Source: Escherichia coli | Lineage (GTDB): Bacteria > Pseudomonadota > Gammaproteobacteria > Enterobacterales > Enterobacteriaceae | Reading direction: 5' to 3' (one strand) | Length of the DNA stretch: 64,000 bases | Assembly: GCF_003334335.1 (NCBI RefSeq) | Contig: NZ_QOWQ01000006.1 | Shown here: positions 1-64,000 of the stretch, one piece after another | How positions within the stretch are numbered: position 1 is the first letter of the stretch | Layout: every line of letters begins with the position of its first letter | Made by a program: the position numbers and the translations under genes | The notes under the pieces: generated by a model | Told to the model about the DNA's origin: nothing | The model's database searches: none | What the model saw: only the letters and a program-made list of their open reading frames with translations

Positions 1-311
1 GGATCTTTGCGGGTACGACCATCGCTGGCATACAGCGTCCCGTGACCTTCGGTGAATACATCATCAATGTATTTTTTCACTGTCCACGGCGCGCCCATCC
101 ACCAGCCTGGCATCTGCCAGATCACCACATCAGCCCAGAGAAAGTTTTGTACTTCCGCTTTGACATCGTAGTCGCTGTCGGCGCGAACGATGCGGACATC
201 ATGCCCAAGGTCGCGCAGTGTGCCATCCGCGACTTCGGTCAGGGTGTCGTTCAGTTGACCATTGGAGTGGGCGAATTTTTTCGCGCCGTTGATAATCAGG
301 ATGTTGCTCAT
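1..311 (-). CDS. mdaB: NADPH:quinone oxidoreductase MdaB (3' end cut by window edge)
   Basis: Reverse-strand translation from ATG at 309-311 reads MSNILIINGAKKFAHSNGQLNDTLTEV..., the MdaB N-terminus as I recall it; the +strand ORF 42..329 in the track is its antisense shadow. Confidence 0.9.
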   Translation of the reverse strand, partial: MSNILIINGAKKFAHSNGQLNDTLTEVADGTLRDLGHDVRIVRADSDYDVKAEVQNFLWADVVIWQMPGWWMGAPWTVKKYIDDVFTEGHGTLYASDGRTRKD

Positions 312-629
312 TTTTTAACCTCAAGGTGAGACGTTTGCCGACTATAGTACGTCACAGAGCGGTACGGTGAAATTAGCAAAATGTGCAAAGTCTTTTGCGA
401 ATTTAGCAAAAGTCTGATCTTACTCTGACTCACCGATGCAGGATAAATATTTTCTGAAAATGACAATACTGATAGCCATTCCTCATAATTCTTACTCGCA
501 CCGGAATAATTTACACGTTTGGTTCGGTTTTTTTGGGGATTGATAATATGGCTTTGAATAAGTAAAAGATGAAAGTATCAACGTGTCATGTTGATAATTA
601 TAAATGGATTTTTATGAGCGTACTGATAT

Positions 630-962
630 ATGTTAAAGCAGAAAATTAAAACAATATTTGAAGCATTGCTATATATAATGCTTACTTATTGGTTAATAGA
701 TTCTTTTTTTGCTTTCAATAAGTATGACTGGATGCTTGAGTCGGGAGGAAATATTTGCAGTATACCTTCCGTTTCAGGCGAAGATCGTATATTGCAAGCA
801 ATGATTGCAGCATTTTTTCTTCTTACGCCACTTATTATTCTTATCTTAAGAAAACTCTTTATGCGGGAAATGTTCGAGTTTTGGGTATATGTATTCTCGC
901 TCGGTATTTGTCTGGTTTGTGGTTGGTGGCTTTTTTGGGGACGGTTTATATTTTGCTATTAG
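630..962 (+). CDS. ygiZ: small inner-membrane protein YgiZ
   Basis: 110-aa hydrophobic ORF MLKQKIKTIFEALLYIML... matching size and position of ygiZ between mdaB and qseC. Confidence 0.75.
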   Translation: MLKQKIKTIFEALLYIMLTYWLIDSFFAFNKYDWMLESGGNICSIPSVSGEDRILQAMIAAFFLLTPLIILILRKLFMREMFEFWVYVFSLGICLVCGWWLFWGRFIFCY

Positions 963-1007
963 TAAAATCTATGAGAGTCGTTTTAACGGCTCTCATAGAC
1001 AGAGAAG

Positions 1008-2357
1008 TTACCAGCTTACCTTCGCCTCAAATCCACCTTGTTCCGCATTCCCAAATTCAACATTCATGCCATGCAATTTGGCGATTCGCTGGACAATCGA
1101 TAGCCCAAGCCCGCTGCCGGTAGCGGTTTGTCCGGGTGGGCGATAGAAGCGTTCGCCAATTCGCGCCAGTGCCTCTGGTGTCACACCGGGGCCGTTATCC
1201 CTCACGATGAAATTATCAGCATTCAGCGTGACGTCTACCACGCTGCCCTGTGGACTGTAGCGCACGGCGTTATCCAGCAAATTTCGCACCAACAAACTTA
1301 GCAATAGCGGTTGCCCGGTGCGTTTGATGCTGTGGGCATTGAGTGTCAGTCGCACGTCAATTTTCGCCTGCTGCGCCGTGTGGTAAATATCCATCACCGA
1401 CGATTGCAGGAGATCTTCAAGCGGGATCTCCGCGACGTCCTGAAGGTTATCCAGTGAGTCCAGCCGCGATAGCGTGAGCAGTTGATCAACCAGACGAGTA
1501 GCGCGATCGATCCCGGAATGTAATTGGAGCAGTGCTTTTTTCCGCGCCTGCGGATCATCGTCAGAGAGCTGCGCAACTTCGGTTTGCACTTTCAGCGCCG
1601 TTAACGGGCTACGAAGTTCGTGAGCTGCGTCGGAGGTAAAGCGTCGTTCACGAACCATCATCGCATGTGTGCGGGCGAACAGTTGATTTAGCGACTCAAC
1701 CAGTGGCCGCACTTCGCTGGGTACGCCAGTCGCGTTTAGTGGTTTTTCCGAGTCAGGGTCACGCATACGTAGTGCCAGCGCCAGTTTGTTCAGCGGCGCG
1801 AGTTCACGACCCAGTAGTACCATCATGATGATTAACATAATCGGCAGTGCGACCAGCCACGGGATCAATTGCCCGGCAACAATCGCCAGCGCCATGTCTT
1901 CACGGTATTCCCATTCCTGGCCAACAACGATGCGATATTTGCCATCAGGTGAGGTCATCCAGACAAAACGCCAAGGATCGTCTTCACCGACCAGTTGCCC
2001 GTCAGCAAAACCTTCCCGTTGATAGCTATAGGGAATATCTTCTCCGTTATCGCCATCATTAAGGACCATTCTGCCGTCGTGGGTAAAGATGGCAAAGGTC
2101 AGCGCATCGTCATCAACATGACCGTGTTTTAATCTATTTGGCGTCTGTGCCATGCGATCCGCCGCGTTGATTTCGTTGAGATCGAGCGTACTTAACCGCT
2201 TGGCAAACAGCATCAGTTGGGTGTCGAACAATTCATCGACGTTATCCGTTGTTTGTTTCCAGGCGACAAAGCTGGAAAGCAGCCAGGTCACCGAGGCCAG
2301 AATTAAAAAGATTAGCGTCAGCCTGACGCGCAGACTAAGACGTTGGGTAAATTTCAT
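1008..2357 (-). CDS. qseC: quorum-sensing sensor histidine kinase QseC
   Basis: 449-aa ORF with two TM segments, HAMP region, H-box ([12 protein letters not shown]) and ATPase G-boxes; 4-nt overlap with upstream qseB. Confidence 0.95.
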
Positions 2358-3013
2358 TTCTCACCTAATGTGTAACCAATACCATGCACGGTACGAATAA
2401 AATCACTACCGAGTTTGCGTCGCAGATGATGCACATGCACTTCAACGGCATTACTGGTGACCTCTTCGTCCCAGGTATACAGTTTCTCTTCAATCAGTTT
2501 GCGCGGCAGTACCCGACCAGCGTTACGCATCAGTAATTCCAGCAGGGCAAATTCTTTTGGTTTCAGTGTTAAGGGTTCGCCAGCCAGCGTGGCGATACGT
2601 TTGCCGGGGTCGAGCATGACGTTACCGTGGCGCAGCTCGTTGCTGGCCTGGCCGTTGGTTCGGCGCATCAGAGCTTCCAGCCTGGCGGCGACTTCTATCA
2701 ACGCAAAAGGTTTACACAGATAATCGTCAGCTCCCAGACGCAGCCCTTCTACACGTTCCGCCAGCGCATCGCGCGCGGTCAGGATCAGTACCGGCTCACG
2801 CTGACCTTTTTCTCGCCATTCGCGCAAAATATCGCGACCATCCATGCCTGGTAAGGTTAAATCCAGGATCACCGCATCATAAGGTGCGCTATAAAGCGCC
2901 TCTTTTCCCTGACGACCTTGTGTAAACCAGTCGACGCTAAAACCCATTTTACTAAGGCCCGTTTTGATGCCGTCGCCAATCAGCATGTCATCTTCTATCA
3001 GTAAAATTCGCAT
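2354..3013 (-). CDS. qseB: response regulator QseB (OmpR family)
   Basis: 219-aa [18 protein letters not shown]... receiver domain plus winged-helix C-terminus; coupled to qseC. Confidence 0.95.
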
Positions 3014-3164
3014 TTTTTCATCCCTGCGATAACCGTATTTGCTGCCAGTAAACCGTGTTGTAACGCGCTCTGTACAGCACTAAATTTTATTTTTTTCCCT
3101 TAAGAAGTTGTTAAGGACTATCTTGTTAAATGCTCGGAAACAGACATTAAAGGGAGTAATAAAC

Positions 3165-3557
3165 ATGAAAAAATTCGCAGCAGTAATCGCAGTAATGGCC
3201 CTGTGCAGCGCACCGGTGATGGCAGCAGAGCAGGGCGGTTTTTCTGGCCCATCGGCAACGCAAAGTCAGGCCGGAGGATTCCAGGGGCCGAACGGCAGCG
3301 TAACGACTGTAGAAAGCGCAAAATCCCTGCGTGACGACACCTGGGTAACCCTGCGCGGCAATATCGTTGAACGCATCTCTGACGATCTCTACGTGTTCAA
3401 AGATGCCAGCGGTACTATCAATGTTGATATCGACCACAAACGCTGGAACGGCGTGACGGTGACGCCGAAAGATACGGTTGAGATTCAGGGTGAAGTCGAT
3501 AAAGACTGGAATTCTGTTGAAATTGACGTCAAACAGATCCGCAAAGTAAATCCGTAA
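3165..3557 (+). CDS. ygiW: periplasmic OB-fold stress protein YgiW (VisP)
   Basis: MKKFAAVIAVMALCSAPVMA signal peptide, RBS AGGGAG upstream; the track ORF starts 19 codons earlier at a non-preferred start. Confidence 0.9.
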   Translation: MKKFAAVIAVMALCSAPVMAAEQGGFSGPSATQSQAGGFQGPNGSVTTVESAKSLRDDTWVTLRGNIVERISDDLYVFKDASGTINVDIDHKRWNGVTVTPKDTVEIQGEVDKDWNSVEIDVKQIRKVNP

Positions 3558-3562
3558 TTGTT

Positions 3563-3592
3563 ACCGCTCCCGGGACGCGTTCCCGGGAATAA
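3563..3592 (+). terminator. palindromic stem-loop after ygiW
   Basis: tcccggga-cgcgt-tcccggga inverted repeat immediately after the ygiW stop. Confidence 0.4.
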
Positions 3593-3609
3593 TTTCGCAG
3601 GGAGGCAAA

Positions 3610-4092
3610 ATGACAAACCTGACACTGGATGTAAACATTATCGATTTCCCATCAATACCTGTGGCGATGTTGCCGCACCGCTGTAGCCCTGAATTGCTCA
3701 ACTACAGCGTGGCGAAATTTATCATGTGGCGTAAAGAGACGGGGCTTTCTCCTGTTAACCAAAGCCAGACTTTTGGCGTCGCCTGGGACGACCCTGCCAC
3801 CACCGCACCGGAAGCGTTTCGCTTTGATATCTGCGGCAGCGTTAGCGAACCGATTCCCGATAATCGTTATGGTGTGAGCAATGGTGAACTTACCGGTGGA
3901 CGTTATGCCGTGGCCCGCCACGTTGGCGAGCTGGACGATATTTCACACACGGTATGGGGCATCATTCGCCACTGGCTGCCTGCAAGCGGCGAGAAAATGC
4001 GTAAAGCACCGATTCTGTTTCACTACACCAATCTTGCCGGAGGGGTGACAGAGCAGCGACTGGAAACGGATGTTTATGTGCCGTTGGCGTGA
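3610..4092 (+). CDS. ygiV: transcriptional regulator YgiV (GyrI-like effector-binding domain)
   Basis: 160-aa ORF MTNLTLDVNIIDFPSIPVAML... matches YgiV in size and sequence. Confidence 0.85.
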   Translation: MTNLTLDVNIIDFPSIPVAMLPHRCSPELLNYSVAKFIMWRKETGLSPVNQSQTFGVAWDDPATTAPEAFRFDICGSVSEPIPDNRYGVSNGELTGGRYAVARHVGELDDISHTVWGIIRHWLPASGEKMRKAPILFHYTNLAGGVTEQRLETDVYVPLA

Positions 4093-4223
4093 TGCCTGAC
4101 TCCAGCTTCCCTTATAAATTCCTGCTTCAAACTGGCGCTACTAATGCGCCACTTTCTTATATGGTCAATCACTTTCCTTAAAGAATACGTTTTGTGTGGT
4201 CACTATCTCCGTACATCTAACTA

Positions 4224-4234
4224 ACCTTTTAGGT
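4224..4234. promoter_or_regulatory. MqsA operator palindrome 1 (ACCTTTTAGGT)
   Basis: Perfect palindrome ACCT-N3-AGGT in the mqsR promoter; a second identical copy lies 32 bp downstream. Confidence 0.8.
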
Positions 4235-4255
4235 GCTTTTTCATTGCTGTAATTA

Positions 4256-4266
4256 ACCTTTTAGGT
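4256..4266. promoter_or_regulatory. MqsA operator palindrome 2 (ACCTTTTAGGT)
   Basis: Second copy of ACCTTTTAGGT, about 30 bp upstream of the mqsR start. Confidence 0.8.
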
Positions 4267-4296
4267 TATAACTAAAGTAACAGGGAGGCGGGGGTT

Positions 4297-4593
4297 ATGG
4301 AAAAACGCACACCACATACACGTTTGAGTCAGGTTAAAAAACTTGTCAATGCCGGGCAAGTTCGTACAACACGTAGTGCCCTGTTAAATGCAGATGAGTT
4401 AGGTTTGGATTTTGATGGTATGTGTAATGTTATCATTGGATTATCAGAGAGCGACTTTTATAAAAGCATGACCACCTACTCTGATCATACTATCTGGCAG
4501 GATGTTTACAGACCCAGGCTTGTTACAGGCCAGGTTTATCTTAAAATTACGGTAATTCATGACGTACTGATCGTCTCGTTTAAGGAGAAGTAA
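4297..4593 (+). CDS. mqsR: mRNA interferase toxin MqsR
   Basis: 98-aa ORF MEKRTPHTRLSQVKKLVNAGQVRTTRSALLNADELGLDFDG...; 1-nt gap to mqsA. Confidence 0.95.
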   Translation: MEKRTPHTRLSQVKKLVNAGQVRTTRSALLNADELGLDFDGMCNVIIGLSESDFYKSMTTYSDHTIWQDVYRPRLVTGQVYLKITVIHDVLIVSFKEK

Positions 4594-4594
4594 T

Positions 4595-4990
4595 ATGAAA
4601 TGTCCGGTTTGCCACCAGGGAGAAATGGTTTCTGGCATTAAAGATATTCCATACACCTTCCGTGGACGAAAAACAGTATTGAAAGGTATCCACGGTTTAT
4701 ATTGTGTCCATTGCGAAGAGAGCATCATGAATAAAGAAGAGTCAGATGCTTTCATGGCGCAAGTAAAGGCATTTCGGGCTTCGGTGAATGCCGAAACAGT
4801 GGCACCTGAATTTATAGTGAAGGTTCGAAAAAAGCTCTCTCTTACCCAAAAAGAGGCAAGCGAAATTTTTGGGGGAGGTGTAAATGCGTTTTCGCGTTAC
4901 GAAAAAGGCAATGCCCAACCTCATCCTTCCACAATCAAACTTTTACGTGTTCTGGATAAGCATCCAGAACTATTGAATGAAATCCGTTAA
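4595..4990 (+). CDS. mqsA: antitoxin / DNA-binding regulator MqsA
   Basis: 131-aa ORF with N-terminal Zn-binding CxxC...CxxC (CPVCHQ...CVHC) and C-terminal HTH. Confidence 0.95.
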   Translation: MKCPVCHQGEMVSGIKDIPYTFRGRKTVLKGIHGLYCVHCEESIMNKEESDAFMAQVKAFRASVNAETVAPEFIVKVRKKLSLTQKEASEIFGGGVNAFSRYEKGNAQPHPSTIKLLRVLDKHPELLNEIR

Positions 4991-5122
4991 TTAATGGAAA
5001 AGCGGGGGCAACTCGCTTTTTTCTTTACCGGAGTGTGAGCCAAATCACTCGCGATAAGTTTGAGCGAACAATGCCACAGGCGTATTGTTGTTGGGCTTAT
5101 AATTTCTCCGGTAAGGAATACC

Positions 5123-6730
5123 ATGTATACGCGAAATTTATTATGGCTGGTCAGCCTGGTAAGTGCGGCTCCTCTCTACGCTGCTGACGTTCCCGCCAAC
5201 ACACCGCTCGCCCCGCAACAAGTCTTTCGTTACAACAATCATAGCGACCCAGGTACGCTCGACCCGCAAAAGGTGGAGGAGAATACTGCCGCGCAGATTG
5301 TGCTGGATCTGTTTGAAGGTCTGGTATGGATGGACGGTGAAGGCCAGGTGCAGCCCGCTCAGGCTGAACGCTGGGAGATACTGGACGGCGGCAAGCGCTA
5401 TATTTTCCATCTGCGTAGCGGTTTGCAGTGGTCCGACGGTCAGCCTCTGACGGCAGAGGATTTTGTCCTCGGCTGGCAGCGCGCGGTTGACCCGAAAACG
5501 GCAAGCCCTTTTGCTGGCTATCTGGCACAGGCGCACATTAACAATGCCGCAGCTATTGTTGCGGGTAAAGCAGATGTTACATCGCTGGGTGTCAAAGCGA
5601 CGGATGATCGTACTCTTGAAGTTACGCTTGAGCAGCCGGTTCCTTGGTTCACGACGATGCTCGCCTGGCCGACGCTGTTCCCGGTTCCTCATCATGTCAT
5701 TGCTAAACATGGCGATAGCTGGAGTAAGCCAGAGAACATGGTTTACAACGGTGCCTTTGTGCTTGATCAGTGGGTAGTTAACGAAAAGATTACTGCACGC
5801 AAAAATCCAAAGTACCGCGATGCGCAACATACAGTATTGCAACAGGTTGAGTATCTGGCGCTAGATAATTCGGTCACCGGCTATAACCGCTATCGCGCGG
5901 GAGAGGTCGATCTCACCTGGGTTCCGGCGCAGCAAATTCCCGCCATTGAAAAATCACTGCCTGGCGAGCTACGAATTATTCCGCGTCTGAACAGCGAATA
6001 TTACAACTTCAACCTTGAGAAACCGCCATTTAACGATGTGCGAGTGCGTCGGGCGCTATATCTTACGGTTGATCGACAGCTTATTGCGCAAAAGGTACTG
6101 GGGTTGAGAACGCCCGCAACCACGCTGACGCCGCCAGAGGTAAAAGGCTTTAGCGCGACGACGTTCGATGAACTGCAAAAGCCAATGAGTGAGCGCGTCG
6201 CGATGGCAAAAGCCTTGCTGAAACAGGCGGGATACGACGCCTCTCATCCGCTACGCTTTGAGCTGTTCTACAACAAGTACGATCTGCATGAAAAGACCGC
6301 GATAGCGTTGTCTTCCGAATGGAAAAAATGGCTGGGTGCACAGGTGACGCTGCGCACAATGGAGTGGAAAACCTATCTTGATGCCCGACGAGCCGGTGAT
6401 TTCATGCTGTCTCGGCAGTCGTGGGATGCGACGTACAATGATGCTTCCAGCTTCCTGAACACGCTCAAAAGCGATAGTGAAGAAAACGTCGGTCACTGGA
6501 AAAATGCGCAGTATGACGCCTTACTAAACCAGGCCACGCAGATCACTGATGCGACAAAGCGTAATGCGTTGTATCAGCAGGCAGAAGTGATCATCAACCA
6601 ACAGGCACCGCTGATTCCTATCTACTATCAGCCGTTAATCAAACTGCTTAAACCCTACGTTGGCGGTTTTCCGCTGCATAATCCCCAGGATTATGTCTAC
6701 AGCAAAGAGTTGTATATCAAGGCACATTGA
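5123..6730 (+). CDS. ygiS: periplasmic solute-binding protein YgiS (ABC transporter family 5, oligopeptide/bile-acid type)
   Basis: MYTRNLLWLVSLVSAAPLYAADV signal peptide preceded by AAGGAA RBS; the track ORF is extended 21 codons upstream. Confidence 0.9.
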   Translation: MYTRNLLWLVSLVSAAPLYAADVPANTPLAPQQVFRYNNHSDPGTLDPQKVEENTAAQIVLDLFEGLVWMDGEGQVQPAQAERWEILDGGKRYIFHLRSGLQWSDGQPLTAEDFVLGWQRAVDPKTASPFAGYLAQAHINNAAAIVAGKADVTSLGVKATDDRTLEVTLEQPVPWFTTMLAWPTLFPVPHHVIAKHGDSWSKPENMVYNGAFVLDQWVVNEKITARKNPKYRDAQHTVLQQVEYLALDNSVTGYNRYRAGEVDLTWVPAQQIPAIEKSLPGELRIIPRLNSEYYNFNLEKPPFNDVRVRRALYLTVDRQLIAQKVLGLRTPATTLTPPEVKGFSATTFDELQKPMSERVAMAKALLKQAGYDASHPLRFELFYNKYDLHEKTAIALSSEWKKWLGAQVTLRTMEWKTYLDARRAGDFMLSRQSWDATYNDASSFLNTLKSDSEENVGHWKNAQYDALLNQATQITDATKRNALYQQAEVIINQQAPLIPIYYQPLIKLLKPYVGGFPLHNPQDYVYSKELYIKAH

Positions 6731-6867
6731 TGCCTTTATCGCCGTCGGAGCACGTCCGGCGGCGCTATTCACGCTGATCTCCTGTGACTCGACGCGGCAG
6801 ATAATGTAGTATCTCCGGCAATATTGCCCCTTTGAAGGCTGGCGAATAAGTTGAGGAATCAGAATTA

Positions 6868-9126
6868 ATGAGCGATATGGCAGAGCGCCTTGCGCTACAT
6901 GAATTTACGGAAAACGCCTACTTAAACTACTCCATGTACGTGATCATGGACCGTGCGTTGCCGTTTATTGGTGATGGTCTGAAACCTGTTCAGCGCCGCA
7001 TTGTGTATGCGATGTCTGAACTGGGCCTGAATGCCAGCGCCAAATTTAAAAAATCGGCCCGTACCGTCGGTGACGTACTGGGTAAATACCATCCGCACGG
7101 CGATAGCGCCTGTTATGAAGCGATGGTCCTGATGGCGCAACCGTTCTCTTACCGTTATCCGCTGGTTGATGGTCAGGGGAACTGGGGCGCGCCGGACGAT
7201 CCGAAATCGTTCGCGGCAATGCGTTACACCGAATCCCGGTTGTCGAAATATTCCGAGCTGCTATTGAGCGAGCTGGGGCAGGGGACGGCTGACTGGGTGC
7301 CAAACTTCGACGGCACTTTGCAGGAGCCGAAAATGCTACCTGCCCGTCTGCCAAACATTTTGCTTAACGGCACCACCGGTATTGCCGTCGGCATGGCGAC
7401 CGATATTCCACCGCATAACCTGCGTGAAGTGGCTCAGGCGGCAATCGCATTAATCGACCAGCCGAAAACCACGCTCGATCAGCTGCTGGATATCGTGCAG
7501 GGGCCGGATTATCCGACTGAAGCGGAAATTATCACTTCGCGCGCCGAGATCCGTAAAATCTACGAGAACGGACGTGGTTCAGTGCGTATGCGCGCGGTGT
7601 GGAAGAAAGAAGATGGCGCGGTGGTTATCAGCGCATTGCCGCATCAGGTTTCAGGTGCGCGCGTACTGGAGCAAATTGCTGCGCAAATGCGCAACAAAAA
7701 GCTGCCGATGGTTGACGATCTGCGCGATGAATCTGACCACGAGAACCCGACCCGCCTGGTGATTGTGCCGCGTTCCAACCGCGTGGATATGGATCAGGTG
7801 ATGAACCACCTCTTCGCTACCACCGATCTGGAAAAGAGCTATCGTATTAACCTTAATATGATCGGTCTGGATGGTCGTCCGGCGGTGAAAAACCTGCTGG
7901 AAATCCTCTCCGAATGGCTGGTGTTCCGCCGCGATACCGTGCGCCGCCGACTGAACTATCGTCTGGAGAAAGTCCTCAAGCGCCTGCATATCCTCGAAGG
8001 TTTGCTGGTGGCGTTTCTCAATATCGACGAAGTGATTGAGATCATTCGTAATGAAGATGAACCGAAACCGGCGCTGATGTCGCGGTTTGGCCTTACGGAA
8101 ACCCAGGCGGAAGCGATCCTCGAACTGAAACTGCGTCATCTTGCCAAACTGGAAGAGATGAAGATTCGCGGTGAGCAGAGTGAACTGGAAAAAGAGCGCG
8201 ACCAGTTGCAGGGCATTTTGGCTTCCGAGCGTAAAATGAATAACCTGCTGAAGAAAGAACTGCAGGCAGACGCGCAAGCCTACGGTGACGATCGTCGTTC
8301 GCCGTTGCAGGAACGCGAAGAAGCGAAAGCGATGAGCGAGCACGACATGCTGCCGTCTGAACCTGTCACCATTGTGCTGTCGCAGATGGGCTGGGTACGC
8401 AGCGCTAAAGGCCATGATATCGACGCGCCGGGCCTGAATTATAAAGCGGGTGATAGCTTCAAAGCGGCGGTGAAAGGTAAGAGCAACCAACCGGTAGTGT
8501 TTGTTGATTCCACCGGTCGTAGCTATGCCATTGACCCGATTACGCTGCCGTCGGCGCGTGGTCAGGGCGAGCCGCTCACCGGCAAATTAACGTTGCCGCC
8601 TGGGGCGACCGTTGACCATATGCTGATGGAAAGCGACGATCAGAAACTGCTGATGGCTTCCGATGCGGGTTACGGTTTCGTCTGCACCTTTAACGATCTG
8701 GTGGCGCGTAACCGTGCAGGTAAGGCTTTGATCACCTTACCGGAAAATGCCCATGTTATGCCGCCGGTGGTGATTGAAGATGCTTCCGATATGCTGCTGG
8801 CAATCACTCAGGCAGGCCGTATGTTGATGTTCCCGGTAAGTGATCTGCCGCAGCTGTCGAAGGGCAAAGGCAACAAGATTATCAACATTCCATCGGCAGA
8901 AGCCGCGCGTGGAGAAGATGGTCTGGCGCAATTGTACGTTCTGCCGCCGCAAAGCACGCTGACCATTCATGTTGGGAAACGCAAAATTAAACTGCGCCCG
9001 GAAGAGTTACAGAAAGTCACTGGCGAACGTGGACGCCGCGGTACGTTGATGCGCGGTTTGCAGCGTATCGATCGTGTTGAGATCGACTCTCCTCGCCGTG
9101 CCAGCAGCGGTGATAGCGAAGAGTAA
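6868..9126 (+). CDS. parC: DNA topoisomerase IV subunit A
   Basis: 752-aa [35 protein letters not shown]... with GyrA-like N-terminal domain and the active-site Tyr region. Confidence 0.97.
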
Positions 9127-9359
9127 TATGCCGGGGAGGGCGCTGTTTCCTCCCGCTTGCAAGGAACGCCGGATGAAACGTTAAGTCGTCATCCGGCAGC
9201 GTATTCAACCCCCGGAAACGATAAAAATTCCCTTGAAACCGTTGTTTATTCATGCGTTGCGATTAACAATACGCTTTTCCAGAGAGCGGCTTTTAACAAT
9301 GCCCTAACCTGATTTCAGGTGACGTACAATGCCAGTCTCTCAGACCTTCAGAGGGTGTT

Positions 9360-10097
9360 ATGCTATATATCTTTCGTCTTATTATTACCGTGATTTACAG
9401 CATCTTAGTCTGTGTATTCGGCTCCATTTACTGCCTTTTCAGCCCGCGTAACCCGAAACATGTGGCCACCTTTGGGCATATGTTTGGCCGTCTTGCGCCG
9501 CTGTTTGGCCTGAAAGTTGAGTGCCGTAAACCTACAGACGCTGAAAGCTACGGCAATGCTATCTATATCGCTAACCACCAGAACAACTATGACATGGTGA
9601 CAGCATCGAACATCGTGCAACCGCCGACGGTGACGGTAGGTAAAAAGAGCTTGCTGTGGATCCCCTTCTTCGGGCAGTTGTACTGGTTAACCGGCAACTT
9701 ATTGATCGACAGAAACAATCGCACTAAAGCTCACGGCACCATTGCGGAAGTAGTGAATCACTTCAAAAAACGCCGTATTTCCATCTGGATGTTCCCGGAA
9801 GGAACCCGCAGCCGTGGTCGCGGCCTGCTACCGTTCAAGACTGGAGCATTTCACGCGGCAATTGCGGCGGGCGTCCCGATTATTCCCGTGTGCGTCTCTA
9901 CAACTTCGAATAAGATTAATCTTAATCGACTGCACAACGGTCTGGTGATTGTCGAAATGCTGCCGCCAATTGACGTCAGTCAGTATGGCAAAGATCAGGT
10001 TCGTGAGCTGGCTGCCCATTGTCGTTCGATAATGGAACAAAAAATCGCCGAGCTCGATAAAGAAGTCGCAGAACGCGAAGCCGCCGGAAAAGTTTAA
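9360..10097 (+). CDS. plsC: 1-acyl-sn-glycerol-3-phosphate acyltransferase
   Basis: 245-aa ORF with HX4D acyltransferase motif (NHQNNYD) and FPEGTRS motif. Confidence 0.95.
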   Translation: MLYIFRLIITVIYSILVCVFGSIYCLFSPRNPKHVATFGHMFGRLAPLFGLKVECRKPTDAESYGNAIYIANHQNNYDMVTASNIVQPPTVTVGKKSLLWIPFFGQLYWLTGNLLIDRNNRTKAHGTIAEVVNHFKKRRISIWMFPEGTRSRGRGLLPFKTGAFHAAIAAGVPIIPVCVSTTSNKINLNRLHNGLVIVEMLPPIDVSQYGKDQVRELAAHCRSIMEQKIAELDKEVAEREAAGKV

Positions 10098-10171
10098 GTC
10101 GGCAATCTGTATTTTTGCGGGGAACACTTTCCTGCACGGTATTACTTTAGCCAGTTTTACATGGAGCAAAT

Positions 10172-11584
10172 ATGTCACTCAGTCGGCGTCAGTTCATTCA
10201 GGCATCGGGGATTGCACTTTGTGCAGGCGCTGTTCCCCTGAAGGCCAGCGCAGCCGGGCAACAGCAACCGCTACCCGTTCCGCCGCTACTTGAATCTCGC
10301 CGTGGGCAACCGCTGTTTATGACTGTACAACGTGCGCACTGGTCATTTACGCCAGGGACACGCGCGTCGGTCTGGGGAATCAATGGTCGTTACCTGGGGC
10401 CGACTATCCGCGTCTGGAAGGGCGACGATGTTAAGCTTATTTACAGCAACCGCCTGACAGAAAATGTCTCAATGACGGTGGCCGGGCTACAGGTACCAGG
10501 CCCGCTGATGGGCGGTCCGGCACGGATGATGTCGCCAAACGCTGACTGGGCACCCGTACTGCCCATTCGCCAGAACGCAGCTACTCTGTGGTATCACGCC
10601 AATACTCCCAACCGCACGGCTCAGCAGGTCTATAACGGCCTTGCCGGAATGTGGCTGGTGGAAGATGAAGTCAGCAAGTCGCTGCCTATCCCCAACCATT
10701 ATGGTGTGGATGATTTTCCGGTCATTATCCAGGATAAACGGCTGGATAACTTTGGTACGCCAGAATACAACGAACCGGGAAGCGGCGGCTTTGTTGGTGA
10801 TACGCTGCTGGTTAACGGTGTACAAAGCCCGTACGTTGAAGTCTCGCGTGGCTGGGTGCGCTTGCGACTGCTGAACGCGTCGAACTCTCGTCGCTATCAA
10901 CTACAGATGAACGATGGTCGCCCGTTACATGTGATTTCTGGCGATCAGGGATTCCTGCCTGCTCCTGTATCGGTGAAGCAACTTTCGCTGGCACCGGGCG
11001 AGCGCCGCGAGATTCTGGTGGATATGAGCAACGGCGATGAAGTGTCGATCACCTGTGGCGAAGCGGCGAGCATTGTTGATCGTATTCGTGGCTTCTTTGA
11101 GCCATCCAGTATTCTGGTTTCTACCCTGGTGCTAACGCTGCGCCCAACCGGCCTTCTGCCGCTGGTCACAGACAGTCTTCCGATGCGCTTGCTGCCAACT
11201 GAAATCATGGCTGGTTCGCCAATTCGCAGTCGCGATATCAGTCTGGGTGATGACCCGGGTATTAATGGACAGCTGTGGGACGTCAACCGTATTGATGTCA
11301 CCGCGCAGCAAGGAACGTGGGAACGCTGGACGGTACGCGCGGACGAGCCGCAAGCGTTCCATATTGAAGGCGTAATGTTCCAGATCCGTAACGTGAATGG
11401 CGCGATGCCGTTCCCGGAAGACAGAGGCTGGAAAGATACCGTTTGGGTTGACGGACAAGTGGAGCTGCTTGTTTATTTCGGTCAGCCTTCCTGGGCGCAC
11501 TTCCCGTTCTACTTCAACAGTCAGACGCTGGAAATGGCGGACCGTGGCTCGATTGGGCAACTGTTGGTCAATCCGGTACCGTAA
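10172..11584 (+). CDS. ftsP: cell division protein FtsP (SufI), multicopper-oxidase fold, Tat-exported
   Basis: 470-aa ORF starting MSLSRRQFIQASGIALCAGA (twin-arginine signal). Confidence 0.95.
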   Translation: MSLSRRQFIQASGIALCAGAVPLKASAAGQQQPLPVPPLLESRRGQPLFMTVQRAHWSFTPGTRASVWGINGRYLGPTIRVWKGDDVKLIYSNRLTENVSMTVAGLQVPGPLMGGPARMMSPNADWAPVLPIRQNAATLWYHANTPNRTAQQVYNGLAGMWLVEDEVSKSLPIPNHYGVDDFPVIIQDKRLDNFGTPEYNEPGSGGFVGDTLLVNGVQSPYVEVSRGWVRLRLLNASNSRRYQLQMNDGRPLHVISGDQGFLPAPVSVKQLSLAPGERREILVDMSNGDEVSITCGEAASIVDRIRGFFEPSSILVSTLVLTLRPTGLLPLVTDSLPMRLLPTEIMAGSPIRSRDISLGDDPGINGQLWDVNRIDVTAQQGTWERWTVRADEPQAFHIEGVMFQIRNVNGAMPFPEDRGWKDTVWVDGQVELLVYFGQPSWAHFPFYFNSQTLEMADRGSIGQLLVNPVP

Positions 11585-11694
11585 TCTTCATACTCGCCCG
11601 AGGAGGGCGAGTATGGAATACCTTTCGATTTCTCTTTCGTTCCGGCTTATAATCCCCGGCCTTTGATTATTTTTTTATCATTTCTGGAAGCAAA

Positions 11695-13914
11695 ATGAGC
11701 TCTATCTCCCTGATCCAACCGGATCGCGACCTGTTCTCCTGGCCGCAGTACTGGGCCGCCTGTTTTGGACCGGCACCGTTTTTGCCGATGTCTCGTGAAG
11801 AGATGGATCAACTTGGCTGGGATAGCTGCGACATCATTTTGGTTACTGGCGACGCGTATGTCGATCACCCAAGCTTCGGGATGGCGATTTGCGGTCGTAT
11901 GCTGGAAGCGCAGGGCTTTCGCGTCGGGATCATCGCCCAGCCGGACTGGAGCAGCAAAGACGACTTTATGCGTCTGGGTAAACCGAATCTGTTTTTCGGT
12001 GTTACTGCTGGCAACATGGATTCGATGATCAACCGTTATACCGCCGATCGCCGTTTACGTCATGACGATGCCTACACGCCGGATAACGTCGCGGGTAAGC
12101 GCCCGGATCGCGCCACACTGGTTTATACCCAGCGTTGTAAAGAGGCGTGGAAAGATGTACCGGTGATCCTCGGCGGTATTGAGGCTAGTCTGCGCCGTAC
12201 CGCGCATTATGATTACTGGTCCGATACCGTGCGCCGTTCCGTGCTGGTGGATTCGAAAGCCGACATGCTGATGTTTGGTAACGGTGAGCGTCCGCTGGTG
12301 GAAGTGGCGCATCGTCTGGCGATGGGCGAGCCAATTAGTGAAATCCGCGATGTGCGTAATACCGCGATTATCGTGAAAGAGGCGCTGCCTGGCTGGAGCG
12401 GCGTGGATTCCACCCGTCTTGATACCCCTGGAAAAATCGACCCAATCCCGCATCCGTATGGTGAAGATTTGCCGTGCGCGGATAACAAACCGGTGGCACC
12501 GAAAAAGCAGGAAGCCAAAGCCGTAACCGTGCAGCCACCGCGCCCGAAACCGTGGGAAAAAACCTACGTGTTGCTGCCTTCTTTCGAGAAAGTGAAGGGC
12601 GATAAAGTGCTGTACGCCCATGCTTCGCGTATTCTGCACCACGAAACCAACCCAGGCTGTGCCCGCGCATTGATGCAAAAACACGGCGACCGCTATGTGT
12701 GGATCAACCCGCCTGCTATTCCGCTTTCTACCGAAGAGATGGACAGCGTTTTTGCGCTGCCATACAAGCGCGTGCCACATCCGGCCTATGGCAATGCCCG
12801 TATTCCGGCTTACGAAATGATCCGTTTTTCGGTCAACATTATGCGTGGCTGCTTTGGCGGCTGCTCTTTCTGTTCTATCACCGAGCACGAAGGGCGCATT
12901 ATTCAGAGCCGTTCCGAAGATTCGATCATTAATGAGATCGAAGCGATCCGCGACACCGTTCCAGGTTTTACGGGCGTGATTTCCGATCTTGGTGGGCCAA
13001 CTGCCAACATGTATATGTTGCGCTGCAAATCGCCACGCGCTGAACAAACTTGTCGCCGTTTGTCGTGCGTTTATCCGGATATTTGTCCGCACATGGACAC
13101 GAACCACGAACCAACGATCAACCTCTATCGCCGTGCGCGTGATCTGAAAGGCATTAAAAAGATCCTGATTGCCTCTGGTGTGCGTTATGACATAGCCGTA
13201 GAAGATCCGCGCTATATCAAAGAACTGGCGACCCATCACGTCGGCGGTTATCTGAAGATTGCCCCGGAACATACCGAAGAAGGGCCGTTATCGAAGATGA
13301 TGAAGCCGGGCATGGGCAGCTATGACCGCTTTAAAGAGCTGTTCGATACTTACTCAAAACAGGCAGGTAAAGAGCAGTATCTGATCCCCTATTTCATCTC
13401 CGCGCACCCCGGTACGCGTGATGAAGATATGGTGAATCTGGCGCTGTGGCTGAAAAAGCACCGCTTCCGCCTCGACCAGGTGCAGAACTTCTATCCGTCG
13501 CCGCTGGCGAACTCAACCACCATGTATTACACCGGGAAAAACCCGCTGGCGAAGATTGGTTATAAGAGCGAAGACGTCTTCGTACCGAAGGGCGACAAAC
13601 AGCGTCGTTTGCATAAAGCGTTGTTGCGTTACCACGATCCGGCAAACTGGCCGTTAATCCGCCAGGCGCTGGAAGCGATGGGCAAAAAGCATCTGATTGG
13701 CAGCCGTCGCGATTGCTTAGTGCCTGCGCCAACCATTGAAGAGATGCGTGAAGCTCGTCGCCAGAACCGCAATACCCGTCCGGCGTTGACGAAACATACG
13801 CCGATGGCGACCCAGCGTCAGACGCCTGCTACGGCAAAAAAAGCGTCGTCTACGCAATCTCGTCCGGTGAATGCTGGTGCGAAGAAACGGCCTAAAGCGG
13901 CGGTTGGACGTTAA
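11695..13914 (+). CDS. ygiQ: radical SAM protein YgiQ (UPF0313)
   Basis: 739-aa ORF with CxxxCxxC radical-SAM cysteine motif ([10 protein letters not shown]) and basic C-terminal tail. Confidence 0.9.
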
Positions 13915-13921
13915 AAAATAT

Positions 13922-13956
13922 CCCCGGCAACTGACACGCTACCGGGGATTTTTTTA
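13922..13956. terminator. bidirectional rho-independent terminator between ygiQ and yqhH
   Basis: ccccggcaactgacacgctaccgggg hairpin followed by a T-run; A/T runs on both sides. Confidence 0.7.
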
Positions 13957-14214
13957 TCATTCTGCGTACATACGCAAGCAGCGCAGGCAATCAAAATAGT
14001 CCTGAGCATCAAGACGCGTATTGGCTCTGTTAGCTTCGGATTTGGCAGCATAGATTTGTGGGCGTAGTGCTTTCATATCCTGCTCAAGCCGGGCGATTTT
14101 GGTATTTAATGTTTGCACATTGCTCGCCAGCTGATTGACCTTTTGCTCATTGACGCAGCCACTGAGCAAGCAGGTTGCCAGAACAACAGCTCCCACGGTG
14201 AAAATCGTTTTCAT
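13957..14214 (-). CDS. yqhH: Lpp-like lipoprotein YqhH
   Basis: 85-aa [23 protein letters not shown] (lipobox LSGC) followed by a coiled-coil Lpp-like sequence. Confidence 0.85.
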
Positions 14215-14264
14215 ATAGTGTTCCCTTTTATTTATTGTTCCGGCTAATTGTTATTTAATTCAGC

Positions 14265-15191
14265 TCATTGCTTTAATCTGGCGGCAGTTTTTGCCTCAAT
14301 CTGCTTAAGTAGGCTGCCGCTGTTCGGGCGGATAAAATCAGCGATTTCCCACTTGCCTTCGCGCCGCTGTAAAACCAGTTCTTGCTCTTCGTTGTTGCCA
14401 TTGGTCAGCGTAAAACGAACATGAATGCGGGCGGAATCGGCGGTTTTCTCCAGGACTCGAATTTCATCAACGCGTGAAAATAGCGACTCTTCGCCAAAAC
14501 AGATCGGATTGTCGTAAATAAATTGCCGTTCTATTTGCATATCTTCATCGGGATTATTGGCCGTCTTGAAGGTGGTTTTATAGAAGGCATTAACCGCCTG
14601 GCGGTAAGAGTCGGAAACCACCCACGTCCACGGCCAGCTATAATCAGCAATATGTTCAAAGAGTTCGGCAACAAAGGCTTCCGGCTGTTCTTTTTGCAAC
14701 GAAGCTAAAGCGGCCAGCGTTTTTTCATTCTCGCTATTAACTGCTTGTAAGACGCTGCCATGATTGCTGACAATATCGTCAATGACCCAACGACCATTTT
14801 CCGCCACCATTTTCAGTGTCTGCGTGGTCTTTTCTTTATCATCTTTAAAGATACGAAAGCGCACAACGGCATCGGCATGATCGGCGTCAGTTTGGGTTAT
14901 CGCAACGCTTTCTAGCACCAGATCGCCAAAATCCTGACAATCACAAACCGGATCATAATCCAGCCAGCCAATATTGCCCGGCAGCGTAAGATTGTCGTTC
15001 AGGGTAAGCGCCTGTTGAATACGCGCAGAAGTTATCGCCCGCTCTCCGGTTTCACCAAAATAAGGGGCAGTGGCATCTGATTTATAGTTCTGATAAATAT
15101 GCCGGACTGTTTGTTCTACGGTCTGTGAGGGGGGCTGTGCGTGTACGGTAAAACTTGCCAGGGCTGCTAAAAACAGAAGTATTATTTTCAT
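14265..15191 (-). CDS. yqhG: secreted DUF3828-family protein YqhG
   Basis: 308-aa ORF with N-terminal signal peptide MKIILLFLAALASFTVHA. Confidence 0.85.
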   Translation of the reverse strand: MKIILLFLAALASFTVHAQPPSQTVEQTVRHIYQNYKSDATAPYFGETGERAITSARIQQALTLNDNLTLPGNIGWLDYDPVCDCQDFGDLVLESVAITQTDADHADAVVRFRIFKDDKEKTTQTLKMVAENGRWVIDDIVSNHGSVLQAVNSENEKTLAALASLQKEQPEAFVAELFEHIADYSWPWTWVVSDSYRQAVNAFYKTTFKTANNPDEDMQIERQFIYDNPICFGEESLFSRVDEIRVLEKTADSARIHVRFTLTNGNNEEQELVLQRREGKWEIADFIRPNSGSLLKQIEAKTAARLKQ

Positions 15192-15390
15192 CTGTTTTTC
15201 ACCTCTCCGTTGCGTTTATCCCGGATATAGATGAGTTGTTCTTTTAAGAGCTTCCGGCTCTGCATGATGATGTCCTTATATTTGGCATTCCTGAACAAGG
15301 AAGAGTAACAACGGGCGGGACGCGAGGGGAATAAATGATTTCTGAAAAGTCCGGTAGCGGAACATTACCGCCACCGGGAGAATTTGCATG

Positions 15391-16218
15391 TTAGCCGCCG
15401 AACTGGTCAGGATCGGGACCGAGACGCTTGCCCTGATCGAGTTTTGCAATTTCGCCGAGTTCGTCTTTGTCGAGACGGAAATCCCAGACATCAAAGTTTT
15501 CGGCAATACGTGAAGGTGTGACCGATTTCGGGATCACCACCAGGCCGCTATCCAGATGCCAGCGGATAACAATCTGCGCCGGGGTTTTGCCGTATTTATC
15601 TGCCAGATCGCGAATGACTTTCTGATCGAAAACGCCTTTCCCTCCTTGCGCTAATGGGCTCCAGGATTCGGTCTGGATTTTGTGTGTCGCGTTCCAGGCG
15701 TGTAGCTGGCGTTGTTGCATCAGCGGATGAAGTTCGATCTGGTTTATCACAGGCGTCACGCCAGTTTCATCAATCAGGCGTTGCAGGTGATGGATCTGGA
15801 AGTTGCACACGCCGATGCTTTTGATTAATCCCTCTTTTTGCAATTCGATCATGCCTTTCCATGCTTCGACATAATGGTCGATAGCGGGAACGGGCCAGTG
15901 CATTAAGTAGAGGTCGATATAATCAAGCTGGAGTTTTTTCAGGCTGTCGAGCAGGGCTTCGCGGGGGCGCTTGTGGTCGTCGTTCCACAGCTTAGTGGTG
16001 ATGAACAGTTCTTCTCTGTTGACTGAGGCATTTTTCAGGGCTTTGCCGACACCTTCTTCGTTCTTGTAGGCCGCGGCGGTATCAATCGAGCGATAACCCA
16101 CTTCTAACGCTTTTTGAATGGCGGTGATTACTTCCTCATTACTTGCTTGCCAGACGCCCAGTCCCAGCTGGGGCATGACATTGCCATCCTGTAGCTTAAT
16201 AACGGTTGGATTAGCCAT
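15391..16218 (-). CDS. dkgA: aldo-keto reductase (2,5-diketo-D-gluconate / methylglyoxal reductase) DkgA
   Basis: 275-aa ORF MANPTVIKLQDGNVMPQLGLGVWQ... typical AKR N-terminus. Confidence 0.95.
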   Translation of the reverse strand: MANPTVIKLQDGNVMPQLGLGVWQASNEEVITAIQKALEVGYRSIDTAAAYKNEEGVGKALKNASVNREELFITTKLWNDDHKRPREALLDSLKKLQLDYIDLYLMHWPVPAIDHYVEAWKGMIELQKEGLIKSIGVCNFQIHHLQRLIDETGVTPVINQIELHPLMQQRQLHAWNATHKIQTESWSPLAQGGKGVFDQKVIRDLADKYGKTPAQIVIRWHLDSGLVVIPKSVTPSRIAENFDVWDFRLDKDELGEIAKLDQGKRLGPDPDQFGG

Positions 16219-16322
16219 ACGTTCCTCCTTTATATGAACTCACCGGAGCAGGCTCCGGTGAGGTGTTGTGAACTTAAGTCTGGACGAAATGCCCGAAAAC
16301 GAAAGTTTGAGGCGTAAAAAGC

Positions 16323-17486
16323 TTAGCGGGCGGCTTCGTATATACGGCGGCTGACATCCAACGTAATGTCATGATTTTCGCCCAGTTGGGTCATGCCGTG
16401 CTCTTCCAGTTTTTTCAGCAAAGCCGGGATGGAGCTGCCGTCCAGACCGTAGTCGGAGAGGTGGGTCGGCACGCCTAATTGCTCAAAGAAATTGCGGGTT
16501 GCGGCAATCGCGGCGTCAATACGCTCATCATCGGAACCTTCAGTGATGTTCCAGACGCGTTCAGCATATTGCAGCAGCTTAGCGCGCTTGGTATCGCGTT
16601 TTTCATTCCACAGTGCAGGCAGGACGATAGCCAGTGTTTGCGCGTGATCCAGACCGTGCATCGCAGTCAGTTCGTGGCCCAGCATATGCGTTGCCCAGTC
16701 CTGCGGTACGCCAGCGCCAATCAAACCGTTCAGCGCCTGAGTCGCCGCCCACATGACGTTGGCGCGCACATCGTAGTTTTCTGGCTCTTTCAGGGCTTTC
16801 GGACCATCTTCGATTAGCGTCAGCAAAATGCCTTCTGCGAAACGGTCCTGAATTTTGGCATCAACCGGTTTGGTAACATACTGTTCCACGGTGTGTACAA
16901 AGGCGTCCACTACGCCGTTAGCCACCTGACGCGGCGGCAGGGTGTAGGTATAAACCGGATCGAGCACGGCAAATACCGGCTGAACATGGGCAGAATGGAA
17001 CGCCTGCTTGTCGCCTGTGGTTTTACGGGAGATCACCGCGCCTGCGTTGGATTCTGAACCGGTTGCTGGCAGCGTCAGCACACAGCCCATCGGGATGGCG
17101 CTTTTAATCTCTTTACCGCCCGTTTGCAGAATGTGCCACGGATCGATATTTTCCGGATAGTTAGCCGCTGCGGCGATAAATTTGGTGCCGTCCAGTACAG
17201 AACCGCCGCCAACCGCCAGCAGGAAAGTCACTTTCTGTTCGCGAACCAGTTTCACGGCGTTCATCAGCGTTTCATAAGCCGGGTTTGGCTCAATACCGCC
17301 AAATTCCAGCACGTCCATGCCTTTCAGGGCATCCAGAACTTGATCGAGAACGCCGGTTTTTTTCACGCTGCCGCCGCCGTAGGTAATCAATACGCGAGCA
17401 TCGTGAGGAATTTGTTCGCGTAAACCAGCGATTGCGCCTTTACCAAACAGAATGCGGGTTGGGGTGTGCAGATTAAAGTTGTTCAT
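16323..17486 (-). CDS. yqhD: NADPH-dependent aldehyde reductase YqhD (iron-containing ADH family)
   Basis: Start chosen at [17 protein letters not shown]; the track ORF is 8 codons longer. Confidence 0.93.
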
Positions 17487-17622
17487 TACTTGCTCCCTTT
17501 GCTGGGCCAATATGAGGGCAGAGAACGATCTGCCTGATGTTTTTCATTGTGATCGCCAGCGCCCTGGCTCTCAATGCTCATTTCTGCCAATGTCTTGCCT
17601 ATTTCTCCAGAGTGCTGGAGAA

Positions 17623-18579
17623 ATGCTACAAAATTGCGCACAATCAAATTGCCGCATTATTCCTAAGAAATTACGCGATATGAAACGTGAAGAGATTTGC
17701 CGCTTGCTGGCGGATAAAGTTAATAAACTGAAAAATAAAGAAAATAGTTTGTCAGAACTGTTGCCCGATGTGCGTTTGTTGTATGGCGAGACGCCTTTCG
17801 CACGTACACCGGTGATGTACGAGCCTGGCATCATAATTCTCTTTTCCGGGCATAAAATCGGTTATATCAATGAACGCGTGTTTCGTTATGATGCCAATGA
17901 ATACCTGCTGCTGACGGTGCCGTTGCCGTTTGAGTGCGAAACCTATGCCACGTCAGAGGTGCCGCTGGCAGGGTTGCGTCTCAATGTCGATATTTTGCAG
18001 TTACAGGAACTGTTGATGGACATTGGCGAAGATGAGCATTTCCAGCCGTCGATGGCAGCCAGCGGGATTAACTCCGCCACGTTATCAGAAGAGATTTTAT
18101 GCGCGGCGGAGCGGTTACTCGACGTGATGGAGCGACCACTGGATGCGCGTATTCTCGGCAAACAGATCATCCGCGAAATTCTGTACTACGTGCTGACCGG
18201 ACCTTGCGGCGGCGCGTTACTGGCGCTGGTCAGTCGCCAGACTCACTTCAGTCTGATTAGCCGCGTGCTGAAACGGATTGAGAATAAATACACCGAAAAC
18301 CTGAGCGTCGAGCAACTGGCGGCAGAAGCCAACATGAGCGTATCGGCGTTCCACCATAATTTTAAGTCTGTCACCAGTACCTCGCCGTTGCAGTATTTGA
18401 AGAATTACCGTCTGCATAAGGCGCGGATGATGATCATCCATGACGGCATGAAGGCCAGCGCAGCAGCGATGCGCGTCGGCTATGAAAGCGCATCGCAATT
18501 TAGCCGTGAGTTTAAACGTTACTTCGGTGTGACGCCGGGGGAAGATGCGGCAAGAATGCGGGCGATGCAGGGGAATTAA
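17623..18579 (+). CDS. yqhC: AraC-family regulator YqhC (activator of yqhD-dkgA)
   Basis: C-terminal AraC HTH; start set at MLQNCAQSN (about 318 aa) because the longer track ORF would overlap the divergent yqhD start. Confidence 0.85.
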
Positions 18580-18618
18580 ATACGTTCCCGGTACAGCAAC
18601 CGGGAACGGGGAAAATCG

Positions 18619-19278
18619 TCAGGCGTTACAGTATTTTTTTTTAATCACCACAAACAGCGTGCCTAACAAGCCAGCGGTTAACAAGGCAATTGGCAGGATC
18701 ATCAGGAACGTCATTACCTGATCTTCATGGCGTTTAACGAACGGAATCATACTTAAGGCATAGCCAAAACTGGTTACCACGCTGACCCACAGCAATCCAC
18801 TTAACCAGTTGAAAAACTGGAAGCGGCGGTTTGGCAGACCGGAAATTCCCGCCATGGTTGGCAGCAGCGTACGGACAAATGCAAGAAAACGTCCAGCCAG
18901 CAGCGCCAGCAGACCGTGGCGGTCAAACATGCAGGTGGCGCGCTGGTGATATTTAGCAGGAAGCTGTGCCAGCCAGCCTTTCACCGTTTTGGTATTCCCT
19001 AACCAGCGCCCCTGAATATAACTTAGCCAGCAGCCCAGACTTGCTGCGGCGGTCAGAATCGCAATCGTAGGCAGAAAATCCATAACCCCCTGGGCAATCA
19101 ATGCGCCTGCCAGTATCAACAAGCTGTCGCCTGGCAAAAATGAGGCGGGCAGCAGGCCGTTTTCTAAAAACAGCGTGGCAAACATGACAAAGTAAACAAC
19201 GCTAACAATATGAGGATCCGCCAGCGCGGCAAAGTCGTGTTGCCAGAGCGCAGCGATGATATCTTGAATAACAGCCAT
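18619..19278 (-). CDS. yghB: DedA-family inner membrane protein YghB
   Basis: 219-aa multi-[29 protein letters not shown]... Confidence 0.9.
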
Positions 19279-19417
19279 GGACTTTCCTGTGGAACAGCGT
19301 TTAAGCCTTTATCTGCCTATTGTACTCCTGAATCGTCCGGGACGCCTTGATCCCGGACGCAACAATTTAAGACTTTTCACAATAAAATGTCTGCAAAATT
19401 GTCCAAAAGTGGCAATG

Positions 19418-20605
19418 TTATACAATTCGCGCAAAACCGGCGTCCAGATCGGCAATCAGATCGTCGACATCTTCCAGACCAATATGCAGGCGAATCAAGG
19501 TCCCGCTAAAATCGATCTCGCCTTGTGGGCGAATGGCGGCGATATGTTCTGGTTGATTTGCCAGGATCAACGATTCATACCCGCCCCACGAGTAGGCCAT
19601 GCTGAATAAACTGAAGTTATCCAGATAGTTCGCCAGCTCTTCATTATTGAGTTTTTTCTTAAGCACAAAGGAAAATAGCCCGCTGCTGCCTGTAAAGTCT
19701 CGTTTCCAGAATTCGTGACCTTTACTGCCAGGCAGAGCAGGGTGGTTAACTCGCGCAACTTGCGGATGTTCTGCCAGCCATTCAGCCACTTTCAGACTGC
19801 TTTCATGATGTTGACGCAAACGCACACCTAATGTGCGCAGGCCACGGCTGGTTATATAGGCGGTATCGGCATCGACCATCTGGCCCATCAGATAGGCATT
19901 TTCCCGTAGCTGCTCCCAGCAACGGGCATTGCACACGGCAGTGCCAATCATCGCATCTGAATGCCCAACCAGATATTTGGTGGCGGCTTGAATAGAAACA
20001 TCGATGCCAAAATCCAGCGCCTTAAACAGCACACCGGCTGCCCAGGTGTTGTCGATCATAATGATGGCATCCGGCACCACACTGCGTACGGCGGCAACAA
20101 TCGCCGGAACGTCGTGGACTTCCATGGTGATGGAGCCTGGCGATTCCAGAAACACGATTTTAGTGTTTGGCTGCAGATGCTTAACGATATCGGCACCAAT
20201 CAGCGGATCAAACCATGATGTCGTTACGCCCAGTTTGCTGAGGATTTTGCTACAGAAATCCTGACTCGGTTCATAGGCGGTGTTGGTCATCAACACATGA
20301 TCGCCCTGTTCGATAAAAGCAAGAATGGAATTAGCAACCGCTGCCGCCCCGCAGGGAAATAGCACGCAGCCTGCGCCACCTTCCAGTTCACACATCGCTT
20401 GTTGTAAGGAGAAATGGGTTAACGTTCCGCGCCGTCCATAGAACAACTCTCCATTGGCGCGATTACGTGTCGCGTGTTTTTTGGCTTCTACACTGTCAAA
20501 GACCAGCGAAGAAGCGCGCTGAATCACGCTATTTACCGCGCCGAGAGAGTATTTTTTGCTGCGTCCTGCATTCACCAGTTGAGTATCAAGCTTTTTGTCC
20601 GCCAT
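19418..20605 (-). CDS. metC: cystathionine beta-lyase
   Basis: Start at [19 protein letters not shown] (395 aa); PLP-dependent Cys/Met metabolism fold; the track ORF is extended 45 codons upstream. Confidence 0.95.
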
Positions 20606-20625
20606 GTCGGGATTCCTGTTTTTAT

Positions 20626-20639
20626 ACGTCTGGATGTCT
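20626..20639. promoter_or_regulatory. candidate tandem MetJ boxes upstream of metC
   Basis: ACGTCTGGATGTCT resembles two adjacent 8-bp met boxes (consensus AGACGTCT). Confidence 0.4.
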
Positions 20640-20769
20640 AAACTAGCATGAATATTCGCGGGCGCATCCTGAAGAATTGGCATAAAGCAGAAAATTTTCG
20701 CAAATGGCGTGCTGGTGACTTTTTTACTGCGTAAACGCAAGGAAAAGAAAGCAAAGGTACGGCAGTATG

Positions 20770-20795
20770 CAAATAGTAATGAGAACGACTATCAA
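20770..20795. promoter_or_regulatory. candidate Fur box in exbB promoter
   Basis: AAATAGTAATGAGAACGACTATCAAT is A/T-rich with partial match to GATAATGATAATCATTATC; exbBD is iron-regulated. Confidence 0.3.
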
Positions 20796-20856
20796 TTCGA
20801 CGTCGTTTTGATATTATTATGCGCAGATTTTGTGACTTGCGTCCTGGAGATACACA

Positions 20857-21591
20857 GTGGGTAATAATTTAATGCAGACGGACCTTTCCGTCTGGGGTAT
20901 GTATCAGCACGCCGATATTGTCGTTAAGTGCGTGATGATTGGGCTTATTTTGGCCTCCGTAGTCACCTGGGCAATCTTCTTCAGTAAGAGCGTAGAGTTC
21001 TTCAATCAGAAGCGTCGCCTTAAGCGCGAGCAGCAACTGCTGGCTGAAGCGCGTTCCTTAAACCAGGCCAACGATATCGCCGCTGATTTTGGTAGCAAAA
21101 GCTTAAGCCTGCATTTGCTCAATGAAGCGCAGAATGAGCTGGAACTGTCAGAAGGCAGCGACGATAACGAAGGTATTAAAGAACGTACCAGCTTCCGTCT
21201 GGAGCGTCGGGTCGCCGCAGTGGGTCGTCAAATGGGCCGCGGTAACGGCTATCTGGCAACCATCGGCGCGATTTCTCCGTTCGTTGGTCTGTTTGGTACG
21301 GTCTGGGGCATCATGAACAGCTTTATTGGTATCGCGCAAACGCAGACCACTAACCTGGCAGTCGTTGCGCCGGGTATCGCAGAAGCTCTGTTAGCAACGG
21401 CAATCGGCCTCGTGGCAGCGATTCCTGCGGTCGTTATCTATAACGTATTTGCACGCCAGATTGGCGGCTTTAAAGCGATGCTGGGTGATGTTGCAGCGCA
21501 GGTATTGTTGCTGCAAAGCCGTGACCTGGATCTGGAAGCCAGCGCCGCTGCGCATCCGGTTCGTGTCGCACAAAAATTACGCGCAGGATAA
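20857..21591 (+). CDS. exbB: TonB-system proton channel ExbB
   Basis: 244-aa ORF (GTG start) MGNNLMQTDLSVWGMYQHADIVVKCVMIG... Confidence 0.95.
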   Translation: MGNNLMQTDLSVWGMYQHADIVVKCVMIGLILASVVTWAIFFSKSVEFFNQKRRLKREQQLLAEARSLNQANDIAADFGSKSLSLHLLNEAQNELELSEGSDDNEGIKERTSFRLERRVAAVGRQMGRGNGYLATIGAISPFVGLFGTVWGIMNSFIGIAQTQTTNLAVVAPGIAEALLATAIGLVAAIPAVVIYNVFARQIGGFKAMLGDVAAQVLLLQSRDLDLEASAAAHPVRVAQKLRAG

Positions 21592-21597
21592 TATCCG

Positions 21598-22023
21598 ATG
21601 GCAATGCATCTTAACGAAAACCTCGACGATAACGGCGAAATGCATGATATCAACGTGACGCCGTTTATCGACGTGATGTTGGTTCTGCTGATTATCTTTA
21701 TGGTGGCGGCACCGTTAGCGACGGTAGATGTGAAGGTGAACTTGCCTGCTTCTACCAGCACGCCGCAGCCGCGCCCGGAAAAACCGGTTTATCTGTCGGT
21801 GAAGGCAGACAACTCGATGTTTATCGGTAACGATCCGGTCACCGATGAAACAATGATTACGGCGTTGAATGCGTTAACCGAAGGCAAGAAAGACACCACC
21901 ATCTTCTTCCGAGCGGACAAAACCGTCGATTACGAGACGTTGATGAAGGTAATGGATACGCTGCATCAGGCGGGTTACCTGAAGATAGGTCTGGTCGGCG
22001 AAGAAACCGCCAAAGCGAAGTAA
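21598..22023 (+). CDS. exbD: TonB-system protein ExbD
   Basis: 141-aa ORF MAMHLNENLDDNGEMHDINVTPFIDVMLVLLIIF... Confidence 0.95.
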   Translation: MAMHLNENLDDNGEMHDINVTPFIDVMLVLLIIFMVAAPLATVDVKVNLPASTSTPQPRPEKPVYLSVKADNSMFIGNDPVTDETMITALNALTEGKKDTTIFFRADKTVDYETLMKVMDTLHQAGYLKIGLVGEETAKAK

Positions 22024-22029
22024 AGTAGA

Positions 22030-22250
22030 ATTGCCTGATGCGCTACGCTCATCAGGCCTACAAAATCTATTGCAACATGTTGAATCTTCGTGCGTTTGTA
22101 GGCCGGATAAGGCGTTCACGACGCATCCGGCATTAGGTGCTCAATGCCTGATGCGCTACGCTTATCAGGCCTACAAAATCTATTGCAACATGTTGAATCT
22201 TCATGCGTTTGTAGGCGGATAAGGCGTTTTCGCCACATCAGGTAAGAGTG
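22030..22250. repeat. REP/BIME cluster with roughly 107-bp direct duplication
   Basis: gcctgatgcgctacgct(c/t)atcaggcctacaaaatctattgcaacatgttgaatcttc(g/a)tgcgtttgtaggc... occurs twice (about 22034-22115 and 22141-22222) with palindromic REP units. Confidence 0.85.
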
Positions 22251-22261
22251 AATTCACAATG

Positions 22262-22297
22262 ATGCCCGGTTGCTTTTCACAACCGGGCATTTTTTTA
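22262..22297. terminator. bidirectional terminator between exbD/REP and yghA
   Basis: atgcccggttg...caaccgggcat hairpin followed by T7 run. Confidence 0.7.
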
Positions 22298-23179
22298 ACC
22301 TAAATGCTCGCCGCCGCACACGCCGTGCACTTCTGCGGTGACGTAGCTCGACTCCTGACTTGCCAGATAAACATATACAGGGGCCAGTTCCGCCGGTTGC
22401 CCCGCACGTTTCATCGGCGTTTGCTGACCAAACTGCGGGATCTTATCCTGCGTTTGTCCGCCGGAAATTTGCAGTGCTGTCCAGATCGGGCCTGGCGCGA
22501 CAATATTCACCCGAATACCTTTCTCCGCGACCTGTTTTGCCAAGCCACGGCTGTAGTTCAGAATCGCCGCCTTCGTAGCCGCATAGTCCAGTAAATGCGG
22601 ACTTGGCTGGTATGCCTGGATTGACGAAGTGGTGATGATACTTGCACCTTTCGGTAGCAGGGGGATCGCTTCCTGGGTTAGCCAGAACAGCGCGAAAACG
22701 TTAATGGCAAAGGTCTTTTGAAACTGTTCGCTGGTGAGGTCTGCAATATCCGGAATGGCAACCTGTTTCCCGGCGACCAGCGCCATAATATCCAGCCCGC
22801 CTAACGCCTTGTGCGCTTCGTGAACCAGCGAACGGGCAAATTTCTCATCGCTTAAATCGCCTGGCAGCAGAACGGCTTTGCGTCCGCATTCTTCAATGAT
22901 CTTTTTCACATCCTGAGCGTCTTCTTCTTCCACGGGAAGATAACTGATCGCCACGTCAGCCCCTTCACGCGCGTAAGCGATGGCGGCAGCGCGACCTATT
23001 CCGGAATCGCCCCCTGTCACCAGTGCTTTACGATCTTTCAGGCGACCGCTACCAACATAGGTTTTCTCGCCGCAATCCGGTACCGGTGTCATCTTCGCCT
23101 GGATGCCTGGCGTCGGTTGTTTCTGTTTGGGATATTCACCAGTGTAATACTGCGTGGTCGGGTCTTTTAAATGAGACAT
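22295..23179 (-). CDS. yghA: short-chain dehydrogenase/reductase YghA
   Basis: 294-aa ORF with [10 protein letters not shown] Rossmann motif and SDR catalytic region. Confidence 0.92.
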
Positions 23180-23300
23180 CGTTTTTCTCCCTTCAGGTTC
23201 AACGTCCTTTAAGGGTAGACGTTCTCGATGCGTTGATAAGGGAACCAGGAAGATCCCTAAACCTCAGAATTATGCGACAAAGGTTTAACGTATATGTTGA

Positions 23301-23864
<564 letters not shown>

Positions 23865-23872
23865 TCTGATTC

Positions 23873-23895
23873 GGGCGCGGTTCGCGCGCCCGTTA
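23873..23895. terminator. bidirectional hairpin between yqhA and gpr
   Basis: gggcgcggttcgcgcgccc GC-rich inverted repeat. Confidence 0.6.
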
Positions 23896-23903
23896 TTAAC
23901 AGG

Positions 23904-24944
23904 TCATTTATCGGAAGACGCCTGCCACAGATTCAGCTCGCCATCGGCGATATGCTGATCAATCTGCGCCAGCTCCTTGGTGCTAAATGTCAGATTATTC
24001 AGCGCCTGCACGTTCTCCTCTAGTTGCTCCGCGCGGCTGGCACCAATCAATACCGACGTCACGCGATCATCTTTCAGCAACCAGCTTAACGCCATTTGCG
24101 CCATTGATTGTCCACGCTGCTGTGCCATTTCATTCAATAAGCGCAGGCTGTTGAGGTTGGCTTCGGTAAGCATTTTCGGTGTCAGACCACGAACTTTATT
24201 CCCTTCACGATGCATCCGTGAATCTTGCGGAATGCCGTTGAGATATTTTCCGGTCAGCAATCCCTGAGCCAGAGGAGTAAAGGCAATACAGCCCACGCCG
24301 TTATTTTGCAGGGTATCCAGCAGGCCGCTTTTATCCACCCAGCGGTTCAGTAAATTGTACGAAGGTTGATGAATTAACAGCGGAATTTTCCACTCGCGCA
24401 GCAACTCGACCATTTTTTGCGTCCGCTCTGGCGAGTAAGAGGAGATCCCGACATACAGCGCCTTACCGCTTTGTACCGCATGAGCCAGCGCAGAGGCGGT
24501 TTCTTCCATCGGCGTATTTTCATCGACGCGATGAGAGTAAAAGATATCGACATACTCAAGCCCCATACGCTTCAGGCTTTGGTCGAGGCTGGCGAGCAGG
24601 TATTTACGTGAACCGCCAGAGCCGTAAGGGCCGGGCCACATATCGTAGCCAGCCTTGGTAGAGATAATCAGTTCATCGCGATAAGCGGCAAAATCCTCCC
24701 GCAGCAGGCGACCAAAGTTCTCTTCTGCGCTTCCTGGAGGCGGCCCGTAATTGTTGGCTAAATCAAAGTGCGTAATGCCCAAATCAAACGCTTTACGCAG
24801 GATCGCACGCTGTGATTCCAGCGCGTTAACGTGACCGAAATTGTGCCATAAACCGAGCGATAACGCGGGCAGGCGTAAACCACTTTTTCCGCAATAGCGG
24901 TATTGCATCTGCCCGTAACGTTCGGGATTCGCTAACCAGACCAT
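23904..24944 (-). CDS. gpr: L-glyceraldehyde-3-phosphate reductase (AKR family), Gpr/YghZ
   Basis: 346-aa ORF MVWLANPERYGQMQYRYCGKSGLRLPALSLGLWHNFG... Confidence 0.93.
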   Translation of the reverse strand: MVWLANPERYGQMQYRYCGKSGLRLPALSLGLWHNFGHVNALESQRAILRKAFDLGITHFDLANNYGPPPGSAEENFGRLLREDFAAYRDELIISTKAGYDMWPGPYGSGGSRKYLLASLDQSLKRMGLEYVDIFYSHRVDENTPMEETASALAHAVQSGKALYVGISSYSPERTQKMVELLREWKIPLLIHQPSYNLLNRWVDKSGLLDTLQNNGVGCIAFTPLAQGLLTGKYLNGIPQDSRMHREGNKVRGLTPKMLTEANLNSLRLLNEMAQQRGQSMAQMALSWLLKDDRVTSVLIGASRAEQLEENVQALNNLTFSTKELAQIDQHIADGELNLWQASSDK

Positions 24945-25100
24945 GACCTCTCCTTTCCACCGTTCAATTTCGAAACAATGTTTCTAGTTTAGCGATTCGC
25001 CAGCGCGTATCCCGTAGTCTGGCTCACAGAGTGACGAAAAACTGGGCAAAAACACGTGCTTATGCTTTGCTTAAAAAAACACCAACTGAGGAGTGCAACG

Positions 25101-25985
25101 ATGCCGCGTTTAACCGCCAAAGATTTCCCACAAGAGTTGCTGGATTACTATGACTATTACGCTCACGGGAAAATCTCGAAACGTGAGTTCCTCAACCTTG
25201 CGGCGAAGTGCGGTAGGCGGGATGACGGCATTAGCGTTGTTTGATTTGCTCAAGCCAAATTATGCGCTGGCGACTCAGGTAGAGTTTACCGACCCGGAAA
25301 TTGTTGCTGAGTACATCACGTATCCTTCGCCAAATGGTCACGGCGAGGTGCGGGGTTATCTGGTGAAGCCCGCAAAGATGAGCGGCAAAACGCCAGCCGT
25401 AGTGGTGGTGCATGAGAATCGTGGACTGAATCCGTATATCGAAGATGTGGCACGGCGAGTGGCGAAGGCGGGGTATATCGCCCTGGCACCTGACGGCTTA
25501 AGTTCCGTTGGAGGTTATCCGGGAAATGATGATAAAGGTCGTGAGCTGCAACAGCAGGTTGATCCAACAAACTGATGAATGATTTCTTTGCCGCAATTGA
25601 GTTTATGCAACGCTATCCGCAAGCGACAGGCAAAGTGGGTATTACCGGATTTTGCTATGGCGGTGGCGTATCGAACGCGGCGGCTGTCGCGTATCCGGAA
25701 CTGGCCTGCGCGGTGCCGTTTTATGGTCGTCAGGCACCCACTGCCGATGTGGCGAAGATTGAAGCGCCTTTACTACTCCACTTCGCGGAACTGGACACCC
25801 GAATCAACGAGGGCTGGCCTGCTTACGAGGCGGCGTTGAAAGCCAATAATAAGGTTTATGAGGCGTATATCTATCCGGGGGTTAATCACGGATTCCATAA
25901 TGATTCCACGCCCCGTTATGACAAATCTGCCGCCGATCTTGCCTGGCAAAGGACACTGAAATGGTTCGATAAATATCTCTCCTGA
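25101..25985 (+). pseudogene. yghX: dienelactone-hydrolase family gene yghX disrupted by two frameshifts
   Basis: Three consecutive ORF pieces (25101-25244, 25150-25575, 25575-25985) in frames 0/1/0 together reconstruct one alpha/beta hydrolase ([11 protein letters not shown]...KWFDKYLS); breaks near 25210 and in an A-run near 25570. Confidence 0.8.
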
Positions 25986-26103
25986 TAGGTTTATCTCTTA
26001 CGGGATTACGTCTTAAACAAGCATGAAAAAATAGCGTGCGCAAAAGTCGTTCTTTGCCTAAAATATCGCTATATATGACAATATATAGCGAATGAGGTGA
26101 ACG

Positions 26104-26391
26104 ATGAATAACCATTTTGGTAAAGGCTTAATGGCGGGATTAAAAGCAACGCATGCCGACAGTGCGGTTAATGTGACAAAATTCTGTGCCGATTATAAAC
26201 GCGGTTTTGTATTAGGCTACTCACACCGGATGTACGAAAAGACCGGAGATCGCCAGCTTAGCGCCTGGGAAGCGGGTATTCTGACGCGCCGCTATGGACT
26301 GGATAAAGAGATGGTAATGGATTTCTTTCGTGAGAATAATTCCTGTTCTACGTTGCGCTTTTTTATGGCCGGTTATCGCCTCGAAAATTGA
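26104..26391 (+). CDS. yghW: DUF2623 protein YghW
   Basis: 95-aa [39 protein letters not shown]... Confidence 0.85.
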
Positions 26392-26579
26392 TCAAACATA
26401 CGTATTATCTTGCTTTAATTAATTACACTAATGCTTCTTCCCTTCGTTTTAGCGCCCCGCCGCAGTATCATGATATCGATAACCATAATAAATGTGTGGT
26501 AAATGGCGCATCGATCGCATTATTGATTTTGCGATTGAGGCAAAATATATGCCAGGTCTTCGCAACGGAATAACTATAA

Positions 26580-27698
26580 ATGACTGGAGATAACACCCTC
26601 ATCCATTCTCACGGCATTAACCGTCGTGATTTCATGAAGCTTTGTGCAGCATTAGCCGCCACCATGGGGTTAAGTAGCAAAGCCGCTGCAGAGATGGCCG
26701 AATCGGTTACTAACCCGCAGCGTCCGCCAGTTATCTGGATTGGCGCGCAGGAGTGCACCGGTTGTACGGAATCTCTGCTTCGTGCAACGCATCCAACGGT
26801 AGAAAACCTCGTACTGGAGACTATCTCTCTGGAGTATCACGAAGTGCTTTCCGCCGCCTTCGGTCATCAGGTCGAAGAGAACAAACATAACGCTCTCGAG
26901 AAGTACAAAGGGCAGTATGTGTTAGTGGTGGATGGTTCCATCCCATTAAAAGATAACGGTATTTATTGCATGGTTGCCGGTGAGCCGATTGTGGATCACA
27001 TCCGCAAAGCGGCGGAAGGCGCAGCAGCCATTATCGCTATCGGTTCCTGCTCTGCGTGGGGCGGTGTTGCCGCAGCTGGAGTTAACCCAACTGGCGCAGT
27101 CAGCCTGCAAGAAGTTCTGCCAGGCAAAACCGTTATCAATATTCCGGGCTGCCCGCCGAACCCGCACAACTTCCTCGCGACCGTTGCGCACATCATCACT
27201 TACGGCAAACCGCCGAAACTGGATGACAAAAACCGTCCGACCTTCGCCTATGGCCGTCTGATTCACGAACACTGCGAACGTCGCCCGCACTTCGATGCTG
27301 GTCGTTTTGCCAAAGAGTTCGGTGATGAAGGCCACCGCGAAGGCTGGTGCCTGTACCACCTCGGCTGTAAAGGGCCAGAAACTTACGGCAACTGCTCAAC
27401 GCTGCAATTCTGCGATGTTGGCGGTGTGTGGCCGGTGGCGATTGGTCACCCGTGCTATGGCTGTAACGAAGAAGGTATCGGCTTCCATAAAGGCATCCAT
27501 CAGCTTGCCAACGTCGAAAATCAAACTCCGCGTTCACAGAAACCGGATGTTAACGCTAAAGAGGGCGGCAACGTCTCTGCAGGCGCTATTGGTTTGCTCG
27601 GCGGTGTGGTTGGGTTGGTTGCCGGTGTCAGCGTGATGGCGGTGCGTGAACTGGGTCGTCAGCAAAAGAAAGATAACGCTGACTCACGGGGAGAATAA
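26580..27698 (+). CDS. hybO: hydrogenase-2 small subunit
   Basis: 372-aa ORF with Tat signal (RRDFMK) and [NiFe] small-subunit cysteine clusters. Confidence 0.96.
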
Positions 27699-27700
27699 CC

Positions 27701-28687
27701 GTGAACAGACGTAATTTTATTAAAGCAGCCTCCTGCGGGGCATTGCTGACGGGCGCGCTGCCGTCTGTCAGTCATGCGGCTGCTGAAAACCGCCCGCCAA
27801 TTCCGGGATCGCTGGGGATGTTGTACGACTCGACCTTGTGCGTAGGCTGCCAGGCTTGCGTCACCAAGTGTCAGGATATCAATTTCCCTGAACGTAACCC
27901 GCAAGGGGAACAGACCTGGTCGAACAACGACAAACTGTCGCCGTATACCAATAACATCATTCAGGTGTGGACCAGCGGCACAGGGGTCAACAAAGACCAG
28001 GAGGAGAACGGCTACGCGTACATTAAGAAACAGTGTATGCACTGCGTCGATCCGAACTGTGTCTCTGTGTGCCCGGTCTCTGCACTGAAAAAAGATCCGA
28101 AAACCGGCATTGTCCATTACGACAAAGATGTGTGCACCGGCTGCCGTTACTGCATGGTCGCCTGTCCGTACAACGTGCCGAAGTACGACTACAACAACCC
28201 GTTTGGTGCGCTGCATAAGTGCGAGCTGTGCAACCAGAAAGGTGTGGAACGTCTCGATAAAGGCGGTCTACCTGGCTGCGTAGAAGTGTGCCCGGCGGGC
28301 GCGGTGATTTTCGGTACGCGTGAAGAGCTGATGGCGGAGGCGAAAAAACGTCTGGCGCTGAAGCCTGGCAGCGAATACCACTATCCGCGTCAGACGCTGA
28401 AATCTGGCGACACTTACCTGCATACGGTGCCGAAATATTATCCGCATCTGTACGGCGAGAAAGAGGGCGGCGGTACTCAGGTTCTGGTACTGACGGGTGT
28501 GCCTTATGAAAATCTCGACCTGCCGAAACTGGACGATCTTTCTACCGGTGCGCGTTCCGAAAATATTCAACACACCCTGTATAAAGGCATGATGCTACCA
28601 CTGGCTGTGCTGGCGGGCTTAACCGTGCTGGTTCGTCGCAACACCAAAAACGACCATCACGACGGAGGAGACGATCATGAGTCATGA
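27701..28687 (+). CDS. hybA: hydrogenase-2 4Fe-4S ferredoxin-type electron-transfer subunit
   Basis: 328-aa ORF (GTG start) with Tat signal RRNFIK and multiple CxxCxxCxxxCP motifs. Confidence 0.95.
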
Positions 28688-29855
28688 TCCACAACCGCTG
28701 GGCGGCAAAATCATCAGTAAACCAGTCATGATTTTTGGACCGTTAATCGTCATCTGTATGCTCCTGATTGTGAAGCGTCTGGTGTTCGGTCTGGGCTCTG
28801 TCTCTGACCTGAACGGCGGCTTCCCGTGGGGCGTGTGGATCGCGTTTGACCTGCTGATTGGCACCGGCTTTGCCTGTGGCGGCTGGGCGCTGGCGTGGGC
28901 GGTATACGTCTTTAACCGTGGGCAATACCATCCGCTGGTGCGTCCGGCGCTGTTGGCGAGTCTGTTTGGTTACTCACTGGGTGGCTTGTCGATCACTATC
29001 GACGTGGGTCGCTACTGGAACCTGCCGTACTTCTACATTCCGGGTCACTTCAACGTGAACTCGGTACTGTTCGAGACGGCGGTCTGTATGACCATCTATA
29101 TCGGCGTGATGGCACTGGAGTTTGCTCCGGCACTGTTTGAACGTCTGGGGTGGAAGGTGTCGCTACAGCGACTAAACAAGGTGATGTTCTTCATCATCGC
29201 GCTCGGTGCGCTGCTGCCGACCATGCACCAGTCTTCAATGGGGTCGCTGATGATCTCGGCGGGCTACAAGGTGCATCCGTTGTGGCAGAGCTATGAAATG
29301 TTGCCGCTGTTCTCGCTGCTGACGGCGTTCATCATGGGCTTCTCGATTGTCATCTTTGAAGGTTCGCTGGTGCAGGCGGGTCTGCGTGGCAACGGTCCGG
29401 ATGAAAAGAGTCTGTTTGTTAAGCTGACCAACACCATCAGTGTGTTGCTGGCGATTTTCATCGTGCTGCGCTTTGGCGAGCTTATCTATCGCGACAAGCT
29501 GTCGTTAGCGTTTGCCGGTGACTTCTACTCCGTGATGTTCTGGATTGAAGTCCTGCTGATGCTCTTCCCGCTGGTCGTTCTGCGTGTGGCGAAGCTGCGT
29601 AATGATTCCCGCATGCTGTTCCTGTCAGCACTGAGCGCACTGTTAGGTTGTGCAACCTGGCGTCTGACCTATTCGCTGGTGGCATTCAACCCGGGCGGCG
29701 GTTACGCCTACTTCCCGACCTGGGAAGAACTGTTGATTTCTATTGGTTTTGTGGCTATTGAGATTTGCGCTTACATCGTACTCATTCGTCTACTGCCGAT
29801 ACTTCCTCCTTTAAAACAAAACGATCATAATCGTCATGAGGCGAGCAAAGCATGA
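28677..29855 (+). CDS. hybB: hydrogenase-2 integral membrane subunit
   Basis: 392-aa polytopic membrane ORF overlapping hybA and hybC ends. Confidence 0.95.
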
Positions 29856-31555
29856 GCCAGAGAATTACTATTGATCCGGTAACCCGTATTGAGGGGCATT
29901 TACGCATCGATTGCGAAATCGAAAATGGCGTCGTTTCGAAAGCATGGGCTTCCGGTACCATGTGGCGCGGCATGGAAGAGATCGTGAAAAACCGCGATCC
30001 GCGCGATGCATGGATGATTGTGCAACGTATCTGTGGCGTATGTACTACCACTCACGCGCTGTCTTCCGTTCGTGCGGCAGAAAGTGCGCTGAATATCGAC
30101 GTTCCGGTTAACGCGCAATACATCCGTAACATCATTCTGGCTGCGCACACCACGCATGACCATATTGTTCATTTCTATCAGCTTTCGGCGCTGGACTGGG
30201 TGGACATCACTTCTGCACTGCAAGCTGACCCAACCAAAGCCTCCGAAATGCTGAAAGGCGTTTCGACCTGGCACCTGAACAGTCCGGAAGAGTTCACCAA
30301 AGTTCAGAACAAGATCAAAGATCTGGTTGCCAGCGGTCAGTTGGGTATTTTCGCTAATGGCTACTGGGGTCATCCGGCGATGAAACTGCCGCCGGAAGTG
30401 AACCTGATTGCGGTAGCGCACTACCTGCAAGCGTTGGAGTGCCAGCGTGACGCTAACCGCGTCGTGGCGCTGCTGGGCGGTAAAACGCCGCACATTCAGA
30501 ACCTGGCGGTAGGTGGTGTCGCGAACCCGATCAACCTCGACGGTTTGGGCGTGCTGAACCTTGAGCGCCTGATGTACATCAAGTCTTTCATCGACAAACT
30601 GAGCGACTTTGTTGAGCAGGTTTATAAGGTTGATACCGCAGTTATTGCCGCGTTCTACCCGGAATGGCTGACACGCGGTAAAGGTGCGGTGAACTACCTG
30701 AGCGTGCCGGAATTCCCGACCGACAGTAAAAACGGCAGCTTCCTGTTCCCGGGCGGCTACATTGAGAATGCGGATCTGTCCTCGTATCGTCCGATCACTT
30801 CTCATTCCGATGAATACCTGATCAAAGGCATTCAGGAAAGCGCGAAGCACTCCTGGTATAAAGACGAAGCGCCGCAGGCACCGTGGGAAGGCACCACCAT
30901 TCCGGCTTATGATGGTTGGTCTGACGACGGGAAATATTCCTGGGTGAAATCACCGACTTTCTACGGCAAAACGGTAGAAGTGGGGCCACTGGCTAATATG
31001 CTGGTGAAACTGGCGGCAGGTCGCGAATCTACCCAGAACAAACTGAATGAAATCGTTGCGATTTATCAGAAACTGACTGGCAACACGCTGGAAGTGGCAC
31101 AGCTGCACTCCACGCTGGGCCGTATTATTGGTCGTACCGTTCACTGCTGTGAATTGCAGGATATCCTGCAAAACCAATACAGTGCACTGATCACCAATAT
31201 CGGCAAAGGCGATCACACCACCTTTGTGAAGCCGAACATTCCGGCAACGGGTGAATTCAAAGGTGTTGGCTTCCTCGAAGCGCCGCGCGGTATGCTCTCT
31301 CACTGGATGGTTATTAAAGACGGTATCATCAGCAACTACCAGGCGGTTGTTCCATCAACCTGGAACTCTGGTCCGCGTAACTTCAATGATGACGTCGGTC
31401 CTTACGAGCAGTCGCTGGTGGGTACACCGGTTGCCGATCCGAATAAACCGCTGGAAGTGGTGCGTACCATTCACTCCTTTGACCCGTGCATGGCCTGTGC
31501 GGTACACGTAGTGGATGCTGACGGCAACGAAGTGGTTTCAGTGAAGGTTCTGTAA
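29852..31555 (+). CDS. hybC: hydrogenase-2 large subunit ([NiFe])
   Basis: 567-aa ORF with N-terminal RxCGxCxxxH and C-terminal DPCxxCxxH Ni-binding motifs. Confidence 0.97.
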   Translation: MSQRITIDPVTRIEGHLRIDCEIENGVVSKAWASGTMWRGMEEIVKNRDPRDAWMIVQRICGVCTTTHALSSVRAAESALNIDVPVNAQYIRNIILAAHTTHDHIVHFYQLSALDWVDITSALQADPTKASEMLKGVSTWHLNSPEEFTKVQNKIKDLVASGQLGIFANGYWGHPAMKLPPEVNLIAVAHYLQALECQRDANRVVALLGGKTPHIQNLAVGGVANPINLDGLGVLNLERLMYIKSFIDKLSDFVEQVYKVDTAVIAAFYPEWLTRGKGAVNYLSVPEFPTDSKNGSFLFPGGYIENADLSSYRPITSHSDEYLIKGIQESAKHSWYKDEAPQAPWEGTTIPAYDGWSDDGKYSWVKSPTFYGKTVEVGPLANMLVKLAAGRESTQNKLNEIVAIYQKLTGNTLEVAQLHSTLGRIIGRTVHCCELQDILQNQYSALITNIGKGDHTTFVKPNIPATGEFKGVGFLEAPRGMLSHWMVIKDGIISNYQAVVPSTWNSGPRNFNDDVGPYEQSLVGTPVADPNKPLEVVRTIHSFDPCMACAVHVVDADGNEVVSVKVL

Positions 31556-32049
31556 TGCGTATTTTAGTCTTAGGGGTCGGCAATATTTTGCTGACCGATG
31601 AAGCCATCGGTGTGCGGATTGTCGAAGCGTTAGAGCAACGATACATTCTGCCGGATTATGTTGAGATCCTCGATGGCGGCACGGCGGGAATGGAGCTGCT
31701 TGGCGACATGGCAAATCGCGATCATTTGATTATTGCGGATGCCATTGTCTCGAAAAAGAACGCGCCGGGAACGATGATGATCCTGCGGGATGAAGAAGTT
31801 CCGGCGTTGTTTACCAACAAAATCTCTCCGCATCAGCTTGGCCTGGCCGACGTCTTGTCGGCCCTGCGCTTCACCGGCGAGTTTCCGAAAAAGCTGACCC
31901 TGGTCGGCGTGATCCCGGAATCGCTGGAGCCACACATCGGCTTAACGCCGACGGTTGAAGCAATGATTGAACCTGCGCTTGAGCAGGTTCTGGCTGCGCT
32001 GCGTGAATCTGGCGTGGAAGCCATCCCACGGGAGGCGATTCATGACTGA
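31555..32049 (+). CDS. hybD: hydrogenase-2 maturation endopeptidase
   Basis: 164-aa ORF MRILVLGVGNILLTDEAIGVRIVE... Confidence 0.95.
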   Translation: MRILVLGVGNILLTDEAIGVRIVEALEQRYILPDYVEILDGGTAGMELLGDMANRDHLIIADAIVSKKNAPGTMMILRDEEVPALFTNKISPHQLGLADVLSALRFTGEFPKKLTLVGVIPESLEPHIGLTPTVEAMIEPALEQVLAALRESGVEAIPREAIHD

Positions 32050-32530
32050 AGAGATAGCAGGTTTCCAGACCTCCCCGAAGGCGCAAGTACAGGCAGCGTT
32101 TGAAGAAATTGCCCGGCGTTCGATGCACGATCTCTCTTTTCTGCATCCTTCAATGCCGGTGTATGTTTCTGATTTTACGCTGTTCGAAGGTCAGTGGACG
32201 GGGTGTGTGATCACCCCGTGGATGCTGAGTGCAGTTATCTTCCCCGGCCCGGATCAACTCTGGCCGCTGCGCAAAGTGAGTGAAAAAATTGGTCTGCAAC
32301 TGCCGTATGGCACTATGACCTTTACCGTTGGCGAACTGGACGGTGTTTCGCAATATCTCTCCTGTTCGCTGATGTCGCCGCTTTCGCACAGCATGTCGAT
32401 TGAAGAGGGCCAACGCCTGACGGATGACTGCGCACGAATGATCCTTTCGCTGCCAGTCACGAATCCGGATGTACCACACGCAGGGCGTCGCGCCCTGCTG
32501 TTTGGTCGCAGGAGTGGCGAAAATGCATGA
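32042..32530 (+). CDS. hybE: hydrogenase-2 operon chaperone HybE
   Basis: Start at MTEEIAGFQTSP (162 aa); the track ORF is extended upstream into hybD. Confidence 0.9.
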   Translation: MTEEIAGFQTSPKAQVQAAFEEIARRSMHDLSFLHPSMPVYVSDFTLFEGQWTGCVITPWMLSAVIFPGPDQLWPLRKVSEKIGLQLPYGTMTFTVGELDGVSQYLSCSLMSPLSHSMSIEEGQRLTDDCARMILSLPVTNPDVPHAGRRALLFGRRSGENA

Positions 32531-32864
32531 GTTGTCTCTTTGCCAGAGCGCCGTTGAAATTATCCAACGGCAGGCGGAGCAGCACGATGTTAAGCGCGTC
32601 ACCGCCGTGTGGCTGGAAATTGGCGCGCTCTCCTGCGTTGAGGAGAGCGCCGTCCGTTTTAGTTTTGAAATTGTCTGCCACGGAACGGTGGCGCAAGGGT
32701 GCGATTTACATATCGTCTATAAACCCGCCCAGGCTTGGTGCTGGGATTGCAGCCAGGTGGTGGAGATTCATCAGCACGATGCGCAGTGTCCGCTCTGTCA
32801 CGGCGAGCGGTTGCGTGTCGATACCGGCGATTCGCTGATCGTCAAAAGTATTGAAGTTGAATAA
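32523..32864 (+). CDS. hybF: hydrogenase maturation Ni-insertion factor (HypA paralog)
   Basis: Start at MHELSLCQSAVEII (113 aa) with two CxxC zinc motifs. Confidence 0.9.
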   Translation: MHELSLCQSAVEIIQRQAEQHDVKRVTAVWLEIGALSCVEESAVRFSFEIVCHGTVAQGCDLHIVYKPAQAWCWDCSQVVEIHQHDAQCPLCHGERLRVDTGDSLIVKSIEVE

Positions 32865-32876
32865 CCGGAGTTAATA

Positions 32877-33125
32877 ATGTGTATTGGCGTTCCAGGCCAG
32901 GTGCTGGCTGTCGGTGAAGATATTCACCAGCTTGCGCAGGTTGAAGTATGTGGTATCAAGCGCGATGTGAATATCGCCCTGATTTGTGAAGGTAACCCTG
33001 CCGATCTACTGGGCCAGTGGGTGCTGGTACACGTCGGATTTGCCATGAGCATCATCGACGAAGATGAAGCCAAAGCCACATTAGACGCACTGCGCCAAAT
33101 GGATTACGACATTACCAGCGCGTGA
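32877..33125 (+). CDS. hybG: hydrogenase maturation factor (HypC paralog)
   Basis: 82-aa [12 protein letters not shown]..., conserved N-terminal MC motif. Confidence 0.93.
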
Positions 33126-33129
33126 TGAT

Positions 33130-33225
33130 TAGCTTTCGTAGGCCTGATAAGACGCGGCAGCGTCGCATCAGGCATTGTGCACGATTGCCGGATGCGGCGT
33201 GAACGCCTTATCCGGCCTGGATGGC
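33130..33225. repeat. REP elements between hybG and yghU
   Basis: gtaggcctgataagacgcg...cgcatcaggc and gccggatgcggcgtgaacgccttatccggcc palindromic units. Confidence 0.75.
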
Positions 33226-33247
33226 TTGCTGCGACGAACACCAACCC

Positions 33248-34114
33248 TTACCCCTGACGCTTATCTTCCGTATTCGTCTCGAAATCACTGGCGTCATGGC
33301 GCTCATGCAACTGCTCATTCAGCGGTCCGTTGGTGCGGTTAACAATACGCCCACGTTTCACCGCCGGACGTTCGCCTACTTCTTTCGCCCAGCGTTGTAC
33401 ATGCTTATAACTGCCCGCATCAAGAAACTCAGCGGCATCATACACACCACCTAACACCACGTTGCCAAACCACGGCCAAATCGCCATATCCGCAATGGTG
33501 TACTCATCGCCCGCAACAAACTTATGCTGCGCCAGTTGCTTATCCAGCACGTCGAGCAGACGTTTGGCTTCCATGGTAAAGCGGTTGATGGCGTACTCAA
33601 TCTTTACCGGTGCGTAATGGTAAAAGTGACCAAAACCACCGCCGAGGAACGGTGCCGCGCCCTGTAACCAGAACAGCCAGTTCATCGTTTCAGTACGCTT
33701 TGCCAAATCCTGCGGCAGGAAGTAGCCAAATTTCTCCGCCAGATAAAGCAGGATCGAACCAGATTCAAACACGCGGATCGGCGGATTATGCGTATGATCG
33801 CGCAGCGCCGGGATCTTCGAGTTTGGGTTCACTTCGACAAAGCCGCTGGAGAATTGATCGCCATCGCCAATACGAATCAGCCAGGCGTCGTACTCTGCAC
33901 CAGTAACGCCCAGCGCCAGCAGCTCCTCAAGCATAATCGTTACTTTCTGACCGTTCGGCGTTCCCAGCGAATAAAGTTGCAATGGGTGTTTGCCAACGGG
34001 CAGCGTTTTTTCATGCGTCGGACCAGAAACCGGGCGATTGATATTGGCGAACGTGCCGCCAGCGGATTTATCCCACGTCCAGACTTTCGCGGGCTGATAA
34101 GTATTGTCTGTCAT
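33248..34114 (-). CDS. yghU: glutathione S-transferase-like disulfide reductase YghU
   Basis: Start at MTDNTYQPAKVWTWDK (288 aa); the track ORF is 16 codons longer. Confidence 0.92.
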   Translation of the reverse strand: MTDNTYQPAKVWTWDKSAGGTFANINRPVSGPTHEKTLPVGKHPLQLYSLGTPNGQKVTIMLEELLALGVTGAEYDAWLIRIGDGDQFSSGFVEVNPNSKIPALRDHTHNPPIRVFESGSILLYLAEKFGYFLPQDLAKRTETMNWLFWLQGAAPFLGGGFGHFYHYAPVKIEYAINRFTMEAKRLLDVLDKQLAQHKFVAGDEYTIADMAIWPWFGNVVLGGVYDAAEFLDAGSYKHVQRWAKEVGERPAVKRGRIVNRTNGPLNEQLHERHDASDFETNTEDKRQG

Positions 34115-34318
34115 AGTGAGTTGCCTTCTGAGTGGTAGTGTTGAAGCAGTGTAGCAGGTCACTTGCTGTACAGAATGTGAATTTTTTAACCCTTTGCGCC
34201 AGCCGCTGCGATGAGGTGTATGATTAGTCTGACCTCTGTCCGGTTAATGTCGCTGAGCAGGTAATCAGAGCACAACAATTACGCCAACTGCTTAGGTTGT
34301 ATTGTTAAAGGTAAAGTG

Positions 34319-36178
34319 ATGAGCAAAGGAACGACCAGCCAGGATGCCCCGTTCGGGACATTATTGGGCTACGCCCCAGGTGGGGTAGCAATCTACTCTT
34401 CAGATTACAGTTCTCTCGATCCGCAGGAATACGAAGATGACGCCGTATTCCGTAGCTATATCGACGACGAATATATGGGCCACAAGTGGCAATGCGTTGA
34501 ATTTGCTCGCCGTTTTCTCTTTCTGAATTACGGTGTGGTCTTTACTGACGTGGGTATGGCGTGGGAGATTTTCTCGCTGCGCTTCCTGCGAGAAGTGGTT
34601 AATGACAACATCCTGCCATTGCAGGCATTTCCTAACGGCTCGCCGCGTGCGCCGGTCGCGGGTGCGCTTCTTATCTGGGATAAAGGCGGTGAATTTAAAG
34701 ACACTGGCCATGTCGCCATCATTACCCAATTGCATGGCAACAAAGTCCGTATTGCGGAACAGAACGTGATTCATTCCCCGTTGCCGCAAGGGCAACAGTG
34801 GACGCGCGAGCTGGAGATGGTGGTCGAAAACGGCTGCTATACCCTGAAAGACACTTTTGATGACACCACCATTCTGGGCTGGATGATCCAGACGGAAGAT
34901 ACTGAATACAGCTTACCGCAGCCGGAAATTGCAGGCGAGCTGCTGAAAATCAGCGGAGCGCGCCTGGAAAACAAAGGCCAGTTTGACGGTAAATGGCTGG
35001 ATGAAAAAGATCCGCTGCAAAACGCCTATGTGCAGGCCAACGGTCAGGTGATCAATCAGGATCCTTATCATTACTACACCATTACCGAGAGTGCCGAGCA
35101 GGAGCTAATTAAAGCCACCAACGAGCTGCACCTGATGTATCTTCACGCAACCGACAAGGTGCTGAAAGATGACAACCTGCTGGCGCTGTTCGACATCCCG
35201 AAAATCCTCTGGCCACGTTTGCGTCTCTCCTGGCAGCGTCGCCGTCACCATATGATCACTGGTCGTATGGATTTCTGCATGGATGAGCGTGGCCTGAAGG
35301 TTTACGAGTACAACGCCGACTCCGCCTCCTGTCATACCGAAGCGGGCTTGATCCTCGAACGTTGGGCGGAGCAGGGCTATAAAGGCAACGGCTTCAATCC
35401 GGCGGAAGGGCTGATTAACGAATTGGCTGGTGCCTGGAAACACAGTCGTGCACGTCCGTTTGTCCATATCATGCAGGACAAAGATATCGAGGAAAACTAT
35501 CACGCGCAGTTTATGGAGCAGGCGCTGCACCAGGCGGGCTTTGAAACGCGTATCTTGCGTGGATTGGATGAACTGGGCTGGGATGCTGCCGGGCAACTGA
35601 TTGATGGGGAAGGGCGACTGGTTAACTGCGTGTGGAAAACCTGGGCGTGGGAAACCGCGTTTGATCAGATTCGTGAAGTTAGCGACCGTGAGTTTGCTGC
35701 GGTGCCAATCCGTACCGGTCATCCGCAAAACGAAGTGCGTCTTATCGACGTATTGCTGCGCCCGGAAGTGCTGGTCTTTGAGCCGCTGTGGACGGTGATC
35801 CCCGGCAACAAAGCGATTCTGCCGATCCTCTGGTCGCTGTTCCCGCACCATCGTTACCTGCTGGATACCGATTTCACTGTTAATGATGAACTGGTGAAAA
35901 CAGGTTACGCAGTGAAACCGATCGCCGGTCGCTGTGGCAGCAATATCGACCTCGTCAGCCATCATGAAGAGGTGCTGGACAAAACCAGCGGTAAATTTGC
36001 CGAGCAGAAAAACATCTATCAGCAACTGTGGTGTTTGCCGAAAGTGGACGGTAAATACATTCAGGTATGTACCTTCACCGTTGGCGGCAACTACGGTGGG
36101 ACGTGTTTGCGCGGTGATGAATCACTGGTCATCAAAAAAGAGAGTGATATTGAACCGTTAATTGTGGTGAAAAAGTAA
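34319..36178 (+). CDS. gss: bifunctional glutathionylspermidine synthetase/amidase
   Basis: 619-aa ORF MSKGTTSQDAPFGTLLGYAPGG... with N-terminal CHAP amidase and C-terminal ATP-grasp synthetase. Confidence 0.96.
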   Translation: MSKGTTSQDAPFGTLLGYAPGGVAIYSSDYSSLDPQEYEDDAVFRSYIDDEYMGHKWQCVEFARRFLFLNYGVVFTDVGMAWEIFSLRFLREVVNDNILPLQAFPNGSPRAPVAGALLIWDKGGEFKDTGHVAIITQLHGNKVRIAEQNVIHSPLPQGQQWTRELEMVVENGCYTLKDTFDDTTILGWMIQTEDTEYSLPQPEIAGELLKISGARLENKGQFDGKWLDEKDPLQNAYVQANGQVINQDPYHYYTITESAEQELIKATNELHLMYLHATDKVLKDDNLLALFDIPKILWPRLRLSWQRRRHHMITGRMDFCMDERGLKVYEYNADSASCHTEAGLILERWAEQGYKGNGFNPAEGLINELAGAWKHSRARPFVHIMQDKDIEENYHAQFMEQALHQAGFETRILRGLDELGWDAAGQLIDGEGRLVNCVWKTWAWETAFDQIREVSDREFAAVPIRTGHPQNEVRLIDVLLRPEVLVFEPLWTVIPGNKAILPILWSLFPHHRYLLDTDFTVNDELVKTGYAVKPIAGRCGSNIDLVSHHEEVLDKTSGKFAEQKNIYQQLWCLPKVDGKYIQVCTFTVGGNYGGTCLRGDESLVIKKESDIEPLIVVKK

Positions 36179-36193
36179 TACATGTTGTAGCAA

Positions 36194-36235
36194 CCCCGTA
36201 CTGATTATGAAGAATAATCAGTACGGGGATTAATC
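36194..36235 (+). terminator. rho-independent terminator after gss
   Basis: ccccgtactgattatgaagaataatcagtacgggg perfect hairpin followed by A/T. Confidence 0.7.
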
Positions 36236-36469
36236 AAAATATTCAATATTTATATATTCCAATATTTATTCATTTCATATGTGAATATATTAACCAGTGG
36301 AATACCTGTGTTTTGATTATTTCTAAAGGTTTTGAATGAATGCTTATTGTCTGATACACAAGAAATAACACTCTTTTTATCGTTAAAAAATGATATTTCA
36401 CTTTGCCCATGCCGTTAAAGTCACTGATAATGCGTCCGTTCGTAAATTCAAAATGGCGTAATCTAATAT

Positions 36470-37969
36470 ATGCTAAATTTATTTGTTGGCCTTGATATAT
36501 ACACAGGGCTTTTGTTATTGCTTGCTCTGGCATTTGTGTTGTTCTACGAAGCAATCAATGGTTTTCATGACACGGCGAATGCGGTGGCAGCCGTTATTTA
36601 TACTCGTGCCATGCAACCACAACTTGCTGTGGTGATGGCGGCATTTTTTAACTTTTTTGGCGTGTTATTGGGCGGACTTAGCGTTGCCTATGCCATTGTC
36701 CATATGTTGCCAACCGATTTGTTGCTGAATATGGGGTCAACCCACGGCCTGGCGATGGTCTTTTCCATGCTGCTGGCGGCGATTATCTGGAACCTGGGAA
36801 CGTGGTTCTTCGGTTTACCGGCCTCCAGTTCGCACACCTTGATTGGTGCGATTATCGGCATCGGTTTAACCAACGCGCTGTTAACCGGCTCATCGGTGAT
36901 GGATGCGTTAAACCTGCGTGAAGTGACCAAAATTTTCTCCTCGCTGATTGTTTCCCCTATCGTCGGCCTGGTCATTGCGGGAGGCCTGATATTCCTGCTG
37001 CGACGCTACTGGAGCGGGACGAAAAAGCGTGACCGTATTCACCGCATTCCGGAAGATCGCAAAAAGAAAAAAGGCAAACGTAAACCGCCATTCTGGACGC
37101 GTATTGCGCTGATTGTTTCCGCTGCGGGCGTGGCGTTTTCGCACGGCGCGAACGACGGACAAAAAGGGATCGGCCTGGTAATGCTGGTACTGGTGGGGAT
37201 TGCCCCTGCTGGCTTCGTCGTCAATATGAATGCGTCCGGCTATGAAATTACCCGTACCCGCGATGCCGTTACCAACTTCGAACACTACCTGCAACAGCAT
37301 CCTGAACTGCCGCAGAAGTTGATTGCGATGGAACCTCCATTGCCTGCAGCATCGACTGATGGCACGCAAGTAACAGAGTTTCACTGTCATCCGGCAAATA
37401 CCTTTGATGCTATTGCGCGCGTTAAAACGATGCTGCCAGGCAATATGGAAAGTTACGAGCCGTTAAGCGTGAGTCAGCGCAGCCAGCTGCGCCGCATTAT
37501 GCTGTGCATCTCTGATACCTCCGCGAAGCTAGCGAAACTGCCAGGCGTCAGTAAAGAAGACCAGAACCTGCTGAAAAAACTTCGCAGCGATATGTTAAGC
37601 ACCATTGAGTACGCTCCGGTGTGGATCATCATGGCGGTAGCACTGGCGCTCGGCATTGGCACCATGATTGGCTGGCGTCGTGTAGCGATGACCATCGGTG
37701 AGAAGATTGGTAAGCGCGGCATGACGTATGCGCAAGGCATGGCGGCACAAATGACGGCGGCAGTGTCTATCGGTCTTGCCAGTTATATTGGGATGCCCGT
37801 CTCCACAACACACGTCCTCTCGTCTGCAGTTGCAGGGACGATGGTGGTGGACGGCGGTGGGTTACAGCGTAAAACGGTAACCAGCATCCTGATGGCGTGG
37901 GTATTTACTTTACCGGCGGCAATTTTTCTTTCTGGTGGGCTGTACTGGATAGCATTGCAGTTGATTTAA
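36470..37969 (+). CDS. pitB: low-affinity inorganic phosphate transporter PitB
   Basis: 499-aa PiT-family [42 protein letters not shown]... Confidence 0.95.
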
Positions 37970-37977
37970 CCTTCCTG

Positions 37978-38015
37978 AAAATGCCCGGTCCTGGCGATCG
38001 GGCATTTCCATTTTT
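37978..38015. terminator. bidirectional terminator between pitB and yghT
   Basis: aaatgcccggtcctggcgatcgggcattt hairpin followed by T-run. Confidence 0.7.
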
Positions 38016-38017
38016 GA

Positions 38018-38710
38018 CTAGTGATAACCACGCGCGGTCATAAAATCCGTAATCGCTTTTTCTGCATCAACCAACACCTGTTCCAGTGGCTGATTGGCAT
38101 CGATATCAACCAGTTGTGCACCACCAAAGGTTAACTGTGGCGTTATGGCAATCTTCCTCGCCAGCGATTCCCGTTTATGGTCGGGTTTACGTGCACAGGC
38201 AACTTCAAGGTCAACATTGAGTTTGATGACCAGATCAGGCTTATGGCTCGCCATCCAGTGAAACGCTTTACGTTCCTGGCTTGCCAGCCATGAGACAAAA
38301 CGACCACCTTCAACGTTAGGTGGGAACACCGTACCATCGTAAGCGCCAGGAATTTGGTCCTGAGGATAACGGTCGGTTAGAACAATTAACCCGCGACGAC
38401 GACAGGCAAGCATATGACGAAAGCGCAGTAAGCGACGGGCGACAAACGCTGTAATTACCAGCGCCGGAACTGGTCCAGGCAATTTTTTTGCTGTTTTCAC
38501 CTGATTTCGTTCAATTGTTTTATGTAAGGATTTTCCCATCAACGGTAATTTTGTCACTGCACGACCGACATTTCCGGCCTGTTTTCCTAAATGAACTCTT
38601 TCGGCAGCACCATATTTTTCGACAACGGTAATAAGATGTTCACACACCGTTGACTTGCCTGAACCATCGCTACCAATAACGGCAATTAATGGAGGTGTTA
38701 TTGACTGCAT
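38018..38710 (-). CDS. yghT: P-loop NTPase, predicted kinase-like protein YghT
   Basis: 230-aa ORF with N-terminal Walker [10 protein letters not shown]; shares TDRYPQ and RKPDH motifs with yghS and yghR. Confidence 0.85.
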
Positions 38711-38790
38711 GAATATATCCTTTAATTTAAATATCCATTAAAAATATTTATTTGGTTAATATGTTTTTATGAAAGCGTAATTCAGGTCAA

Positions 38791-38814
38791 TGTCACAATT
38801 AACCATTGTCACAA
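38791..38814. promoter_or_regulatory. direct repeat TGTCACAAT x2 in yghT/yghS divergent promoter region
   Basis: tgtcacaattaaccattgtcacaat; the second copy sits in the perfect palindrome ATTGTCACAAT. Confidence 0.3.
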
Positions 38815-38883
38815 TAAGGTTGAACGGATATTCTGAGCACGGACCACGTAATATTCAATACATTATTTACTGCCGGGTTTTTC

Positions 38884-39597
38884 GTGAATCAACGTAATAT
38901 GTCAATAATTAATTCCACGCCAGTGCGTGTTATTGCCATTGTAGGATGTGATGGTTCAGGTAAATCGACCCTCACGGCAAGCCTGGTAAATGAACTGGCA
39001 GCAAGAATGCCAACAGAACACATTTATCTCGGGCAATCGTCCGGGCGAATTGGCGAATGGATTTCACAGCTCCCTGTTATTGGCGCACCTTTTGGGCGTT
39101 ATCTGCGAAGTAAAGCGGCACATGTGCACGAAAAGCCCTCAACACCGCCTGGCAATATTACTGCACTGGTTATCTATCTGCTTTCCTGCTGGCGGGCGTA
39201 CAAGTTTCGCAAAATGTTGTGTAAAAGCCAGCAAGGCTTTCTGCTCATCACCGACCGCTACCCGCAGGTTGAAGTGCCGGGGTTTCGCTTTGATGGCCCG
39301 CAATTGGCAAAAACCACGGGCGGTAACGGTTGGATAAAAATGTTAAGGCAGCGCGAGCTGAAGCTGTACCAATGGATGGCATCTTATTTGCCCGTATTGT
39401 TGATTCGTCTTGGCATTGATGAACAAACCGCGTTTGCGCGTAAACCTGACCACCAACTGGCAGCGTTACAGGAAAAAATCGCCGTTACGCCGCAACTGAC
39501 ATTCAATGGCGCAAAGATCCTTGAACTGGATGGGCGACACCCCGCCGATGAAATTCTGCAAGCGTCACTACGCGCAATTCACGCCGCGCTTTCCTGA
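38884..39597 (+). CDS. yghS: P-loop NTPase, predicted kinase-like protein YghS
   Basis: 237-aa ORF (GTG start) with Walker A GCDGSGKST; paralog of yghT and yghR. Confidence 0.85.
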   Translation: MNQRNMSIINSTPVRVIAIVGCDGSGKSTLTASLVNELAARMPTEHIYLGQSSGRIGEWISQLPVIGAPFGRYLRSKAAHVHEKPSTPPGNITALVIYLLSCWRAYKFRKMLCKSQQGFLLITDRYPQVEVPGFRFDGPQLAKTTGGNGWIKMLRQRELKLYQWMASYLPVLLIRLGIDEQTAFARKPDHQLAALQEKIAVTPQLTFNGAKILELDGRHPADEILQASLRAIHAALS

Positions 39598-39628
39598 TCA
39601 CCAAAATGGATAGGGGATGATTTAACGA

Positions 39629-40387
39629 ATGGATGCACTACAAACTCAAACTGTTAATAGTACAACCGCGCCGCAGCCCAACTACATTCCGGGGCTGATT
39701 GCGGTGGTCGGGTGTGATGGCACCGGTAAATCCACACTGACCACCGACCTGGTGAAATCGCTGCAACAACACTGGCAAACCGAGCGGCGCTATCTGGGGC
39801 TGCTCTCCGGCGAAGACGGCGACAAAATCAAACGATTGCCGTTGGTTGGCGTCTGGCTGGAACGGCGACTGGCGGCCAAATCCTCGAAAACCCAAAGCAT
39901 GAAAACCAAATCTCCGGCGCTATGGGCGGCGGTGATTATGTACTGCTTCTCGCTGCGAAGAATGGCGAATCTACGCAAGGTTCAGCGACTGGCGCAAAGT
40001 GGCGTTCTGGTGGTCAGCGATCGCTTCCCGCAGGCTGAAATTTCGGGCTTTTATTATGATGGACCGGGGATTGGCGTCGAACGTGCGACCGGGAAAATCA
40101 GCATGTTTCTGGCGCAGCGCGAACGGCGTTTATACCAACAAATGGCGCAATATCGCCCGGAATTAATTATTCGCCTGGGCATTGATATTGAGACTGCCAT
40201 CTCCCGCAAGCCTGACCATGACTATGCCGAGCTGCAGGACAAAATCGGTGTCATGTCGAAGATTGGCTATAACGGCACAAAAATTCTTGAGATTGATTCC
40301 AGAGCGCCCTACAGCGAAGTGCTGGAACAGGCACAGAAGGCGGTTTCTCTGGTTGCCATCGTTTCTGACCGCCGAAGTTTAACTTAA
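39629..40387 (+). CDS. yghR: P-loop NTPase, predicted kinase-like protein YghR
   Basis: 252-aa ORF with Walker A GCDGTGKST and the paralog motifs SDRFPQ, SRKPDH. Confidence 0.85.
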   Translation: MDALQTQTVNSTTAPQPNYIPGLIAVVGCDGTGKSTLTTDLVKSLQQHWQTERRYLGLLSGEDGDKIKRLPLVGVWLERRLAAKSSKTQSMKTKSPALWAAVIMYCFSLRRMANLRKVQRLAQSGVLVVSDRFPQAEISGFYYDGPGIGVERATGKISMFLAQRERRLYQQMAQYRPELIIRLGIDIETAISRKPDHDYAELQDKIGVMSKIGYNGTKILEIDSRAPYSEVLEQAQKAVSLVAIVSDRRSLT

Positions 40388-40432
40388 GGCTGGCGGGATA
40401 CTTTTTACTATCAACGATAAGGTCAGGCTGAA

Positions 40433-41782
40433 TTGGCGGGTTTTAACATCAAACATTGGTTTGCAGATGGCGCGTTTCGCACCATTATTCGCAATAGCGC
40501 CTGGTTAGGCTCCAGTAATGTCGTGAGCGCCTTGCTGGGTCTGTTGGCGCTCTCGTGTGCCGGTAAAGGGATGACGCCCGCCATGTTTGGCGTACTGGTG
40601 ATTGTGCAATCGTACGCCAAGTCGATCAGCGATTTTATTAAGTTTCAGACATGGCAACTGGTGGTTCAGTACGGAACACCAGCATTAACCAACAATAATC
40701 CGCAGCAATTCCGCAATGTCGTCTCATTTTCCTTCTCGCTGGATATCGTCAGCGGCGCGGTGGCGATTGTCGGTGGCATTGCCTTACTGCCATTCCTTTC
40801 CCATTCATTAGGTCTGGATGACCAAAGTTTTTGGCTGGCAGCGCTCTATTGCACGCTCATTCCTTCAATGGCTTCCTCCACGCCGACCGGCATTCTGCGT
40901 GCGGTAGATCGCTTCGATTTAATTGCTGTACAGCAGGCGACGAAACCTTTTCTGCGCGCAGCGGGGAGCGTCGTAGCCTGGTATTTTGACTTTGGTTTTG
41001 CGGGTTTTGTTATTGCCTGGTACGTGTCGAATCTGGTTGGCGGCACCATGTACTGGTGGTTTGCCGCGCGCGAATTACGCCGCCGAAATATCCATAACGC
41101 CTTCAAATTGAATCTGTTTGAGTCTGCCCGATACATTAAAGGCGCGTGGAGTTTTGTCTGGTCAACCAACATTGCCCACTCCATCTGGTCGGCGCGTAAC
41201 TCGTGCAGCACAGTGTTGGTGGGGATCGTGTTAGGACCCGCTGCCGCCGGGTTATTTAAAATCGCCATGACATTCTTCGACGCCGCCGGAACGCCAGCGG
41301 GTTTGCTGGGTAAAAGTTTTTACCCAGAGGTGATGCGTTTAGATCCGCGCACCACCAGACCGTGGTTGTTAGGTGTGAAGTCCGGTTTACTGGCGGGCGG
41401 AATCGGTATTCTGGTGGCGCTCGCGGTGTTGATCGTCGGCAAGCCGCTCATTTCGCTGGTGTTTGGCGTTAAGTATCTCGAAGCGTATGACCTGATTCAG
41501 GTGATGCTGGGCGCAATTGTGATTTCGATGCTGGGCTTCCCTCAGGAGTCATTGCTATTGATGGCGGGAAAACAGCGCGCTTTTCTCGTGGCGCAAACCA
41601 TCGCCTCAATCGGCTACATCGTATTGCTGTTCATGTTCTGTCATCTGTTTGGTGTGCTGGGAGCAGCGTTTGCTTACTTCGGTGGGCAATGTCTGGACGT
41701 GGCGCTCTCGTTAATTCCAACCTTAAAGGCATTTTTTCAGCGCCATTCCTTGCTTTATAACGCAGCCGGAGAGAAATCCTGA
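40433..41782 (+). CDS. yghQ: MOP-superfamily (Wzx-like) flippase YghQ, full length
   Basis: 449-aa polytopic ORF; start codon uncertain (track start is TTG); stop overlaps the next gene start (TGATG). Confidence 0.8.
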   Translation: MAGFNIKHWFADGAFRTIIRNSAWLGSSNVVSALLGLLALSCAGKGMTPAMFGVLVIVQSYAKSISDFIKFQTWQLVVQYGTPALTNNNPQQFRNVVSFSFSLDIVSGAVAIVGGIALLPFLSHSLGLDDQSFWLAALYCTLIPSMASSTPTGILRAVDRFDLIAVQQATKPFLRAAGSVVAWYFDFGFAGFVIAWYVSNLVGGTMYWWFAARELRRRNIHNAFKLNLFESARYIKGAWSFVWSTNIAHSIWSARNSCSTVLVGIVLGPAAAGLFKIAMTFFDAAGTPAGLLGKSFYPEVMRLDPRTTRPWLLGVKSGLLAGGIGILVALAVLIVGKPLISLVFGVKYLEAYDLIQVMLGAIVISMLGFPQESLLLMAGKQRAFLVAQTIASIGYIVLLFMFCHLFGVLGAAFAYFGGQCLDVALSLIPTLKAFFQRHSLLYNAAGEKS

Positions 41783-42606
41783 TGATGAGAAAATATTTCC
41801 CGCTTGAGGCGAGCGAGCGTCTATTTGTTGCGATTGAAGAAGATGATGTCGTTGATGCACAGGTTAGTTTGCCGCCGACTATTGCACTAAGTTGTACCAC
41901 CGAAATCATTCATGATAATTACGCGTTATGCCTGCAATTCTGGCTCAATGGCGTTGATCGTCAGGAGTTACTGCGTTTAGTTCGCAAACAAGCCAAAGGC
42001 GATGAGCTGACTGCTGATGAGCGCAAACAATTTAAATACATGCGAGCGCGCTACAAGCACCTGCGTTTTGCGCAACGGCTGTATTTAAAGAAGCATCAGG
42101 CCGGATTTTTATTCGGCAAAACGACCGTTTTTCTGGGGCGTTTTCAGGACGGCTTTCGTAACGGTAAGAAAAATATTGTGTCGTATTACGGCAACCTGTT
42201 ACGGATTTATTTAAGCTCTCCGGTCTGGTCGTTGGTGAACTATTCATTACGCCATAGCCAGTTAGAAAGCGTAAGCAGTTTTATTGCCTATCGGCAAAAG
42301 CAAATGCATACCCTGAAAGAGATTATTGCCAAACCGCGACTAACCGGTAGGGAATTTCATGATGTGCGAAAAATCATCAGCCAGCAGGTTTCTTATTACG
42401 ACACCTTAAGATCGCTTGATCCTGAAAATAAAGAGGCGTTACAGATATCCCGCTTCCTCGCCGCCATTAATGGCCTGATGGGAGATAAACACGACGACAT
42501 GGTGGCGGATGATATGGAAAACCGCCAGTCGTATGATGCACCGGTGGCGCTGGATAGCGATATTCGTCAGCGCTTAGAGCTGCTGATTTCGCGTTTTCCG
42601 CTATAG
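41782..42606 (+). CDS. hypothetical cytoplasmic protein (274 aa), coupled to yghQ
   Basis: ORF MMRKYFPLEASERLFVAIEEDD...; 1-nt overlap with the yghQ stop; no motif I can recognise. Confidence 0.6.
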   Translation: MMRKYFPLEASERLFVAIEEDDVVDAQVSLPPTIALSCTTEIIHDNYALCLQFWLNGVDRQELLRLVRKQAKGDELTADERKQFKYMRARYKHLRFAQRLYLKKHQAGFLFGKTTVFLGRFQDGFRNGKKNIVSYYGNLLRIYLSSPVWSLVNYSLRHSQLESVSSFIAYRQKQMHTLKEIIAKPRLTGREFHDVRKIISQQVSYYDTLRSLDPENKEALQISRFLAAINGLMGDKHDDMVADDMENRQSYDAPVALDSDIRQRLELLISRFPL

Positions 42607-42614
42607 CCGGAGCA

Positions 42615-43178
42615 ATGATGTCATCTCGTTTGATTATTGCGTTGATTATCATGCTCTTAGCCCCGGGTGTGCAGGCACACAATTTCGTCACTGGCAAAAC
42701 GGTTACCCCTGTTTATATCCAGGAAGGCGGCGAGCTGCTTCTGAATAGCGACGACGAAATTCACTACCAAAAGTGGAACAGCACACAATTAGCGGGAAAA
42801 GTCCGCATTATTCAGTATATCGCCGGGCGTAAGTCGGCGAAGAAAAAGAACTCACTGTTAATTAAAGCGGTTGAAGCGGCAAACTTTCCGCAGGATCGTT
42901 TTCAGCCCACCACCATTGTGAACACCGATGATGCCATCTTTGGTACTGGCTATTTTGTTGTTGGCAAAATCGAAAAAAATAAACGCCGCTATCCGTGGGC
43001 GCAATTCGTTATTGACGGCAATGGACAGGGACGCGTTGCCTGGCGCTTGCCGGAGCAGAGTTCAACCATTCTGGTGCTGAATAAAGCCGGGCAAATTCAG
43101 TGGGCAAAGGACGGCAGCCTGACGCCGGAAGAGGTAGATCATGTCATTGCGTTGGCGCAGAAACTGATCAATGAATAA
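42615..43178 (+). CDS. periplasmic YtfJ/HI0045-like protein
   Basis: 187-aa ORF with signal peptide MMSSRLIIALIIMLLAPGVQA and motifs (AGKVRIIQYIAGR, TTIVNTDDAI, QWAKDGSLTPEEV) that I recall from YtfJ. Confidence 0.65.
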   Translation: MMSSRLIIALIIMLLAPGVQAHNFVTGKTVTPVYIQEGGELLLNSDDEIHYQKWNSTQLAGKVRIIQYIAGRKSAKKKNSLLIKAVEAANFPQDRFQPTTIVNTDDAIFGTGYFVVGKIEKNKRRYPWAQFVIDGNGQGRVAWRLPEQSSTILVLNKAGQIQWAKDGSLTPEEVDHVIALAQKLINE

Positions 43179-43208
43179 AAAACTCAAAGGATTGAGGGCG
43201 TTAGTGAG

Positions 43209-44279
43209 ATGAAGCTGGTTGAACACTACATCATGCGTGGTACGCGCCGTCTGGTGCTGATTATCGTCGGTTTTCTGATCTTTATTTTCGCCAGCTACTC
43301 CGCACAGCGTTATCTGACCGAAGCGGCAAATGGGACATTAGCTCTTGATGTTGTGCTGGATATCGTTTTCTACAAAGTACTGATTGCACTGGAGATGTTG
43401 TTACCTGTTGGTCTGTATGTGTCAGTTGGCGTGACGCTAGGGCAGATGTATACCGACTCGGAAATTACCGCTATCTCTGCGGCGGGGGGCAGTCCGGGAC
43501 GCTTGTACAAAGCCGTTCTTTATCTGGCGATACCGCTAAGTATTTTTGTCACCCTTCTGTCGATGTATGGTCGTCCGTGGGCTTATGCGCAGATTTATCA
43601 ACTGGAGCAGCAGTCGCAGTCGGAGCTGGATGTTCGCCAGTTGCGGGCAAAGAAATTTAACACTAACGATAACGGACGAATGATCCTTTCGCAGACGGTT
43701 GATCAGGATAATAATCGCCTGACTGACGCGCTGATTTATACTTCTACTGCCAATCGAACCCGCATTTTCCGCGCCCGTTCGGTTGATGTGGTTGACCCAT
43801 CACCCGAGAAACCGACCGTTATGTTGCACAACGGCACTGCCTATCTTATCGATCATCAGGGGCGTGATGACAACGAACAGATCTACCGTAATCTGCAATT
43901 ACATCTGAATCCGCTGGATCAAAGCCCTAACGTCAAACGCAAAGCGAAATCGGTCACGGAGCTGGCGCGCTCCGTCTTTCCAGCCGATCATGCCGAACTG
44001 CAATGGCGGCAAAGCCGTGGCCTGACCGCATTGTTGATGGCGCTGCTGGCCATTTCATTAAGTCGGGTAAAACCGCGGCAAGGGCGATTTTCAACGTTAT
44101 TGCCACTGACGTTGCTGTTTATTGCCATTTTTTATGGCGGTGACGTCTGCCGTACGCTGGTGGCTAACGGCGCGATTCCCCTCATTCCTGGTTTGTGGTT
44201 AGTACCCGGACTCATGCTAATGGGCCTGCTGATGCTGGTCGCACGCGACTTCTCTTTGCTGCAGAAATTTTCCCGATGA
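43209..44279 (+). CDS. LptF/LptG-family (YjgP/YjgQ) permease, first of pair
   Basis: 356-aa ORF; YTDSEITAISAAG and KPRQGRFSTLLP resemble the LptF motifs YTESEIT and NPRQGR; multiple TM segments with a large periplasmic loop. Confidence 0.75.
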   Translation: MKLVEHYIMRGTRRLVLIIVGFLIFIFASYSAQRYLTEAANGTLALDVVLDIVFYKVLIALEMLLPVGLYVSVGVTLGQMYTDSEITAISAAGGSPGRLYKAVLYLAIPLSIFVTLLSMYGRPWAYAQIYQLEQQSQSELDVRQLRAKKFNTNDNGRMILSQTVDQDNNRLTDALIYTSTANRTRIFRARSVDVVDPSPEKPTVMLHNGTAYLIDHQGRDDNEQIYRNLQLHLNPLDQSPNVKRKAKSVTELARSVFPADHAELQWRQSRGLTALLMALLAISLSRVKPRQGRFSTLLPLTLLFIAIFYGGDVCRTLVANGAIPLIPGLWLVPGLMLMGLLMLVARDFSLLQKFSR

Positions 44280-45355
44280 ATGTTTTCAGCCGCTATTTAA
44301 TCCGTCATCTCTTTCTCGGTTTTGCCGCCGCCGCAGGGCTATTGCTGCCGCTTTTTACCACCTTCAACCTGATTAACGAACTGGATGATGTCAGCCCGGG
44401 CGGTTATCGCTGGACTCAGGCGGTGCTGGTGGTGCTAATGACCTTACCGCGCACACTGGTCGAACTTTCGCCATTTATCGCCTTATTGGGAGGGATTGTC
44501 GGCCTGGGGCAGTTATCGAAAAACAGTGAGCTTACCGCCATTCGCAGCATGGGGTTTTCTATCTTCCGTATTGCACTGGTGGCGCTGGTTGCAGGGATAT
44601 TGTGGACTGTTTCGTTAGGCGCGATAGATGAGTGGGTAGCGTCGCCATTACAGCAACAGGCGTTGCAAATCAAATCGACCGCCACCGCGTTGGGGGAGGA
44701 CGATGACATTACCGGCAATATGCTGTGGGCCAGGCGTGGTAATGAATTTGTGACGGTGAAATCGCTGAACGAGCAGGGCCAGCCGGTGGGCGTGGAGATT
44801 TTTCATTATCGCGACGATCTCTCGCTCGAATCCTACATTTATGCACGCAGTGCCACCATTGAAGACGACAAAACGTGGATCCTGCATGGTGTGAATCATA
44901 AAAAATGGCTGAATGGCAAAGAAACGCTGGAAACATTAGATAATCTTGCCTGGCAATCGGCCTTCACCAGTATGGATCTTGAAGAGTTATCAATGCCGGG
45001 CAATACTTTTTCTGTCCGTCAGCTTAATCATTACATCCATTATTTGCAGGAAACCGGGCAACCCAGCAGCGAATACCGCCTTGCACTGTGGGAAAAACTG
45101 GGGCAACCCATCCTGACCCTGGCGATGATTTTGCTGGCTGTGCCGTTTACCTTTAGCGCCCCGCGCTCGCCAGGGATGGGTAGCCGTCTCGCTGTAGGTG
45201 TCATCGTTGGCTTACTCACCTGGATCAGCTATCAAATCATGGTCAATCTGGGATTGCTATTTGCGTTGAGCGCACCTGTTACCGCGCTCGGTTTACCGAT
45301 AGCGTTTGTGCTGGTGGCGTTGAGCCTGGTGTATTGGTATGACAGACAACATTAA
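44276..45355 (+). CDS. LptF/LptG-family (YjgP/YjgQ) permease, second of pair
   Basis: Start at MNVFSRYLIRHLFLGF via ATGA overlap with the upstream stop; LptG-like motifs (ELTAIRSMGFS, RSPGMGSRLAVG); the track ORF is extended 27 codons upstream. Confidence 0.75.
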   Translation: MNVFSRYLIRHLFLGFAAAAGLLLPLFTTFNLINELDDVSPGGYRWTQAVLVVLMTLPRTLVELSPFIALLGGIVGLGQLSKNSELTAIRSMGFSIFRIALVALVAGILWTVSLGAIDEWVASPLQQQALQIKSTATALGEDDDITGNMLWARRGNEFVTVKSLNEQGQPVGVEIFHYRDDLSLESYIYARSATIEDDKTWILHGVNHKKWLNGKETLETLDNLAWQSAFTSMDLEELSMPGNTFSVRQLNHYIHYLQETGQPSSEYRLALWEKLGQPILTLAMILLAVPFTFSAPRSPGMGSRLAVGVIVGLLTWISYQIMVNLGLLFALSAPVTALGLPIAFVLVALSLVYWYDRQH

Positions 45356-45356
45356 A

Positions 45357-45383
45357 CCCGCCGTGGCGCAACACCACGGCGGG
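45357..45383. terminator. bidirectional hairpin between the permease operon and the SPT-like gene
   Basis: cccgccgtgg-cgcaaca-ccacggcggg inverted repeat. Confidence 0.6.
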
Positions 45384-45459
45384 CTCACATTACTGCTTCA
45401 GAGTAGCAAATGCCTGAATGATGGCATCGATTTGCTCACGACTGTGAGCAGCGTTTACG

Positions 45460-46569
45460 CTACAGCGCAGCAGCGTGATGCCTGCAGGCGCGGCAGGTGG
45501 CAGGTGGCAGGATAAGATTCACATAAACGCCCAGCGAAATAAGCTCGCGCCAGATGCGTAAACCGTCCTCTTTCGAACCGATTATTACCGGCACTACCGG
45601 GCTAATATGTGAACTTAACTCATAACCCAGTTTTTGCAGACCGTCATACAGATGGTTGGCATTATCCATCAGCTTTTGCCGCAGCTCTGGTTGTGTGGCA
45701 ATAGTTCTTAACGACGAGCGCACGGTCGCAATGCAGGACGGAGAAGGAGAGGCGGTAAAAATATACGGGCGGCTGCCGTAGCGCAGCACTTCCATCGCTT
45801 CCGAACCGACAGCAAAACCGCCAATCGAGGCCAGACTTTTACTGAAGGTGCCAACGATAATATCCACATCATCTTCAACGCCGACAGCTTCAGCCAGTCC
45901 GCGCCCCGTTGCGCCTAACACGCCAAACGAATGCGCTTCATCGACAATCAAATAACCACCGAGACGACGTTTGATATCAACAATTTCCGCTAACGGCGCA
46001 ACGTCACCGAGCATGCTGTAGATACCCTCAACGATGATAATCGCCTCTTTCGCCCGTTCACCGAGGCGAACCATGCGCCGTTCCAGATCTTTAGCATCGT
46101 TATGGCGGAAACGAATAATTTCCGCGCCACCGAGAGAACAGGCGTCATAAATACTGGCGTGGCTGTCGGCATCCAGTAACACCACGGCGTTATGGTCGGC
46201 AAGTGCGCTGATGACGCCTAAATTAGCGGTATAACCGGTTGAAAAAACGATAGCGGTAGGGCGATTGAAAAACTCGGCAATCTCTTTCTCTAACGCCAGG
46301 TGCGGCGCATAACTGCCGTTTGCCATACGAGAACCGGTGGTGCCGGTACCTTGGGCCGCTAACGCGGCCTGACCTTCGCTGATGGCATCATGATTAAAGG
46401 TTAAACCGAGATAATTATTGGTCCCGGCCAGAATCACTTTTTTATTGCCGATCCGGCCTTCGGTGGCGGAATACACTTCATCAATACAGGTGCCAAACGG
46501 TGTTAACCCGTTGTCACTAAATTGCAGTCGCTCGCCAGCAAGGCGCGCATATTTATCGTATAGCCCCAT
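45460..46569 (-). CDS. serine palmitoyltransferase-like alpha-oxoamine synthase (PLP-dependent), 3' end apparently frameshifted
   Basis: 369-aa ORF with GTFSKS PLP-lysine motif and class-II aminotransferase fold; C-terminus TCRACRHHAAAL is atypical, and an alternative frame restores a canonical end at the TAA at 45390-45392. Confidence 0.8.
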   Translation of the reverse strand: MGLYDKYARLAGERLQFSDNGLTPFGTCIDEVYSATEGRIGNKKVILAGTNNYLGLTFNHDAISEGQAALAAQGTGTTGSRMANGSYAPHLALEKEIAEFFNRPTAIVFSTGYTANLGVISALADHNAVVLLDADSHASIYDACSLGGAEIIRFRHNDAKDLERRMVRLGERAKEAIIIVEGIYSMLGDVAPLAEIVDIKRRLGGYLIVDEAHSFGVLGATGRGLAEAVGVEDDVDIIVGTFSKSLASIGGFAVGSEAMEVLRYGSRPYIFTASPSPSCIATVRSSLRTIATQPELRQKLMDNANHLYDGLQKLGYELSSHISPVVPVIIGSKEDGLRIWRELISLGVYVNLILPPATCRACRHHAAAL

Positions 46570-46817
46570 TATTTATTCTCCAGCCATGGAAGTAGAGTTT
46601 CCATTAATTGCGCAGGGGTTTTGACATCCAGCAGAATATTAATAGGAATGGAAATATCGAATCTGTCTTCCAGCATCATTAAGAGATCCATCACTTTGAT
46701 CGACTCCAGGCCAAGATCGTTGACGAGATCGCTGTCGGGCTTAATTTCCACACCGTTTTCGACCAAATCCTGTAAACAGGAAAGGATGTAATCCATTACT
46801 ATTTCACGATTTACCAT
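46569..46817 (-). CDS. acyl carrier protein (phosphopantetheine-binding)
   Basis: 82-aa acidic ORF with DLGLESIKVMDL Ser-attachment motif; 1-nt overlap with the downstream SPT-like start. Confidence 0.8.
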   Translation of the reverse strand: MVNREIVMDYILSCLQDLVENGVEIKPDSDLVNDLGLESIKVMDLLMMLEDRFDISIPINILLDVKTPAQLMETLLPWLENK

Positions 46818-46848
46818 AGAAACGTTAACACACCTTTAAACAAGACAA

Positions 46849-47763
46849 TCAAAATAGCCCGTTGCGTAATGCGTGTTCCAGGCTAATCCCGGGAAACCAA
46901 TTAATATCTTCAGAAATACGGTTATTACTTGCCGACCAGTCGGCGTGGGTTAATTCACGAATTTTCGAGCGGGTCAGCATAGGTTCTTTACCTGCCAGGC
47001 GACTCAACGCGGTACTGATATCCGCAAGGCCGGTGAGTACCGGCAGAGGAATGCCAACCATTCGCACGGAACCGCAACGGGCGTCGGCGGCAAGTTGCTG
47101 TACGCGTTGCCAGTCATAGCCGCCGGCGACGCCATCGCATAATTCATAGGTTTGCGTCTGTATAGTTTCGGCGCTTAACCACTGACCCACTGCTTGCGCG
47201 AAATCGGTGACGTGCAGAAAAGAGAGCTGTGTATCTGGCGCACCAAGTCGTGGCAGCAGGCCGCGCAGCATCCAGTCAAACAGCGGTTTTAACTCTTTAT
47301 CGCCGGGACCATACACGGCTGTCGGGCGAAAAACGCCCAGCGTAATTTCGTCCGCCATTGCTGCCAGTCGTTGCTCGGCGACGTATTTGGATTTTGCATA
47401 CCAGGAGAGCTCGGGATGGCGCGCCGCCAGCGAAGAGATAAACAGAAAACGTTGGCAAAAGCCGCTCTCTTTTGCTGCTTGCATCAGGCGCAGGCTGCCG
47501 TCAACGTTACAGCGGGTGAAAATCTCTTCTTTGTGCCCGCGCACTTGCCCGGCGCAATGGACCACTACGCTGGCTCCGGCAACCAGCTCGCTAAGTGAAT
47601 GAGTATCTTCCAGCGAACCGCGCACCCAGGTGAGATTATCATTGACGTGAGCGCGGGCAGTACGCGTCAATGCGCGAACGTGAAAGCCGCGGGCGAGCAG
47701 GTTATCGATAATATATTTACCGATAAACCCGGTAGCGCCCGTCACCGCGACAGTTTGATTCAT
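46849..47763 (-). CDS. NAD(P)-dependent epimerase/dehydratase-family reductase (candidate 3-ketosphinganine/ceramide reductase)
   Basis: 304-aa ORF with VTGATGFIGKYI Rossmann motif and YAKSK catalytic dyad; 4-nt overlap with the upstream adenylase gene. Confidence 0.8.
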   Translation of the reverse strand: MNQTVAVTGATGFIGKYIIDNLLARGFHVRALTRTARAHVNDNLTWVRGSLEDTHSLSELVAGASVVVHCAGQVRGHKEEIFTRCNVDGSLRLMQAAKESGFCQRFLFISSLAARHPELSWYAKSKYVAEQRLAAMADEITLGVFRPTAVYGPGDKELKPLFDWMLRGLLPRLGAPDTQLSFLHVTDFAQAVGQWLSAETIQTQTYELCDGVAGGYDWQRVQQLAADARCGSVRMVGIPLPVLTGLADISTALSRLAGKEPMLTRSKIRELTHADWSASNNRISEDINWFPGISLEHALRNGLF

Positions 47764-49481
47764 GCCAGGGATTCCTGCACATTAAGACTGGCAGCATAAG
47801 CCTTCTGATAACGTTTTTTCGCTTCCGCACGGGCAGGCTTGCCGGAGGACGTTCGGGGAATACTGTGGGGCGGCAACAGATCGATAGCCGCGGTCACGCC
47901 AAATTCGCTTTGGATCCGTGCCGCCAGCGCGTGGATAAGCTGCCCGCGACGTTCTTCGTCGCTGATCCGACACTGGATCTGCAAAATGATTTTTTCCTGG
48001 GCGGTAACAAAAGCAATCGCATCGCCAGAATGAATTTCCGGTTCCTGTTCCGCTATATATTCAATATCCTGCGGCCAGATATTACGGCCACGAATAATAA
48101 TCAGATCTTTAATGCGTCCGGTGACATACAGATAACCGTCCAGCAGATAACCGAGGTCGCCGGTGTCTAACCAGCCCGTCGCGGCAATCTCGTCTTGCGA
48201 AACCTGGTCGCCAAAGTAACCGCTCATCAGACTGGGACCGGAGATGCAAATATGGCCTACCACACGTTCCGCGACCGGCATACCTGCTTCATTGCGGATT
48301 TCAATACCATGTTCCGGCAACGCTTTGCCGCAGTTGACGAAAGTCGATACGGCGCGTGTCTCTGCACCCGGCGCGACGGCTTTACCCTGATATTCGAGGA
48401 TGTCGCGATCCACTTCGTTAACCACAACCCCGGAGGCTTCATCAGAGAAGCTGACAGCCAGCGCATTTTCTGCCAGTCCGTAGCACGGCATGAAAGTTTT
48501 ATTGTCAAAGTTAACCTGACGGAAACATTCAGCGAATTGATGGAGTTGTTCTGCGGAGATGGGTTCTGCACCAATACCAGCGACGCGCCAGCAGGAAAGA
48601 TCCAGTTCAGCGAGATCTTTTTCATTCACGCGGCGCTGGCACAATTCATAGCCAAACGGCGGCGCAACGGAAACGGTGCCGCGATTTTTACTGATCAATT
48701 TAAGCCATTGCAGAGGACGCATGGCAAAATCCTGAGTGCGCAAATAATCTACTGAAAGCTGCGTGGCGACGGGGGTCAGGAGAAAGCCGACCAGTCCCAT
48801 ATCATGGTAGAAAGGCAGCCAGGAGACGCAGCGGTCGCCAGGGCGTAATTTAATGCCGTCGTGGCTTATAGCACGTAGATTAGCCATCACTTCGCGATGG
48901 GTGATAATGACGCCACGGGGAAAACGGGTGCTGCCGGAGGTGTACTGGAGGTAGGCGATATCGTTCGGAACTGGACGCTGGAGCGCAACATCGGCTTCCG
49001 GTAATGCCTTAAACCAGGCGTGGCTTAAAACATGTAATTCGGGGTTGTCATGCGTCGCGGCATTGACCAGTGGCAACCACTCATCACCAGTGATAATGGC
49101 TGCGGGCTGGCAACTTGCCAGTAAACCCTGCAATTTGGCGCTCCAGGAATCCCGCTGACCAACGCCCATTGGAATCGCCAACGGGACGGCGACTAAGCCG
49201 GCATACTGGCAGGCAAAAAAAGCCTCTACGAACTCGCTACTTGTTTCGGCAATCAGTGCCACGCGATCGCCTTTTTTCAGGTTCAGCGATAACAACCGCT
49301 TCGCACCAGCTTCGGCACGTGCTTTTAACGTCTGATATTCCAGTTGATCTTCAAGTTGGCAACGTCTGTCATAAAAATTCATTCCGGCGCTACTCAGAGC
49401 GGCGTAGTCCAAAGCATCAACAAGCGTTGGAAAATCGGCATAGCGCATAGGTAGGGAATGCGTAAAGATTTTATTAGACAT
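47760..49481 (-). CDS. fatty acyl-AMP ligase / acyl-ACP synthetase-like adenylating enzyme
   Basis: About 573 aa with AMP-binding core YTSGSTRFPRGV and TGDLGY motif; start uncertain (track starts at GTG 49490, ATG at 49481). Confidence 0.8.
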   Translation of the reverse strand: MSNKIFTHSLPMRYADFPTLVDALDYAALSSAGMNFYDRRCQLEDQLEYQTLKARAEAGAKRLLSLNLKKGDRVALIAETSSEFVEAFFACQYAGLVAVPLAIPMGVGQRDSWSAKLQGLLASCQPAAIITGDEWLPLVNAATHDNPELHVLSHAWFKALPEADVALQRPVPNDIAYLQYTSGSTRFPRGVIITHREVMANLRAISHDGIKLRPGDRCVSWLPFYHDMGLVGFLLTPVATQLSVDYLRTQDFAMRPLQWLKLISKNRGTVSVAPPFGYELCQRRVNEKDLAELDLSCWRVAGIGAEPISAEQLHQFAECFRQVNFDNKTFMPCYGLAENALAVSFSDEASGVVVNEVDRDILEYQGKAVAPGAETRAVSTFVNCGKALPEHGIEIRNEAGMPVAERVVGHICISGPSLMSGYFGDQVSQDEIAATGWLDTGDLGYLLDGYLYVTGRIKDLIIIRGRNIWPQDIEYIAEQEPEIHSGDAIAFVTAQEKIILQIQCRISDEERRGQLIHALAARIQSEFGVTAAIDLLPPHSIPRTSSGKPARAEAKKRYQKAYAASLNVQESLA

Positions 49482-49857
49482 ATACACCACGAAAAAATTG
49501 GATATCCAAAATAAAATGACAATAATGCGGTGGATTATATAGGCATAAAAGATAAATGAGATAGTATTTTCATCAGTGTGAAAATGAACATTGATTTAAA
49601 TAATGAGTTTGAGTTTTTTTGTTTTTATTGTGAATGATATTTAATTTATGAATATATTAAGAAGAAGCCTTGTCCGGTCGCCTTAAATCGACAAAAGGCA
49701 TTGTGGCGCTTCTGTGTAGTCTCTGACCTTATCGTAATCATTAATAAATACTATTTATTCGTCGTTTGTATTCATTGGGTTGATTATTAAGGTGCCGTTC
49801 GTTGCTGTTGCAACCTGTTTGTCACCGTTAATTATTTGTTACCCACAGAACAGAACT

Positions 49858-51000
49858 ATGGAATGCGATCTGCTGATGATTAAAATTGAAAAAGTAATTA
49901 ATAAAAATGACCTTAAGGCATTTATCGCTTTTCCGTCATCACTTTATCCCGACGATCCAAACTGGATACCCCCTTTATTCATTGAACGCAACGAGCATTT
50001 GTCTGCGAAAAATCCGGGGACGGACCATATCATCTGGCAGGCGTGGGTAGCAAAAAAAGCGGGGCAGATAGTTGGGCGTATTACCGCGCAAATAGATACC
50101 TTGCACCGCGAGCGTTACGGCAAAGATACCGGTCATTTCGGCATGATTGACGCCATTGATGATCCGCAGGTTTTTGCCGCGTTGTTTGGCGCAGCGGAAG
50201 CGTGGTTGAAGTCACAAGGTGCAAGTAAGATCAGCGGTCCTTTCAGCCTGAATATCAATCAGGAAAGCGGATTACTGATTGAAGGTTTTGACACACCACC
50301 CTGTGCGATGATGCCACACGGCAAACCGTGGTATGCCGCGCATATTGAACAACTGGGTTATCACAAAGGCATTGATTTACTGGCGTGGTGGATGCAGCGA
50401 ACCGATCTCACTTTCTCTCCGGCGCTAAAAAAACTGATGGATCAGGTGCGCAAAAAGGTGACCATTCGCTGCATCAATCGTCAGCGGTTTGCCGAAGAGA
50501 TGCAGATCCTGCGTGAGATTTTCAACTCTGGCTGGCAGCACAACTGGGGATTTGTGCCGTTTACCGAACATGAATTCGCGACCATGGGCGATCAACTTAA
50601 ATATCTGGTGCCGGACGATATGATCTATATCGCTGAGATTGATTCTGCACCCTGCGCGTTTATTGTCGGCTTGCCGAACATCAACGAGGCGATTGCCGAT
50701 CTGAACGGATCGCTCTTTCCCTTCGGCTGGGCAAAATTGCTGTGGCGTTTGAAAGTCAGCGGTGTGCGAACTGCGCGAGTACCGCTGATGGGCGTGCGCG
50801 ACGAGTATCAGTTCAGCCGCATCGGCCCGGTGATTGCGCTGTTATTGATTGAAGCCTTACGCGATCCGTTTGCCCGCCGGAAGATCGATGCGCTGGAGAT
50901 GTCATGGATCCTCGAAACCAATACAGGCATGAATAACATGCTGGAACGCATTGGGGCGGAGCCGTACAAGCGTTACCGATTGTATGAAAAGCAGATTTAA
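49858..51000 (+). CDS. yghO: YghO, intact (candidate N-acyltransferase; pseudogene in K-12)
   Basis: About 380 aa from MECDLLMIKIEK (track ORF starts at TTG 49780); divergent from the lipid operon; start uncertain. Confidence 0.7.
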   Translation: MECDLLMIKIEKVINKNDLKAFIAFPSSLYPDDPNWIPPLFIERNEHLSAKNPGTDHIIWQAWVAKKAGQIVGRITAQIDTLHRERYGKDTGHFGMIDAIDDPQVFAALFGAAEAWLKSQGASKISGPFSLNINQESGLLIEGFDTPPCAMMPHGKPWYAAHIEQLGYHKGIDLLAWWMQRTDLTFSPALKKLMDQVRKKVTIRCINRQRFAEEMQILREIFNSGWQHNWGFVPFTEHEFATMGDQLKYLVPDDMIYIAEIDSAPCAFIVGLPNINEAIADLNGSLFPFGWAKLLWRLKVSGVRTARVPLMGVRDEYQFSRIGPVIALLLIEALRDPFARRKIDALEMSWILETNTGMNNMLERIGAEPYKRYRLYEKQI

Positions 51001-51006
51001 TACCAG

Positions 51007-51771
51007 CTAACTCAGGTTCATCTCCAGCGGCACCGCCGAGCGAATCAAATGGTGGCCTTCCAGCTCGATATCGTGGAGATTCTTTTTCACGGTCCGCACA
51101 TGATCGCGTGCTGCGCGCTGGGCGACGTGCGGCAGCCGCTGCAACACCGCGTTGTAGATCCGCGCATGCTGGCGATCGATCTGCTTTTTTTGCTGTGGTC
51201 GATGGTAGAGATTATTTACGCTGGCAAACACTGAATTAAACATCAGATCGGTCAATGATTGCAGCGTAAACACCAGCACCTGATTGTGAGAAGCCTGACA
51301 AATGGCGAGATGGAAAGCGTGATCCAACTGCGCATGTTCGATCAGCGAAATCTCTTTGTTGTTCTCACTGGCGGCGAGCATTTTTTCATAACAGCGGGTT
51401 ATCACAACAAAATCAGCCTGCGTTCCCAGCGTTGCCGCCAGCCTTGCCGATTCGCCCTCCAGTAATGCGCGAACGTCGAGCAGATCGTACAGCGTTCGCG
51501 GCTGCGTACTGAACAGATGGATCAGCGGGCTGGTGTCCTGCACCCGATTAAGCCGTGCGACACGAGAATCGCGACCCTGCGCCGTTTCAATAATCCCGCG
51601 CCCGCGCAGCACGGTCAGCCCTTCACGCAGTGCGGAGCGTGAGAAGCCGAGCTTTTCACACAGTCGACGTTCCGAGGGAAGCGGCTGACCGACCTTCAGT
51701 ACGCCGTCGATAATTAACCGTTCGATACTCTCTGCAACCACTTCGCAAATAGGGCGACGTTCATCTTTCAT
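51007..51771 (-). CDS. glcC: GntR/FadR-family glycolate-responsive activator GlcC
   Basis: Start at MKDERRPICEVVAESIERLI (254 aa); the track ORF is 20 codons longer. Confidence 0.93.
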   Translation of the reverse strand: MKDERRPICEVVAESIERLIIDGVLKVGQPLPSERRLCEKLGFSRSALREGLTVLRGRGIIETAQGRDSRVARLNRVQDTSPLIHLFSTQPRTLYDLLDVRALLEGESARLAATLGTQADFVVITRCYEKMLAASENNKEISLIEHAQLDHAFHLAICQASHNQVLVFTLQSLTDLMFNSVFASVNNLYHRPQQKKQIDRQHARIYNAVLQRLPHVAQRAARDHVRTVKKNLHDIELEGHHLIRSAVPLEMNLS

Positions 51772-52021
51772 TCCCGGACCTCGTGCACAGGTAGGACCAA
51801 TTTTTCTGTTCTTAACTCGCAAAACACGCACATCACGTAAGTGATTATGTTACATCAATTTAACATTGAGTTAACCAAGACAAGGTCACAGAGCTGGAAA
51901 AAAAATGGTCTGACCGGTAGCTAAAGAGATAGACGAAAACGAAAAGCCCGCTTAATAACTGTTCACAGAAGCAGCGCGCAAAAATCAGCTGCCACACAAC
52001 ACAACAAAGCGAAGCCTACTC

Positions 52022-64000: not shown

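Follow-up and report, generated by a model that had tools for sequence, protein, structure and literature searches.

Does the mqsRA locus upstream of position 4990 in a 64,000-nucleotide stretch of Escherichia coli DNA (the window) represent an intact, self-regulated module, and is it better understood as a regulator of its host or as an acquired element? mqsRA is among the best-characterised toxin-antitoxin systems, and crystal structures are available for its proteins, for their complex and for MqsA bound to this operator. Its physiological role is disputed in the literature, where it is viewed as an addictive selfish module, a stress regulator or a phage defence. We are close to certain that positions 4297-4990 hold the intact chromosomal mqsRA type II toxin-antitoxin operon of E. 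coli, encoding proteins of K-12 reference sequence. The locus is an ordinary feature, already known and explained, and nothing in the sequence speaks against the identification.

The toxin gene mqsR (4297-4593, + strand) is a 98-codon open reading frame encoding a 98-aa RelE-like endoribonuclease. The 131 codons of mqsA (4595-4990, + strand) encode a 131-aa antitoxin and repressor with an N-terminal Zn-ribbon and a C-terminal XRE-type helix-turn-helix (HTH). A reading of this DNA from its sequence alone had described a toxin-first order with a 1-nt gap; indeed, the single base T4594 separates the mqsR TAA from the mqsA ATG on the same strand. MqsR is identical (100%, full length) to the crystallised E. 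coli K-12 protein (3HI2 chain B, motility quorum-sensing regulator MqsR) and covers all model positions (1-95 of 95) of the Pfam family PF15723, MqsR_toxin (E = 6.1e-35); an NCBIfam search of MqsR assigned no family. MqsA (MqsA/YgiT) is likewise 100% identical over its full length to the K-12 structures 2KZ8 (chain A), 3GN5 (chain A) and 3O9X. It matches the NCBIfam model TIGR03830 (MqsA family) with 146.7 bits, against a cut-off of 61.8, and also TIGR03831 (YgiT_finger). With both proteins matching the reference exactly, no residue required for toxicity, zinc binding or DNA contact is missing. Alignment located Lys56, Gln68, Tyr81 and Lys96 of MqsR (K56, Q68, Y81 and K96), which alanine scanning had defined as toxicity residues (PMC2791442), and the zinc-binding cysteines C3, C6, C37 and C40 of MqsA. 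The HTH residues N97 and R101, the base-contacting DNA-recognition residues as relayed from Brown et al. in PMC5422877, are present and invariant in five homologues, and the N-domain DNA contacts F22, R23, K58 and R61 are also in place. Where the sequence-only reading had seen by eye no obvious mutation in the MqsA HTH or the MqsR catalytic residues, comparison with the reference returned zero substitutions in either protein.

The match to E. coli K-12 mqsR-mqsA (ygiU-ygiT, b3022-b3021) holds throughout: proteins, gene order, 1-nt gap, palindromes and their spacing, terminator and neighbours agree, and no difference lies inside the module. The locus is thus the reference member of the MqsR/MqsA family and shows all the sequence features by which that family is defined. 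The 204-bp ygiV-mqsR and 132-bp mqsA-ygiS spacers are identical to those of K-12, and the RegulonDB-based Table 1 of PMC5120126 lists both spacers together with a terminator after mqsA. A 951-bp stretch spanning the module is 100% identical in many E. coli chromosomes, including K-12 W3110 and C600 derivatives, and RefSeq labels the identical DNA mqsR and mqsA (2299 genomes). GCU, the triplet cleaved by MqsR, occurs once in mqsR, at 4518, and three times in mqsA.

The window as a whole differs from a K-12-like genome by 5 SNPs in its first 9.5 kb. It is not K-12, since it carries an 8.4-kb segment (41502-49897) that the K-12-like chromosome lacks; there, a 1.2-kb IS5 lies between yghO and yghQ. 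The segment is intact in about 4063 of 5426 complete E. coli genomes and encodes an LPS-biosynthesis-like protein, a YtfJ-family protein, LptF/LptG paralogues, serine palmitoyltransferase (spt), acyl carrier protein, an epimerase and a fatty acyl-AMP ligase. Compared with strain 300709, to which it is otherwise 99.9% identical, the segment has GGCAGGT duplicated in tandem (7 bp) at 45492-45498, in the - strand ORF 45460-46569. The duplication frameshifts the 3' end of spt, giving 369 aa with an altered tail in place of 390 aa, and may reflect either a genuine inactivating mutation or a mistake in the assembly. Gathering-level Rfam matches comprise a C0719 sRNA (58464-58685, - strand), an ES173 sRNA (16257-16320, - strand) and two naRNA4 (REP-derived) elements (22101-22171, + strand; 33141-33217, both strands). 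Two copies of a repeat of ~85 bp, about 113 bp apart, lie around 22032-22228, and no tRNA genes were found in the 64-kb window.

Two copies of ACCTTTTAGGT had been reported upstream of mqsR, about 32 bp apart, and both were found exactly where expected, at 4224-4234 and 4256-4266 on the + strand. Their starts are separated by 32 bp, with 21 bp between the cores, and 30 nt separate the end of the proximal core from the mqsR ATG. Each palindrome core consists of 4-nt arms flanking a non-palindromic TTT spacer. In the distal MqsA operator (4224-4234, + strand), 'palindrome 2' of Soo & Wood 2013, the symmetry is limited to these arms (ACCT-TTT-AGGT), and the sequence continues …AGGTGC. The proximal MqsA operator (4254-4268, + strand), their 'palindrome 1', extends to a perfect 15-bp inverted repeat, TAACCTTTTAGGTTA, of the form TAACCT-TTT-AGGTTA. 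Both cores end a 17-nt direct-repeat unit, TAAyTAACCTTTTAGGT, whose copies at 4218-4234 and 4250-4266 are identical at 16/17 positions. Soo & Wood (PMC4894380) placed the PmqsRA palindromes at 3166595-3166609 and 3166629-3166639 of U00096.2; with the mqsR start codon as anchor, these positions convert exactly to 4254-4268 and 4224-4234. MqsA binds the motif ACCT-N3-AGGT, which occurs twice in PmqsRA (PMC4894380; the 2017 P. putida paper, PMC5422877). The 55-nt stretch containing both operators is identical in 2147 of 2296 E. coli genomes, and the substitutions in three sampled variants of the operator region (4193, 4203, 4207, 4236 and 4242) all fall outside both 11-nt cores.

A search of both strands of the 64-kb window, following the earlier proposal to look for further ACCT-N3-AGGT sites, returned none besides the two upstream of mqsR. 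Nor did the window contain any other copy of ACCTTTTAGGT when one mismatch was allowed. Relaxing the spacer to N2-4 added only 318-327, between mdaB and ygiZ, where ACCTCAAGGT forms an MqsA-like palindrome with a 2-nt spacer of the csgD type. The resulting three sites compare with 0.97 expected and are reached in 6 of 100 shuffles, which is chance level. Beyond the window, we scanned 100,044 species representatives for twin sites of the form ACCTTTTAGGT-N10-40-ACCTTTTAGGT. Of the 46 loci that it yielded, most are repeats of a tandem, iteron-like or CRISPR-like kind (in Bacteroidota, Firmicutes, Acinetobacter and other taxa); tblastn found no MqsR or MqsA homologue at any of the 46, even at E = 10. 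Escherichia is missing from the matches, so the mqsRA cassette is evidently absent from the representative genome of E. coli, and the scan is uninformative about mqsRA. At one of the loci (5740-5840 in Acinetobacter sp. KCTC 92772), three tandem units of ~32 bp (…TAAGTAACCTTTTAGGTnATTTTTTTTAAATG…) reproduce the 11-mer and the 32-bp spacing of PmqsRA. No MqsR or MqsA homologue was found in that 9.7-kb locus; the repeats may be iterons or sites of another regulator, and their likeness to PmqsRA is perhaps coincidental.

The position of the operators relative to the promoter suggests how repression could be achieved. We read TTGCTG (4244-4249, + strand) as the candidate -35 hexamer of the promoter pRA and TATAAC (4267-4272, + strand), 17 nt further on, as its candidate -10. 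The proximal operator fills the spacer between these candidate hexamers and overlaps the candidate -10; the distal operator immediately precedes the -35. The assignment of the hexamers is supported by the plasmid homologues of Rahnella and Yersinia, in which a perfect TATAAT adjoins the proximal palindrome at the place corresponding to the candidate pRA -10. A consensus promoter scan did not call pRA, because the -35 matches the consensus at only 3/6 positions and the -10 ends in C. Hexamers this weak are consistent with the measurements of Fraikin et al. (PMC6918082), in which pRA was only very weakly active. Translation signals precede both genes: a Shine-Dalgarno sequence GGGAGG (4283-4288, + strand) lies 8 nt before the mqsR ATG, and AAGGAG (4582-4587, + strand), inside the end of mqsR, serves mqsA.

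Two constitutive mqsA promoters, pA1 and pA2, have been described inside the mqsR ORF (Fraikin et al. 2019, PMC6918082). They are not regulated by MqsA, are in combination stronger than derepressed pRA, and uncouple mqsA from mqsR. The consensus scan detected a sigma-70-like site, TTGTTA-16-TAAAAT, in the 3' part of mqsR (4520-4547, + strand); judged by its sequence, this is probably the published pA1. The pA2 transcription start site, given as 111 nt upstream (PMC6918082), places at about 4444, and the published text description provides no secure position for the pA2 hexamers. Downstream of mqsA, an intrinsic terminator (4996-5022, + strand; -12.8 kcal/mol) consists of a GCGGG/CTCGC stem extended by A/T pairs and followed by T6. 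A second, terminator-like hairpin, TGGCGC-7 nt-GCGCCA with a T-rich tail (4133-4151, + strand; -10.9 kcal/mol), lies between ygiV and the mqsRA promoter. The sequence-only reading had taken the whole for the known autoregulatory architecture, apparently intact. Identical proteins and operators at the published coordinates bear out an intact autoregulated module; what that description omitted is the pair of constitutive mqsA promoters inside mqsR.

From the literature on identical sequence, a working model can be transferred to this locus with regard to MqsA binding, repression and RNase activity; the findings of Brown et al. (JBC 2011, 2013) enter it as relayed by PMC4803016, PMC5422877 and PMC6918082. 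According to this literature, one MqsA dimer would bind each ACCT-N3-AGGT palindrome via its C-terminal HTH (N97, R101), and occupancy of the proximal site, which covers the core promoter, would repress pRA. MqsR would bind the N-terminal zinc domain of MqsA and destabilise the MqsA-DNA complex, acting as a de-repressor rather than a co-repressor. With the toxin gene in first position, an excess of antitoxin would be secured by the two constitutive, non-autoregulated promoters in mqsR together with the separate mqsA Shine-Dalgarno sequence. Free MqsR, as described in the literature, would cleave RNA at GCU and stop growth. HigBA and HicAB share with mqsRA the reversed, toxin-first order, a RelE-like toxin fold and an XRE-type HTH antitoxin, and residues 63-130 of MqsA match HigA-2 weakly (E = 4.6e-4). 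Unlike the antitoxins of those systems, MqsA has an N-terminal zinc-ribbon domain for toxin binding, and MqsR differs from their toxins in its reported de-repressor role and in its GCU-specific, ribosome-independent cleavage.

Homologues on plasmids show which elements of this arrangement are retained at greater distance. MqsA homologues were detected by tblastn on 104 plasmid records. Two 100%-identity matches filed as plasmids in PLSDB, NZ_MG591698.1 (353 kb) and NZ_CP141089.1 (4.9 Mb), carry the chromosomal mdaB-qseBC-mqsRA-parC context and are evidently mislabelled; no genuine plasmid copy of the E. coli mqsRA allele was found among the plasmid matches. All four genuine plasmid loci have the toxin-first order and a gap of 1-2 nt. 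Rahnella aceris pRAHAQ02, with an MqsA 67% identical to that of E. coli, has two TAACCT-N3-AGGTTA sites 31 bp apart, a Yersinia similis IncFII plasmid has a palindrome pair with ACCCT/AGGGT arms, and a Pseudomonas sp. MPC6 plasmid has the single site TAACCTATTAGGTTA. In the Pectobacterium plasmid locus, mqsR follows another ORF, and no site was found within 160 bp upstream. The plasmid homologues and PP_4205/PP_4204 of P. putida KT2440 share with the E. coli module the toxin-first order, K56, Q68, Y81 and K96 of the toxin, and the four cysteines, N97 and R101 of the antitoxin; the Rahnella, Yersinia and Pseudomonas plasmid homologues also share a palindrome of the (T)AACCT-N3-AGGTT(A) type upstream of the toxin gene. 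What differs is the protein sequence (54-67% identity) and the spacer triplet, and whereas the Rahnella, Yersinia and Pseudomonas copies are plasmid-borne and near anti-restriction genes, the E. coli module is chromosomal. That the motif recurs independently in otherwise unrelated upstream DNA supports its function as an operator. We also observed that the anti-restriction genes near the plasmid homologues include ardA, in what looks like the leading region. The Y. similis operator (TACCCT-TTT-AGGGTA, in locus positions 1100-1200) has its altered arms despite unchanged N97 and R101 in MqsA, and the N-domain contact positions 22, 23, 58 and 61 differ.

Comparison across E. coli genomes defines the mqsRA cassette as a segment of ~927 bp (4095-5021, + strand) that is present or absent between ygiV and ygiS. 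mqsRA occurs in 2299 of the 5426 complete genomes (42%), always on the chromosome, at the same site, essentially in single copy and at least 99% identical; the flanks of the cassette occur in all 5426. In mqsRA-negative genomes, such as O157 AR-0428 and APEC O2:K1:H4, ygiV is directly followed by ygiS. At the empty site, GGGAA replaces 4095-5021 or, equivalently, GGGAATC replaces 4095-5023, so that 5-7 bp overall stand in for the cassette. Its GC content is 41% vs 52% in each flank, and no terminal direct or inverted repeats were found at its ends. Contained within it are the upstream hairpin, the promoter with its operators, the internal promoters and the terminator. A search of a phage collection returned a single distant MqsA-like match (33% identity, Pseudomonas phage Hali) and no evidence of phage origin. 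We put forward, as a tentative reading that could well prove wrong, that mqsRA is a self-contained, transcriptionally insulated cassette, acquired by a single illegitimate-recombination event or spread as a replacement by homologous recombination of its flanks, rather than by a mobile-element mechanism. On this reading, the low GC content, the lack of terminal repeats, integrase and target duplication, the one fixed ygiV/ygiS site and the unrelated 5-7-base alternative would point away from such a mechanism. If true, the insulated-cassette reading would contradict the generalisation that transferred chromosomal toxin-antitoxin units lack terminators. This insertion anatomy is only a mildly new element of the locus.

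The surroundings of the cassette are themselves variable. ygiS is also deleted in some genomes, giving a group of strains that lack both mqsRA and ygiS. The ygiZ-ygiS region is a rearrangement hotspot in E. coli (records including NZ_CP029180.1 and NZ_CP027126.1): one strain has lost the DNA from ygiZ into mqsA, most of that gene included, in a deletion bounded by IS1B, and some mqsRA-positive strains have IS1 insertions in or beside the locus.

Three other explanations of the locus have to be weighed. One is that the twin ACCTTTTAGGT sites are chance or duplicated sequence devoid of operator function, or the sites of another DNA-binding protein. The raw motif count would allow this: the two ACCT-N3-AGGT sites in the window compare with 0.45-0.97 expected, and at least two occurred in 8 of 100 dinucleotide shuffles, which is within the shuffle range. 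Exact twin 11-mers are also found at the 46 unrelated loci of other phyla, none of them near an MqsR or MqsA homologue. The number of sites alone is thus unremarkable; it is their clustering that stands out. Two sites less than 100 bp apart arose in only 5 of 5000 mononucleotide shuffles, making a pair within 32 bp very improbable, and the probability of a second identical 11-mer inside +/-100 bp is about 5e-5. Moreover, the sites are the experimentally bound palindromes of the published, identical sequence, on both of which an MqsA footprint has been published, their cores are invariant among the sampled E. coli variants, and diverged plasmid mqsR genes in otherwise unrelated surroundings are preceded by the motif as well. 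A chance origin can accordingly be set aside as extremely improbable. Just as little probability attaches to the idea that the locus is a three-component MqsRAC toxin-antitoxin-chaperone phage-defence system rather than a two-gene module. MqsRAC of E. coli C496_10, which defends against T2 (Vassallo et al., PMC9519451), has a toxin and an antitoxin of the same families as here, and in the window a gene, ygiS, does lie directly downstream of mqsA. However, YgiS is an ABC-type substrate-binding protein and not a SecB-like chaperone, and ygiS lies outside the cassette, beyond the terminator, and is kept in genomes that lack mqsRA. The chaperone-dependent antitoxin extension of MqsRAC is absent as well, MqsA being the 131-aa K-12 protein with no C-terminal extension. 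PADLOC made no defence-system assignment, with no match for MqsR or YgiS and only weak HTH-level matches of MqsA to RmrA. The locus is therefore the two-gene form, as there is no SecB-like chaperone.

A more substantial alternative is that mqsRA is integrated into its host as a global regulator, with MqsA repressing rpoS, csgD and cspD, MqsR tuning ygiS and ghoT, and a link to qseBC. It draws on reports from the Wood and Page laboratories of MqsA binding at mqsRA-like palindromes of rpoS and csgD, and on the position of the locus. The gene neighbourhood is that of K-12 (mdaB, ygiZ, qseC, qseB, ygiW, ygiV, mqsR, mqsA, ygiS, parC and plsC), and the sequence-only reading had placed the module next to the qseBC two-component system. 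This is right as to proximity, with about 1.3 kb from the qseB start (3013, - strand) to the mqsR ATG, but the two are not adjacent: ygiW and ygiV lie between them, and qseBC reads in the opposite direction. Fraikin et al. found that deleting mqsRA or expressing MqsA moderately had no effect on the rpoS, csgD and cspD promoters, and none on stress tolerance or biofilm; in their view, what had been seen earlier for qseBC and ygiS probably came from polarity or from the strain background. In our comparison, 58% of complete E. coli genomes lack the cassette yet keep qseBC, ygiW, ygiV and mostly ygiS, which a core regulatory role would hardly predict and which fits the view of Fraikin et al. The 64-kb window, too, is devoid of any further ACCT-N3-AGGT site. 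We consider a global regulatory role unlikely. A low-GC, insulated and patchily distributed cassette would best fit a horizontally acquired, addiction-type module rather than a core regulator.

As an intact mqsRA, the locus changes nothing and is useful only for annotating the window. The cassette boundaries, the presence in 42% of genomes, the invariant operator cores and the operator type kept in plasmid homologues are of modest value for the continuing debate over the nature of mqsRA: host regulator, or selfish and possibly defensive accessory element.

Follow-up and report, generated by a model that had tools for sequence, protein, structure and literature searches.

The window, a stretch of 64,000 nucleotides from Escherichia coli, contains the convergent genes exbD and yghA, which are separated by a spacer of 271 bp that holds an array of REP sequences. 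The array is extragenic, lying between the stop codons of the two genes. The region 21990–22310 was identical to the reverse strand of E. coli K-12 MG1655 (NC_000913.3), and the gene borders were taken from the list of open reading frames and from the RefSeq annotation of this identical MG1655 sequence. A 63-aa TTG-initiated open reading frame on the plus strand (22031–22222) was rejected as a gene, as it is made wholly of REP sequence. In MG1655 the locus tags skip from b3003 (yghA) to b3005 (exbD), and the gap suggests that a withdrawn gene call, b3004, probably once spanned the exbD–yghA spacer. The features of the locus are the following.

21598–22023, plus strand: exbD coding sequence, stop codon TAA at 22021–22023
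22033–22061, plus strand: REP a, a short z-type REP (Z1) ending in CTAC, predicted hairpin −15.3 kcal/mol
22062–22097, no strand assigned: L-type 36-nt tail-to-tail linker of unit 1, from alignment with five BIME-1 paralogs
22098–22132, plus strand: REP b, an intact y-type REP with 5′ GTAG, predicted hairpin −17.0 kcal/mol
22133–22145, no strand assigned: 13-nt head-to-head spacer TTAGGTGCTCAAT, which joins units 1 and 2, from the Rfam naRNA4 alignment over 22101–22171
22146–22174, plus strand: REP c, the Z1 of the second unit, with an IS621 target inside it (22164–22174) that is a natural IS621 insertion site in other strains
22175–22210, no strand assigned: L-type linker of unit 2, with an IHF-like core on the minus strand at 22186–22198
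22211–22244, plus strand: REP d, a degenerate y-type REP that differs from REP b by six substitutions and a 1-nt deletion, predicted hairpin −8.9 against −17.0 kcal/mol
22261–22296, plus strand: intrinsic terminator of exbBD with a 12-bp stem, a 7-nt loop and a run of seven T, from the terminator scan (−20.5/−22.0 kcal/mol)
22295–23179, minus strand: yghA coding sequence, convergent with exbD, whose stop codon (22295–22297) overlaps the T-run

Each unit of the array opens with the 29-nt palindrome GCCTGATGCGCTACGCTYATCAGGCCTAC, which the 36-nt linker separates from GTAGGCCGGATAAGGCGTTCACGACGCATCCGGCA, a palindrome of 35 nt in inverted orientation. The array thereby holds four REP palindromes, each with GTAG or CTAC, and apart from the degenerate REP d their hairpins were predicted at −13 to −17 kcal/mol. 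REP a starts 9 nt 3′ of the exbD stop codon, and REP b is one base away from the family consensus (CACGACGC against CACGCCGC). The linker of unit 1 carries an IHF-like core, ATTCAACATGTTG, on the minus strand at 22073–22085, and also the palindrome CAACATGTTG. On each strand, predicted folding of the whole spacer was far stronger than that of shuffled sequences (z = −6.9 and −7.4), as is expected for alternating inverted REPs. In the predicted minimum-energy fold, adjacent REPs pair with one another instead of forming local hairpins, and the structure of the RNA in vivo is therefore uncertain.

The first-pass annotation had described two near-identical copies of a block of about 107 bp downstream of exbD. 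A repeat search placed the duplication at this site, as a 72-nt direct repeat (22032–22103 and 22145–22216) with 97% identity (70/72); the start-to-start distance, however, was 113 nt, which corrects the proposed length. The repeat continues for another 27 nt (22104–22130 and 22216–22242) with 81% identity and an offset of one base. The two differences named in that annotation were both present, C/T at 22050/22163 (gctCatc/gctTatc) and G/A at 22090/22203 (cttcGtg/cttcAtg). The description of the copies as near-identical applies to the first two-thirds of the unit, in which the z REP and the linker together show 2 differences in 65 nt, but not to the y REP, which shows 7 differences in 35 alignment columns, including the 1-nt deletion (Fisher p = 0.008). 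The last REPs of the two units are thus only about 80% alike, and in a gapped alignment of the full units 100 of 117 columns were identical. The probability of finding at least 70 matches in 72 over all pairs of positions in 1.3 kb is about 1e-33, which excludes chance as the source of the 72-nt repeat. Tandem Repeats Finder reported no repeat in the region of the REP array; the 113-nt repeat was recovered by direct-repeat search combined with pairwise alignment.

Several results confirm that these units belong to the REP/BIME family, as had been proposed from the first reading. The REPs are imperfect palindromes of 20–40 nt with GTAG or CTAC at the foot of the stem, and they are highly repeated in the genome: the 100-nt Z1-L-Y unit matched at least 14 places (median at least 38) in each of 5,426 complete E. 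coli genomes. Even in genomes that lack the element at exbD, the best paralog still covered 100% of the unit with 83–89% identity. In addition, the unit aligned column for column with BIME-1 elements, and the array is an already catalogued and partly studied element, not a new one. It is named REP222 and is listed for exbB, exbD and yghA with five REPs, a–e, in EcoCyc (Murashko et al. 2023, PMC10100675), whereas we counted four REP palindromes and the terminator hairpin.

According to the definitions of BIME-1, BIME-2 and atypical BIMEs given by Ton-Hoang et al. (PMC3333891), who also describe copy number as variable between strains, a BIME-1 consists of z1 and y REPs with a long L linker, often carries an IHF site and is present in single copy, while multi-copy chimeras are termed “atypical”. 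The array contains y and z1 REPs in inverse, tail-to-tail orientation around a long, conserved L linker. We compared it with the BIME-1 elements of gyrB, gldA, nagD, rsmS and katE. The elements downstream of gldA, gyrB, nagD and rsmS were taken from the best matches in genomes without the exbD element, and the katE element is that of the katE-chbG locus. In all of them the three modules of the array recur, in its order and in its orientation to the upstream gene; the REPs are nearly identical, and each element is located where a transcription unit ends. Within the 36-nt linker, the core GCAAyrTrTTGAAT (read as ATTCAAnnnnTTGC on the opposite strand) is conserved and gap-free against the five paralogs. 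The z REP of the array is identical or nearly identical to those of gyrB, gldA, rsmS and katE; REP a departs from the z REP of the gyrB, gldA and rsmS elements only by the C at 22050. Unlike these single-copy elements, the array consists of two units joined head-to-head by a 13-nt spacer, with a degenerate distal y REP, and the tandem state is found both in the window and in about 64–68% of E. coli genomes. Formally, the REP222 pair is therefore an “atypical BIME” under the scheme of PMC3333891, in that z1, L and y units are repeated in tandem and the joining spacer aligns, with modest similarity, to the “l” linker region of naRNA4.

The array also shares features with REP325, a BIME-2 at yjdM-yjdN from which naRNA4 derives and whose Y-l-Z2 unit is the basis of the naRNA4 model (PMC4550694). 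Both consist of tandem alternating inverted REPs, and the y REP and the head-to-head spacer of REP222 fit the naRNA4 model. The Rfam naRNA4 family (RF02564) matched 22101–22171 with 61.0 bits on the plus strand, marginal against the gathering score of 59.5, and with 44.9 bits on the minus strand. However, a BIME-2 has z2 and y REPs with a short S linker in tandem arrays, whereas the z REP here is 7 nt shorter than Z2, the tail-to-tail linker is of the long, 36-nt L type, and there are two units as opposed to up to a dozen. Assignment of the z REP to the Z2 type was ruled out by the 7 nt missing at its apex relative to the naRNA4/REP325 Z2 in the Rfam alignment and by its match to real BIME-1 elements. 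The sole other REP cluster in the window (33138–33220) is a full-length Z2-l-Y pair, which matched naRNA4 with 92.6 bits on the minus strand and 60.1 bits on the plus strand. Overall, we consider it highly probable that the array is REP222, a BIME of two tandem 113-bp BIME-1 (RIB/RIP)-type units between the convergent exbBD and yghA genes, and that this repeat is largely selfish or neutral, with possible roles in the 3′ UTR and in IHF binding.

Between the array and yghA lies the terminator hairpin, which the first-pass annotation had taken as a bidirectional terminator of exbD and yghA. The terminator scan was positive on the plus (exbD) strand only. On the minus (yghA) strand the same hairpin begins 5 nt past the yghA stop codon, and the scan of 22261–22296 found no site there, the hairpin being followed by AUCAUUGUG / ATCATTGTG and no U-tract. 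In PMC10100675 the REPs of REP222 are taken to form the 3′ terminus of yghA mRNA, which suggests that yghA transcription reads through the hairpin. Bidirectional termination is thus unproven. An alignment of alleles showed that the hairpin is kept in all of them, including those that are free of REPs. In the latter the spacer is 38 bp long, and the hairpin begins 5 nt after the exbD stop codon and 5 nt after the yghA stop codon. The convergent genes of such REP-free strains (L004:424-463, L005:424-463 and L010) are parted by essentially one stem-loop.

The first-pass annotation had further suggested that the array is a hotspot of copy-number change, and the comparison between strains that it had proposed was carried out on 5,426 complete E. 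coli genomes by using allele-specific queries with strict E-value limits, so that the thresholds are approximate. Junction queries without an E-value cut were uninformative, since alignment pieces were joined across the insertion. Unit number varied as expected for such a hotspot, with alleles of zero, one and two units as well as alleles interrupted by IS621.

Uninterrupted two-unit allele: 3,465/5,426 genomes (about 64%)
Junction of unit 1 and unit 2 present: 3,672/5,426 genomes
One-unit allele, 158-bp spacer: 93/5,426 genomes (1.7%)
Empty allele, 38-bp spacer: 1,575/5,426 genomes (29%)
IS621 right-end junction at the locus: 181/5,426 genomes (3.3%)
Unclassified: 86/5,426 genomes (derived)

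A further 26 genomes carried the inter-unit junction while lacking both the intact array and the junction with IS621; alleles of three or more units may be present among these and the 86 unclassified genomes. The two-unit allele is found in K-12-, BL21- and O157-type strains, whereas ST131- and S88-type strains have no units, and the carriers of the empty allele include ST131, S88 and Seattle 1946. REP222 is dispensable, being missing from about 29% of E. coli genomes, and any role that it has is consequently modulatory at most. Among the one-unit alleles we distinguished at least two haplotypes, which read C..A and T..A at the two diagnostic sites and occur in strains of different background. 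One-unit alleles may arise by unequal crossover between the 72-nt repeats, and recurrent crossover at differing points within the repeat would yield the two haplotypes.

Outside K-12-like E. coli, a scan for the terminator hairpin in species-representative genomes gave two informative loci. Escherichia strain E69 (CP089930.1, L008:2950-3110) has one unit with an intact y REP, and its flanks are about 94–95% identical to K-12; Escherichia sp. MOD1-EC7003 has an empty site. These two states indicate that both the presence and the absence of the array are old, and two loci do not polarise the ancestral state. Strain E69 is labelled E. coli, and divergence is noticeably greater in its linker and 3′ spacer than in the flanking genes. 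A match to the hairpin in a metagenome-assembled genome labelled Akkermansia (L009:3310-3338) was discarded as a chance match: the hairpin there is GC-rich but unrelated, and it shows no similarity to the window.

IS621 is a bridge-RNA-guided element of the IS110 family. Its natural target is ATCAGGCCTAC, with a CT core (Durrant et al., PMC11208160), and this 11-mer occurs exactly at 22051–22061 in REP a and at 22164–22174 in REP c. In strain E7476 (NZ_CP035817.1), IS621 is inserted in the second z REP, right after ...ATCAGGCCT, and the other side reads ...CT|ACAAAATC. The insertion position, ATCAGGCCT^AC, coincides exactly with the published target (L006:1300-1340 and L003:560-620, corresponding to 22164–22174 of the window), and the 181 genomes with an IS621 junction share the right-hand junction of the E7476 type. 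The locus is thus a clean natural example of bridge-RNA targeting by IS621. One further exact copy of the target 11-mer lies on the minus strand at 33138–33148, in the other REP cluster of the window. In the E7476 record, the product of exbB (EXA08_RS05055, L006:8-742) is named “tol-pal system-associated acyl-CoA thioesterase”, an apparent misnaming of ExbB.

A simple account of the tandem pair is that one 113-bp BIME-1 was recently duplicated, through replication slippage or unequal crossover, with nothing else involved. The exact head-to-tail order, the 113-nt period and the 70/72 identity over Z1 and L agree with it, as does the single unit found at the same site in the non-coli Escherichia strain E69. 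In particular, the L linkers of the two units are identical at 35 of 36 positions, while those of paralogous loci differ far more from one another and from this locus, which indicates that both units derive from this locus. However, the divergence between the units is uneven (2/65 nt over Z1 and L against 7/35 columns in the y REP) and is followed by an unalignable spacer. Such a pattern is not that of a simple recent duplication of a whole unit; it calls for renewal of the proximal y REP, by gene conversion or by insertion mediated by TnpA(REP), or for later homogenisation of Z1-L, and duplication alone is therefore possible but somewhat doubtful. Judged from the pattern of differences, decay and renewal, or else homogenisation of z1-L, appear more likely than a single recent duplication of the whole unit. 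The distal y REP would already have decayed, and gene conversion from other y REPs, or else the REP-associated transposase, for which models have been put forward (PMC3333891), would have renewed the proximal one; alternatively, z1-L may have been homogenised after the duplication. REP222 would be, in the main, a selfish or neutral repeat that owes its spread and its present form to this transposase and to homologous recombination.

At the level of RNA, the closest parallel is provided by the 3′ UTRs of malE-malF, osmC and yghA, in which transcribed REP hairpins are associated with degradosome-dependent decay intermediates (PMC10100675). The case of yghA is this very locus, read on the minus strand: in Northern blots, fluoride, inactivation of RNase E and loss of the degradosome scaffold stabilised both the yghA mRNA and a decay intermediate of about 300 nt (PMC10100675). 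For yghA, these data lend published support to the suggestion of the first-pass annotation that such arrays can stabilise upstream mRNA. By this analogy, transcribed REP hairpins in the 3′ UTR would slow the 3′-to-5′ exonucleolytic decay of both convergent mRNAs. In contrast to the REP-stabiliser 3′ UTRs, the REPs of exbBD lie upstream of a canonical intrinsic terminator, so that they are internal to the 3′ UTR and not at its 3′ end; their hairpins would retard 3′-to-5′ decay once the terminator has been removed. REP222 would, as a member of this class, be expected to stabilise exbBD mRNA. A search of the literature for experiments on the exbBD side of REP222 found none. The position of REP a may also affect translation. 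REPs less than 16 nt from a stop codon stall terminating ribosomes and lower translation, according to Liang et al. 2015 as reported in PMC12306157, and REP a, 9 nt after the stop codon and hence within this distance, may dampen translation of ExbD. An effect of a hairpin near the stop codon may not differ between alleles, because the REP-free alleles also have a hairpin there, that of the terminator, which at 5 nt from the exbD stop codon is even closer than REP a.

A different view is that REP222 acts chiefly as DNA and not as RNA, with two IHF sites and gyrase-binding REPs that absorb the transcription-driven supercoiling between the convergent genes. The L linkers of BIME-1 elements often carry an IHF site, REPs bind gyrase and Pol I (PMC3333891; PMC6379681), the linker core is conserved with that of other BIME-1 elements, and positive supercoils build up between convergent units. 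In the preferred reading, too, the two linkers may bind IHF, at the putative sites 22073–22085 and 22186–22198. A scan of both linkers with the strict IHF consensus WATCAANNNNTTR gave no match, however, as ATTCAACATGTTG has one mismatch (ATTCAA) to it in both linkers, a mismatch that the katE BIME-1 shares. Enrichment of gyrase has been documented for BIME-2 and not for BIME-1 (PMC6379681), our search of the main texts of IHF ChIP papers gave no binding data for this locus, and the element is dispensable in many lineages. We therefore regard a chiefly DNA-level element as unlikely. A far smaller chance is to be given to the proposal that the y-spacer-z pair (22101–22171) acts as a small RNA resembling naRNA4, which would bind HU and help to condense the nucleoid, as has been proposed for REP325. 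The score on the plus strand lies just above the gathering score, any RNA with two such hairpins, even an antisense one, works with HU in vitro (Qian et al. 2015, PMC4550694), and yghA mRNA is said to include the region (PMC10100675). Yet the score is marginal and the z hairpin is 7 nt short of the Z2 of the model, and the Rfam model is in effect a generic REP pair, the other pair of the window scoring 92.6 bits. The element is moreover missing from 29% of E. coli genomes, and a discrete transcript of such a size is not reported here. We consider this proposal very improbable. Only slightly less improbable is that the tandem state reflects more than drift, in that the BIME-1 dimer places two IHF-type linkers and a cruciform-prone y-l-z pair between exbBD and yghA, and that its lineage-specific presence sets the expression of ExbD and YghA or the local supercoiling. 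If true, this would mean that BIME-1 elements, which are described as single-copy, can amplify in tandem. The reading of REP222 as a mainly selfish or neutral BIME with modulatory roles at most is the one that we prefer.

The roles of the REP class as a barrier to mRNA decay, as a site for IHF and gyrase and as a target of insertion sequences have been known for decades. REP222 is a named member of one of the best-known families of bacterial repeats and matters little beyond bookkeeping. The value added here is modest and consists of the allele counts over 5,426 complete genomes; the natural alleles with zero, one and two units could serve to test the effects of REPs on the expression of exbBD and yghA. 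Elsewhere in the window, two unrelated matches exceeded the Rfam gathering thresholds, namely C0719 RNA at 58464–58685 on the minus strand (298 bits) and the ES173 sRNA at 16257–16320 on the minus strand (99 bits).

Follow-up and report, generated by a model that had tools for sequence, protein, structure and literature searches.

The yghX gene in the stretch of Escherichia coli DNA analysed here (64,000 nt, called the window throughout) has almost certainly been inactivated by two small deletions that arose one after the other, leaving a locus from which an N-terminal stump is still made and no hydrolase is produced. That yghX is a pseudogene is already known and is ordinary, as it is annotated as such and the window copy is identical to that of K-12. 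What is added here are the base-exact positions of the lesions and their ordering, the frequencies of both in the population, and the connection, made explicit, of the pseudogene with the small protein YqhI and with the family PF23678: one "validated, stress-induced small protein" of K-12 is the translated stump of the yghX pseudogene, which goes unmentioned in the papers that describe this protein (PMC6001520, PMC11429745). The locus also provides a clean and datable case of stepwise decay, with a 2-nt deletion followed by a 1-nt deletion and then, in some strains, by IS1; in other E. coli lineages, the sampled alleles that are intact stay strongly constrained.

Locus and gene layout

The features of the locus are collected in Table 1. 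yghX is flanked by yqhA (to 23864, + strand) and gpr/yghZ (23904-24944, - strand) on one side and by yghW (26104-26391, + strand) and hybO (from 26580, + strand) on the other, and MG1655 coordinates were mapped to the window with 3147740-(x-25101), where x is the position in the window. The first-pass annotation had let the small ORF at the head of the gene begin at a GTG at position 25056, as the mechanical ORF does. The gene starts instead at ATG 25101, because this codon is preceded by a GAGGAG and the GTG is not; inspection of the sequence upstream of GTG 25056, ATG 25150 and ATG 25575 revealed no Shine-Dalgarno-like motif at any of the three.

Table 1. Features of the yghX locus, with positions given in the window.
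Feature	Position	Strand	Description and basis
Whole yghX pseudogene	25101..25985	+	885 nt vs 888 nt when intact; PGAP span identical; aligned to intact genes
Shine-Dalgarno GAGGAG	25088..25093	+	7 nt upstream of the yghX/yqhI start codon; read from the sequence
N-terminal stump ORF, yqhI (b4755)	25101..25244	+	47 aa: 36 native YghX residues and an 11-residue out-of-frame tail; TGA stop
Predicted Tat-type signal peptide coding region, 58 residues	25101..25272	+	Extended n-region, S-K-R-E-F-L motif, h-region, A-L-A cleavage site; interrupted by lesion 1
Lesion 1 junction	25208..25209	+	2 nt of codon Tyr37 (TAT) gone; frame 0 to frame 1; DNA alignment
Middle segment	25209..25568	+	Open in frame 1 only; YghX residues 38 to about 157; NF041440 positions 34-155
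Lesion 2	25568..25568	+	Single C vs CC in the intact gene (codon Thr157, ACC); back to frame 0
C-terminal segment, frame 0	25569..25985	+	Residues 158-295 and stop; profile positions 158-292
Nucleophile elbow G-F-C-Y-G, Cys186 codon	25653-25655	+	Inside the C-terminal segment
His264 codon	25887-25889	+	Inside the C-terminal segment
Pseudogene yghX (b4658), curated MG1655 span	25150..25985	+	Begins at an internal frame-1 ATG; contains only lesion 2

A consensus scan of the + strand upstream of yghX did not find a sigma-70-like site, a result that is uninformative as the stump is demonstrably expressed, and no Rfam family overlaps the yghX locus. Matches above the Rfam gathering threshold do occur in the window, among positions 58464-58685 (- strand), 16257-16320 (- strand), 33141-33217 and 22101-22171; they are to the C0719 sRNA (298 bits), the ES173 sRNA (99 bits) and two REP-derived naRNA4, and are unrelated to yghX. 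Another feature of the neighbourhood is a perfect palindrome with 11-bp arms (TCGCTATATAT-TGTC-ATATATAGCGA) at 26066-26091, between yghX and yghW and just before the start of the latter. It was scored as terminator-like on the minus strand by the scan and is a candidate operator or protein-binding site, which it resembles more.

The two deletions

Three-frame translation of the locus recovers a single hydrolase sequence that begins in frame 0, passes into frame 1 and returns to frame 0, as the first-pass annotation had proposed. The lesions themselves were called from a DNA alignment of the window with K-12 MG1655, ETEC1730, O157:H7 and a UPEC strain, in which the intact gene (O157:H7, UPEC) has 888 nt and 295 codons and the window copy 885 nt. 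Lesion 1 is a 2-nt deletion between 25208 and 25209 that turns AAG-TAT-GCG into AAG-TGCG and destroys codon Tyr37; the loss of TA and the loss of AT are indistinguishable from the alignment. Lesion 2 is a 1-nt deletion at 25568 that changes CCAACCAAA to CCAACAAA, with one C of a CC pair gone, so that CCA-ACC-AAA becomes CCA-AC-AAA and Thr157 is broken.

The original placing of the breaks, near 25210 and 25570, is no more than 2 nt away from the aligned sites, and the junction peptides read at that time, DPT-K-LMNDFF included, agree with the intact protein. The second break is therefore where it was thought to be, although it does not fall in a poly-A stretch as had been claimed: the longest run of A near lesion 2 is AAA (25569-25571), the lost base is a C, and the 15 nt on either side of each lesion contain no homopolymer as long as 4 nt.

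The last third of the gene is back in frame 0 because the two deletions sum to 3 nt. This restoration is without consequence, since nine frame-0 stop codons lie between the lesions, the first at 25242, and the idea that the second deletion is a compensatory repair of the first was rejected on the same ground. Translation from the start codon ends after 47 codons at the stop at 25242-25244, and the product is thus truncated.

The three fragments of the window fit consecutive parts of the NCBIfam YghX profile (NF041440), positions 1-35, 34-155 and 158-292 of 292, with E values that are far beyond chance (1e-14, 2e-69 and 5e-78). Their scores of 54.2, 233.9 and 262.2 bits are each below the curated cutoff of 460 bits when taken alone, which is as expected because this member of the family is broken. 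The intact YghX of O157 reaches 584.9 bits and belongs to the family by that cutoff; this whole-protein score is that of the O157 protein, from which the repaired window sequence differs by 2 residues.

The protein encoded by intact yghX

Intact YghX matches the Pfam DLH domain (PF01738) over the full model, positions 1-217 of 217, with an E value of 2.9e-48. Ahead of this domain residues 1-36 match PF23678, the "YqhI-like" family (E value 8e-20). With GFCYG, the Cys nucleophile elbow, at residues 184-188 and NHGF, with the putative catalytic His, at residues 263-266 the protein belongs to the dienelactone hydrolase family.

Signal peptides of the Tat pathway have a consensus S/T-R-R-x-F-L-K, a hydrophobic h-region and an A-x-A cleavage site. 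The N-terminus of YghX reads S-K-R-E-F-L-N, with K-R and not the canonical R-R, followed by a hydrophobic stretch and then by A-L-A before a T. This N-terminus of 58 residues is strongly conserved across genera, and in 41 of 58 diverse full-length relatives RR followed by x-F-L aligns to K27-R28 of YghX. Profile searches of NCBIfam and Pfam returned no match of YghX to a Tat-signal model. Judged from the motif and its conservation, the N-terminus is likely a Tat-type signal peptide, in a K-R variant in the enterobacteria, and export is predicted; YghX would therefore probably be periplasmic.

The mature domain of the O157 protein is the one in PDB 4ZV9, the construct of which begins at residue 59, just past A-L-A. 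A conserved Cys-Asp-His triad has been described in 4ZV9 (PMC8533429), and in a 2026 preprint the protein was purified as "EcoDLH" and shown to lack promiscuous phosphotriesterase activity. Neither source (PMC8533429, 2026 preprint) gives a native substrate.

Ancestral state and selection

A comparison with intact orthologues from other Enterobacteriaceae had been suggested as a check on the reading, and it supports it. Single-ORF orthologues of 294-299 residues and 85-91% identity are present in six other genera (Citrobacter koseri, Pseudescherichia, Enterobacter, Kosakonia, Leclercia and Silvania), and they conserve the residues at both lesion sites, (K/R)-Y-(A/T)-V-G-G at the first and D-P-T-K-L-M-N-D-F-F at the second. 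Intact alleles are also found across diverse lineages of E. coli, among them O157:H7, ST131 and CFT073, and the intact state is ancestral.

The intact alleles are under strong purifying selection, with a median pairwise dN/dS of 0.053 over 51 pairs from 11 intact E. coli alleles, which shows that yghX, where intact, is a functional gene under constraint. When the three missing bases are restored, 7 synonymous changes and 1 nonsynonymous change separate the window copy from the nearest of the intact alleles sampled. The pseudogene is young and, apart from its two deletions, otherwise undecayed; these 8 substitutions are too few to judge whether selection has been relaxed since inactivation. The first-pass annotation had called the pseudogenisation "established", which is apt in that the lesions are fixed in a lineage, although not in the sense of a gene that has otherwise decayed.

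Allele frequencies and the order of events

The yghX locus is present in all 5,426 complete E. coli genomes. Alleles were counted with junction-spanning probes in which every megablast seed is forced across the lesion; the probe for the deleted allele at site 1 is a 31-mer with the diagnostic GTG in every seed. Site 1 is deleted in 1,505 of the 5,426 genomes and matches the intact probe in at least 3,491. At site 2 the deletion is present in 1,199 genomes and the intact form in 4,222; as percentages these counts are skewed by the many laboratory K-12 derivatives among the genomes. Both deletions are thus real heritable alleles and not errors.

Some 430 genomes match neither probe for site 1. 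A third lesion was suspected in these genomes and the suspicion was dropped, as the sampled examples, from a class that was not enumerated in full, proved to be intact or doubly deleted alleles that differ by SNPs and nothing more. CFT073 has an intact yghX with two SNPs, for example, and WCHEC000837 a doubly deleted yghX with one SNP.

Lesion 1 occurs alone in ETEC1730 and in O68:H12 97.3, which indicates that the lesions were sequential and independent. In 40 evenly spaced ranking rows the locus has a span of 1051 where both lesions are present, of 1052 with lesion 1 alone and of 1054 where the gene is intact, and no allele with lesion 2 only was seen among these rows. The simplest history would have lesion 1 arise earlier and lesion 2 later, in a sub-lineage of about 1,200 genomes that includes K-12 and the window. 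The genomes with the site-2 lesion would then be nested within those with the site-1 lesion, a nesting that is drawn from samples and not from a full intersection of the genome sets.

The history of the locus can thus be outlined as follows. The product of intact yghX was an enzyme of 295 residues, similar to dienelactone hydrolases and with a cysteine as nucleophile, the first 58 residues of which are probably a signal peptide of the Tat type. In the lineage that includes K-12 and the window a deletion, probably the older of the two, removed 2 nt inside signal-peptide codon Tyr37, and translation from the intact start now runs for 11 codons out of frame to the stop at 25242-25244. The other, probably later, deletion removed 1 nt from codon Thr157, and the distal third, nominally in its original frame, is unreachable past nine in-frame stops. 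With the ribosome-binding site and start codon intact and the promoter evidently working, the 47-residue stump (YqhI), probably without a function, is still made.

Furthermore two strains have suffered IS1 events in yghX, which are further and independent damage. In STK78-E an IS1 is inserted at the equivalent of 25958, on top of a doubly deleted gene, and in NCTC9041 an IS1F-associated rearrangement at the equivalent of 25889 has left the last 96 nt of yghX joined to the brnTA/mdtM region. Such extra events on broken or other alleles are consistent with dispensability of the gene.

Alternative explanations of the broken frame

It is exceedingly improbable that yghX is read by programmed frameshifting, in which a +1 shift near 25210 and a -1 shift near 25570 would yield full-length YghX. 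Two such shifts would indeed restore the original frame, and the frame-1 stop overlaps an in-frame ATG (TGATG, 25573-25577) in an arrangement that has a superficial likeness to recoding or coupling. However, the gene would have to be recoded twice, at separate places, and neither a slippery sequence at the shift site nor a frameshift shared by the orthologues was found. The 10 nt permitted for the -1 shift (25563-25572, TCCAACAAAC) hold no X-XXY-YYZ heptamer, and the sole in-frame heptamer upstream, GGGAAAT at 25521, has five frame-0 stops after it. In the orthologues and in 72-78% of E. coli genomes the frame is uninterrupted, and alleles with a single lesion exist that could never give a full-length product. 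The first-pass annotation had preferred pseudogenisation to programmed frameshifting, and the intact alleles, the single-ORF orthologues, a dN/dS of about 0.05, the lesion-1-only alleles and the lack of a slippery heptamer all argue for that preference.

Single-base indels are a common type of error in sequencing and assembly, and an artefact would leave the real yghX frame uninterrupted; resequencing had been named as the result that could overturn the reading. Such an artefact is vanishingly unlikely here, as neither lesion lies in a homopolymer, the curated MG1655 reference has both deletions, and both recur in 1,199 independent complete assemblies that include many K-12 derivatives as well as isolates from dog, sputum and coriander. 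The objection is thereby effectively answered, and inactivation of yghX by two genuine deletions is the explanation that is retained, with no observation speaking against it.

YqhI, the translated stump

The translation of the ORF at 25101-25244 is identical to the published YqhI in 47 of 47 residues, and NC_000913.3 has the coding gene yqhI (CDS b4755) at the equivalent position. The first-pass annotation had recognised this small ORF as the N-terminal fragment of the hydrolase, and rightly so, as its first 36 residues are YghX 1-36; the name that it offered, yghY, does not hold, the stump being yqhI. We take yghY (b3000) to be an old name for the middle fragment that was later merged into b4658, and the span of b4658 (25150-25985) fits such an origin; a literature search for yghY gave unrelated matches only. 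YqhI is thus made up of YghX residues 1-36, which would be the Tat n-region and the first residues of the h-region if the signal peptide is of the Tat type, and of 11 out-of-frame residues.

YqhI was among the small proteins detected by means of a chromosomal SPA tag (VanOrsdel et al. 2018, PMC6001520), in which a match to a glycosyltransferase domain was also reported for it. Mg2+ starvation is reported to induce 17 small proteins, YqhI among them (Vellappan et al., 2025 preprint, PMC11429745); its induction was described as independent of PhoQP and the protein as putatively soluble. The reported solubility fits the loss of the hydrophobic core. Cells deleted for yqhI grew to a lower yield in low Mg2+, a defect that YqhI supplied from a plasmid failed to complement, and overexpression was without effect (PMC11429745). 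In neither paper is there any mention of a pseudogene, frameshift or hydrolase; yghX is never named in PMC11429745 and appears in PMC6001520, as "yghX_2", solely as a flanking gene.

The family to which YqhI has given its name points in the same direction. PF23678 has 36 positions and is precomputed on all 120 listed full-length orthologues of the YghX family, from which it follows that the "YqhI-like" family is the N-terminus of YghX hydrolases. Seen as a model, it appears to describe a Tat-type extended n-region (D-x-Y-D-x-Y-x-H-G ... R-R-x-F-L; 25101-25208) and not an independent family of small proteins.

It is very unlikely that YqhI has gained an independent function within the K-12 lineage, by the birth of a gene from a pseudogene remnant, for example through the retained Tat n-region motif. 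The stump is translated from the chromosome (SPA tag, PMC6001520), it is induced by Mg2+ starvation and its deletion reduces yield in low Mg2+ (PMC11429745), and no part of the signal peptide is better conserved than the 36 residues that it keeps. Against this, its expression is what an intact promoter, ribosome-binding site and ATG would give anyway, the 11-residue tail is arbitrary out-of-frame sequence, and the lesion is too young for a signal of selection; in addition the deletion phenotype resisted complementation and overexpression changed nothing. One form of co-option can be pictured, in which a soluble peptide with the K-R motif and n-region, deprived of the hydrophobic core, could act under Mg2+ limitation by titrating a Tat component or a partner that binds signal peptides. 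This form is quite improbable, and were it to hold, YqhI would document the birth of a functional small protein from a pseudogene that is still very young. More generally a functional role for the stump seems unlikely by a wide measure, given the published non-complementation.

A milder reading is that the PhoQP-independent induction of "YqhI" in low Mg2+ would report the ancestral regulation of yghX, in which case the data would suggest that in pathogenic E. coli the intact hydrolase, in the periplasm, has a role in Mg2+ stress. The growth defect of the yqhI deletion (PMC11429745) hints that the locus is not entirely inert, though plasmid YqhI gave no rescue. That YqhI is the stump of a broken yghX bears on how its expression, its conservation, PF23678 and the non-complementable deletion phenotype are to be read.

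Comparison with known systems

The closest comparison is with yghX (b4658) of K-12. The coding sequence in the window is identical to that of MG1655 over 25101-25985, and the neighbours (yqhA, gpr, yghW and hybO) are those of the window. Over 25000-26050 the sole difference is at position 25053, which lies between gpr and yghX, 48 nt ahead of the start of yghX/yqhI; the window has C there and K-12 MG1655 has T. The window strain is K-12-like and is not K-12 itself, with 13 SNPs and no indels over 1-41501 (41.5 kb). Further along, an 8.4-kb cluster (41502-49897) between yghO and yghQ stands where K-12 MG1655 has a 1.2-kb IS5 instead; its products include a fatty acyl-AMP ligase, a serine palmitoyltransferase, LptF/LptG-like permeases and an epimerase, and at least 80% of the segment is present in about 4,063 of the 5,426 complete E. 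coli genomes. From the presence of this segment it follows that the window strain predates or lacks the IS5-associated deletion.

Annotations of the locus differ in how much of the damage they record. RefSeq PGAP marks a pseudo "YghX family hydrolase, frameshifted" over the full 25101-25985 span in both K-12 and a strain identical to the window, whereas the curated MG1655 b4658 starts at 25150 and records one frameshift. The curated record thus splits the locus into a b4658 that runs from an out-of-frame internal ATG and a coding yqhI (b4755), and in this way the first frameshift is hidden. In the literature (PMC6001520, PMC11429745) YqhI, with which the stump is identical in 47 of 47 residues, is treated as stand-alone, in contrast to the link with YghX that is made here. 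The yghX gene serves as a neutral "pseudogene locus" for integration in many papers on strain engineering.

The intact YghX of O157:H7 (WP_001302757.1; PDB 4ZV9, "EcoDLH") differs from the repaired window sequence by 2 amino acids and has the same domain layout. In O157:H7 the gene is one 888-nt frame with a foldable product that has been crystallised and purified, whereas the window copy is broken. Finally, ClcD, or carboxymethylenebutenolidase (PDB 1DIN, PF01738), shares with YghX the alpha/beta-hydrolase DLH domain, the G-x-C-x-G elbow and the conserved His, although the two are distant in sequence (phmmer E about 1e-14). The 236-residue ClcD chains do not have the long Tat-type signal peptide predicted for YghX, and the alignment between the two begins only at YghX residue 71-73. 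Dienelactone hydrolysis is a putative activity of YghX.

What the first reader, a model, noticed from the sequence alone, without database searches (positions are those of the whole stretch)
38018..40387. Three paralogous P-loop proteins (YghT/YghS/YghR) flanking the lipid/export genes
All three have an N-terminal Walker A (GSDGSGKST / GCDGSGKST / GCDGTGKST), a shared (T/S)DR(Y/F)PQ motif and an RKPDH motif, at 230-252 aa. They lack an ABC signature (LSGGQ), so they look like small-molecule kinases rather than transporter ATPases. yghS and yghR lie directly upstream of yghQ on the same strand with 30-45 bp gaps. One speculative role is phosphorylation of a lipid intermediate or head group; anionic phosphorylated ceramides are made by kinases in the Caulobacter system.
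Basis: inference. Interest (0 to 1): 0.55.

Follow-up and report, generated by a model that had tools for sequence, protein, structure and literature searches.

The report
Three kinase-like genes of E. coli's sphingolipid locus
yghT, yghS and yghR are three real, related genes for thymidylate-kinase-shaped enzymes that sit with ceramide-synthesis and lipid-export genes in many bacteria, so they probably add phosphate to a still unidentified E. coli sphingolipid rather than making DNA precursors.

Summary
yghT (38018-38710, -), yghS (38884-39597, +) and yghR (39629-40387, +) are 230/237/252-aa paralogues, 33-40% identical. Each has a Walker A, a (T/S)DR(Y/F)PQ motif and RKPDH, and none has an ABC signature.

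All 178 copies examined in 78 loci keep every catalytic-type residue. Natural S+R and T+R fusions exist, so a heteromer of active kinases is likely.

Among 77 analysed loci from other species, the commonest neighbours are an uncharacterised 274-aa protein (49 loci) and the MOP flippase YghQ (46). The spt-acpR-cerR-aasR ceramide genes lie within 10 kb in 25 loci, in several arrangements. Relatives are fused to flippases and glycosyltransferases.

Most likely the three act as head-group phosphotransferases of the E. coli-type sphingolipid pathway. They are unrelated to the Caulobacter ceramide kinase CpgB. The substrate is not determined. A resemblance to the archaeal polyphosphate kinase PPK3 is only a lead.

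K-12 keeps the three genes but has lost the pathway downstream.

The parts
38018..38710 (-). yghT, 230 aa, thymidylate-kinase (TMPK)-fold P-loop paralogue. Walker A at nt 38648-38674, TDRYPQ at 38360-38377, RKPDH at 38177-38191.
   Evidence: ORF; motifs; alignment A1; annotated yghT in RefSeq.
38711..38883 (.). 173-bp, 29.5% GC divergent intergenic region between yghT and yghS, with a promoter-like site at 38806-38834 (+).
   Evidence: GC content; consensus scan, which is not evidence of function. yghS rose 3.1-fold on SlyA overexpression and is listed as overlapping the H-NS regulon (PMC5797941).
38884..39597 (+). yghS, 237 aa, TMPK-fold paralogue and first gene of the + strand operon. Walker A at 38944-38970, TDRYPQ at 39250-39267, RKPDH at 39439-39453.
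39629..40387 (+). yghR, 252 aa, TMPK-fold paralogue. Walker A at 39710-39736, SDRFPQ at 40016-40033, RKPDH at 40205-40219.
40433..41782 (+). yghQ, full-length 449-aa MOP/Wzx-type flippase (truncated by IS5 in K-12).
   Evidence: NCBIfam NF007773, weak; RefSeq annotation; K-12 truncation. Present in 46 of 77 related loci. Relatives of the kinase are fused to this type of flippase (P0219, P0263).
41782..42606 (+). Uncharacterised 274-aa basic protein ('Hyp274'), the most frequent neighbour of the kinase paralogues. It has a weak, unconfirmed CHAD-like signal.
   Evidence: 49 of 77 loci; invariant R/K/H residues; Pfam CHAD below threshold; hhalign against YgiF CHAD negative.
42615..43178 (+). YtfJ-family protein.
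   Evidence: TIGR01626, 212 bits, above cut-off; in 20 related loci.
43209..44279 (+). LptF paralogue (LptF2).
   Evidence: TIGR04407, 318 bits. The Caulobacter homologues are required for sphingolipid transport (bioRxiv 10.64898/2026.04.12.717747).
44276..45355 (+). LptG paralogue (LptG2), last gene of the operon.
   Evidence: TIGR04408, 308 bits.
45353..45387 (.). 16-bp-stem G+C-rich hairpin between the convergent lptG2 and spt genes (terminator-like). A second hairpin at 37979-38007 separates pitB and yghT.
45390..46569 (-). spt (serine palmitoyltransferase). In this window it is frameshifted by a 7-bp tandem duplication at 45492-45505; the ORF as called is 45460-46569, 369 aa.
   Evidence: RefSeq 'spt'.
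46569..46817 (-). acpR, specialised acyl carrier protein.
   Evidence: PMC9386255.
46849..47763 (-). epi/cerR, NAD-dependent reductase of ceramide synthesis.
47760..49490 (-). aasR, fatty acyl-AMP ligase / acyl-ACP synthetase (the RefSeq start gives 562 aa).
49780..51000 (+). yghO (aca/bCerS-type N-acyltransferase); the RefSeq start is about 49858.
   Evidence: PMC9386255.

Best explanation
[quoted passage not shown] They most likely work together as a heteromeric set.

Their proposed partners are the MOP flippase YghQ and the 274-aa protein Hyp274. Together these would form the head-group decoration and export arm of the E. coli-type sphingolipid locus.

The proposed sequence, all at the cytoplasmic face of the inner membrane and all inferred:
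1. The kinases use ATP to phosphorylate the ceramide-derived lipid, or the precursor of its head group.
2. YghQ flips the product across the inner membrane.
3. LptF2/LptG2 extract it towards the outer membrane.

The retained active site is that of enzymes that phosphorylate a phosphate monoester: a P-loop Asp, a DR arginine clamp and a basic RK lid. The favoured chemistry is therefore to extend an already phosphorylated acceptor into a phosphoanhydride, rather than to phosphorylate a hydroxyl first.

Shown: paralogy, fold, motif conservation, gene linkage and domain fusions.
Inferred: kinase activity, heteromer formation, a lipid or head-group substrate, and the order of steps.
For: Fold:
- The YghR model has pLDDT 89.
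- A family profile hits PDB TMPKs at E 3e-11 to 1e-6. The P-loop, the S-x-x-R helix, the DRY motif and the lid region all align.

All paralogues look active:
- All complete copies among 178 copies from 78 loci keep GxDGxGK[ST], G57, G61, D131-R132-x-P134, E165, D196-H197 and K205, and over 95% keep R111, Q135, D144-G145 and R193-K194.

Heteromer:
- Natural fusions exist of S-type with R-type (P0121, P0043) and of T-type with R/S-type (P0122, P0123, P0029).
- Two to four paralogues are adjacent in most loci.

Linkage, counted over 77 analysed loci:
- Hyp274 is present in 49 and YghQ in 46.
- spt and epi are present in 25 and aasR in 24.
- lptF2, lptG2 and ytfJ are each present in 20.
- The ceramide genes sit upstream in Serratia, Mangrovibacter and Cedecea, downstream in E. 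coli and Hafnia, and directly after the trio in Erwinia endophytica, Dyella and Luteibacter. The linkage is therefore maintained through rearrangement.

Fusions to envelope-pathway proteins:
- Relatives are fused to MOP flippases (P0219, P0263; NF007773 at 5e-61 for P0263) and to a GT4 glycosyltransferase (P0247).

Taxonomy:
- The family is found in Sphingomonadaceae, Acetobacteraceae, Zymomonas, Azotobacter, Myxococcales and Enterobacterales. These groups are known or predicted sphingolipid producers (PMC9386255, PMC11324152).

Lipid-phosphate enzymes recur in related loci:
- An LmtA-like lipid-phosphate O-methyltransferase in 12 loci (1e-31, below the curated cut-off).
- A PAP2 phosphatase in 9 loci.
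- An OlsC/LpxO-like hydroxylase in 9 loci.
- A dgkA paralogue in 8 loci.

Other points:
- The E. coli locus contains no CpgB-type kinase, so a kinase role is otherwise unfilled.
- The proteins are basic, with pI 9.6-9.9.
- yghS to lptG2 is one tight operon, with gaps of 45 bp or less.
Against: - No biochemical or lipidomic data exist for these proteins or for any E. coli sphingolipid product.
- The wider family also occurs next to Wzx flippases in ordinary Wzx/Wzy polysaccharide loci with no sphingolipid genes, for example L079. The family is therefore tied to flippases in general, and the substrate could be a lipid-linked glycan or a soluble head-group precursor.
- Two residues that contact dTMP in TMPKs are retained: the P-loop Asp and the helix Arg, R111. 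A nucleotide-like acceptor is not excluded.
The co-occurrence fractions are not a census.
- About 560 complete E. coli genomes, including K-12, carry yghTSR without the spt operon.
Confidence: 0.5

Rival explanations
1. They are kinases that modify a lipid-linked glycan or supply a phosphorylated sugar or acid building block for whatever the neighbouring Wzx-type flippase exports. The ceramide genes are merely adjacent members of an envelope island, and the sphingolipid is not the substrate.
For: - The commonest neighbour apart from Hyp274 is the flippase (46 of 77 loci).
- The two-domain relatives (nucleotidyltransferase plus kinase) lie directly after a Wzx gene in a locus with GT4, Wzy and sulfotransferase genes (L079).
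- Fusions to flippase and GT4 proteins exist.
- In Oecophyllibacter the gene sits among GT4 and epimerase genes.
Against: - The E. coli-type operon has no glycosyltransferase, Wzy or initiating transferase.
- Its remaining genes are LptF2/G2, YtfJ and the ceramide genes.
- Linkage to spt survives several rearrangements across orders.
Confidence: 0.17
2. They are true nucleotide monophosphate kinases, as RefSeq's 'dTMP kinase' label says. They would provide or recycle nucleotides, for example for CDP- or NDP-activated head groups.
For: - TMPKs are the best structural and sequence relatives.
- The P-loop Asp and the Arg equivalent to the thymine-O4 contact are conserved.
- In Sphingomonadaceae a CofC/MobA-like nucleotidyltransferase is adjacent.
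Against: - TIGR00041 scores are 24-32 bits against a curated cut-off of 83.
- Pfam Thymidylate_kin is not significant.
- The Arg that aligns with the FPNR arginine of TMPKs falls in a Gly-rich LGxxSGxxG segment, and the position of the base-stacking Phe is variable.
- Three co-conserved, fused paralogues are not expected for a housekeeping NMP kinase. E. coli has its own essential tmk elsewhere (established knowledge).
Confidence: 0.12
3. They form a PPK3-like heteromeric polyphosphate kinase, or polyphosphate-dependent kinase, with Hyp274 as a CHAD-like polyphosphate-binding partner. They would make or use polyphosphate independently of, or as a donor for, the lipid pathway.
For: - In Sulfolobus PPK3, two adjacent TMPK-like paralogues share an operon with a CHAD protein (PMC12995831).
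- Hyp274 relatives give weak Pfam CHAD hits, and two are named CHAD proteins in UniRef.
- The phosphate transporter gene pitB is adjacent in 6 loci.
Against: - No paralogue has lost the DRX arginine, unlike rPPK3.
- No PPX or SixA gene was seen among the recurrent neighbours.
- The family profile matches canonical TMPKs better than 2plr (3e-11 against 2.3e-5).
- hhalign of Hyp274 against YgiF-type CHAD is negative.
- E. coli already has PPK1 (established knowledge).
Confidence: 0.1
4. They are ATPases that energise YghQ or the LptF2/LptG2 permeases, which have no ATPase gene of their own in the operon.
For: A Walker A motif is present, the genes share an operon with the permeases, and no lptB paralogue is present.
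Against: - There is no ABC signature, and the ABC_tran match covers only the P-loop.
- The fold is an NMP kinase with a lid, not an ABC or RecA-like ATPase.
- In Caulobacter, LptF2G2 use the housekeeping LptB (bioRxiv 10.64898/2026.04.12.717747).
Confidence: 0.04

Closest known systems
Thymidylate kinase (Tmk; Pfam PF02223, TIGR00041)
   Different: - Scores are far below the family cut-offs.
- It has its own invariant motifs: PQ after DR, DGP, and RKPDH.
- The dTMP phosphate-binding Arg is absent.
- It occurs as 2-4 adjacent or fused paralogues next to flippase and lipid genes.
PPK3, the heteromeric polyphosphate kinase of Sulfolobus acidocaldarius (Saci_2019/2020; PMC12995831)
   Same: TMPK-superfamily paralogues that were annotated as dTMP kinases, are encoded side by side and act as a hetero-oligomer. 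A CHAD protein is in the operon, and Hyp274 is possibly CHAD-like.
   Different: - All Ygh paralogues keep the DRX arginine, so there is no regulatory dead subunit.
- There are no PPX or SixA neighbours.
- The CHAD relation is unconfirmed.
- The context is flippase and sphingolipid genes, not polyphosphate metabolism.
CpgB (CCNA_01218), the bacterial ceramide kinase of Caulobacter crescentus
   Same: A kinase encoded in a proteobacterial sphingolipid locus that also has a MOP flippase and LptF2/G2.
   Different: It belongs to an unrelated family, the DAG-kinase catalytic type with a GGDG motif (PMC10331486). The Caulobacter locus has no YghR-type gene, and the E. coli locus has no CpgA-D genes.
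Two-domain nucleotidyltransferase-kinase proteins of Wzx/Wzy polysaccharide loci (e.g. P0168; uncharacterised)
   Same: The C-terminal domain is a clear homologue (E 1e-30 to 1e-46), and the gene abuts a Wzx flippase.
LpxK (lipid A 4'-kinase)
   Same: A P-loop kinase that phosphorylates a membrane lipid at the cytoplasmic face before export. This is an analogy from established knowledge only.
   Different: It was not recovered among the listed sequence or fold matches, and no homology is claimed.

Membership tests
Thymidylate kinase (dTMP kinase) | NMP-kinase fold with P-loop, DRX motif and lid | tested here: met
Thymidylate kinase (dTMP kinase) | Score above the curated family threshold (TIGR00041 cut-off 83.25 bits; Pfam PF02223 significance) | tested here: not met
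   25.8, 24.3 and 32.3 bits. The best Pfam Thymidylate_kin i-E value is 1.3e-2.
Thymidylate kinase (dTMP kinase) | Conserved dTMP-binding residues (phosphate-binding Arg of the FPxR segment, base-stacking Phe, O4-binding Arg, P-loop acid) | tested here: inconclusive
   In the alignment to P. falciparum TMPK, the P-loop Asp and the helix Arg (R111) are kept in over 97% of copies. The FPNR Arg aligns to a Gly-rich segment, and the Phe position is variable. The assignment of roles to TMPK residues rests on my own knowledge of TMPK structures.
ABC transporter ATPase | LSGGQ signature and a full ABC_tran domain | tested here: not met
PPK3 (TMPK-derived polyphosphate kinase) | Two or more adjacent TMPK-like paralogues besides the canonical tmk | tested here: met
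   Three adjacent paralogues here, and 2-4 in most related loci.
PPK3 (TMPK-derived polyphosphate kinase) | A regulatory subunit in which the DRX arginine is replaced | tested here: not met
   R132 is present in all complete copies of all three classes (72/72 T, 50/50 S, 54/54 aligned R).
PPK3 (TMPK-derived polyphosphate kinase) | Operon with polyphosphate genes (PPX, SixA, CHAD) | tested here: inconclusive
   No PPX or SixA among the conserved neighbours. Hyp274 gives only sub-threshold CHAD hits and no hhalign match to YgiF CHAD.
PPK3 (TMPK-derived polyphosphate kinase) | Polyphosphate kinase or polyphosphate-dependent ADP kinase activity; placement in the PPK3 clade | not testable with these tools
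   This needs enzyme assays and a TMPK-superfamily phylogeny that includes Saci_2019/2020. The profile E-value to the cPPK3 homologue 2plr (2.3e-5) is weaker than to canonical TMPKs.
CpgB-type bacterial ceramide kinase (DAGK catalytic family) | DAG-kinase catalytic domain with GGDG motif | tested here: not met
   No DAGK family among the Pfam or NCBIfam hits, and the fold is NMP-kinase. The CpgB features are from PMC10331486.
CHAD domain (for the partner protein Hyp274) | Significant match to PF05235 or to a known CHAD profile | tested here: inconclusive
   - 4 of 18 members hit CHAD at E<=0.1, best 3.3e-3.
- P0273 hits at i-E 0.13 and 0.4.
- Precomputed PF05235 is recorded on 3 of 120 homologues, and two carry CHAD names in UniRef.
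- hhalign against YgiF CHAD gives a probability below 1%.
- A PDB profile search finds no CHAD.

The most novel reading that the evidence does not exclude
The three TMPK-derived kinases, together with the basic helical protein Hyp274, act as a lipid-directed counterpart of the archaeal PPK3. They would successively phosphorylate a ceramide phosphate to build a pyro- or oligophosphate head group. That head group would be flipped by a MOP flippase, a class that normally handles pyrophosphate-linked lipids, and exported by LptF2G2. The result would be a highly anionic, LPS-like sphingolipid in E. coli and many other Proteobacteria.
Probability: 0.1. Interest if true: 0.9.

Novelty: new variant of a known kind. 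Interest (0 to 1): 0.62.

Why it matters
yghR, yghS and yghT are long-standing genes of unknown function in E. coli K-12. RefSeq labels yghS and yghT as dTMP kinase, and yghR as ATP-binding protein or nucleoside/nucleotide kinase family protein.

Placing them in the sphingolipid locus explains why K-12 genetics has said nothing about them. K-12 keeps the three genes but has lost everything from the 3' end of yghQ to aasR through an IS5-associated deletion.

About 77% of complete E. coli genomes carry the full locus. No paper found in the searches made here describes the lipid it makes.

The Caulobacter head-group enzymes (CpgA-D) are absent from the E. coli-type locus. The YghT/S/R-Hyp274-YghQ module is therefore the obvious candidate for a second, chemically different way of decorating bacterial ceramides. 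That makes the open question 'what is the E. coli sphingolipid?' directly testable with defined deletions.

It would also be a second example, after PPK3, of thymidylate-kinase paralogues taken over for a new phosphotransfer role.

Tried and rejected
- Anti-phage defence role: PADLOC gave only P-loop-level noise.
- ABC ATPase: no signature and a different fold.
- Homology to the Caulobacter ceramide kinase: rejected after reading PMC10331486. The Caulobacter locus inventory has no YghR-type gene.
- CHAD identity of Hyp274:
  - A by-eye resemblance prompted Pfam scans, which gave weak hits.
  - A PDB profile search found nothing.
  - NCBIfam found nothing.
  - Two hhalign tests against E. coli YgiF CHAD were negative.
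  - The question is left open, not accepted.
- Structured RNA or repeats in the region: no Rfam family in 36000-50000. The only notable inverted repeat (38649-38686 / 38932-38969) is simply the homologous Walker-A coding segments of the divergent yghT and yghS.
- Overlapping ORFs 38990-39337 (+) and 39638-39895 (-) lie inside yghS and yghR in other frames and were treated as spurious.
- Amphipathic-helix scan: no strong membrane-binding helix found, so uninformative.
- Literature searches for yghR/S/T, or for thymidylate-kinase-like proteins in bacterial sphingolipid papers, found no functional study.
- AFDB Foldseek returned only uncharacterised family members.
Full report
**Observation**

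They align over their whole length. YghS and YghR are 36% and 34% identical to YghT, and YghS-YghR are 40% identical. Cross-paralogue tblastn scores are 146-186 bits.

The quoted motifs are all present:
- [18 protein letters not shown] and GCDGTGKST.
- TDRYPQ, TDRYPQ and SDRFPQ.
- RKPDH in all three.

No LSGGQ-type signature is present. The gaps are 31 bp (yghS-yghR) and 45 bp (yghR-yghQ). The stretch is 100% identical to yghT/S/R of E. coli K-12 and many other strains, and is found in 4744 of 5426 complete E. coli genomes.

One detail is wrong. The genes do not flank the lipid and export genes. yghT is divergent from an operon that starts with yghS and yghR.

**Surroundings**

The window is a non-K-12 type of E. 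coli locus, identical in this stretch to strain 214-4. Downstream of yghR come:
- a full-length MOP flippase gene, yghQ (449 aa);
- a 274-aa gene with no family assignment, here called Hyp274;
- a YtfJ-family gene;
- LptF and LptG paralogues.

Overlaps or gaps between these genes are at most 45 bp. Strong hairpins bound the unit at 37979-38007 and 45353-45387. The 173-bp yghT-yghS spacer is 29.5% GC and has one promoter-like site.

Convergent with the operon are spt, acpR, epi/cerR and aasR, followed by yghO. These five are the published dihydroceramide genes of E. coli B/BL21 (PMC9386255). A 2026 preprint draws the E. coli UTI89 locus beside the Caulobacter one and shows that Caulobacter LptF2/G2 are needed for sphingolipid transport and use LptB. 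Neither paper, nor any other found, discusses yghR/S/T.

In K-12, yghQ is cut by IS5 and everything from Hyp274 to aasR is missing, while yghT/S/R and yghO remain. The spt operon and the export genes are each present in about 4180 of 5426 genomes.

**What the proteins are**

Sequence libraries give only sub-threshold dTMP-kinase matches (TIGR00041 at 24-32 bits against a cut-off of 83) and P-loop-level Pfam hits.

An exhaustive profile search found 2153 cluster representatives at E<=1e-3 and 140 at E<=1e-30, so this is a real and broad family.

With the 53-sequence profile, PDB thymidylate kinases score E 3e-11 to 1e-6. The alignment pairs these features:
- the P-loop, including its Asp;
- an S-x-x-R helix;
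- the DRY motif with DR(Y/F);
- the lid with the RKPDH region.

The arginine of the TMPK FPxR segment falls in a conserved Gly-rich LGxxSGxxG segment instead, and the base-stacking position is variable. The catalytic and phosphate-clamping apparatus of a TMPK is therefore kept, while the dTMP pocket is only partly kept.

**Are all three active?**

I extracted 178 copies from 78 loci and aligned them to the family profile. All complete copies of the T, S and R classes keep G28, D30, G31, G33, K34, G57, D131, R132, P134, E165, D196, H197 and K205, and over 95% keep G61, R111, Q135, D144, G145, R193 and K194. There is no degenerate paralogue.

Natural fusion proteins join S-type to R-type (P0121, P0043) and T-type to R/S-type (P0122, P0123, Oecophyllibacter P0029). 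Two to four paralogues are adjacent in most loci. This argues for a hetero-oligomer of active subunits. All three are basic, with pI 9.6-9.9.

**Co-occurrence**

A scan of one genome per GTDB species returned 74 distinct loci. After clustering all ORFs of 77 analysed loci, the families that accompany the kinases were:

| Neighbour | Loci |
|---|---|
| Hyp274 | 49 |
| YghQ-type flippase | 46 |
| spt | 25 |
| epi | 25 |
| aasR | 24 |
| LptF2 | 20 |
| LptG2 | 20 |
| YtfJ | 20 |
| yghO | 14 |

The ceramide genes are placed differently in different taxa:
- downstream of lptG2 in E. coli, Hafnia, Citrobacter, Shimwellia and Erwinia persicina;
- upstream of yghT in Serratia liquefaciens, Mangrovibacter, Cedecea and Tatumella;
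- directly after the trio in Erwinia endophytica, Pantoea, Rosenbergiella, Dyella and Luteibacter;
- also adjacent in beta- and gammaproteobacterial metagenome-assembled genomes.

Linkage is thus preserved through rearrangement.

In Sphingomonadaceae and Acetobacteraceae, ceramide genes are known to be scattered (PMC9386255, PMC11324152). There the kinases keep YghQ and Hyp274 as neighbours.

Other recurrent neighbours are lipid-phosphate enzymes:
- an LmtA-like lipid A 1-phosphate O-methyltransferase relative (12 loci, 1e-31, below cut-off);
- an OlsC/LpxO-like acyl hydroxylase (9 loci);
- a PAP2 phosphatase (9 loci);
- a dgkA paralogue (8 Enterobacterales loci);
- a CofC/MobA-like nucleotidyltransferase (8 Sphingomonadaceae loci).

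Caveat: the loci come from one peptide pattern and the best 80 hits, so these are not census figures.

**The wider family**

One such gene overlaps the end of a Wzx gene in a locus with GT4, Wzy, sulfotransferase and PAPS-synthesis genes (L079). Others are fused to a MOP flippase (P0219, P0263) or to a GT4 glycosyltransferase (P0247).

The family as a whole is therefore tied to flippase-dependent envelope pathways. The single-domain, multi-paralogue branch with Hyp274 is the one tied to ceramide genes.

**Mechanism**

The best reading is that YghT/S/R are ATP-dependent phosphotransferases acting together on the head group, or head-group precursor, of the E. coli-type sphingolipid. They would act before YghQ flips the lipid and LptF2G2 extract it.

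The E. coli locus lacks the Caulobacter decoration genes. CpgB is a GGDG DAG-kinase-type enzyme. CpgA, CpgC and CpgD are Tam41-like, CDP-alcohol-transferase-type and nucleotidyltransferase-type enzymes. The kinase slot is therefore otherwise empty.

The retained site is that of an enzyme that phosphorylates a phosphate monoester. A dgkA paralogue accompanies the locus in eight genera. I therefore favour extension of a phosphorylated acceptor into a phosphoanhydride. This step is inference only.

**The PPK3 lead**

Hyp274 has repeated H-x-x-R-K and G-x-x-(Q/H)-D helical motifs. Four of 18 relatives hit Pfam CHAD weakly (best 3.3e-3). Three of 120 homologues carry a precomputed PF05235 hit, and two are named CHAD proteins in UniRef.

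Against the lead:
- A direct scan gives only i-E 0.13 and 0.4.
- hhalign against E. coli YgiF CHAD, alone and as a 12-sequence profile, finds nothing.
- No PPX or SixA neighbour exists.
- No paralogue lacks the arginine.
- The family profile prefers canonical TMPKs to 2plr.

I keep it as a lead with low probability.

**Verdict**

The Caulobacter kinase is not a relative, and the substrate remains open.

The proteins are a new, uncharacterised variant within the thymidylate-kinase superfamily. RefSeq's 'dTMP kinase' label is probably a misannotation.

Noticed in passing
window 45492-45505 (inside spt, - strand): A 7-bp tandem duplication (GGCAGGT) frameshifts the 3' end of spt, giving a 369-aa ORF with an aberrant C-terminus instead of 390 aa. 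None of the 4104 complete E. coli genomes that carry this segment has it (best identity 94/101). It is a private mutation, a sequencing error or an edit, and this strain's SPT may be defective.
   Followed up: yes
window 41782-42606 (+): The 274-aa gene after yghQ has no Pfam or NCBIfam family. It is nonetheless the most constant neighbour of the kinase paralogues (49 of 77 loci). It is basic (pI 9.3), with invariant R88, K92, H105, H193, R196, K197, H237 and D238. CHAD-like signals are weak and unconfirmed.
   Followed up: partly
L083 (E. coli K-12 MG1655) 7534-9728, compared with window 40433-49490: In K-12 an IS5 element truncates yghQ, and the eight genes from Hyp274 to aasR are missing, while yghT/S/R and yghO remain. 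K-12 therefore carries only remnants of the sphingolipid locus.
   Followed up: yes
L079 5721-9482; proteins P0168, P0219, P0263, P0247: A large related family of about 500-aa proteins joins a MenT/ANT-like nucleotidyltransferase domain to the YghR-like kinase domain. The genes lie directly after Wzx flippase genes in polysaccharide loci, and some are fused to the flippase or to a GT4 glycosyltransferase. Their function is unknown.
   Followed up: partly
L031 6440-7180, L034 7070-7807, L027 5960-6502, L020 7287-8024, L003 1416-1778: Related loci repeatedly carry an LmtA-like lipid-phosphate O-methyltransferase, a PAP2 phosphatase, an OlsC/LpxO-like acyl hydroxylase and, in Enterobacterales other than E. 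coli, a second dgkA-type kinase next to yghO.
   Followed up: partly
window 42615-43178 (+): A YtfJ-family paralogue (above the TIGR01626 cut-off) sits between Hyp274 and lptF2 and travels with lptF2/lptG2 in 20 loci. The E. coli locus has no LptC2, so this protein might take a periplasmic role in export.
   Followed up: no
window 38711-38883: The divergent yghT-yghS spacer is only 29.5% GC. In the literature yghS rises 3.1-fold on SlyA overexpression and is listed as overlapping the H-NS regulon, which suggests the operon is normally silenced.
   Followed up: partly
window 36470-37969 (+) and loci L006, L007, L010, L038: The phosphate transporter gene pitB lies next to yghT in E. coli, Hafnia, Pseudocitrobacter and Citrobacter, but not in other genera. 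This may be coincidental or may relate to phosphate supply.
   Followed up: no
window 38649-38686 and 38932-38969: A 38-nt inverted repeat (76% complementary) spans the divergent starts of yghT and yghS. It reflects the homologous Walker-A coding segments of the two paralogues, not a regulatory palindrome.
   Followed up: yes

What the first reader, a model, noticed from the sequence alone, without database searches (positions are those of the whole stretch)
38711..38883. Repeated TGTCACAAT motif in the yghT/yghS divergent promoter
The AT-rich 170-bp divergent region contains tgtcacaattaaccattgtcacaat, i.e. two copies of TGTCACAAT 15 bp apart, the second lying within the perfect palindrome ATTGTCACAAT. 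This is a plausible binding site for a dimeric regulator controlling yghT and the yghSRQ export operon. I do not recognise it as a standard CRP, FNR or Fur site.
Basis: seen in the sequence. Interest (0 to 1): 0.3.

Follow-up and report, generated by a model that had tools for sequence, protein, structure and literature searches.

The report
yghS promoter -35 box, duplicated nearby
The repeated TGTCACAAT is real, but its downstream copy is most simply the conserved -35 box of an ordinary promoter for yghS, the exact repeat is confined to Escherichia, and no regulator can be assigned to it.

Summary
The sequence is as described, with one correction. TGTCACAAT lies at 38791-38799 and 38807-38815, which is 16 bp start to start, not 15. 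It sits in the 173-bp, 29.5% GC spacer between yghT (-) and yghS (+) of a non-K-12 E. coli.

The repeat alone is weak evidence. A 9-nt direct repeat this close occurs in 4.2% of shuffles of the spacer and in 2.6% of real 173-nt windows.

Orthologous spacers from 12 genera are more informative.
- Copy 2 sits in an invariant ATTGTCAC whose TTGTCA lies 17 nt (16 in two genera) upstream of an invariant TATTCT. The spacer between them has diverged. This is the signature of a sigma-70 promoter about 43 nt upstream of yghS.
- Copy 1 keeps only CACAAT outside E. coli (E. albertii TGCCACAAT, Hafnia GCCACAAT).
- The right arm of the "palindrome" ATTGTCACAAT is not conserved.
- One E. coli strain lacks exactly one 16-bp unit.

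No CRP, FNR, Fur, PhoB, SlyA or other consensus I tried fits better than chance. I found no second site, no adjacent regulator gene and no published start site.

An operator for an unknown factor remains possible. The conserved dyad ACAAT-N5-ATTGT, centred near -40, is the candidate. Overall this is an ordinary, low-interest finding.

The parts
38791..38799 (+). Copy 1 of TGTCACAAT. Only CACAAT (38794-38799) is conserved outside E. coli.
   Evidence: for the sequence. for conservation: the fraction of 7 genera identical to E. coli is 0.48 for TGT and 0.86 for CACAAT. for the orthologous sequences.
38807..38815 (+). Copy 2 of TGTCACAAT. It overlaps the predicted -35 hexamer. Its last three bases (AAT) are poorly conserved.
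38805..38815 (.). The left arm is conserved; the right arm is not.
   Evidence: per-position table: positions 38813-38815 are identical to E. coli in 5, 4 and 3 of 7 genera.
38795..38809 (.). Alternative dyad ACAAT-N5-ATTGT, spanning the right half of copy 1 and the left half of copy 2. It is centred at 38802, about -39 to -41 from the predicted start. It is perfect in Escherichia, Hafnia and C. amalonaticus.
   Evidence: It is the only occurrence in the window, and it is found at the orthologous position in L005, L014 and L017..
38796..38812 (+). Conserved block A, CAATTAnnCATTGTCAC, the phylogenetic footprint that contains the -35 hexamer.
38806..38811 (+). Predicted sigma-70 -35 hexamer TTGTCA (5 of 6 matches to TTGACA) of the yghS promoter P1.
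   Evidence: consensus scan; top-scoring + strand promoter in every near-group genus, 47-51 nt from the yghS start; conservation 0.93.
38829..38834 (+). Predicted -10 hexamer TATTCT of P1, 17 nt downstream of the -35 hexamer. It lies within the invariant block ATATTCT.
   Evidence: conservation 0.98, against 0.66 for the intervening spacer.
38849..38861 (+). Conserved block C, TAATATTCAATAC, which reads TACAAT in most other genera. It is the -10 of the ancestral proximal promoter P2 in Serratia, Pantoea, Rahnella, Erwinia and Kosakonia. In E. coli it has degenerated to TTCAAT.
38018..38710 (-). yghT, a P-loop kinase-like protein, divergently transcribed.
38884..39597 (+). yghS, a P-loop kinase-like protein with a GTG start. 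It is the first gene of the operon yghS-yghR-yghQ and downstream genes.

Best explanation
Copy 2 is the -35 region of a conserved sigma-70 promoter for yghS, which I call P1: TTGTCA at 38806-38811, a 17-nt spacer, TATTCT at 38829-38834. The inferred start is near 38841, giving a 5' UTR of about 43 nt.

The promoter lies in an AT-rich spacer. The literature reports that yghS is H-NS-associated and goes up about 3-fold when SlyA is overproduced.

Copy 1 sits at about -50 to -42. It is a partly conserved upstream element with the core CACAATTA. In the E. coli lineage it came to match copy 2 exactly through one or two substitutions, or it is the eroded remnant of an old 16-bp tandem duplication. 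The exact 9-mer repetition is therefore incidental rather than the functional unit.

Shown here: the sequence, the conservation pattern, and the constant hexamer spacing. Inferred: that RNA polymerase uses these hexamers, the start site, and any role of the upstream element (alpha-CTD contact or a factor).
For: - The consensus scan finds TTGTCA-17-TATTCT as the only + strand promoter-like site in the spacer.
- A position-weight scan ranks it first at 10.7 bits, reached by 3% of shuffles.
- The same pair, at the same 47-51 nt from the yghS start, ranks first in E. albertii, three Escherichia clades, Hafnia, C. amalonaticus, Pseudocitrobacter and Shimwellia (TATCCT, 16-nt spacer).
- Per-position conservation over 7 genera is 0.93 for the -35 hexamer and 0.98 for the -10 hexamer, against 0.66 for the spacer between them and 0.62 for the yghT-proximal half.
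- Pantoea cypripedii, with a 320-nt spacer, still carries TTGTCAC-18-TATTTTCAGCA far upstream.
- Copy 1 is not kept as TGTCACAAT outside E. coli and its cryptic clades.
- The repeat alone is within chance expectation.
- A natural E. coli allele (strain 504838) has lost exactly one 16-bp unit.
- No known-regulator consensus fits better than chance.
- H-NS association and SlyA induction of yghS are reported in PMC5797941.
Against: - No experimental transcription start could be found. The gene names are absent from the supplements held for six papers: Kim 2012, ROSE 2023, Gao 2021, PRECISE 2019, Shigella M90T 2020 and EDL933 2023. Neither gene names nor my remembered, possibly inexact, coordinate prefixes occur in the Cappable-seq supplements.
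- Conservation extends beyond what a -35 hexamer needs. A38805 and C38812 are invariant, and CAATTA at 38796-38801 is kept in 5-7 of 7 genera.
- Block B (ATATTCT) could equally serve as the -35 (TTCTGA) of the proximal promoter P2, whose -10 (TACAAT, block C) is the only element shared by all 12 genera. Read on the other strand, blocks C and B form TTG(A/T)AT-17-CAGAAT pointing at yghT.
- The hexamer assignment is therefore not unique.
- The -10 hexamer TATTCT is only a 4 of 6 match.
Confidence: 0.55

Rival explanations
1. The site is the operator of an unidentified transcription factor overlapping the -35 region. The factor would bind either the conserved dyad ACAAT-N5-ATTGT (38795-38809, centred about -40, a class II activator or repressor position) or the two CACAAT-containing units as direct repeats. 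It would control yghS and perhaps yghT.
For: - The conserved block A runs 17 bp (38796-38812), longer than a -35 hexamer.
- The dyad ACAAT-N5-ATTGT is perfect, with unchanged spacing, in Escherichia, Hafnia and C. amalonaticus, and matches 9 of 10 positions in Shimwellia. Indels occur elsewhere in the spacer.
- CACAA is enriched on the yghS strand of the orthologous spacers, with 17 found against 4.1 +/- 1.8 expected. This includes (A)GCACAA(A/T)A elements in Serratia, Kosakonia and Pantoea.
- The 60 nt around the motif are the least polymorphic part of the spacer within E. coli.
Against: - No factor is identified, and none of the 15 consensus sequences tried fits better than chance.
- No regulator gene adjoins the cluster in any of the 12 genera.
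- There is no second site in the 64-kb window or elsewhere in the fetched loci.
- The sequence appears in no searchable paper as a binding site.
- The CACAA enrichment counts related lineages more than once.
- Pluralibacter and Pseudocitrobacter have lost the upstream half.
Confidence: 0.3
2. The repeat is a neutral product of replication slippage or chance in AT-rich, H-NS-bound DNA and has no function. The conservation would reflect only short divergence times and linkage to yghS.
For: - The repeat is within chance expectation: 4.2% of shuffles and 2.6% of real windows.
- The exact 9-mer identity exists only in E. coli and its close clades.
- A strain with one unit deleted exists.
Against: - ATTGTCAC and ATATTCT are invariant, or nearly so, across genera whose YghS proteins are only 71-75% identical, while the sequence between and around them has diverged.
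- That pattern is not expected for neutral DNA.
- Only about 4 of 4686 E. coli genomes fail to cover the segment in full.
Confidence: 0.1
3. The element acts on the other strand. The complement of the motif, GTGACA, would serve as a -35 hexamer for yghT. Alternatively the repeats would act as RNA (AUUGUGACA twice) in a long yghT 5' UTR started from TTGAAT-17-CAGAAT.
For: - GTGACA-17-TATTTT in Hafnia (10.2 bits), GTGACA-17-TAGTAT in C. amalonaticus (10.6 bits) and GTGACA-17-CAGACT in Pseudocitrobacter (9.1 bits) are the best minus-strand promoter predictions in those genera.
- C38812, which lies outside the + strand hexamer but inside GTGACA, is invariant.
- TTGAAT-17-CAGAAT is the best minus-strand prediction in Escherichia.
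Against: - In E. coli neither GTGACA copy has a usable -10 hexamer at 15-19 nt. The best candidate is TTTCAT, which lacks the A at position 2 and scores 6.4 bits.
- No RNA family matches the region.
- No start-site data are available.
Confidence: 0.05

Closest known systems
Sigma-70 housekeeping promoter (-35 TTGACA, 17-bp spacer, -10 TATAAT), silenced by H-NS in an AT-rich spacer
   Same: TTGTCA-17-TATTCT has both hexamers and the spacing conserved across genera while the spacer itself has diverged. The region is 29.5% GC. yghS is listed as H-NS-bound and induced by SlyA overproduction (PMC5797941).
   Different: No start site has been mapped. The -10 hexamer is weak (4 of 6). Conservation extends about 10 bp upstream of the -35 hexamer. 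A second, older promoter (-10 TACAAT) lies 20 nt downstream.
Bidirectional or overlapping divergent promoters arising from sequence symmetry (Warman et al. 2021, Nature Microbiology; cited from my own knowledge, not read here)
   Same: TTGTCAC reads as a -35-like hexamer on both strands: TTGTCA on one and GTGACA on the other. Blocks B and C form -35/-10 pairs in both orientations.
   Different: The described cases share symmetrical -10 elements, not -35 elements. In E. coli the minus-strand partners lack a usable -10 hexamer.
Class II activator or repressor operators overlapping the -35 region (the CRP/FNR type of arrangement, centred near -41.5)
   Same: A conserved 5-N5-5 dyad, ACAAT-N5-ATTGT, is centred about -39 to -41 from the inferred start.
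   Different: The half-sites and the spacing match neither CRP (TGTGA-N6-TCACA) nor FNR (TTGAT-N4-ATCAA). The -35 hexamer is already good, so activation is not obviously needed. No protein is known for the site.
PhoB pho box (direct repeats of CTGTCAT with an 11-bp period, replacing the -35 hexamer)
   Same: The TGTCA core occurs as a direct repeat, with one copy at the -35 position. The phosphate transporter gene pitB is the next gene beyond yghT.
   Different: The period is 16 bp, not 11 bp. The best match to the 18-bp consensus has 6 mismatches, lies elsewhere in the spacer and is no better than chance.

Membership tests
Sigma-70 promoter | A -35 hexamer close to TTGACA | tested here: met
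   TTGTCA at 38806-38811 matches 5 of 6 positions.
Sigma-70 promoter | A -10 hexamer with A at position 2 and T at position 6, lying 16-18 bp downstream of the -35 hexamer | tested here: met
   TATTCT at 38829-38834 follows a 17-bp spacer and matches 4 of 6 positions.
Sigma-70 promoter | Hexamers and their spacing conserved in orthologues while the spacer sequence drifts | tested here: met
   Conservation is 0.93 and 0.98 for the hexamers against 0.66 for the spacer. The spacing is 17 nt in five genera and 16 nt in two.
Sigma-70 promoter | An experimentally mapped transcription start 6-8 nt downstream of the -10 hexamer | not testable with these tools
   yghS and yghT are absent from the supplementary text held for seven studies: four start-site studies (Kim 2012, ROSE 2023, Shigella M90T 2020, EDL933 2023), the Cappable-seq study, a ChIP-exo study (Gao 2021) and a transcriptome-module study (PRECISE 2019). 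For Cappable-seq I also searched coordinate prefixes that I recalled from memory and that may be inexact.
Operator of a dimeric regulator (palindromic site) | An inverted repeat with both arms conserved in orthologous promoters | tested here: inconclusive
   For ATTGT-C-ACAAT the right arm is not conserved (5, 4 and 3 of 7 genera at 38813-38815). The alternative dyad ACAAT-N5-ATTGT is perfect in three genera, matches 9 of 10 positions in a fourth, and is lost in two.
Operator of a dimeric regulator (palindromic site) | A cognate DNA-binding protein, often encoded nearby | tested here: not met
   No regulator gene flanks the cluster in any of the 12 genera examined.
Operator of a dimeric regulator (palindromic site) | Further sites with the same motif at other promoters (a regulon) | tested here: inconclusive
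   There are none in the 64-kb window or in the 29 fetched loci beyond the orthologous position. A whole genome could not be scanned.
CRP site | TGTGA-N6-TCACA | tested here: not met
   The best match has 3 mismatches of 10, and 159 of 300 shuffles do as well. The two TCACA half-sites are in direct orientation.
FNR site | TTGAT-N4-ATCAA | tested here: not met
   The best match has 3 mismatches of 10, lies away from the motif, and is equalled in 261 of 300 shuffles.
Fur box | The 19-bp consensus GATAATGATAATCATTATC | tested here: not met
   8 mismatches of 19, equalled in 278 of 300 shuffles.
PhoB pho box | Two CTGTCAT-type repeats with an 11-bp period | tested here: not met
   The period here is 16 bp. 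The best consensus match has 6 mismatches of 18 and lies elsewhere in the spacer.
SlyA site | TTAGCAAGCTAA, or the relaxed form TTA-N6-TAA | tested here: not met
   The only TTA-N6-TAA is at 38748-38759, 32 bp upstream of copy 1. The best full-consensus match has 4 mismatches, no better than chance.
H-NS-silenced AT-rich promoter region | AT-rich DNA bound by H-NS in vivo | tested here: inconclusive
   The AT-richness was tested here and is met: 29.5% GC against 51% for the window. H-NS binding was not tested here. It is taken from PMC5797941, which cites two ChIP studies for yghS.

The most novel reading that the evidence does not exclude
Block A (CAATTAnnCATTGTCAC), with the dyad ACAAT-N5-ATTGT, is the operator of a still unidentified regulator that is not encoded nearby. 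This regulator would switch on an H-NS-silenced envelope gene cluster conserved across Enterobacterales. The cluster encodes three P-loop kinase paralogues, a MOP-family flippase, a YtfJ-family protein and a second LptF/LptG pair. The duplicated E. coli site would then give two adjacent binding units.
Probability: 0.25. Interest if true: 0.35.

Novelty: new member of a known kind. Interest (0 to 1): 0.15.

Why it matters
The analysis gives a concrete, testable promoter model for an uncharacterised and normally silent E. coli operon. The operon runs from yghS through yghR and yghQ to the lptF/lptG paralogues. The model names which bases to mutate, and a natural single-copy allele (strain 504838) can serve as a ready-made control. 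If a factor does bind the conserved dyad, it would be the entry point to the regulation, and hence the function, of a conserved envelope gene cluster. As it stands, this is one more predicted sigma-70 promoter.

Tried and rejected
- **Known-regulator consensus sequences.** I tried 15 from my own knowledge: CRP (two forms), FNR, Fur, PhoB, DnaA, MatP matS, CusR/HprR, MlrA, SlyA, ArcA, LexA, the generic GntR/FadR form, RcsAB and IHF. None fitted the spacer better than dinucleotide shuffles at a level that would survive testing 15 patterns (lowest: matS, reached by 18 of 300 shuffles).
- **Other sigma factors.** I checked sigma-E, sigma-54, sigma-28 and sigma-32 patterns by eye and rejected them.
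- **Structured RNA.** Rfam returned only a meaningless hit with E-value 0.8.
- **Dispersed repeat family.** Rejected, because the segment occurs once per E. coli genome.
- **Literature.**
  - Full-text search for the motif strings found only unrelated primers.
  - yghS and yghT appear only in gene lists: SlyA overexpression, a weak FlhDC genomic SELEX peak whose proposed boxes lie inside yghT, and a silkworm virulence screen.
  - yghQ and yghR mentions were equally uninformative about regulation.
- **Start sites and ChIP peaks.** Searches of the supplements of seven papers found nothing.
- **De novo k-mer enumeration across 11 genera.** This did not beat shuffles, because the spacers are AT-rich. 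Only TTGTCAC (6 genera) and ATACAAT (6 genera) reached the shuffle maximum.
- **Search for a regulon.** There is no other ATTGTCACAAT-like site or dyad above chance in the window or in the fetched loci.
- **Metagenome pattern scan.** I considered it and did not run it. By my rough estimate, not measured, patterns with enough specificity would recover only relatives already in hand, and looser ones would give thousands of chance hits.

Full report
**What is there**

The window is E. coli. The stretch 38650-38950 is 100% identical to K-12 MG1655 and to many other strains, and is present in 4694 of 5426 complete genomes. The RefSeq annotation of the identical K-12 stretch gives yghT at 38018-38710 on the minus strand. 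It gives yghS at 38884-39597 on the plus strand with a GTG start, followed by yghR and yghQ.

The window is not K-12 itself. yghQ is intact and is followed by a 274-aa protein, a YtfJ-family protein and LptF-like and LptG-like paralogues, where K-12 carries IS5.

The 173-bp spacer is 29.5% GC, against 51% for the window. TGTCACAAT occurs at 38791-38799 and 38807-38815 and nowhere else in the 64 kb.

The copies are 16 bp apart start to start, not 15. They extend to the 12-mers CAATGTCACAAT and CATTGTCACAAT. ATTGTCACAAT is a 5+1+5 inverted repeat.

**Is it more than chance?**

Not on the repeat alone.
- A direct repeat of at least 9 nt at a distance of 9-30 appears in 4.2% of dinucleotide shuffles of the spacer.
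- It appears in 19 of 734 real 173-nt windows of this same sequence.
- Relaxed versions of the palindrome, the dyad and the direct repeat occur in the window at chance frequency, and the near-matches lie inside genes.

**Orthologous spacers**

I collected the divergent yghT/yghS spacer from:
- three Escherichia clades and E. albertii;
- Hafnia paralvei, Shimwellia, Citrobacter amalonaticus, Pseudocitrobacter and Pluralibacter (the "near group", with spacers of 171-189 nt);
- Erwinia endophytica, Rahnella, Kosakonia, two Serratia species and Pantoea.

The divergent gene arrangement is kept in all of them.

Within Escherichia the motif block is invariant. In E. albertii copy 1 is TGCCACAAT. In Hafnia it is GCCACAAT, in Shimwellia GTCACAAA and in C. 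amalonaticus ACGACAAT. It is absent from Pseudocitrobacter and Pluralibacter.

The core of copy 2, ATTGTCAC, is kept in six of the seven near-group genera. Its last three bases drift: CAAC, CATT, CGGC.

| Segment | Fraction of 7 genera identical to E. coli |
|---|---|
| TGT of copy 1 | 0.48 |
| CACAAT of copy 1 | 0.86 |
| TTGTCA | 0.93 |
| 17-nt stretch after TTGTCA | 0.66 |
| TATTCT | 0.98 |
| yghT-proximal half of the spacer | 0.62 |

**Promoter reading**

The consensus scan finds TTGTCA-17-TATTCT as the only plus-strand promoter-like site in the spacer. A weight-matrix scan ranks the same pair first in every near-group genus, always 47-51 nt from the yghS start. In Pluralibacter the -35 hexamer has decayed to GGGCCA. 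The matrix uses hexamer frequencies approximated from my own knowledge of published compilations.

The score of 10.7 bits is reached by 3% of shuffles. The prediction therefore carries weight only because both hexamers and their spacing are conserved while the spacer between them is not. Pantoea keeps a similar unit, TTGTCAC-18-TATTTTCAGCA, far upstream in its 320-nt spacer.

The simplest account is that copy 2 is the -35 region of a sigma-70 promoter. The inferred start is near 38841, which gives a 43-nt leader.

**Complications**

A second conserved block, TAATAT(A/T)CAATA at 38849-38861, is the only element shared by all 12 genera. It is the -10 hexamer (TACAAT) of a good promoter in the distant genera: TTGAAC-16-TACAAT in Serratia and Pantoea, TTGATA-16-TACAAT in Rahnella, TTGAAG-18-TACAAT in Erwinia and TTGCTC-16-TATAAT in Kosakonia. 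In E. coli it has become TTCAAT, which lacks the key A. Its -35 position is occupied by TTCTGA, which overlaps TATTCT.

Read on the other strand, the same two blocks give TTGAAT-17-CAGAAT pointing at yghT. The complement of the motif, GTGACA, is the best minus-strand -35 hexamer in Hafnia, Citrobacter and Pseudocitrobacter, but it has no usable -10 partner in E. coli.

The hexamer assignment is therefore not unique, and only start-site mapping can settle it. I found no start-site or binding data for these genes in the supplements of seven genome-wide studies.

**Is there also a factor?**

Conservation runs over 17 bp, CAATTAnnCATTGTCAC at 38796-38812, which is more than a hexamer needs. The dyad ACAAT-N5-ATTGT at 38795-38809 is centred about -40. 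It is perfect, with unchanged spacing, in Escherichia, Hafnia and C. amalonaticus. CACAA is also over-represented on the yghS strand of the orthologous spacers, with 17 found against 4.1 expected, although related lineages are counted more than once.

Against a factor:
- none of the 15 known consensus sequences I tried fits better than chance;
- no regulator gene flanks the cluster in any genus;
- there is no second site in the window or the fetched loci;
- the sequence is not described in searchable papers.

**Within-species data**

| Segment | Genomes 100% identical |
|---|---|
| 38781-38840 (motif and P1) | 94% of 4686 |
| 38716-38775 | 59% |
| 38836-38895 | 65% |

The common variant in the motif segment is C38788T, just outside copy 1. 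Strain 504838 has lost exactly one 16-bp unit, leaving CAATGTCACAATAAGG. The repeat can therefore collapse by slippage or recombination. A single copy, with ATGTCA at the -35 position, exists in at least one sequenced genome.

**Known regulation**

PMC5797941 lists yghS as induced 3.1-fold by SlyA overproduction and as H-NS-associated in two ChIP studies. The only TTA-N6-TAA in the spacer lies at 38748-38759, not at the motif. PMC9962212 reports a weak FlhDC genomic SELEX peak for this spacer, with intensity 11. Its proposed boxes lie inside yghT at about 38539-38582 (compared).

**Verdict**

This is a conserved cis-element of the yghS promoter, most probably read by RNA polymerase as a -35 hexamer (confidence 0.55). 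An overlapping operator for an unknown factor is the main rival (0.3). It is a new instance of a known kind of element and of low general interest.

Noticed in passing
window 40433-45355: The window carries an intact gene cluster downstream of yghS and yghR. It comprises a 449-aa MOP-family flippase (YghQ), a 274-aa protein with no family match, a YtfJ-family protein, and a second LptF-like and LptG-like permease pair that score above NCBIfam's curated cut-offs. In K-12 this cluster is truncated by IS5. The cluster looks like a system for making or exporting an envelope glycolipid and appears to be uncharacterised.
   Followed up: partly
L026 (E. coli strain 504838, NZ_CP025856.1) 195-215; corresponds to window 38791-38815: A natural allele lacks exactly one 16-bp repeat unit, reading ...GGTCAATGTCACAATAAGG... 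The spacer is 157 nt instead of 173 nt. It is a ready-made single-copy control and shows that the repeat can collapse.
   Followed up: yes
window 38715-38725 and 38731-38741: A second direct repeat with the same 16-bp spacing, ATATCCTTTAA and ATATCCATTAA, lies next to the yghT start. On the yghT mRNA these read A(A/U)GGAUAU twice. One copy is the Shine-Dalgarno sequence, so the pair resembles a CsrA-type pair of GGA sites. Both copies are conserved in Escherichia but not clearly beyond it.
   Followed up: no
L023 2501-3238 (E. coli GCA_043186385.1), protein P0019: Some E. coli strains carry a chimeric gene in place of yghS and yghR. Residues 1-128 are identical to YghS and residues 129-245 are identical to YghR 136-252. 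It evidently arose by recombination between the two paralogues, with a junction at DRYPQ/AEISGFY. The upstream spacer differs at only one position (T38734C), which lies outside the motif.
   Followed up: yes
L015, L019, L021, L024 (Kosakonia, Serratia, Pantoea) 1-1400; L025 (Rahnella) 1-1403: The yghT/yghSRQ cluster has two genomic contexts. It lies next to pitB in Escherichia, Citrobacter and Pseudocitrobacter (also a 499-aa ORF in the same position in Hafnia, not checked). In Kosakonia, Serratia and Pantoea it lies next to an acyl-carrier-protein gene and a class I/II aminotransferase of about 390 aa. In Rahnella it lies next to the LptF/LptG paralogues. This hints at a lipid-linked product.
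   Followed up: no
window 38550-38556 (inside yghT): A third TTGTCAC heptamer lies within the yghT coding sequence. It sits inside the pair of boxes that PMC9962212 proposed for its weak FlhDC SELEX peak. This is probably coincidence.
   Followed up: no
L015, L019, L021, L024 spacers, 120-150 nt upstream of yghS: A conserved block, AGCACAAAATAA-AAGA-CC, is shared by the long spacers of Serratia, Kosakonia and Pantoea. The block AAAAGTCGC near yghT is kept in Kosakonia, Serratia proteamaculans, Pantoea and Rahnella, and in degraded form in Erwinia endophytica and S. marcescens; on the other strand it reads as a predicted yghT -35 hexamer, GCGACT-17-TA(A/C)A(A/T)T, in Kosakonia and S. proteamaculans. 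Neither block is present in E. coli.
   Followed up: partly

Follow-up and report, generated by a model that had tools for sequence, protein, structure and literature searches.

A putative transport arm, with a second LptF/LptG pair, in an enterobacterial sphingolipid island of Escherichia coli

A run of five plus-strand genes in E. coli GCF_003334335.1, analysed within a 64,000-nucleotide stretch of contig NZ_QOWQ01000006.1 (the window), raises the question of what an LptF/LptG-like permease pair, accompanied by a flippase-like protein, would transport. The original prediction was a dedicated lipid exporter, possibly borrowing LptB or another ATPase. We consider it probable (roughly 0.7) that the five genes, probably with yghS and yghR, are the transport arm of an enterobacterial sphingolipid island. 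This ceramide (sphingolipid) island appears to be carried by most E. coli strains and to have been lost in K-12.

Gene organization and extent of the operon

The five open reading frames were found where predicted, between positions 40433 and 45355 (Table 1). Direct reading of the sequence confirmed both proposed stop/start overlaps, TGATG at 41780-41784 (yghQ/274-aa ORF) and ATGA at 44276-44279 (lptF2/lptG2); the remaining gaps are 8 nt (274-aa ORF/ytfJ2) and 29 nt (ytfJ2/lptF2). RefSeq starts ytfJ2 at 42618, one codon later than 42615. A mechanical ORF list gave GTG 44195 as the lptG2 start, which was rejected, since RefSeq and the LptG alignment favour ATG 44276. Although the five genes are linked as claimed, the operon probably comprises seven genes and starts with yghS rather than yghQ, boundaries that were drawn from spacing and consensus scans. 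Upstream of yghQ and in the same orientation lie yghS and yghR, spaced by gaps of 31 and 45 nt; Serratia, Mangrovibacter and Pantoea sp. A4 likewise have the seven genes as one co-oriented run. Only two strong terminator-like hairpins were found, one after pitB (37979-38007) and the other at 45353-45387. The promoter match upstream of yghS is weak evidence, as matches of this kind were no more numerous in the region than in shuffled sequence.

The divergently transcribed yghT, retained within the conserved gene set at all Enterobacterales loci, encodes a protein 34-36% identical to YghS and YghR (Walker A, GSDGSGKS). The best PDB matches of the YghR/S/T family profile (A3) were thymidylate kinases (E 1.8e-7). 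All three proteins have a Walker A motif and lack the ABC signature and, as predicted, no ABC ATPase is annotated within 20 kb. At ≥80% coverage, the segment was found in 4092 of the 5426 complete E. coli genomes; most of it was missing in about a quarter.

Table 1. Features of the sphingolipid island and its surroundings (positions in the window).
Feature	Description	Position	Strand	Basis or remark
yghT	dTMP-kinase-like P-loop protein, YghS/YghR paralogue, divergently transcribed	38018-38710	-	ORF, RefSeq
promoter match	sigma-70-like, upstream of yghS	38806-38834	+	consensus match only, 9/12 hexamer positions
yghS	dTMP-kinase-like P-loop protein, probable first operon gene	38884-39597	+	ORF, RefSeq, profile
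yghR	dTMP-kinase-like P-loop protein	39629-40387	+	ORF, RefSeq, profile; 44% identical to YghS
yghQ	yghQ-like ORF	40433-41782	+	TTG start, identical to RefSeq start
274-aa ORF	predicted cytoplasmic CHAD-fold protein	41782-42606	+	start overlaps yghQ stop
ytfJ2	predicted secreted YtfJ-family protein, thioredoxin-like fold without cysteines	42615-43178	+	TIGR01626, AF2, Foldseek
lptF2	second LptF-family permease	43209-44279	+	TIGR04407, solved LptF chains
lptG2	second LptG-family permease	44276-45355	+	TIGR04408, solved LptG chains; start overlaps lptF2 stop
hairpin	16 bp, GC-rich, between two convergent operons; probably shared terminator	45353-45387		hairpin scan
spt	serine palmitoyltransferase	45390-46569	-	frameshifted here by 7-nt tandem duplication, 45492-45498
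acpR	specialised acyl carrier protein	46569-46817	-	annotation; PMC9386255
cerR/epi	NAD-dependent reductase, ceramide pathway	46849-47763	-	annotation; PMC9386255
aasR	acyl-AcpR synthetase (fatty acyl-AMP ligase)	47760-49448	-	annotation; PMC9386255
yghO	bacterial ceramide synthase/acyl-CoA N-acyltransferase homologue	49858-51000	+	annotation; PMC9386255

The LptF2/LptG2 permease pair

The predicted family assignment was confirmed by model searches, in which LptF2 scored 318 bits against TIGR04407 (cut-off, 230) and LptG2 308 bits against TIGR04408 (cut-off, 240). Both matched solved chains over their full length, LptF at E values of about 1e-32 to 4e-32 and LptG at about 1e-42 to 5e-42, and like the canonical LptB2FGC components (LptF b4261, LptG b4262; 6MHU, 6S8H), they are encoded as a tandem overlapping pair. 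Judged by sequence, both permeases are true LptF/LptG homologues. Unlike the canonical lptFG, which adjoins pepA, lptF2/lptG2 lie in a ceramide locus and are absent from K-12, and their products show 29% (LptF2/LptF) and 28% (LptG2/LptG) identity to the K-12 homologues. The coupling-helix glutamates (PMC5082905), E85 in both LptF2 and LptG2 and equivalent to LptF E84 and LptG E88, were invariant in 30/30 orthologues, as were G92/G96, and Y80 was kept in 29/30, suggesting that the LptB docking site is kept. In contrast to canonical LptG, four cationic lipid-A/core contacts were lost in every LptG2 orthologue (n = 30): K34 is replaced by N/D/T/A (basic in 0/30), K40 by D/E and K41 by D (both 30/30), and the R133 position is non-basic in 30/30. 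Basic character was retained at the LptF R33, LptG K62 and LptG R136 positions. The LPS contacts and the lethality of K34E in canonical LptG are taken from PMC6744409. The loss of LPS-specific contacts suggests that LptF2/LptG2 is not an LPS transporter.

In Caulobacter, LptF2 and LptG2 co-purify, both mutually and with the single LptB, and deletion of lptF2/lptG2 is possible only in the absence of spt or cpgB (bioRxiv 10.64898/2026.04.12.717747). That preprint also describes lptF2/G2 in alpha- and gammaproteobacterial loci and draws the E. coli UTI89 locus in its Fig. 2B; the Caulobacter LptF2/LptG2(/LptC2) proteins, CCNA_01214/01213/01226, had been predicted earlier (PMC11324152). The LptB-borrowing core is therefore not new, and both the LptF2-LptG2-LptB interaction and the spt-dependent essentiality belong to Caulobacter only. 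The exporter proposed for E. coli gains indirect support from ceramide synteny, the coupling glutamates and the lost LPS contacts. As in Caulobacter crescentus, a second LptF/LptG pair lies inside a sphingolipid locus with no lptB copy, near a gene for a PF01943 MOP protein (CC_1166 in Caulobacter, yghQ in E. coli). Unlike that locus, the E. coli one has no LptC2 equivalent and no cpg head-group genes, and encodes YtfJ2, three dTMPK-like proteins and a CHAD-fold protein in addition. LptG2 of E. coli was 22-24% identical to Caulobacteraceae LptG2 (45-51 bits), as compared with 128-143 bits against canonical E. coli LptG. Since it is closer to the latter, a separate lineage is possible, and the E. 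coli and Caulobacter LptF2/G2 pairs look like distinct lineages, a point that is new here. These scores do not establish orthology with the tested Caulobacter proteins, so function is transferred by analogy and synteny.

Closer relatives, 51-55% identical to the E. coli pair, were found in Pseudomonas/Stutzerimonas loci (L028, L034-L036), which share the aasR-cerR-acpR-spt plus yghO set and have two YghS/R-like P-loop genes. Unlike in E. coli, yghQ, ytfJ2 and a CHAD-like gene are all missing within 10 kb, and the loci instead encode an MsbA-like ABC exporter, a CptA-like phosphoethanolamine transferase and a DAGK-type lipid kinase. The MsbA-like gene directly follows spt in the Pseudomonas loci lacking yghQ, and its product is a non-homologous replacement for the step assigned to YghQ.

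YghQ, the CHAD-fold protein, YtfJ2 and a proposed mechanism

The proposed MOP/Wzx-like family of YghQ was upheld by PF01943 (Polysacc_synt, 1e-8) and PF13440 (Polysacc_synt_3, 4e-7), with weak scores on MOP models (32.5 bits against an NCBIfam equivalog cut-off of 273). YghQ is 33% identical to the product of a gene beside aasR in a Caulobacteraceae locus, and Caulobacter CC_1166 (PF01943) is a proposed sphingolipid flippase (PMC11324152 supplement). By analogy, YghQ is a candidate flippase moving the lipid across the inner membrane.

The 274-aa product, originally listed as an unknown protein, comes from a real ORF whose identity had been missed; we assign it as a CHAD-fold protein that is cytoplasmic, basic and translationally coupled to yghQ. 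The protein itself is too divergent to be detected by the Pfam CHAD model, and its Foldseek TM against CHAD structures was only 0.37. CHAD domains (Ricinus communis 6QV5, Chlorobium tepidum 3E0S, Streptomyces PptA 6RN5) are polyphosphate-binding modules (10.1101/567040, PMC6537752). Whereas known CHAD proteins accompany CYTH, PPK or PPX genes, the gene in E. coli is coupled to one for a MOP flippase, within a lipid locus. The crenarchaeal PPK3 operon (ppx-sixA-two dTMP-kinase-like subunits-CHAD; PMC12995831) likewise places tandem dTMP-kinase-superfamily paralogues beside a CHAD protein, with the canonical dTMP kinase elsewhere in the host. However, the E. coli locus has no ppx, sixA or pst gene, and the YghR/S/T profile ranked thymidylate kinases (E about 2e-7) above the S. 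tokodaii cPPK3 homologue 2PLR/5H70 (E 0.017); we regard the likeness as resemblance only.

YtfJ2 belongs to the YtfJ family, as predicted (TIGR01626, 212 bits; cut-off, 151), and has the expected signal peptide, a hydrophobic N-terminus ending in VQA. It is 55% identical to K-12 YtfJ (b4216, PF09695/TIGR01626), which is equally long and likewise has a signal peptide and the invariant IAGRxSAKKxN motif; YtfJ2 differs in being a second copy inside a sphingolipid operon and scores 212 versus 300 bits on the family model. The AF2 model (pLDDT 84.8) matched TlpA/CcmG/peroxiredoxin-type folds in Foldseek (E 1e-7), and the mature protein contains no cysteine, suggesting a cysteine-free, thioredoxin-fold periplasmic protein. 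As this fold is not a beta-jellyroll, YtfJ2 is not an obvious bridge element. The assignments of these two accessory proteins are new here.

From the gene content, family and fold assignments, conservation, linkage and residue patterns observed here, we infer the following steps in E. coli, including what the lipid is and what YghQ, the CHAD-fold protein and YtfJ2 do. At the cytoplasmic face, AasR, AcpR, Spt and YghO would assemble a ceramide or derivative, the reductase being CerR. The CHAD-fold protein and the three dTMP-kinase-like P-loop proteins would probably act together on a head group or donor containing phosphate, after which YghQ would flip the lipid into the periplasmic leaflet. 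The LptF2-LptG2 heterodimer may then dock on the housekeeping LptB dimer via its conserved coupling helices, so that ATP hydrolysis would power extraction from the inner membrane and hand-over towards the outer membrane, most likely along the existing Lpt bridge. YtfJ2 may be a redox-inactive periplasmic accessory factor, confined to Enterobacterales.

Ceramide genes, conservation and alternative explanations

The adjoining lipid-synthesis operon had been noticed before, although its probable sphingolipid product was missed. It is the convergent aasR-cerR-acpR-spt set, followed by yghO (a bCerS homologue), and these genes are the published ceramide pathway; Spt, AcpR and AasR of E. coli BL21 have been biochemically characterised, and yghO (ECD_02850) is called aca in the same study (PMC9386255). 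YghO was 42% identical to its Caulobacteraceae counterpart. Our literature search found no report of a sphingolipid from E. coli and no experiments on a transport role of its lptF2/lptG2 operon. The spt frameshift alters the last ~34 codons (an intact 390-aa version is present in locus L001) and is unique to strain GCF_003334335.1, the 7-nt insertion being found in 0/4104 complete genomes carrying the segment. Since its spt is frameshifted, the ceramide pathway may be off in the analysed strain.

Across Enterobacterales the whole 13-gene set is kept, arranged in three different orders: all genes occur together in Escherichia, Pseudocitrobacter, Citrobacter, Hafnia, Pluralibacter, Serratia, Mangrovibacter, Pantoea sp. 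A4, Sodalis and Rosenbergiella. For all 12 genes, dN/dS between Escherichia species and Pseudocitrobacter was 0.03-0.18, a sequence signature indicating purifying selection. Apart from the enterobacterial loci, a "dTMPK-like + MOP + CHAD-like" module recurs in distant high-GC contigs; in one of them it is accompanied by Spt, an ACP, DAGK_cat and two LptF_LptG genes. K-12 had been thought to retain only yghQ; in a K-12-type genome this gene is indeed present, but as a pseudogene cut by IS5 after the first 1069 of 1350 nt, and yghT, yghS, yghR and yghO are kept too.

A decaying remnant, without function in present-day E. coli, seems the least probable explanation of the genes. The IS5-associated deletion of eight genes in K-12, an ISKpn26 (IS5-like) insertion in the region in one other genome (H18), the quarter of complete genomes without most of the segment and the frameshifted spt would fit decay, but the low dN/dS values, the full set kept across about ten genera and the confinement of the spt insertion to one strain argue against it. 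It is likewise highly improbable that LptF2/LptG2 is a redundant or condition-specific LPS exporter, with YghQ acting on an LPS/O-antigen-related substrate. RefSeq does name the products "LPS export ABC transporter permease LptF/LptG" and "lipopolysaccharide biosynthesis protein" (PGAP, lptF/lptG), the curated NCBIfam equivalog cut-offs are exceeded, and the coupling helices are conserved. However, two of the four lost LptG contacts are charge-reversed, and K34E alone is lethal in the canonical protein; the paralogues score well under the canonical proteins (318 versus 385 bits for LptF, 308 versus 456 for LptG), and the locus has no glycosyltransferase or lipid A gene. The pair is also missing from K-12 and travels with spt in both Enterobacterales and Pseudomonas.

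An unlikely but more serious alternative keeps the same machinery with a cargo other than classical ceramide and unlike the ceramide diphosphoglycerate of Caulobacter, such as a free or N-acylated long-chain base, or a derivative phosphorylated or decorated via YghR/S/T and the CHAD-fold protein. The Caulobacter head-group genes are absent from the E. coli locus, which has three dTMPK-like P-loop proteins and the CHAD-fold protein instead (CpgB belongs to the DAGK-type kinases and not to the P-loop proteins), and the LptG2 rim is acidic, in contrast to the basic rim of canonical LptG, yet keeps three basic 1'-phosphate-site residues. On the other hand, a ceramide backbone remains the simplest expectation, since none of the five dihydroceramide genes is missing and all are conserved.

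Organization and conservation of the locus

The window was placed in the hyb-gss-pitB-yghTSR...yghO-glc region of the E. coli chromosome. The five plus-strand ORFs of the original prediction (yghQ, a gene for a 274-aa protein, ytfJ2, lptF2 and lptG2) were all present at the coordinates claimed for them, and the TGATG and ATGA overlaps were seen by direct reading of the sequence, the remaining junctions within the five genes being 8 and 29 nt. The start of lptG2 was taken as an ATG, for which a mechanical ORF list gives an upstream GTG instead. Strain 300709 has the five-gene stretch with 100% identity, and 4092 of the 5426 complete E. coli genomes cover 80% or more of it. The lptF2-lptG2 pair lies 35 nt from spt, and a 16-bp GC-rich hairpin stands between the five-gene unit and the convergent operon. 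The genes yghS and yghR lie upstream of yghQ on the same strand, with gaps of 31 and 45 nt. Since the gaps are short, no strong terminator-like hairpin was found between the one following pitB and the one at 45353-45387, a consensus scan gave a promoter-like site 5' of yghS, and yghS-yghR-yghQ-CHAD-ytfJ2-lptF2-lptG2 form a single co-oriented run in Serratia, Mangrovibacter and Pantoea sp. A4, the transcription unit probably comprises seven genes, from yghS through lptG2, as judged from spacing and consensus scans only.

Coordinates of the features discussed (in the window unless a related locus is named)
Feature	Location	Strand	Remark
Hairpin after pitB	37979-38007
yghT	38018-38710	-	P-loop protein
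yghS	38884-39597	+	P-loop protein
yghR	39629-40387	+	P-loop protein
yghQ	40433-41782	+	candidate flippase
Overlap yghQ/274-aa gene	41780-41784	+	TGATG
274-aa protein gene	41782-42606	+	assigned CHAD fold
ytfJ2	42615-43178	+	YtfJ-like periplasmic protein
lptF2	43209-44279	+	LptF-family permease
Overlap lptF2/lptG2	44276-44279	+	ATGA
lptG2	44276-45355	+	ATG start at 44276
GC-rich hairpin	45353-45387		16 bp
spt	45390-46569	-	frameshifted in the window
7-nt duplication in spt	45492-45498		GGCAGGT
acpR, cerR, aasR		-	ceramide operon
yghO	49858-51000	+
MsbA-like exporter, Pseudomonas	L034:11267-13000	+
DAGK-type kinase, Pseudomonas	L034:1489-2532	-	beside lptG2
CptA-like transferase, Pseudomonas	L034:14732-16480	+
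Distant high-GC locus	L068:7932-20837		YghT-like, YghQ (54%) and CHAD-like (37%) in one run with YghR- and YghS-like genes; also Asp/Arg hydroxylase, PAP2, YghO, Caulobacter-type LptF2/G2, DUF2141, DAGK-type kinase, Spt, ACP
K-12-type locus with IS5	L004:4001-6195		NZ_CP152469.1
Extra acpR-spt pair, Serratia sp. M24T3	L026:9754-11167		second contig
CHAD-like fusion P0255	L063:1598-5065		1155 aa

Four proteins are encoded in the adjoining operon, previously described as a lipid-synthesis operon: a fatty acyl-AMP ligase (AasR), an NAD-dependent reductase (CerR), an acyl carrier protein (AcpR) and serine palmitoyltransferase (Spt). The gene yghO comes next. AasR, AcpR and Spt of E. coli BL21 have been characterised by Padilla-Gomez et al. 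(PMC9386255), who named the reductase and yghO as the other two dihydroceramide genes and found all five clustered only in C. crescentus and E. coli BL21. Since the neighbouring genes match this set, the operon was identified as the bacterial ceramide pathway. No report of an E. coli sphingolipid came up in a literature search.

A scan for related loci, with an intact Spt (from locus L001) as the query and one genome per species, returned 56 loci. The complete set of 13 genes (yghT, yghS, yghR, yghQ, the CHAD gene, ytfJ2, lptF2, lptG2, aasR, cerR, acpR, spt and yghO) was found in Escherichia, Pseudocitrobacter, Citrobacter, Hafnia, Pluralibacter, Serratia, Mangrovibacter, Pantoea sp. A4, Sodalis and Rosenbergiella. 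It occurs in three orders, with the operons convergent as in the window, with the operons co-directional, or with yghS-yghR, yghQ-CHAD(-ytfJ2) and lptF2-lptG2 as separate sub-units; yghQ and the CHAD gene are always neighbours in the same orientation. The retention of the same gene set despite rearrangement is good evidence of functional linkage. In comparisons of E. coli with other Escherichia or with Pseudocitrobacter, every gene had a dN/dS of 0.03-0.18. The conserved 13-gene set in three orders, the likely seven-gene operon and the strain-specific frameshift in spt (see below) are new here. In Serratia sp. M24T3, we also noticed an extra acpR-spt pair (Spt 79% identical) with no other locus genes within 10 kb.

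The Pseudomonas/Stutzerimonas loci also carry ceramide genes, together with LptF2/G2 51-55% identical to the E. coli pair. In contrast to E. coli, they are without yghQ, the CHAD gene and ytfJ2. Instead, spt is immediately followed by a gene for an MsbA-like ABC exporter, and the loci further contain two YghS/R-like genes and genes for a DAGK-type lipid kinase and a CptA-like phosphoethanolamine transferase. The MsbA-like gene, standing in the place of yghQ, looks like a non-homologous substitute for the flipping step, and the kinase and the transferase hint at a phosphoethanolamine-type head group in Pseudomonas.

The second LptF/LptG pair and its probable cargo

The predicted membership of the two permeases in the LptF/LptG family was borne out with PF03739 and the NCBIfam equivalogs TIGR04407/TIGR04408 as family models: LptF2 reached 318.3 bits against a cut-off of 230 and LptG2 308.3 bits against one of 240, each preferring the matching F or G model, and the canonical K-12 LptF and LptG (b4261/b4262) scored 385 and 456 bits on the same models. 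Both matched solved LptF/LptG chains over their full length of about 340 residues (E 4e-32 for LptF2 and 5e-42 for LptG2), and their identities to K-12 LptF and LptG were 29% and 28%, respectively. Because the equivalog cut-offs are exceeded (318 vs 230 and 308 vs 240 bits), PGAP gives these paralogues the symbols lptF/lptG and calls each product 'LPS export ABC transporter permease' (e.g. NZ_CP025903.1). Most E. coli RefSeq genomes thus list two lptF and two lptG genes, and this naming of both pairs is likely to mislead.

LptB binding and function are mediated by LptF E84 and LptG E88, coupling-helix glutamates that engage the groove of LptB (PMC5082905). The equivalent residue, E85 in LptF2 and LptG2 alike, is invariant in all 30 orthologues, as are G92/G96 of the coupling helix, and Y80 is retained in 29 of the 30. 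We consider from these residues that the ATPase-docking surface of LptF2/LptG2 is retained. In the structure with bound LPS, K34, K62, R133, R136, K40 and K41 of LptG and R33 and K317 of LptF hold the phosphates of lipid A and the core, and the LptG substitution K34E is lethal (PMC6744409). LptF2/LptG2 lack the full cationic contact set expected of a strict LPS exporter. In LptG2 of all 30 orthologues, K34 is replaced by N, D, T or A, K40 by D or E, K41 by D and R133 by a non-basic residue. The equivalents of LptF R33, LptG K62 and LptG R136 remain basic, and the mapping of LptF K317 and K322 differs between a 3-sequence and a 31-sequence alignment. The cationic LPS rim on LptG TM1 is thus predicted to be swapped for an acidic rim in LptG2. 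A retained docking surface combined with an acidic rim fits a cargo unlike LPS, which would be smaller and less anionic. This residue-level case for a putative non-LPS cargo with LptB docking apparently retained is new here.

A precedent exists in Caulobacter, in which CC_1168, CC_1156 and CC_1155 were designated LptC2, LptF2 and LptG2 and predicted to transport phosphosphingolipids to the outer membrane, a movement in which the PF01943 protein CC_1166 was also predicted to help (Olea-Ozuna et al., PMC11324152). Uchendu, Isom and Klein (bioRxiv 10.64898/2026.04.12.717747) reported that the three Caulobacter lpt2 genes can be deleted only in the absence of spt or cpgB, and that pull-downs recover LptF2 and LptG2 together, along with the sole cellular LptB. 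The same study drew the E. coli UTI89 locus (its Fig. 2B), and stated that many alpha- and gammaproteobacterial loci have lptF2/G2, lptC2 being restricted to Caulobacter species. As predicted, no ABC ATPase was found among the genes of the locus in the window; a second lptFG pair lies beside spt, the canonical lptFG lies elsewhere in E. coli, and there is no extra lptB. The linkage of an lptFG pair with the spt locus is conserved in about 30 species. The original idea that the pair may borrow LptB was correct in kind, this mechanism being already known from Caulobacter and supported for E. coli by analogy.

In pairwise comparisons, E. coli LptG2 was closest to Pseudomonas LptG2 (358-374 bits), scored 128-143 bits with canonical E. 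coli LptG, and only 45-51 bits with a Caulobacteraceae LptG2; the latter protein groups with LptG2 of a distant high-GC locus (L068; 135-159 bits). Since E. coli LptG2 scores higher against canonical LptG than against this Caulobacteraceae LptG2, the gammaproteobacterial LptF2G2 may be a lineage separate from that of Caulobacter and possibly of independent origin, as judged from pairwise scores, rather than a tree, among locus-encoded LptG2 proteins and canonical E. coli LptG.

Accessory proteins and a possible head-group module

The 274-aa protein as a single sequence showed no Pfam, NCBIfam or meaningful PDB sequence match. Its family comprises 212 cluster representatives at E<=0.001 and ranges beyond Enterobacterales, and in a 74-sequence alignment R88, D123, H193, R196 and D238 are invariant. 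The family profile matched the CHAD domain 6QV5 (E 0.0016) with both His/Arg motifs aligned, and Pfam CHAD (PF05235) matched 1 of the 74 members at E<=0.001 and 18 at E<=0.1. A highly confident AF2 model (pLDDT 97.3) was all alpha-helical, and was judged to agree with the CHAD helical fold of two bundles. A Foldseek search with the model gave nothing significant, and hhalign of the family alignment against the single E. coli YgiF sequence was uninformative. On the strength of the profile match, the Pfam matches of family members and the all-helical model, we assigned the protein as a divergent, stand-alone CHAD-fold protein, basic (pI 9.3) and, since it has no hydrophobic segment, cytoplasmic. 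CHAD domains have been described elsewhere as polyphosphate-binding modules (10.1101/567040). The contexts of the distant homologues P0255, P0137, P0175 and P0146 were uninformative, the first three being on short contigs. In P0255 the CHAD-like domain is at the far C-terminus (941-1150), and a small DUF2247 gene comes next; further long CHAD-like fusions are P0250 (976 aa), P0264 (983 aa), P0268 (659 aa) and P0123 (564 aa, two matched stretches).

The YtfJ-like annotation of ytfJ2 held in the HMM check (TIGR01626/PF09695, 212.1 bits vs a cut-off of 151.1), and the protein is 55% identical to K-12 YtfJ, with an N-terminal hydrophobic segment (residues 1-22, ending VQA) as its signal peptide. 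A single-sequence PDB search found nothing meaningful, and a YtfJ profile gave no match in the PDB either. Foldseek with the model (pLDDT 84.8) retrieved thioredoxin-like TlpA/CcmG/peroxiredoxin folds (E about 1e-7, TM 0.5-0.63), unlike the beta-jellyroll of LptC/LptA. Mature YtfJ2 contains no cysteine and is therefore not a thiol oxidoreductase. Since ytfJ2 was absent from the Pseudomonas, Caulobacteraceae and high-GC loci compared, YtfJ2 is a putative accessory factor specific to Enterobacterales. No paper giving YtfJ a function was found in a literature search. The CHAD-fold and redox-dead thioredoxin-fold assignments are new here, as is the possible independent origin of the gammaproteobacterial permease pair.

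The Wzx-like flippase assignment of YghQ was upheld by PF01943 (1e-8, residues 19-280, with a weak second match at 316-437) and PF13440 (4e-7); against the NCBIfam MOP model it scored 32.5 bits (cut-off 273), and a crude hydropathy scan showed several hydrophobic segments. These matches suggest that YghQ is a MOP-superfamily membrane protein and a candidate flippase. RefSeq names the product 'lipopolysaccharide biosynthesis protein'.

YghT, YghS and YghR are paralogues (34-44% identical) with the Walker A motif GxDGxGKS. Both an ABC signature and a membrane segment are absent from them, and they are not the missing ABC ATPase. Single-sequence PDB searches with YghR and YghS found nothing meaningful; the family profile matched thymidylate kinases best (E 1.8e-7), with a weak match to the cPPK3 homologue 2PLR/5H70 (E 0.017). 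A role as ceramide kinases was rejected, as Caulobacter CpgB is a DAGK/GGDG-type kinase to which they have no homology. Anti-phage defence was likewise set aside: PADLOC gave no match for the five proteins, and YghS, YghR and YghT produced Walker-A-level noise alone.

Such dTMPK-like P-loop proteins accompany sphingolipid genes from Enterobacterales to Pseudomonas and one distant high-GC taxon, and the combination of dTMPK-like proteins, a PF01943 MOP protein and a CHAD-like protein was seen again on distant contigs. On one of these (L067), spt was not seen on 17.5 kb; another (L068, metagenomic, GC 64.5%) also has two LptF_LptG genes, DAGK_cat, Spt and ACP, and appears as a blend of 'E. coli-type' and 'Caulobacter-type' parts. 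Crenarchaeal PPK3 consists of two exapted dTMP-kinase paralogues encoded beside a CHAD protein (PMC12995831). The yghT/S/R and CHAD-fold genes resemble this operon of two dTMPK-like subunits and CHAD, a likeness that serves as a lead and not as a test. Joining these points, YghT/S/R, YghQ and the CHAD-fold protein could form an unrecognised head-group machine, in which PPK3-like use or building of an oligo- or polyphosphate donor would decorate ceramide in the cytoplasm before flipping. An undescribed phosphorylated sphingolipid would in that case be a product of most E. coli and of many Enterobacterales; an LptF2G2 lineage independent of that of Caulobacter would export it, and YtfJ2 would be a periplasmic factor of a new kind that handles lipids. 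Taken jointly, this reading is improbable, at roughly one chance in seven; the CHAD-fold assignment and the dTMPK-like/MOP/CHAD module nevertheless provide testable handles on the head-group chemistry.

Distribution among E. coli strains and lesions in the locus

Work on outer-membrane biogenesis takes E. coli as its reference organism, yet the textbook strain is without the ceramide/export locus. A full ceramide pathway is encoded in about three-quarters of complete E. coli genomes, BL21 and UTI89 among them, together with a dedicated Lpt-type extractor that presumably has LptB in common with the export of LPS. Should the pathway be active, the outer membrane of E. coli holds a lipid class that models built on K-12 do not include, antibiotics directed at LptB would strike two export routes together, and the annotation of the second lptF/lptG as LPS exporters would be misleading.

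The spt gene of the window carries three copies of a 7-nt tandem repeat instead of two. This duplication shifts the frame of the last ~34 codons, giving an ORF of 369 aa instead of 390 aa. Of the 4104 complete E. coli genomes with the segment, none has the insertion, the best identity of 93.1% corresponding to exactly the 7-nt gap. The duplication is either a strain-specific inactivation, in which case the lipid is not made in this strain, or a sequence error at that point.

The claim that K-12 retains only yghQ stood in part: yghQ remains, but as a pseudogene, and yghT, yghS, yghR and yghO are kept as well. In the K-12-type genome compared, IS5 replaces eight genes' worth of sequence that reaches from the 3' end of yghQ to aasR, and the annotation has yghQ as a pseudogene with its C-terminus missing. 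Genome H18 has an insertion of the IS5-like element ISKpn26 in the same region.
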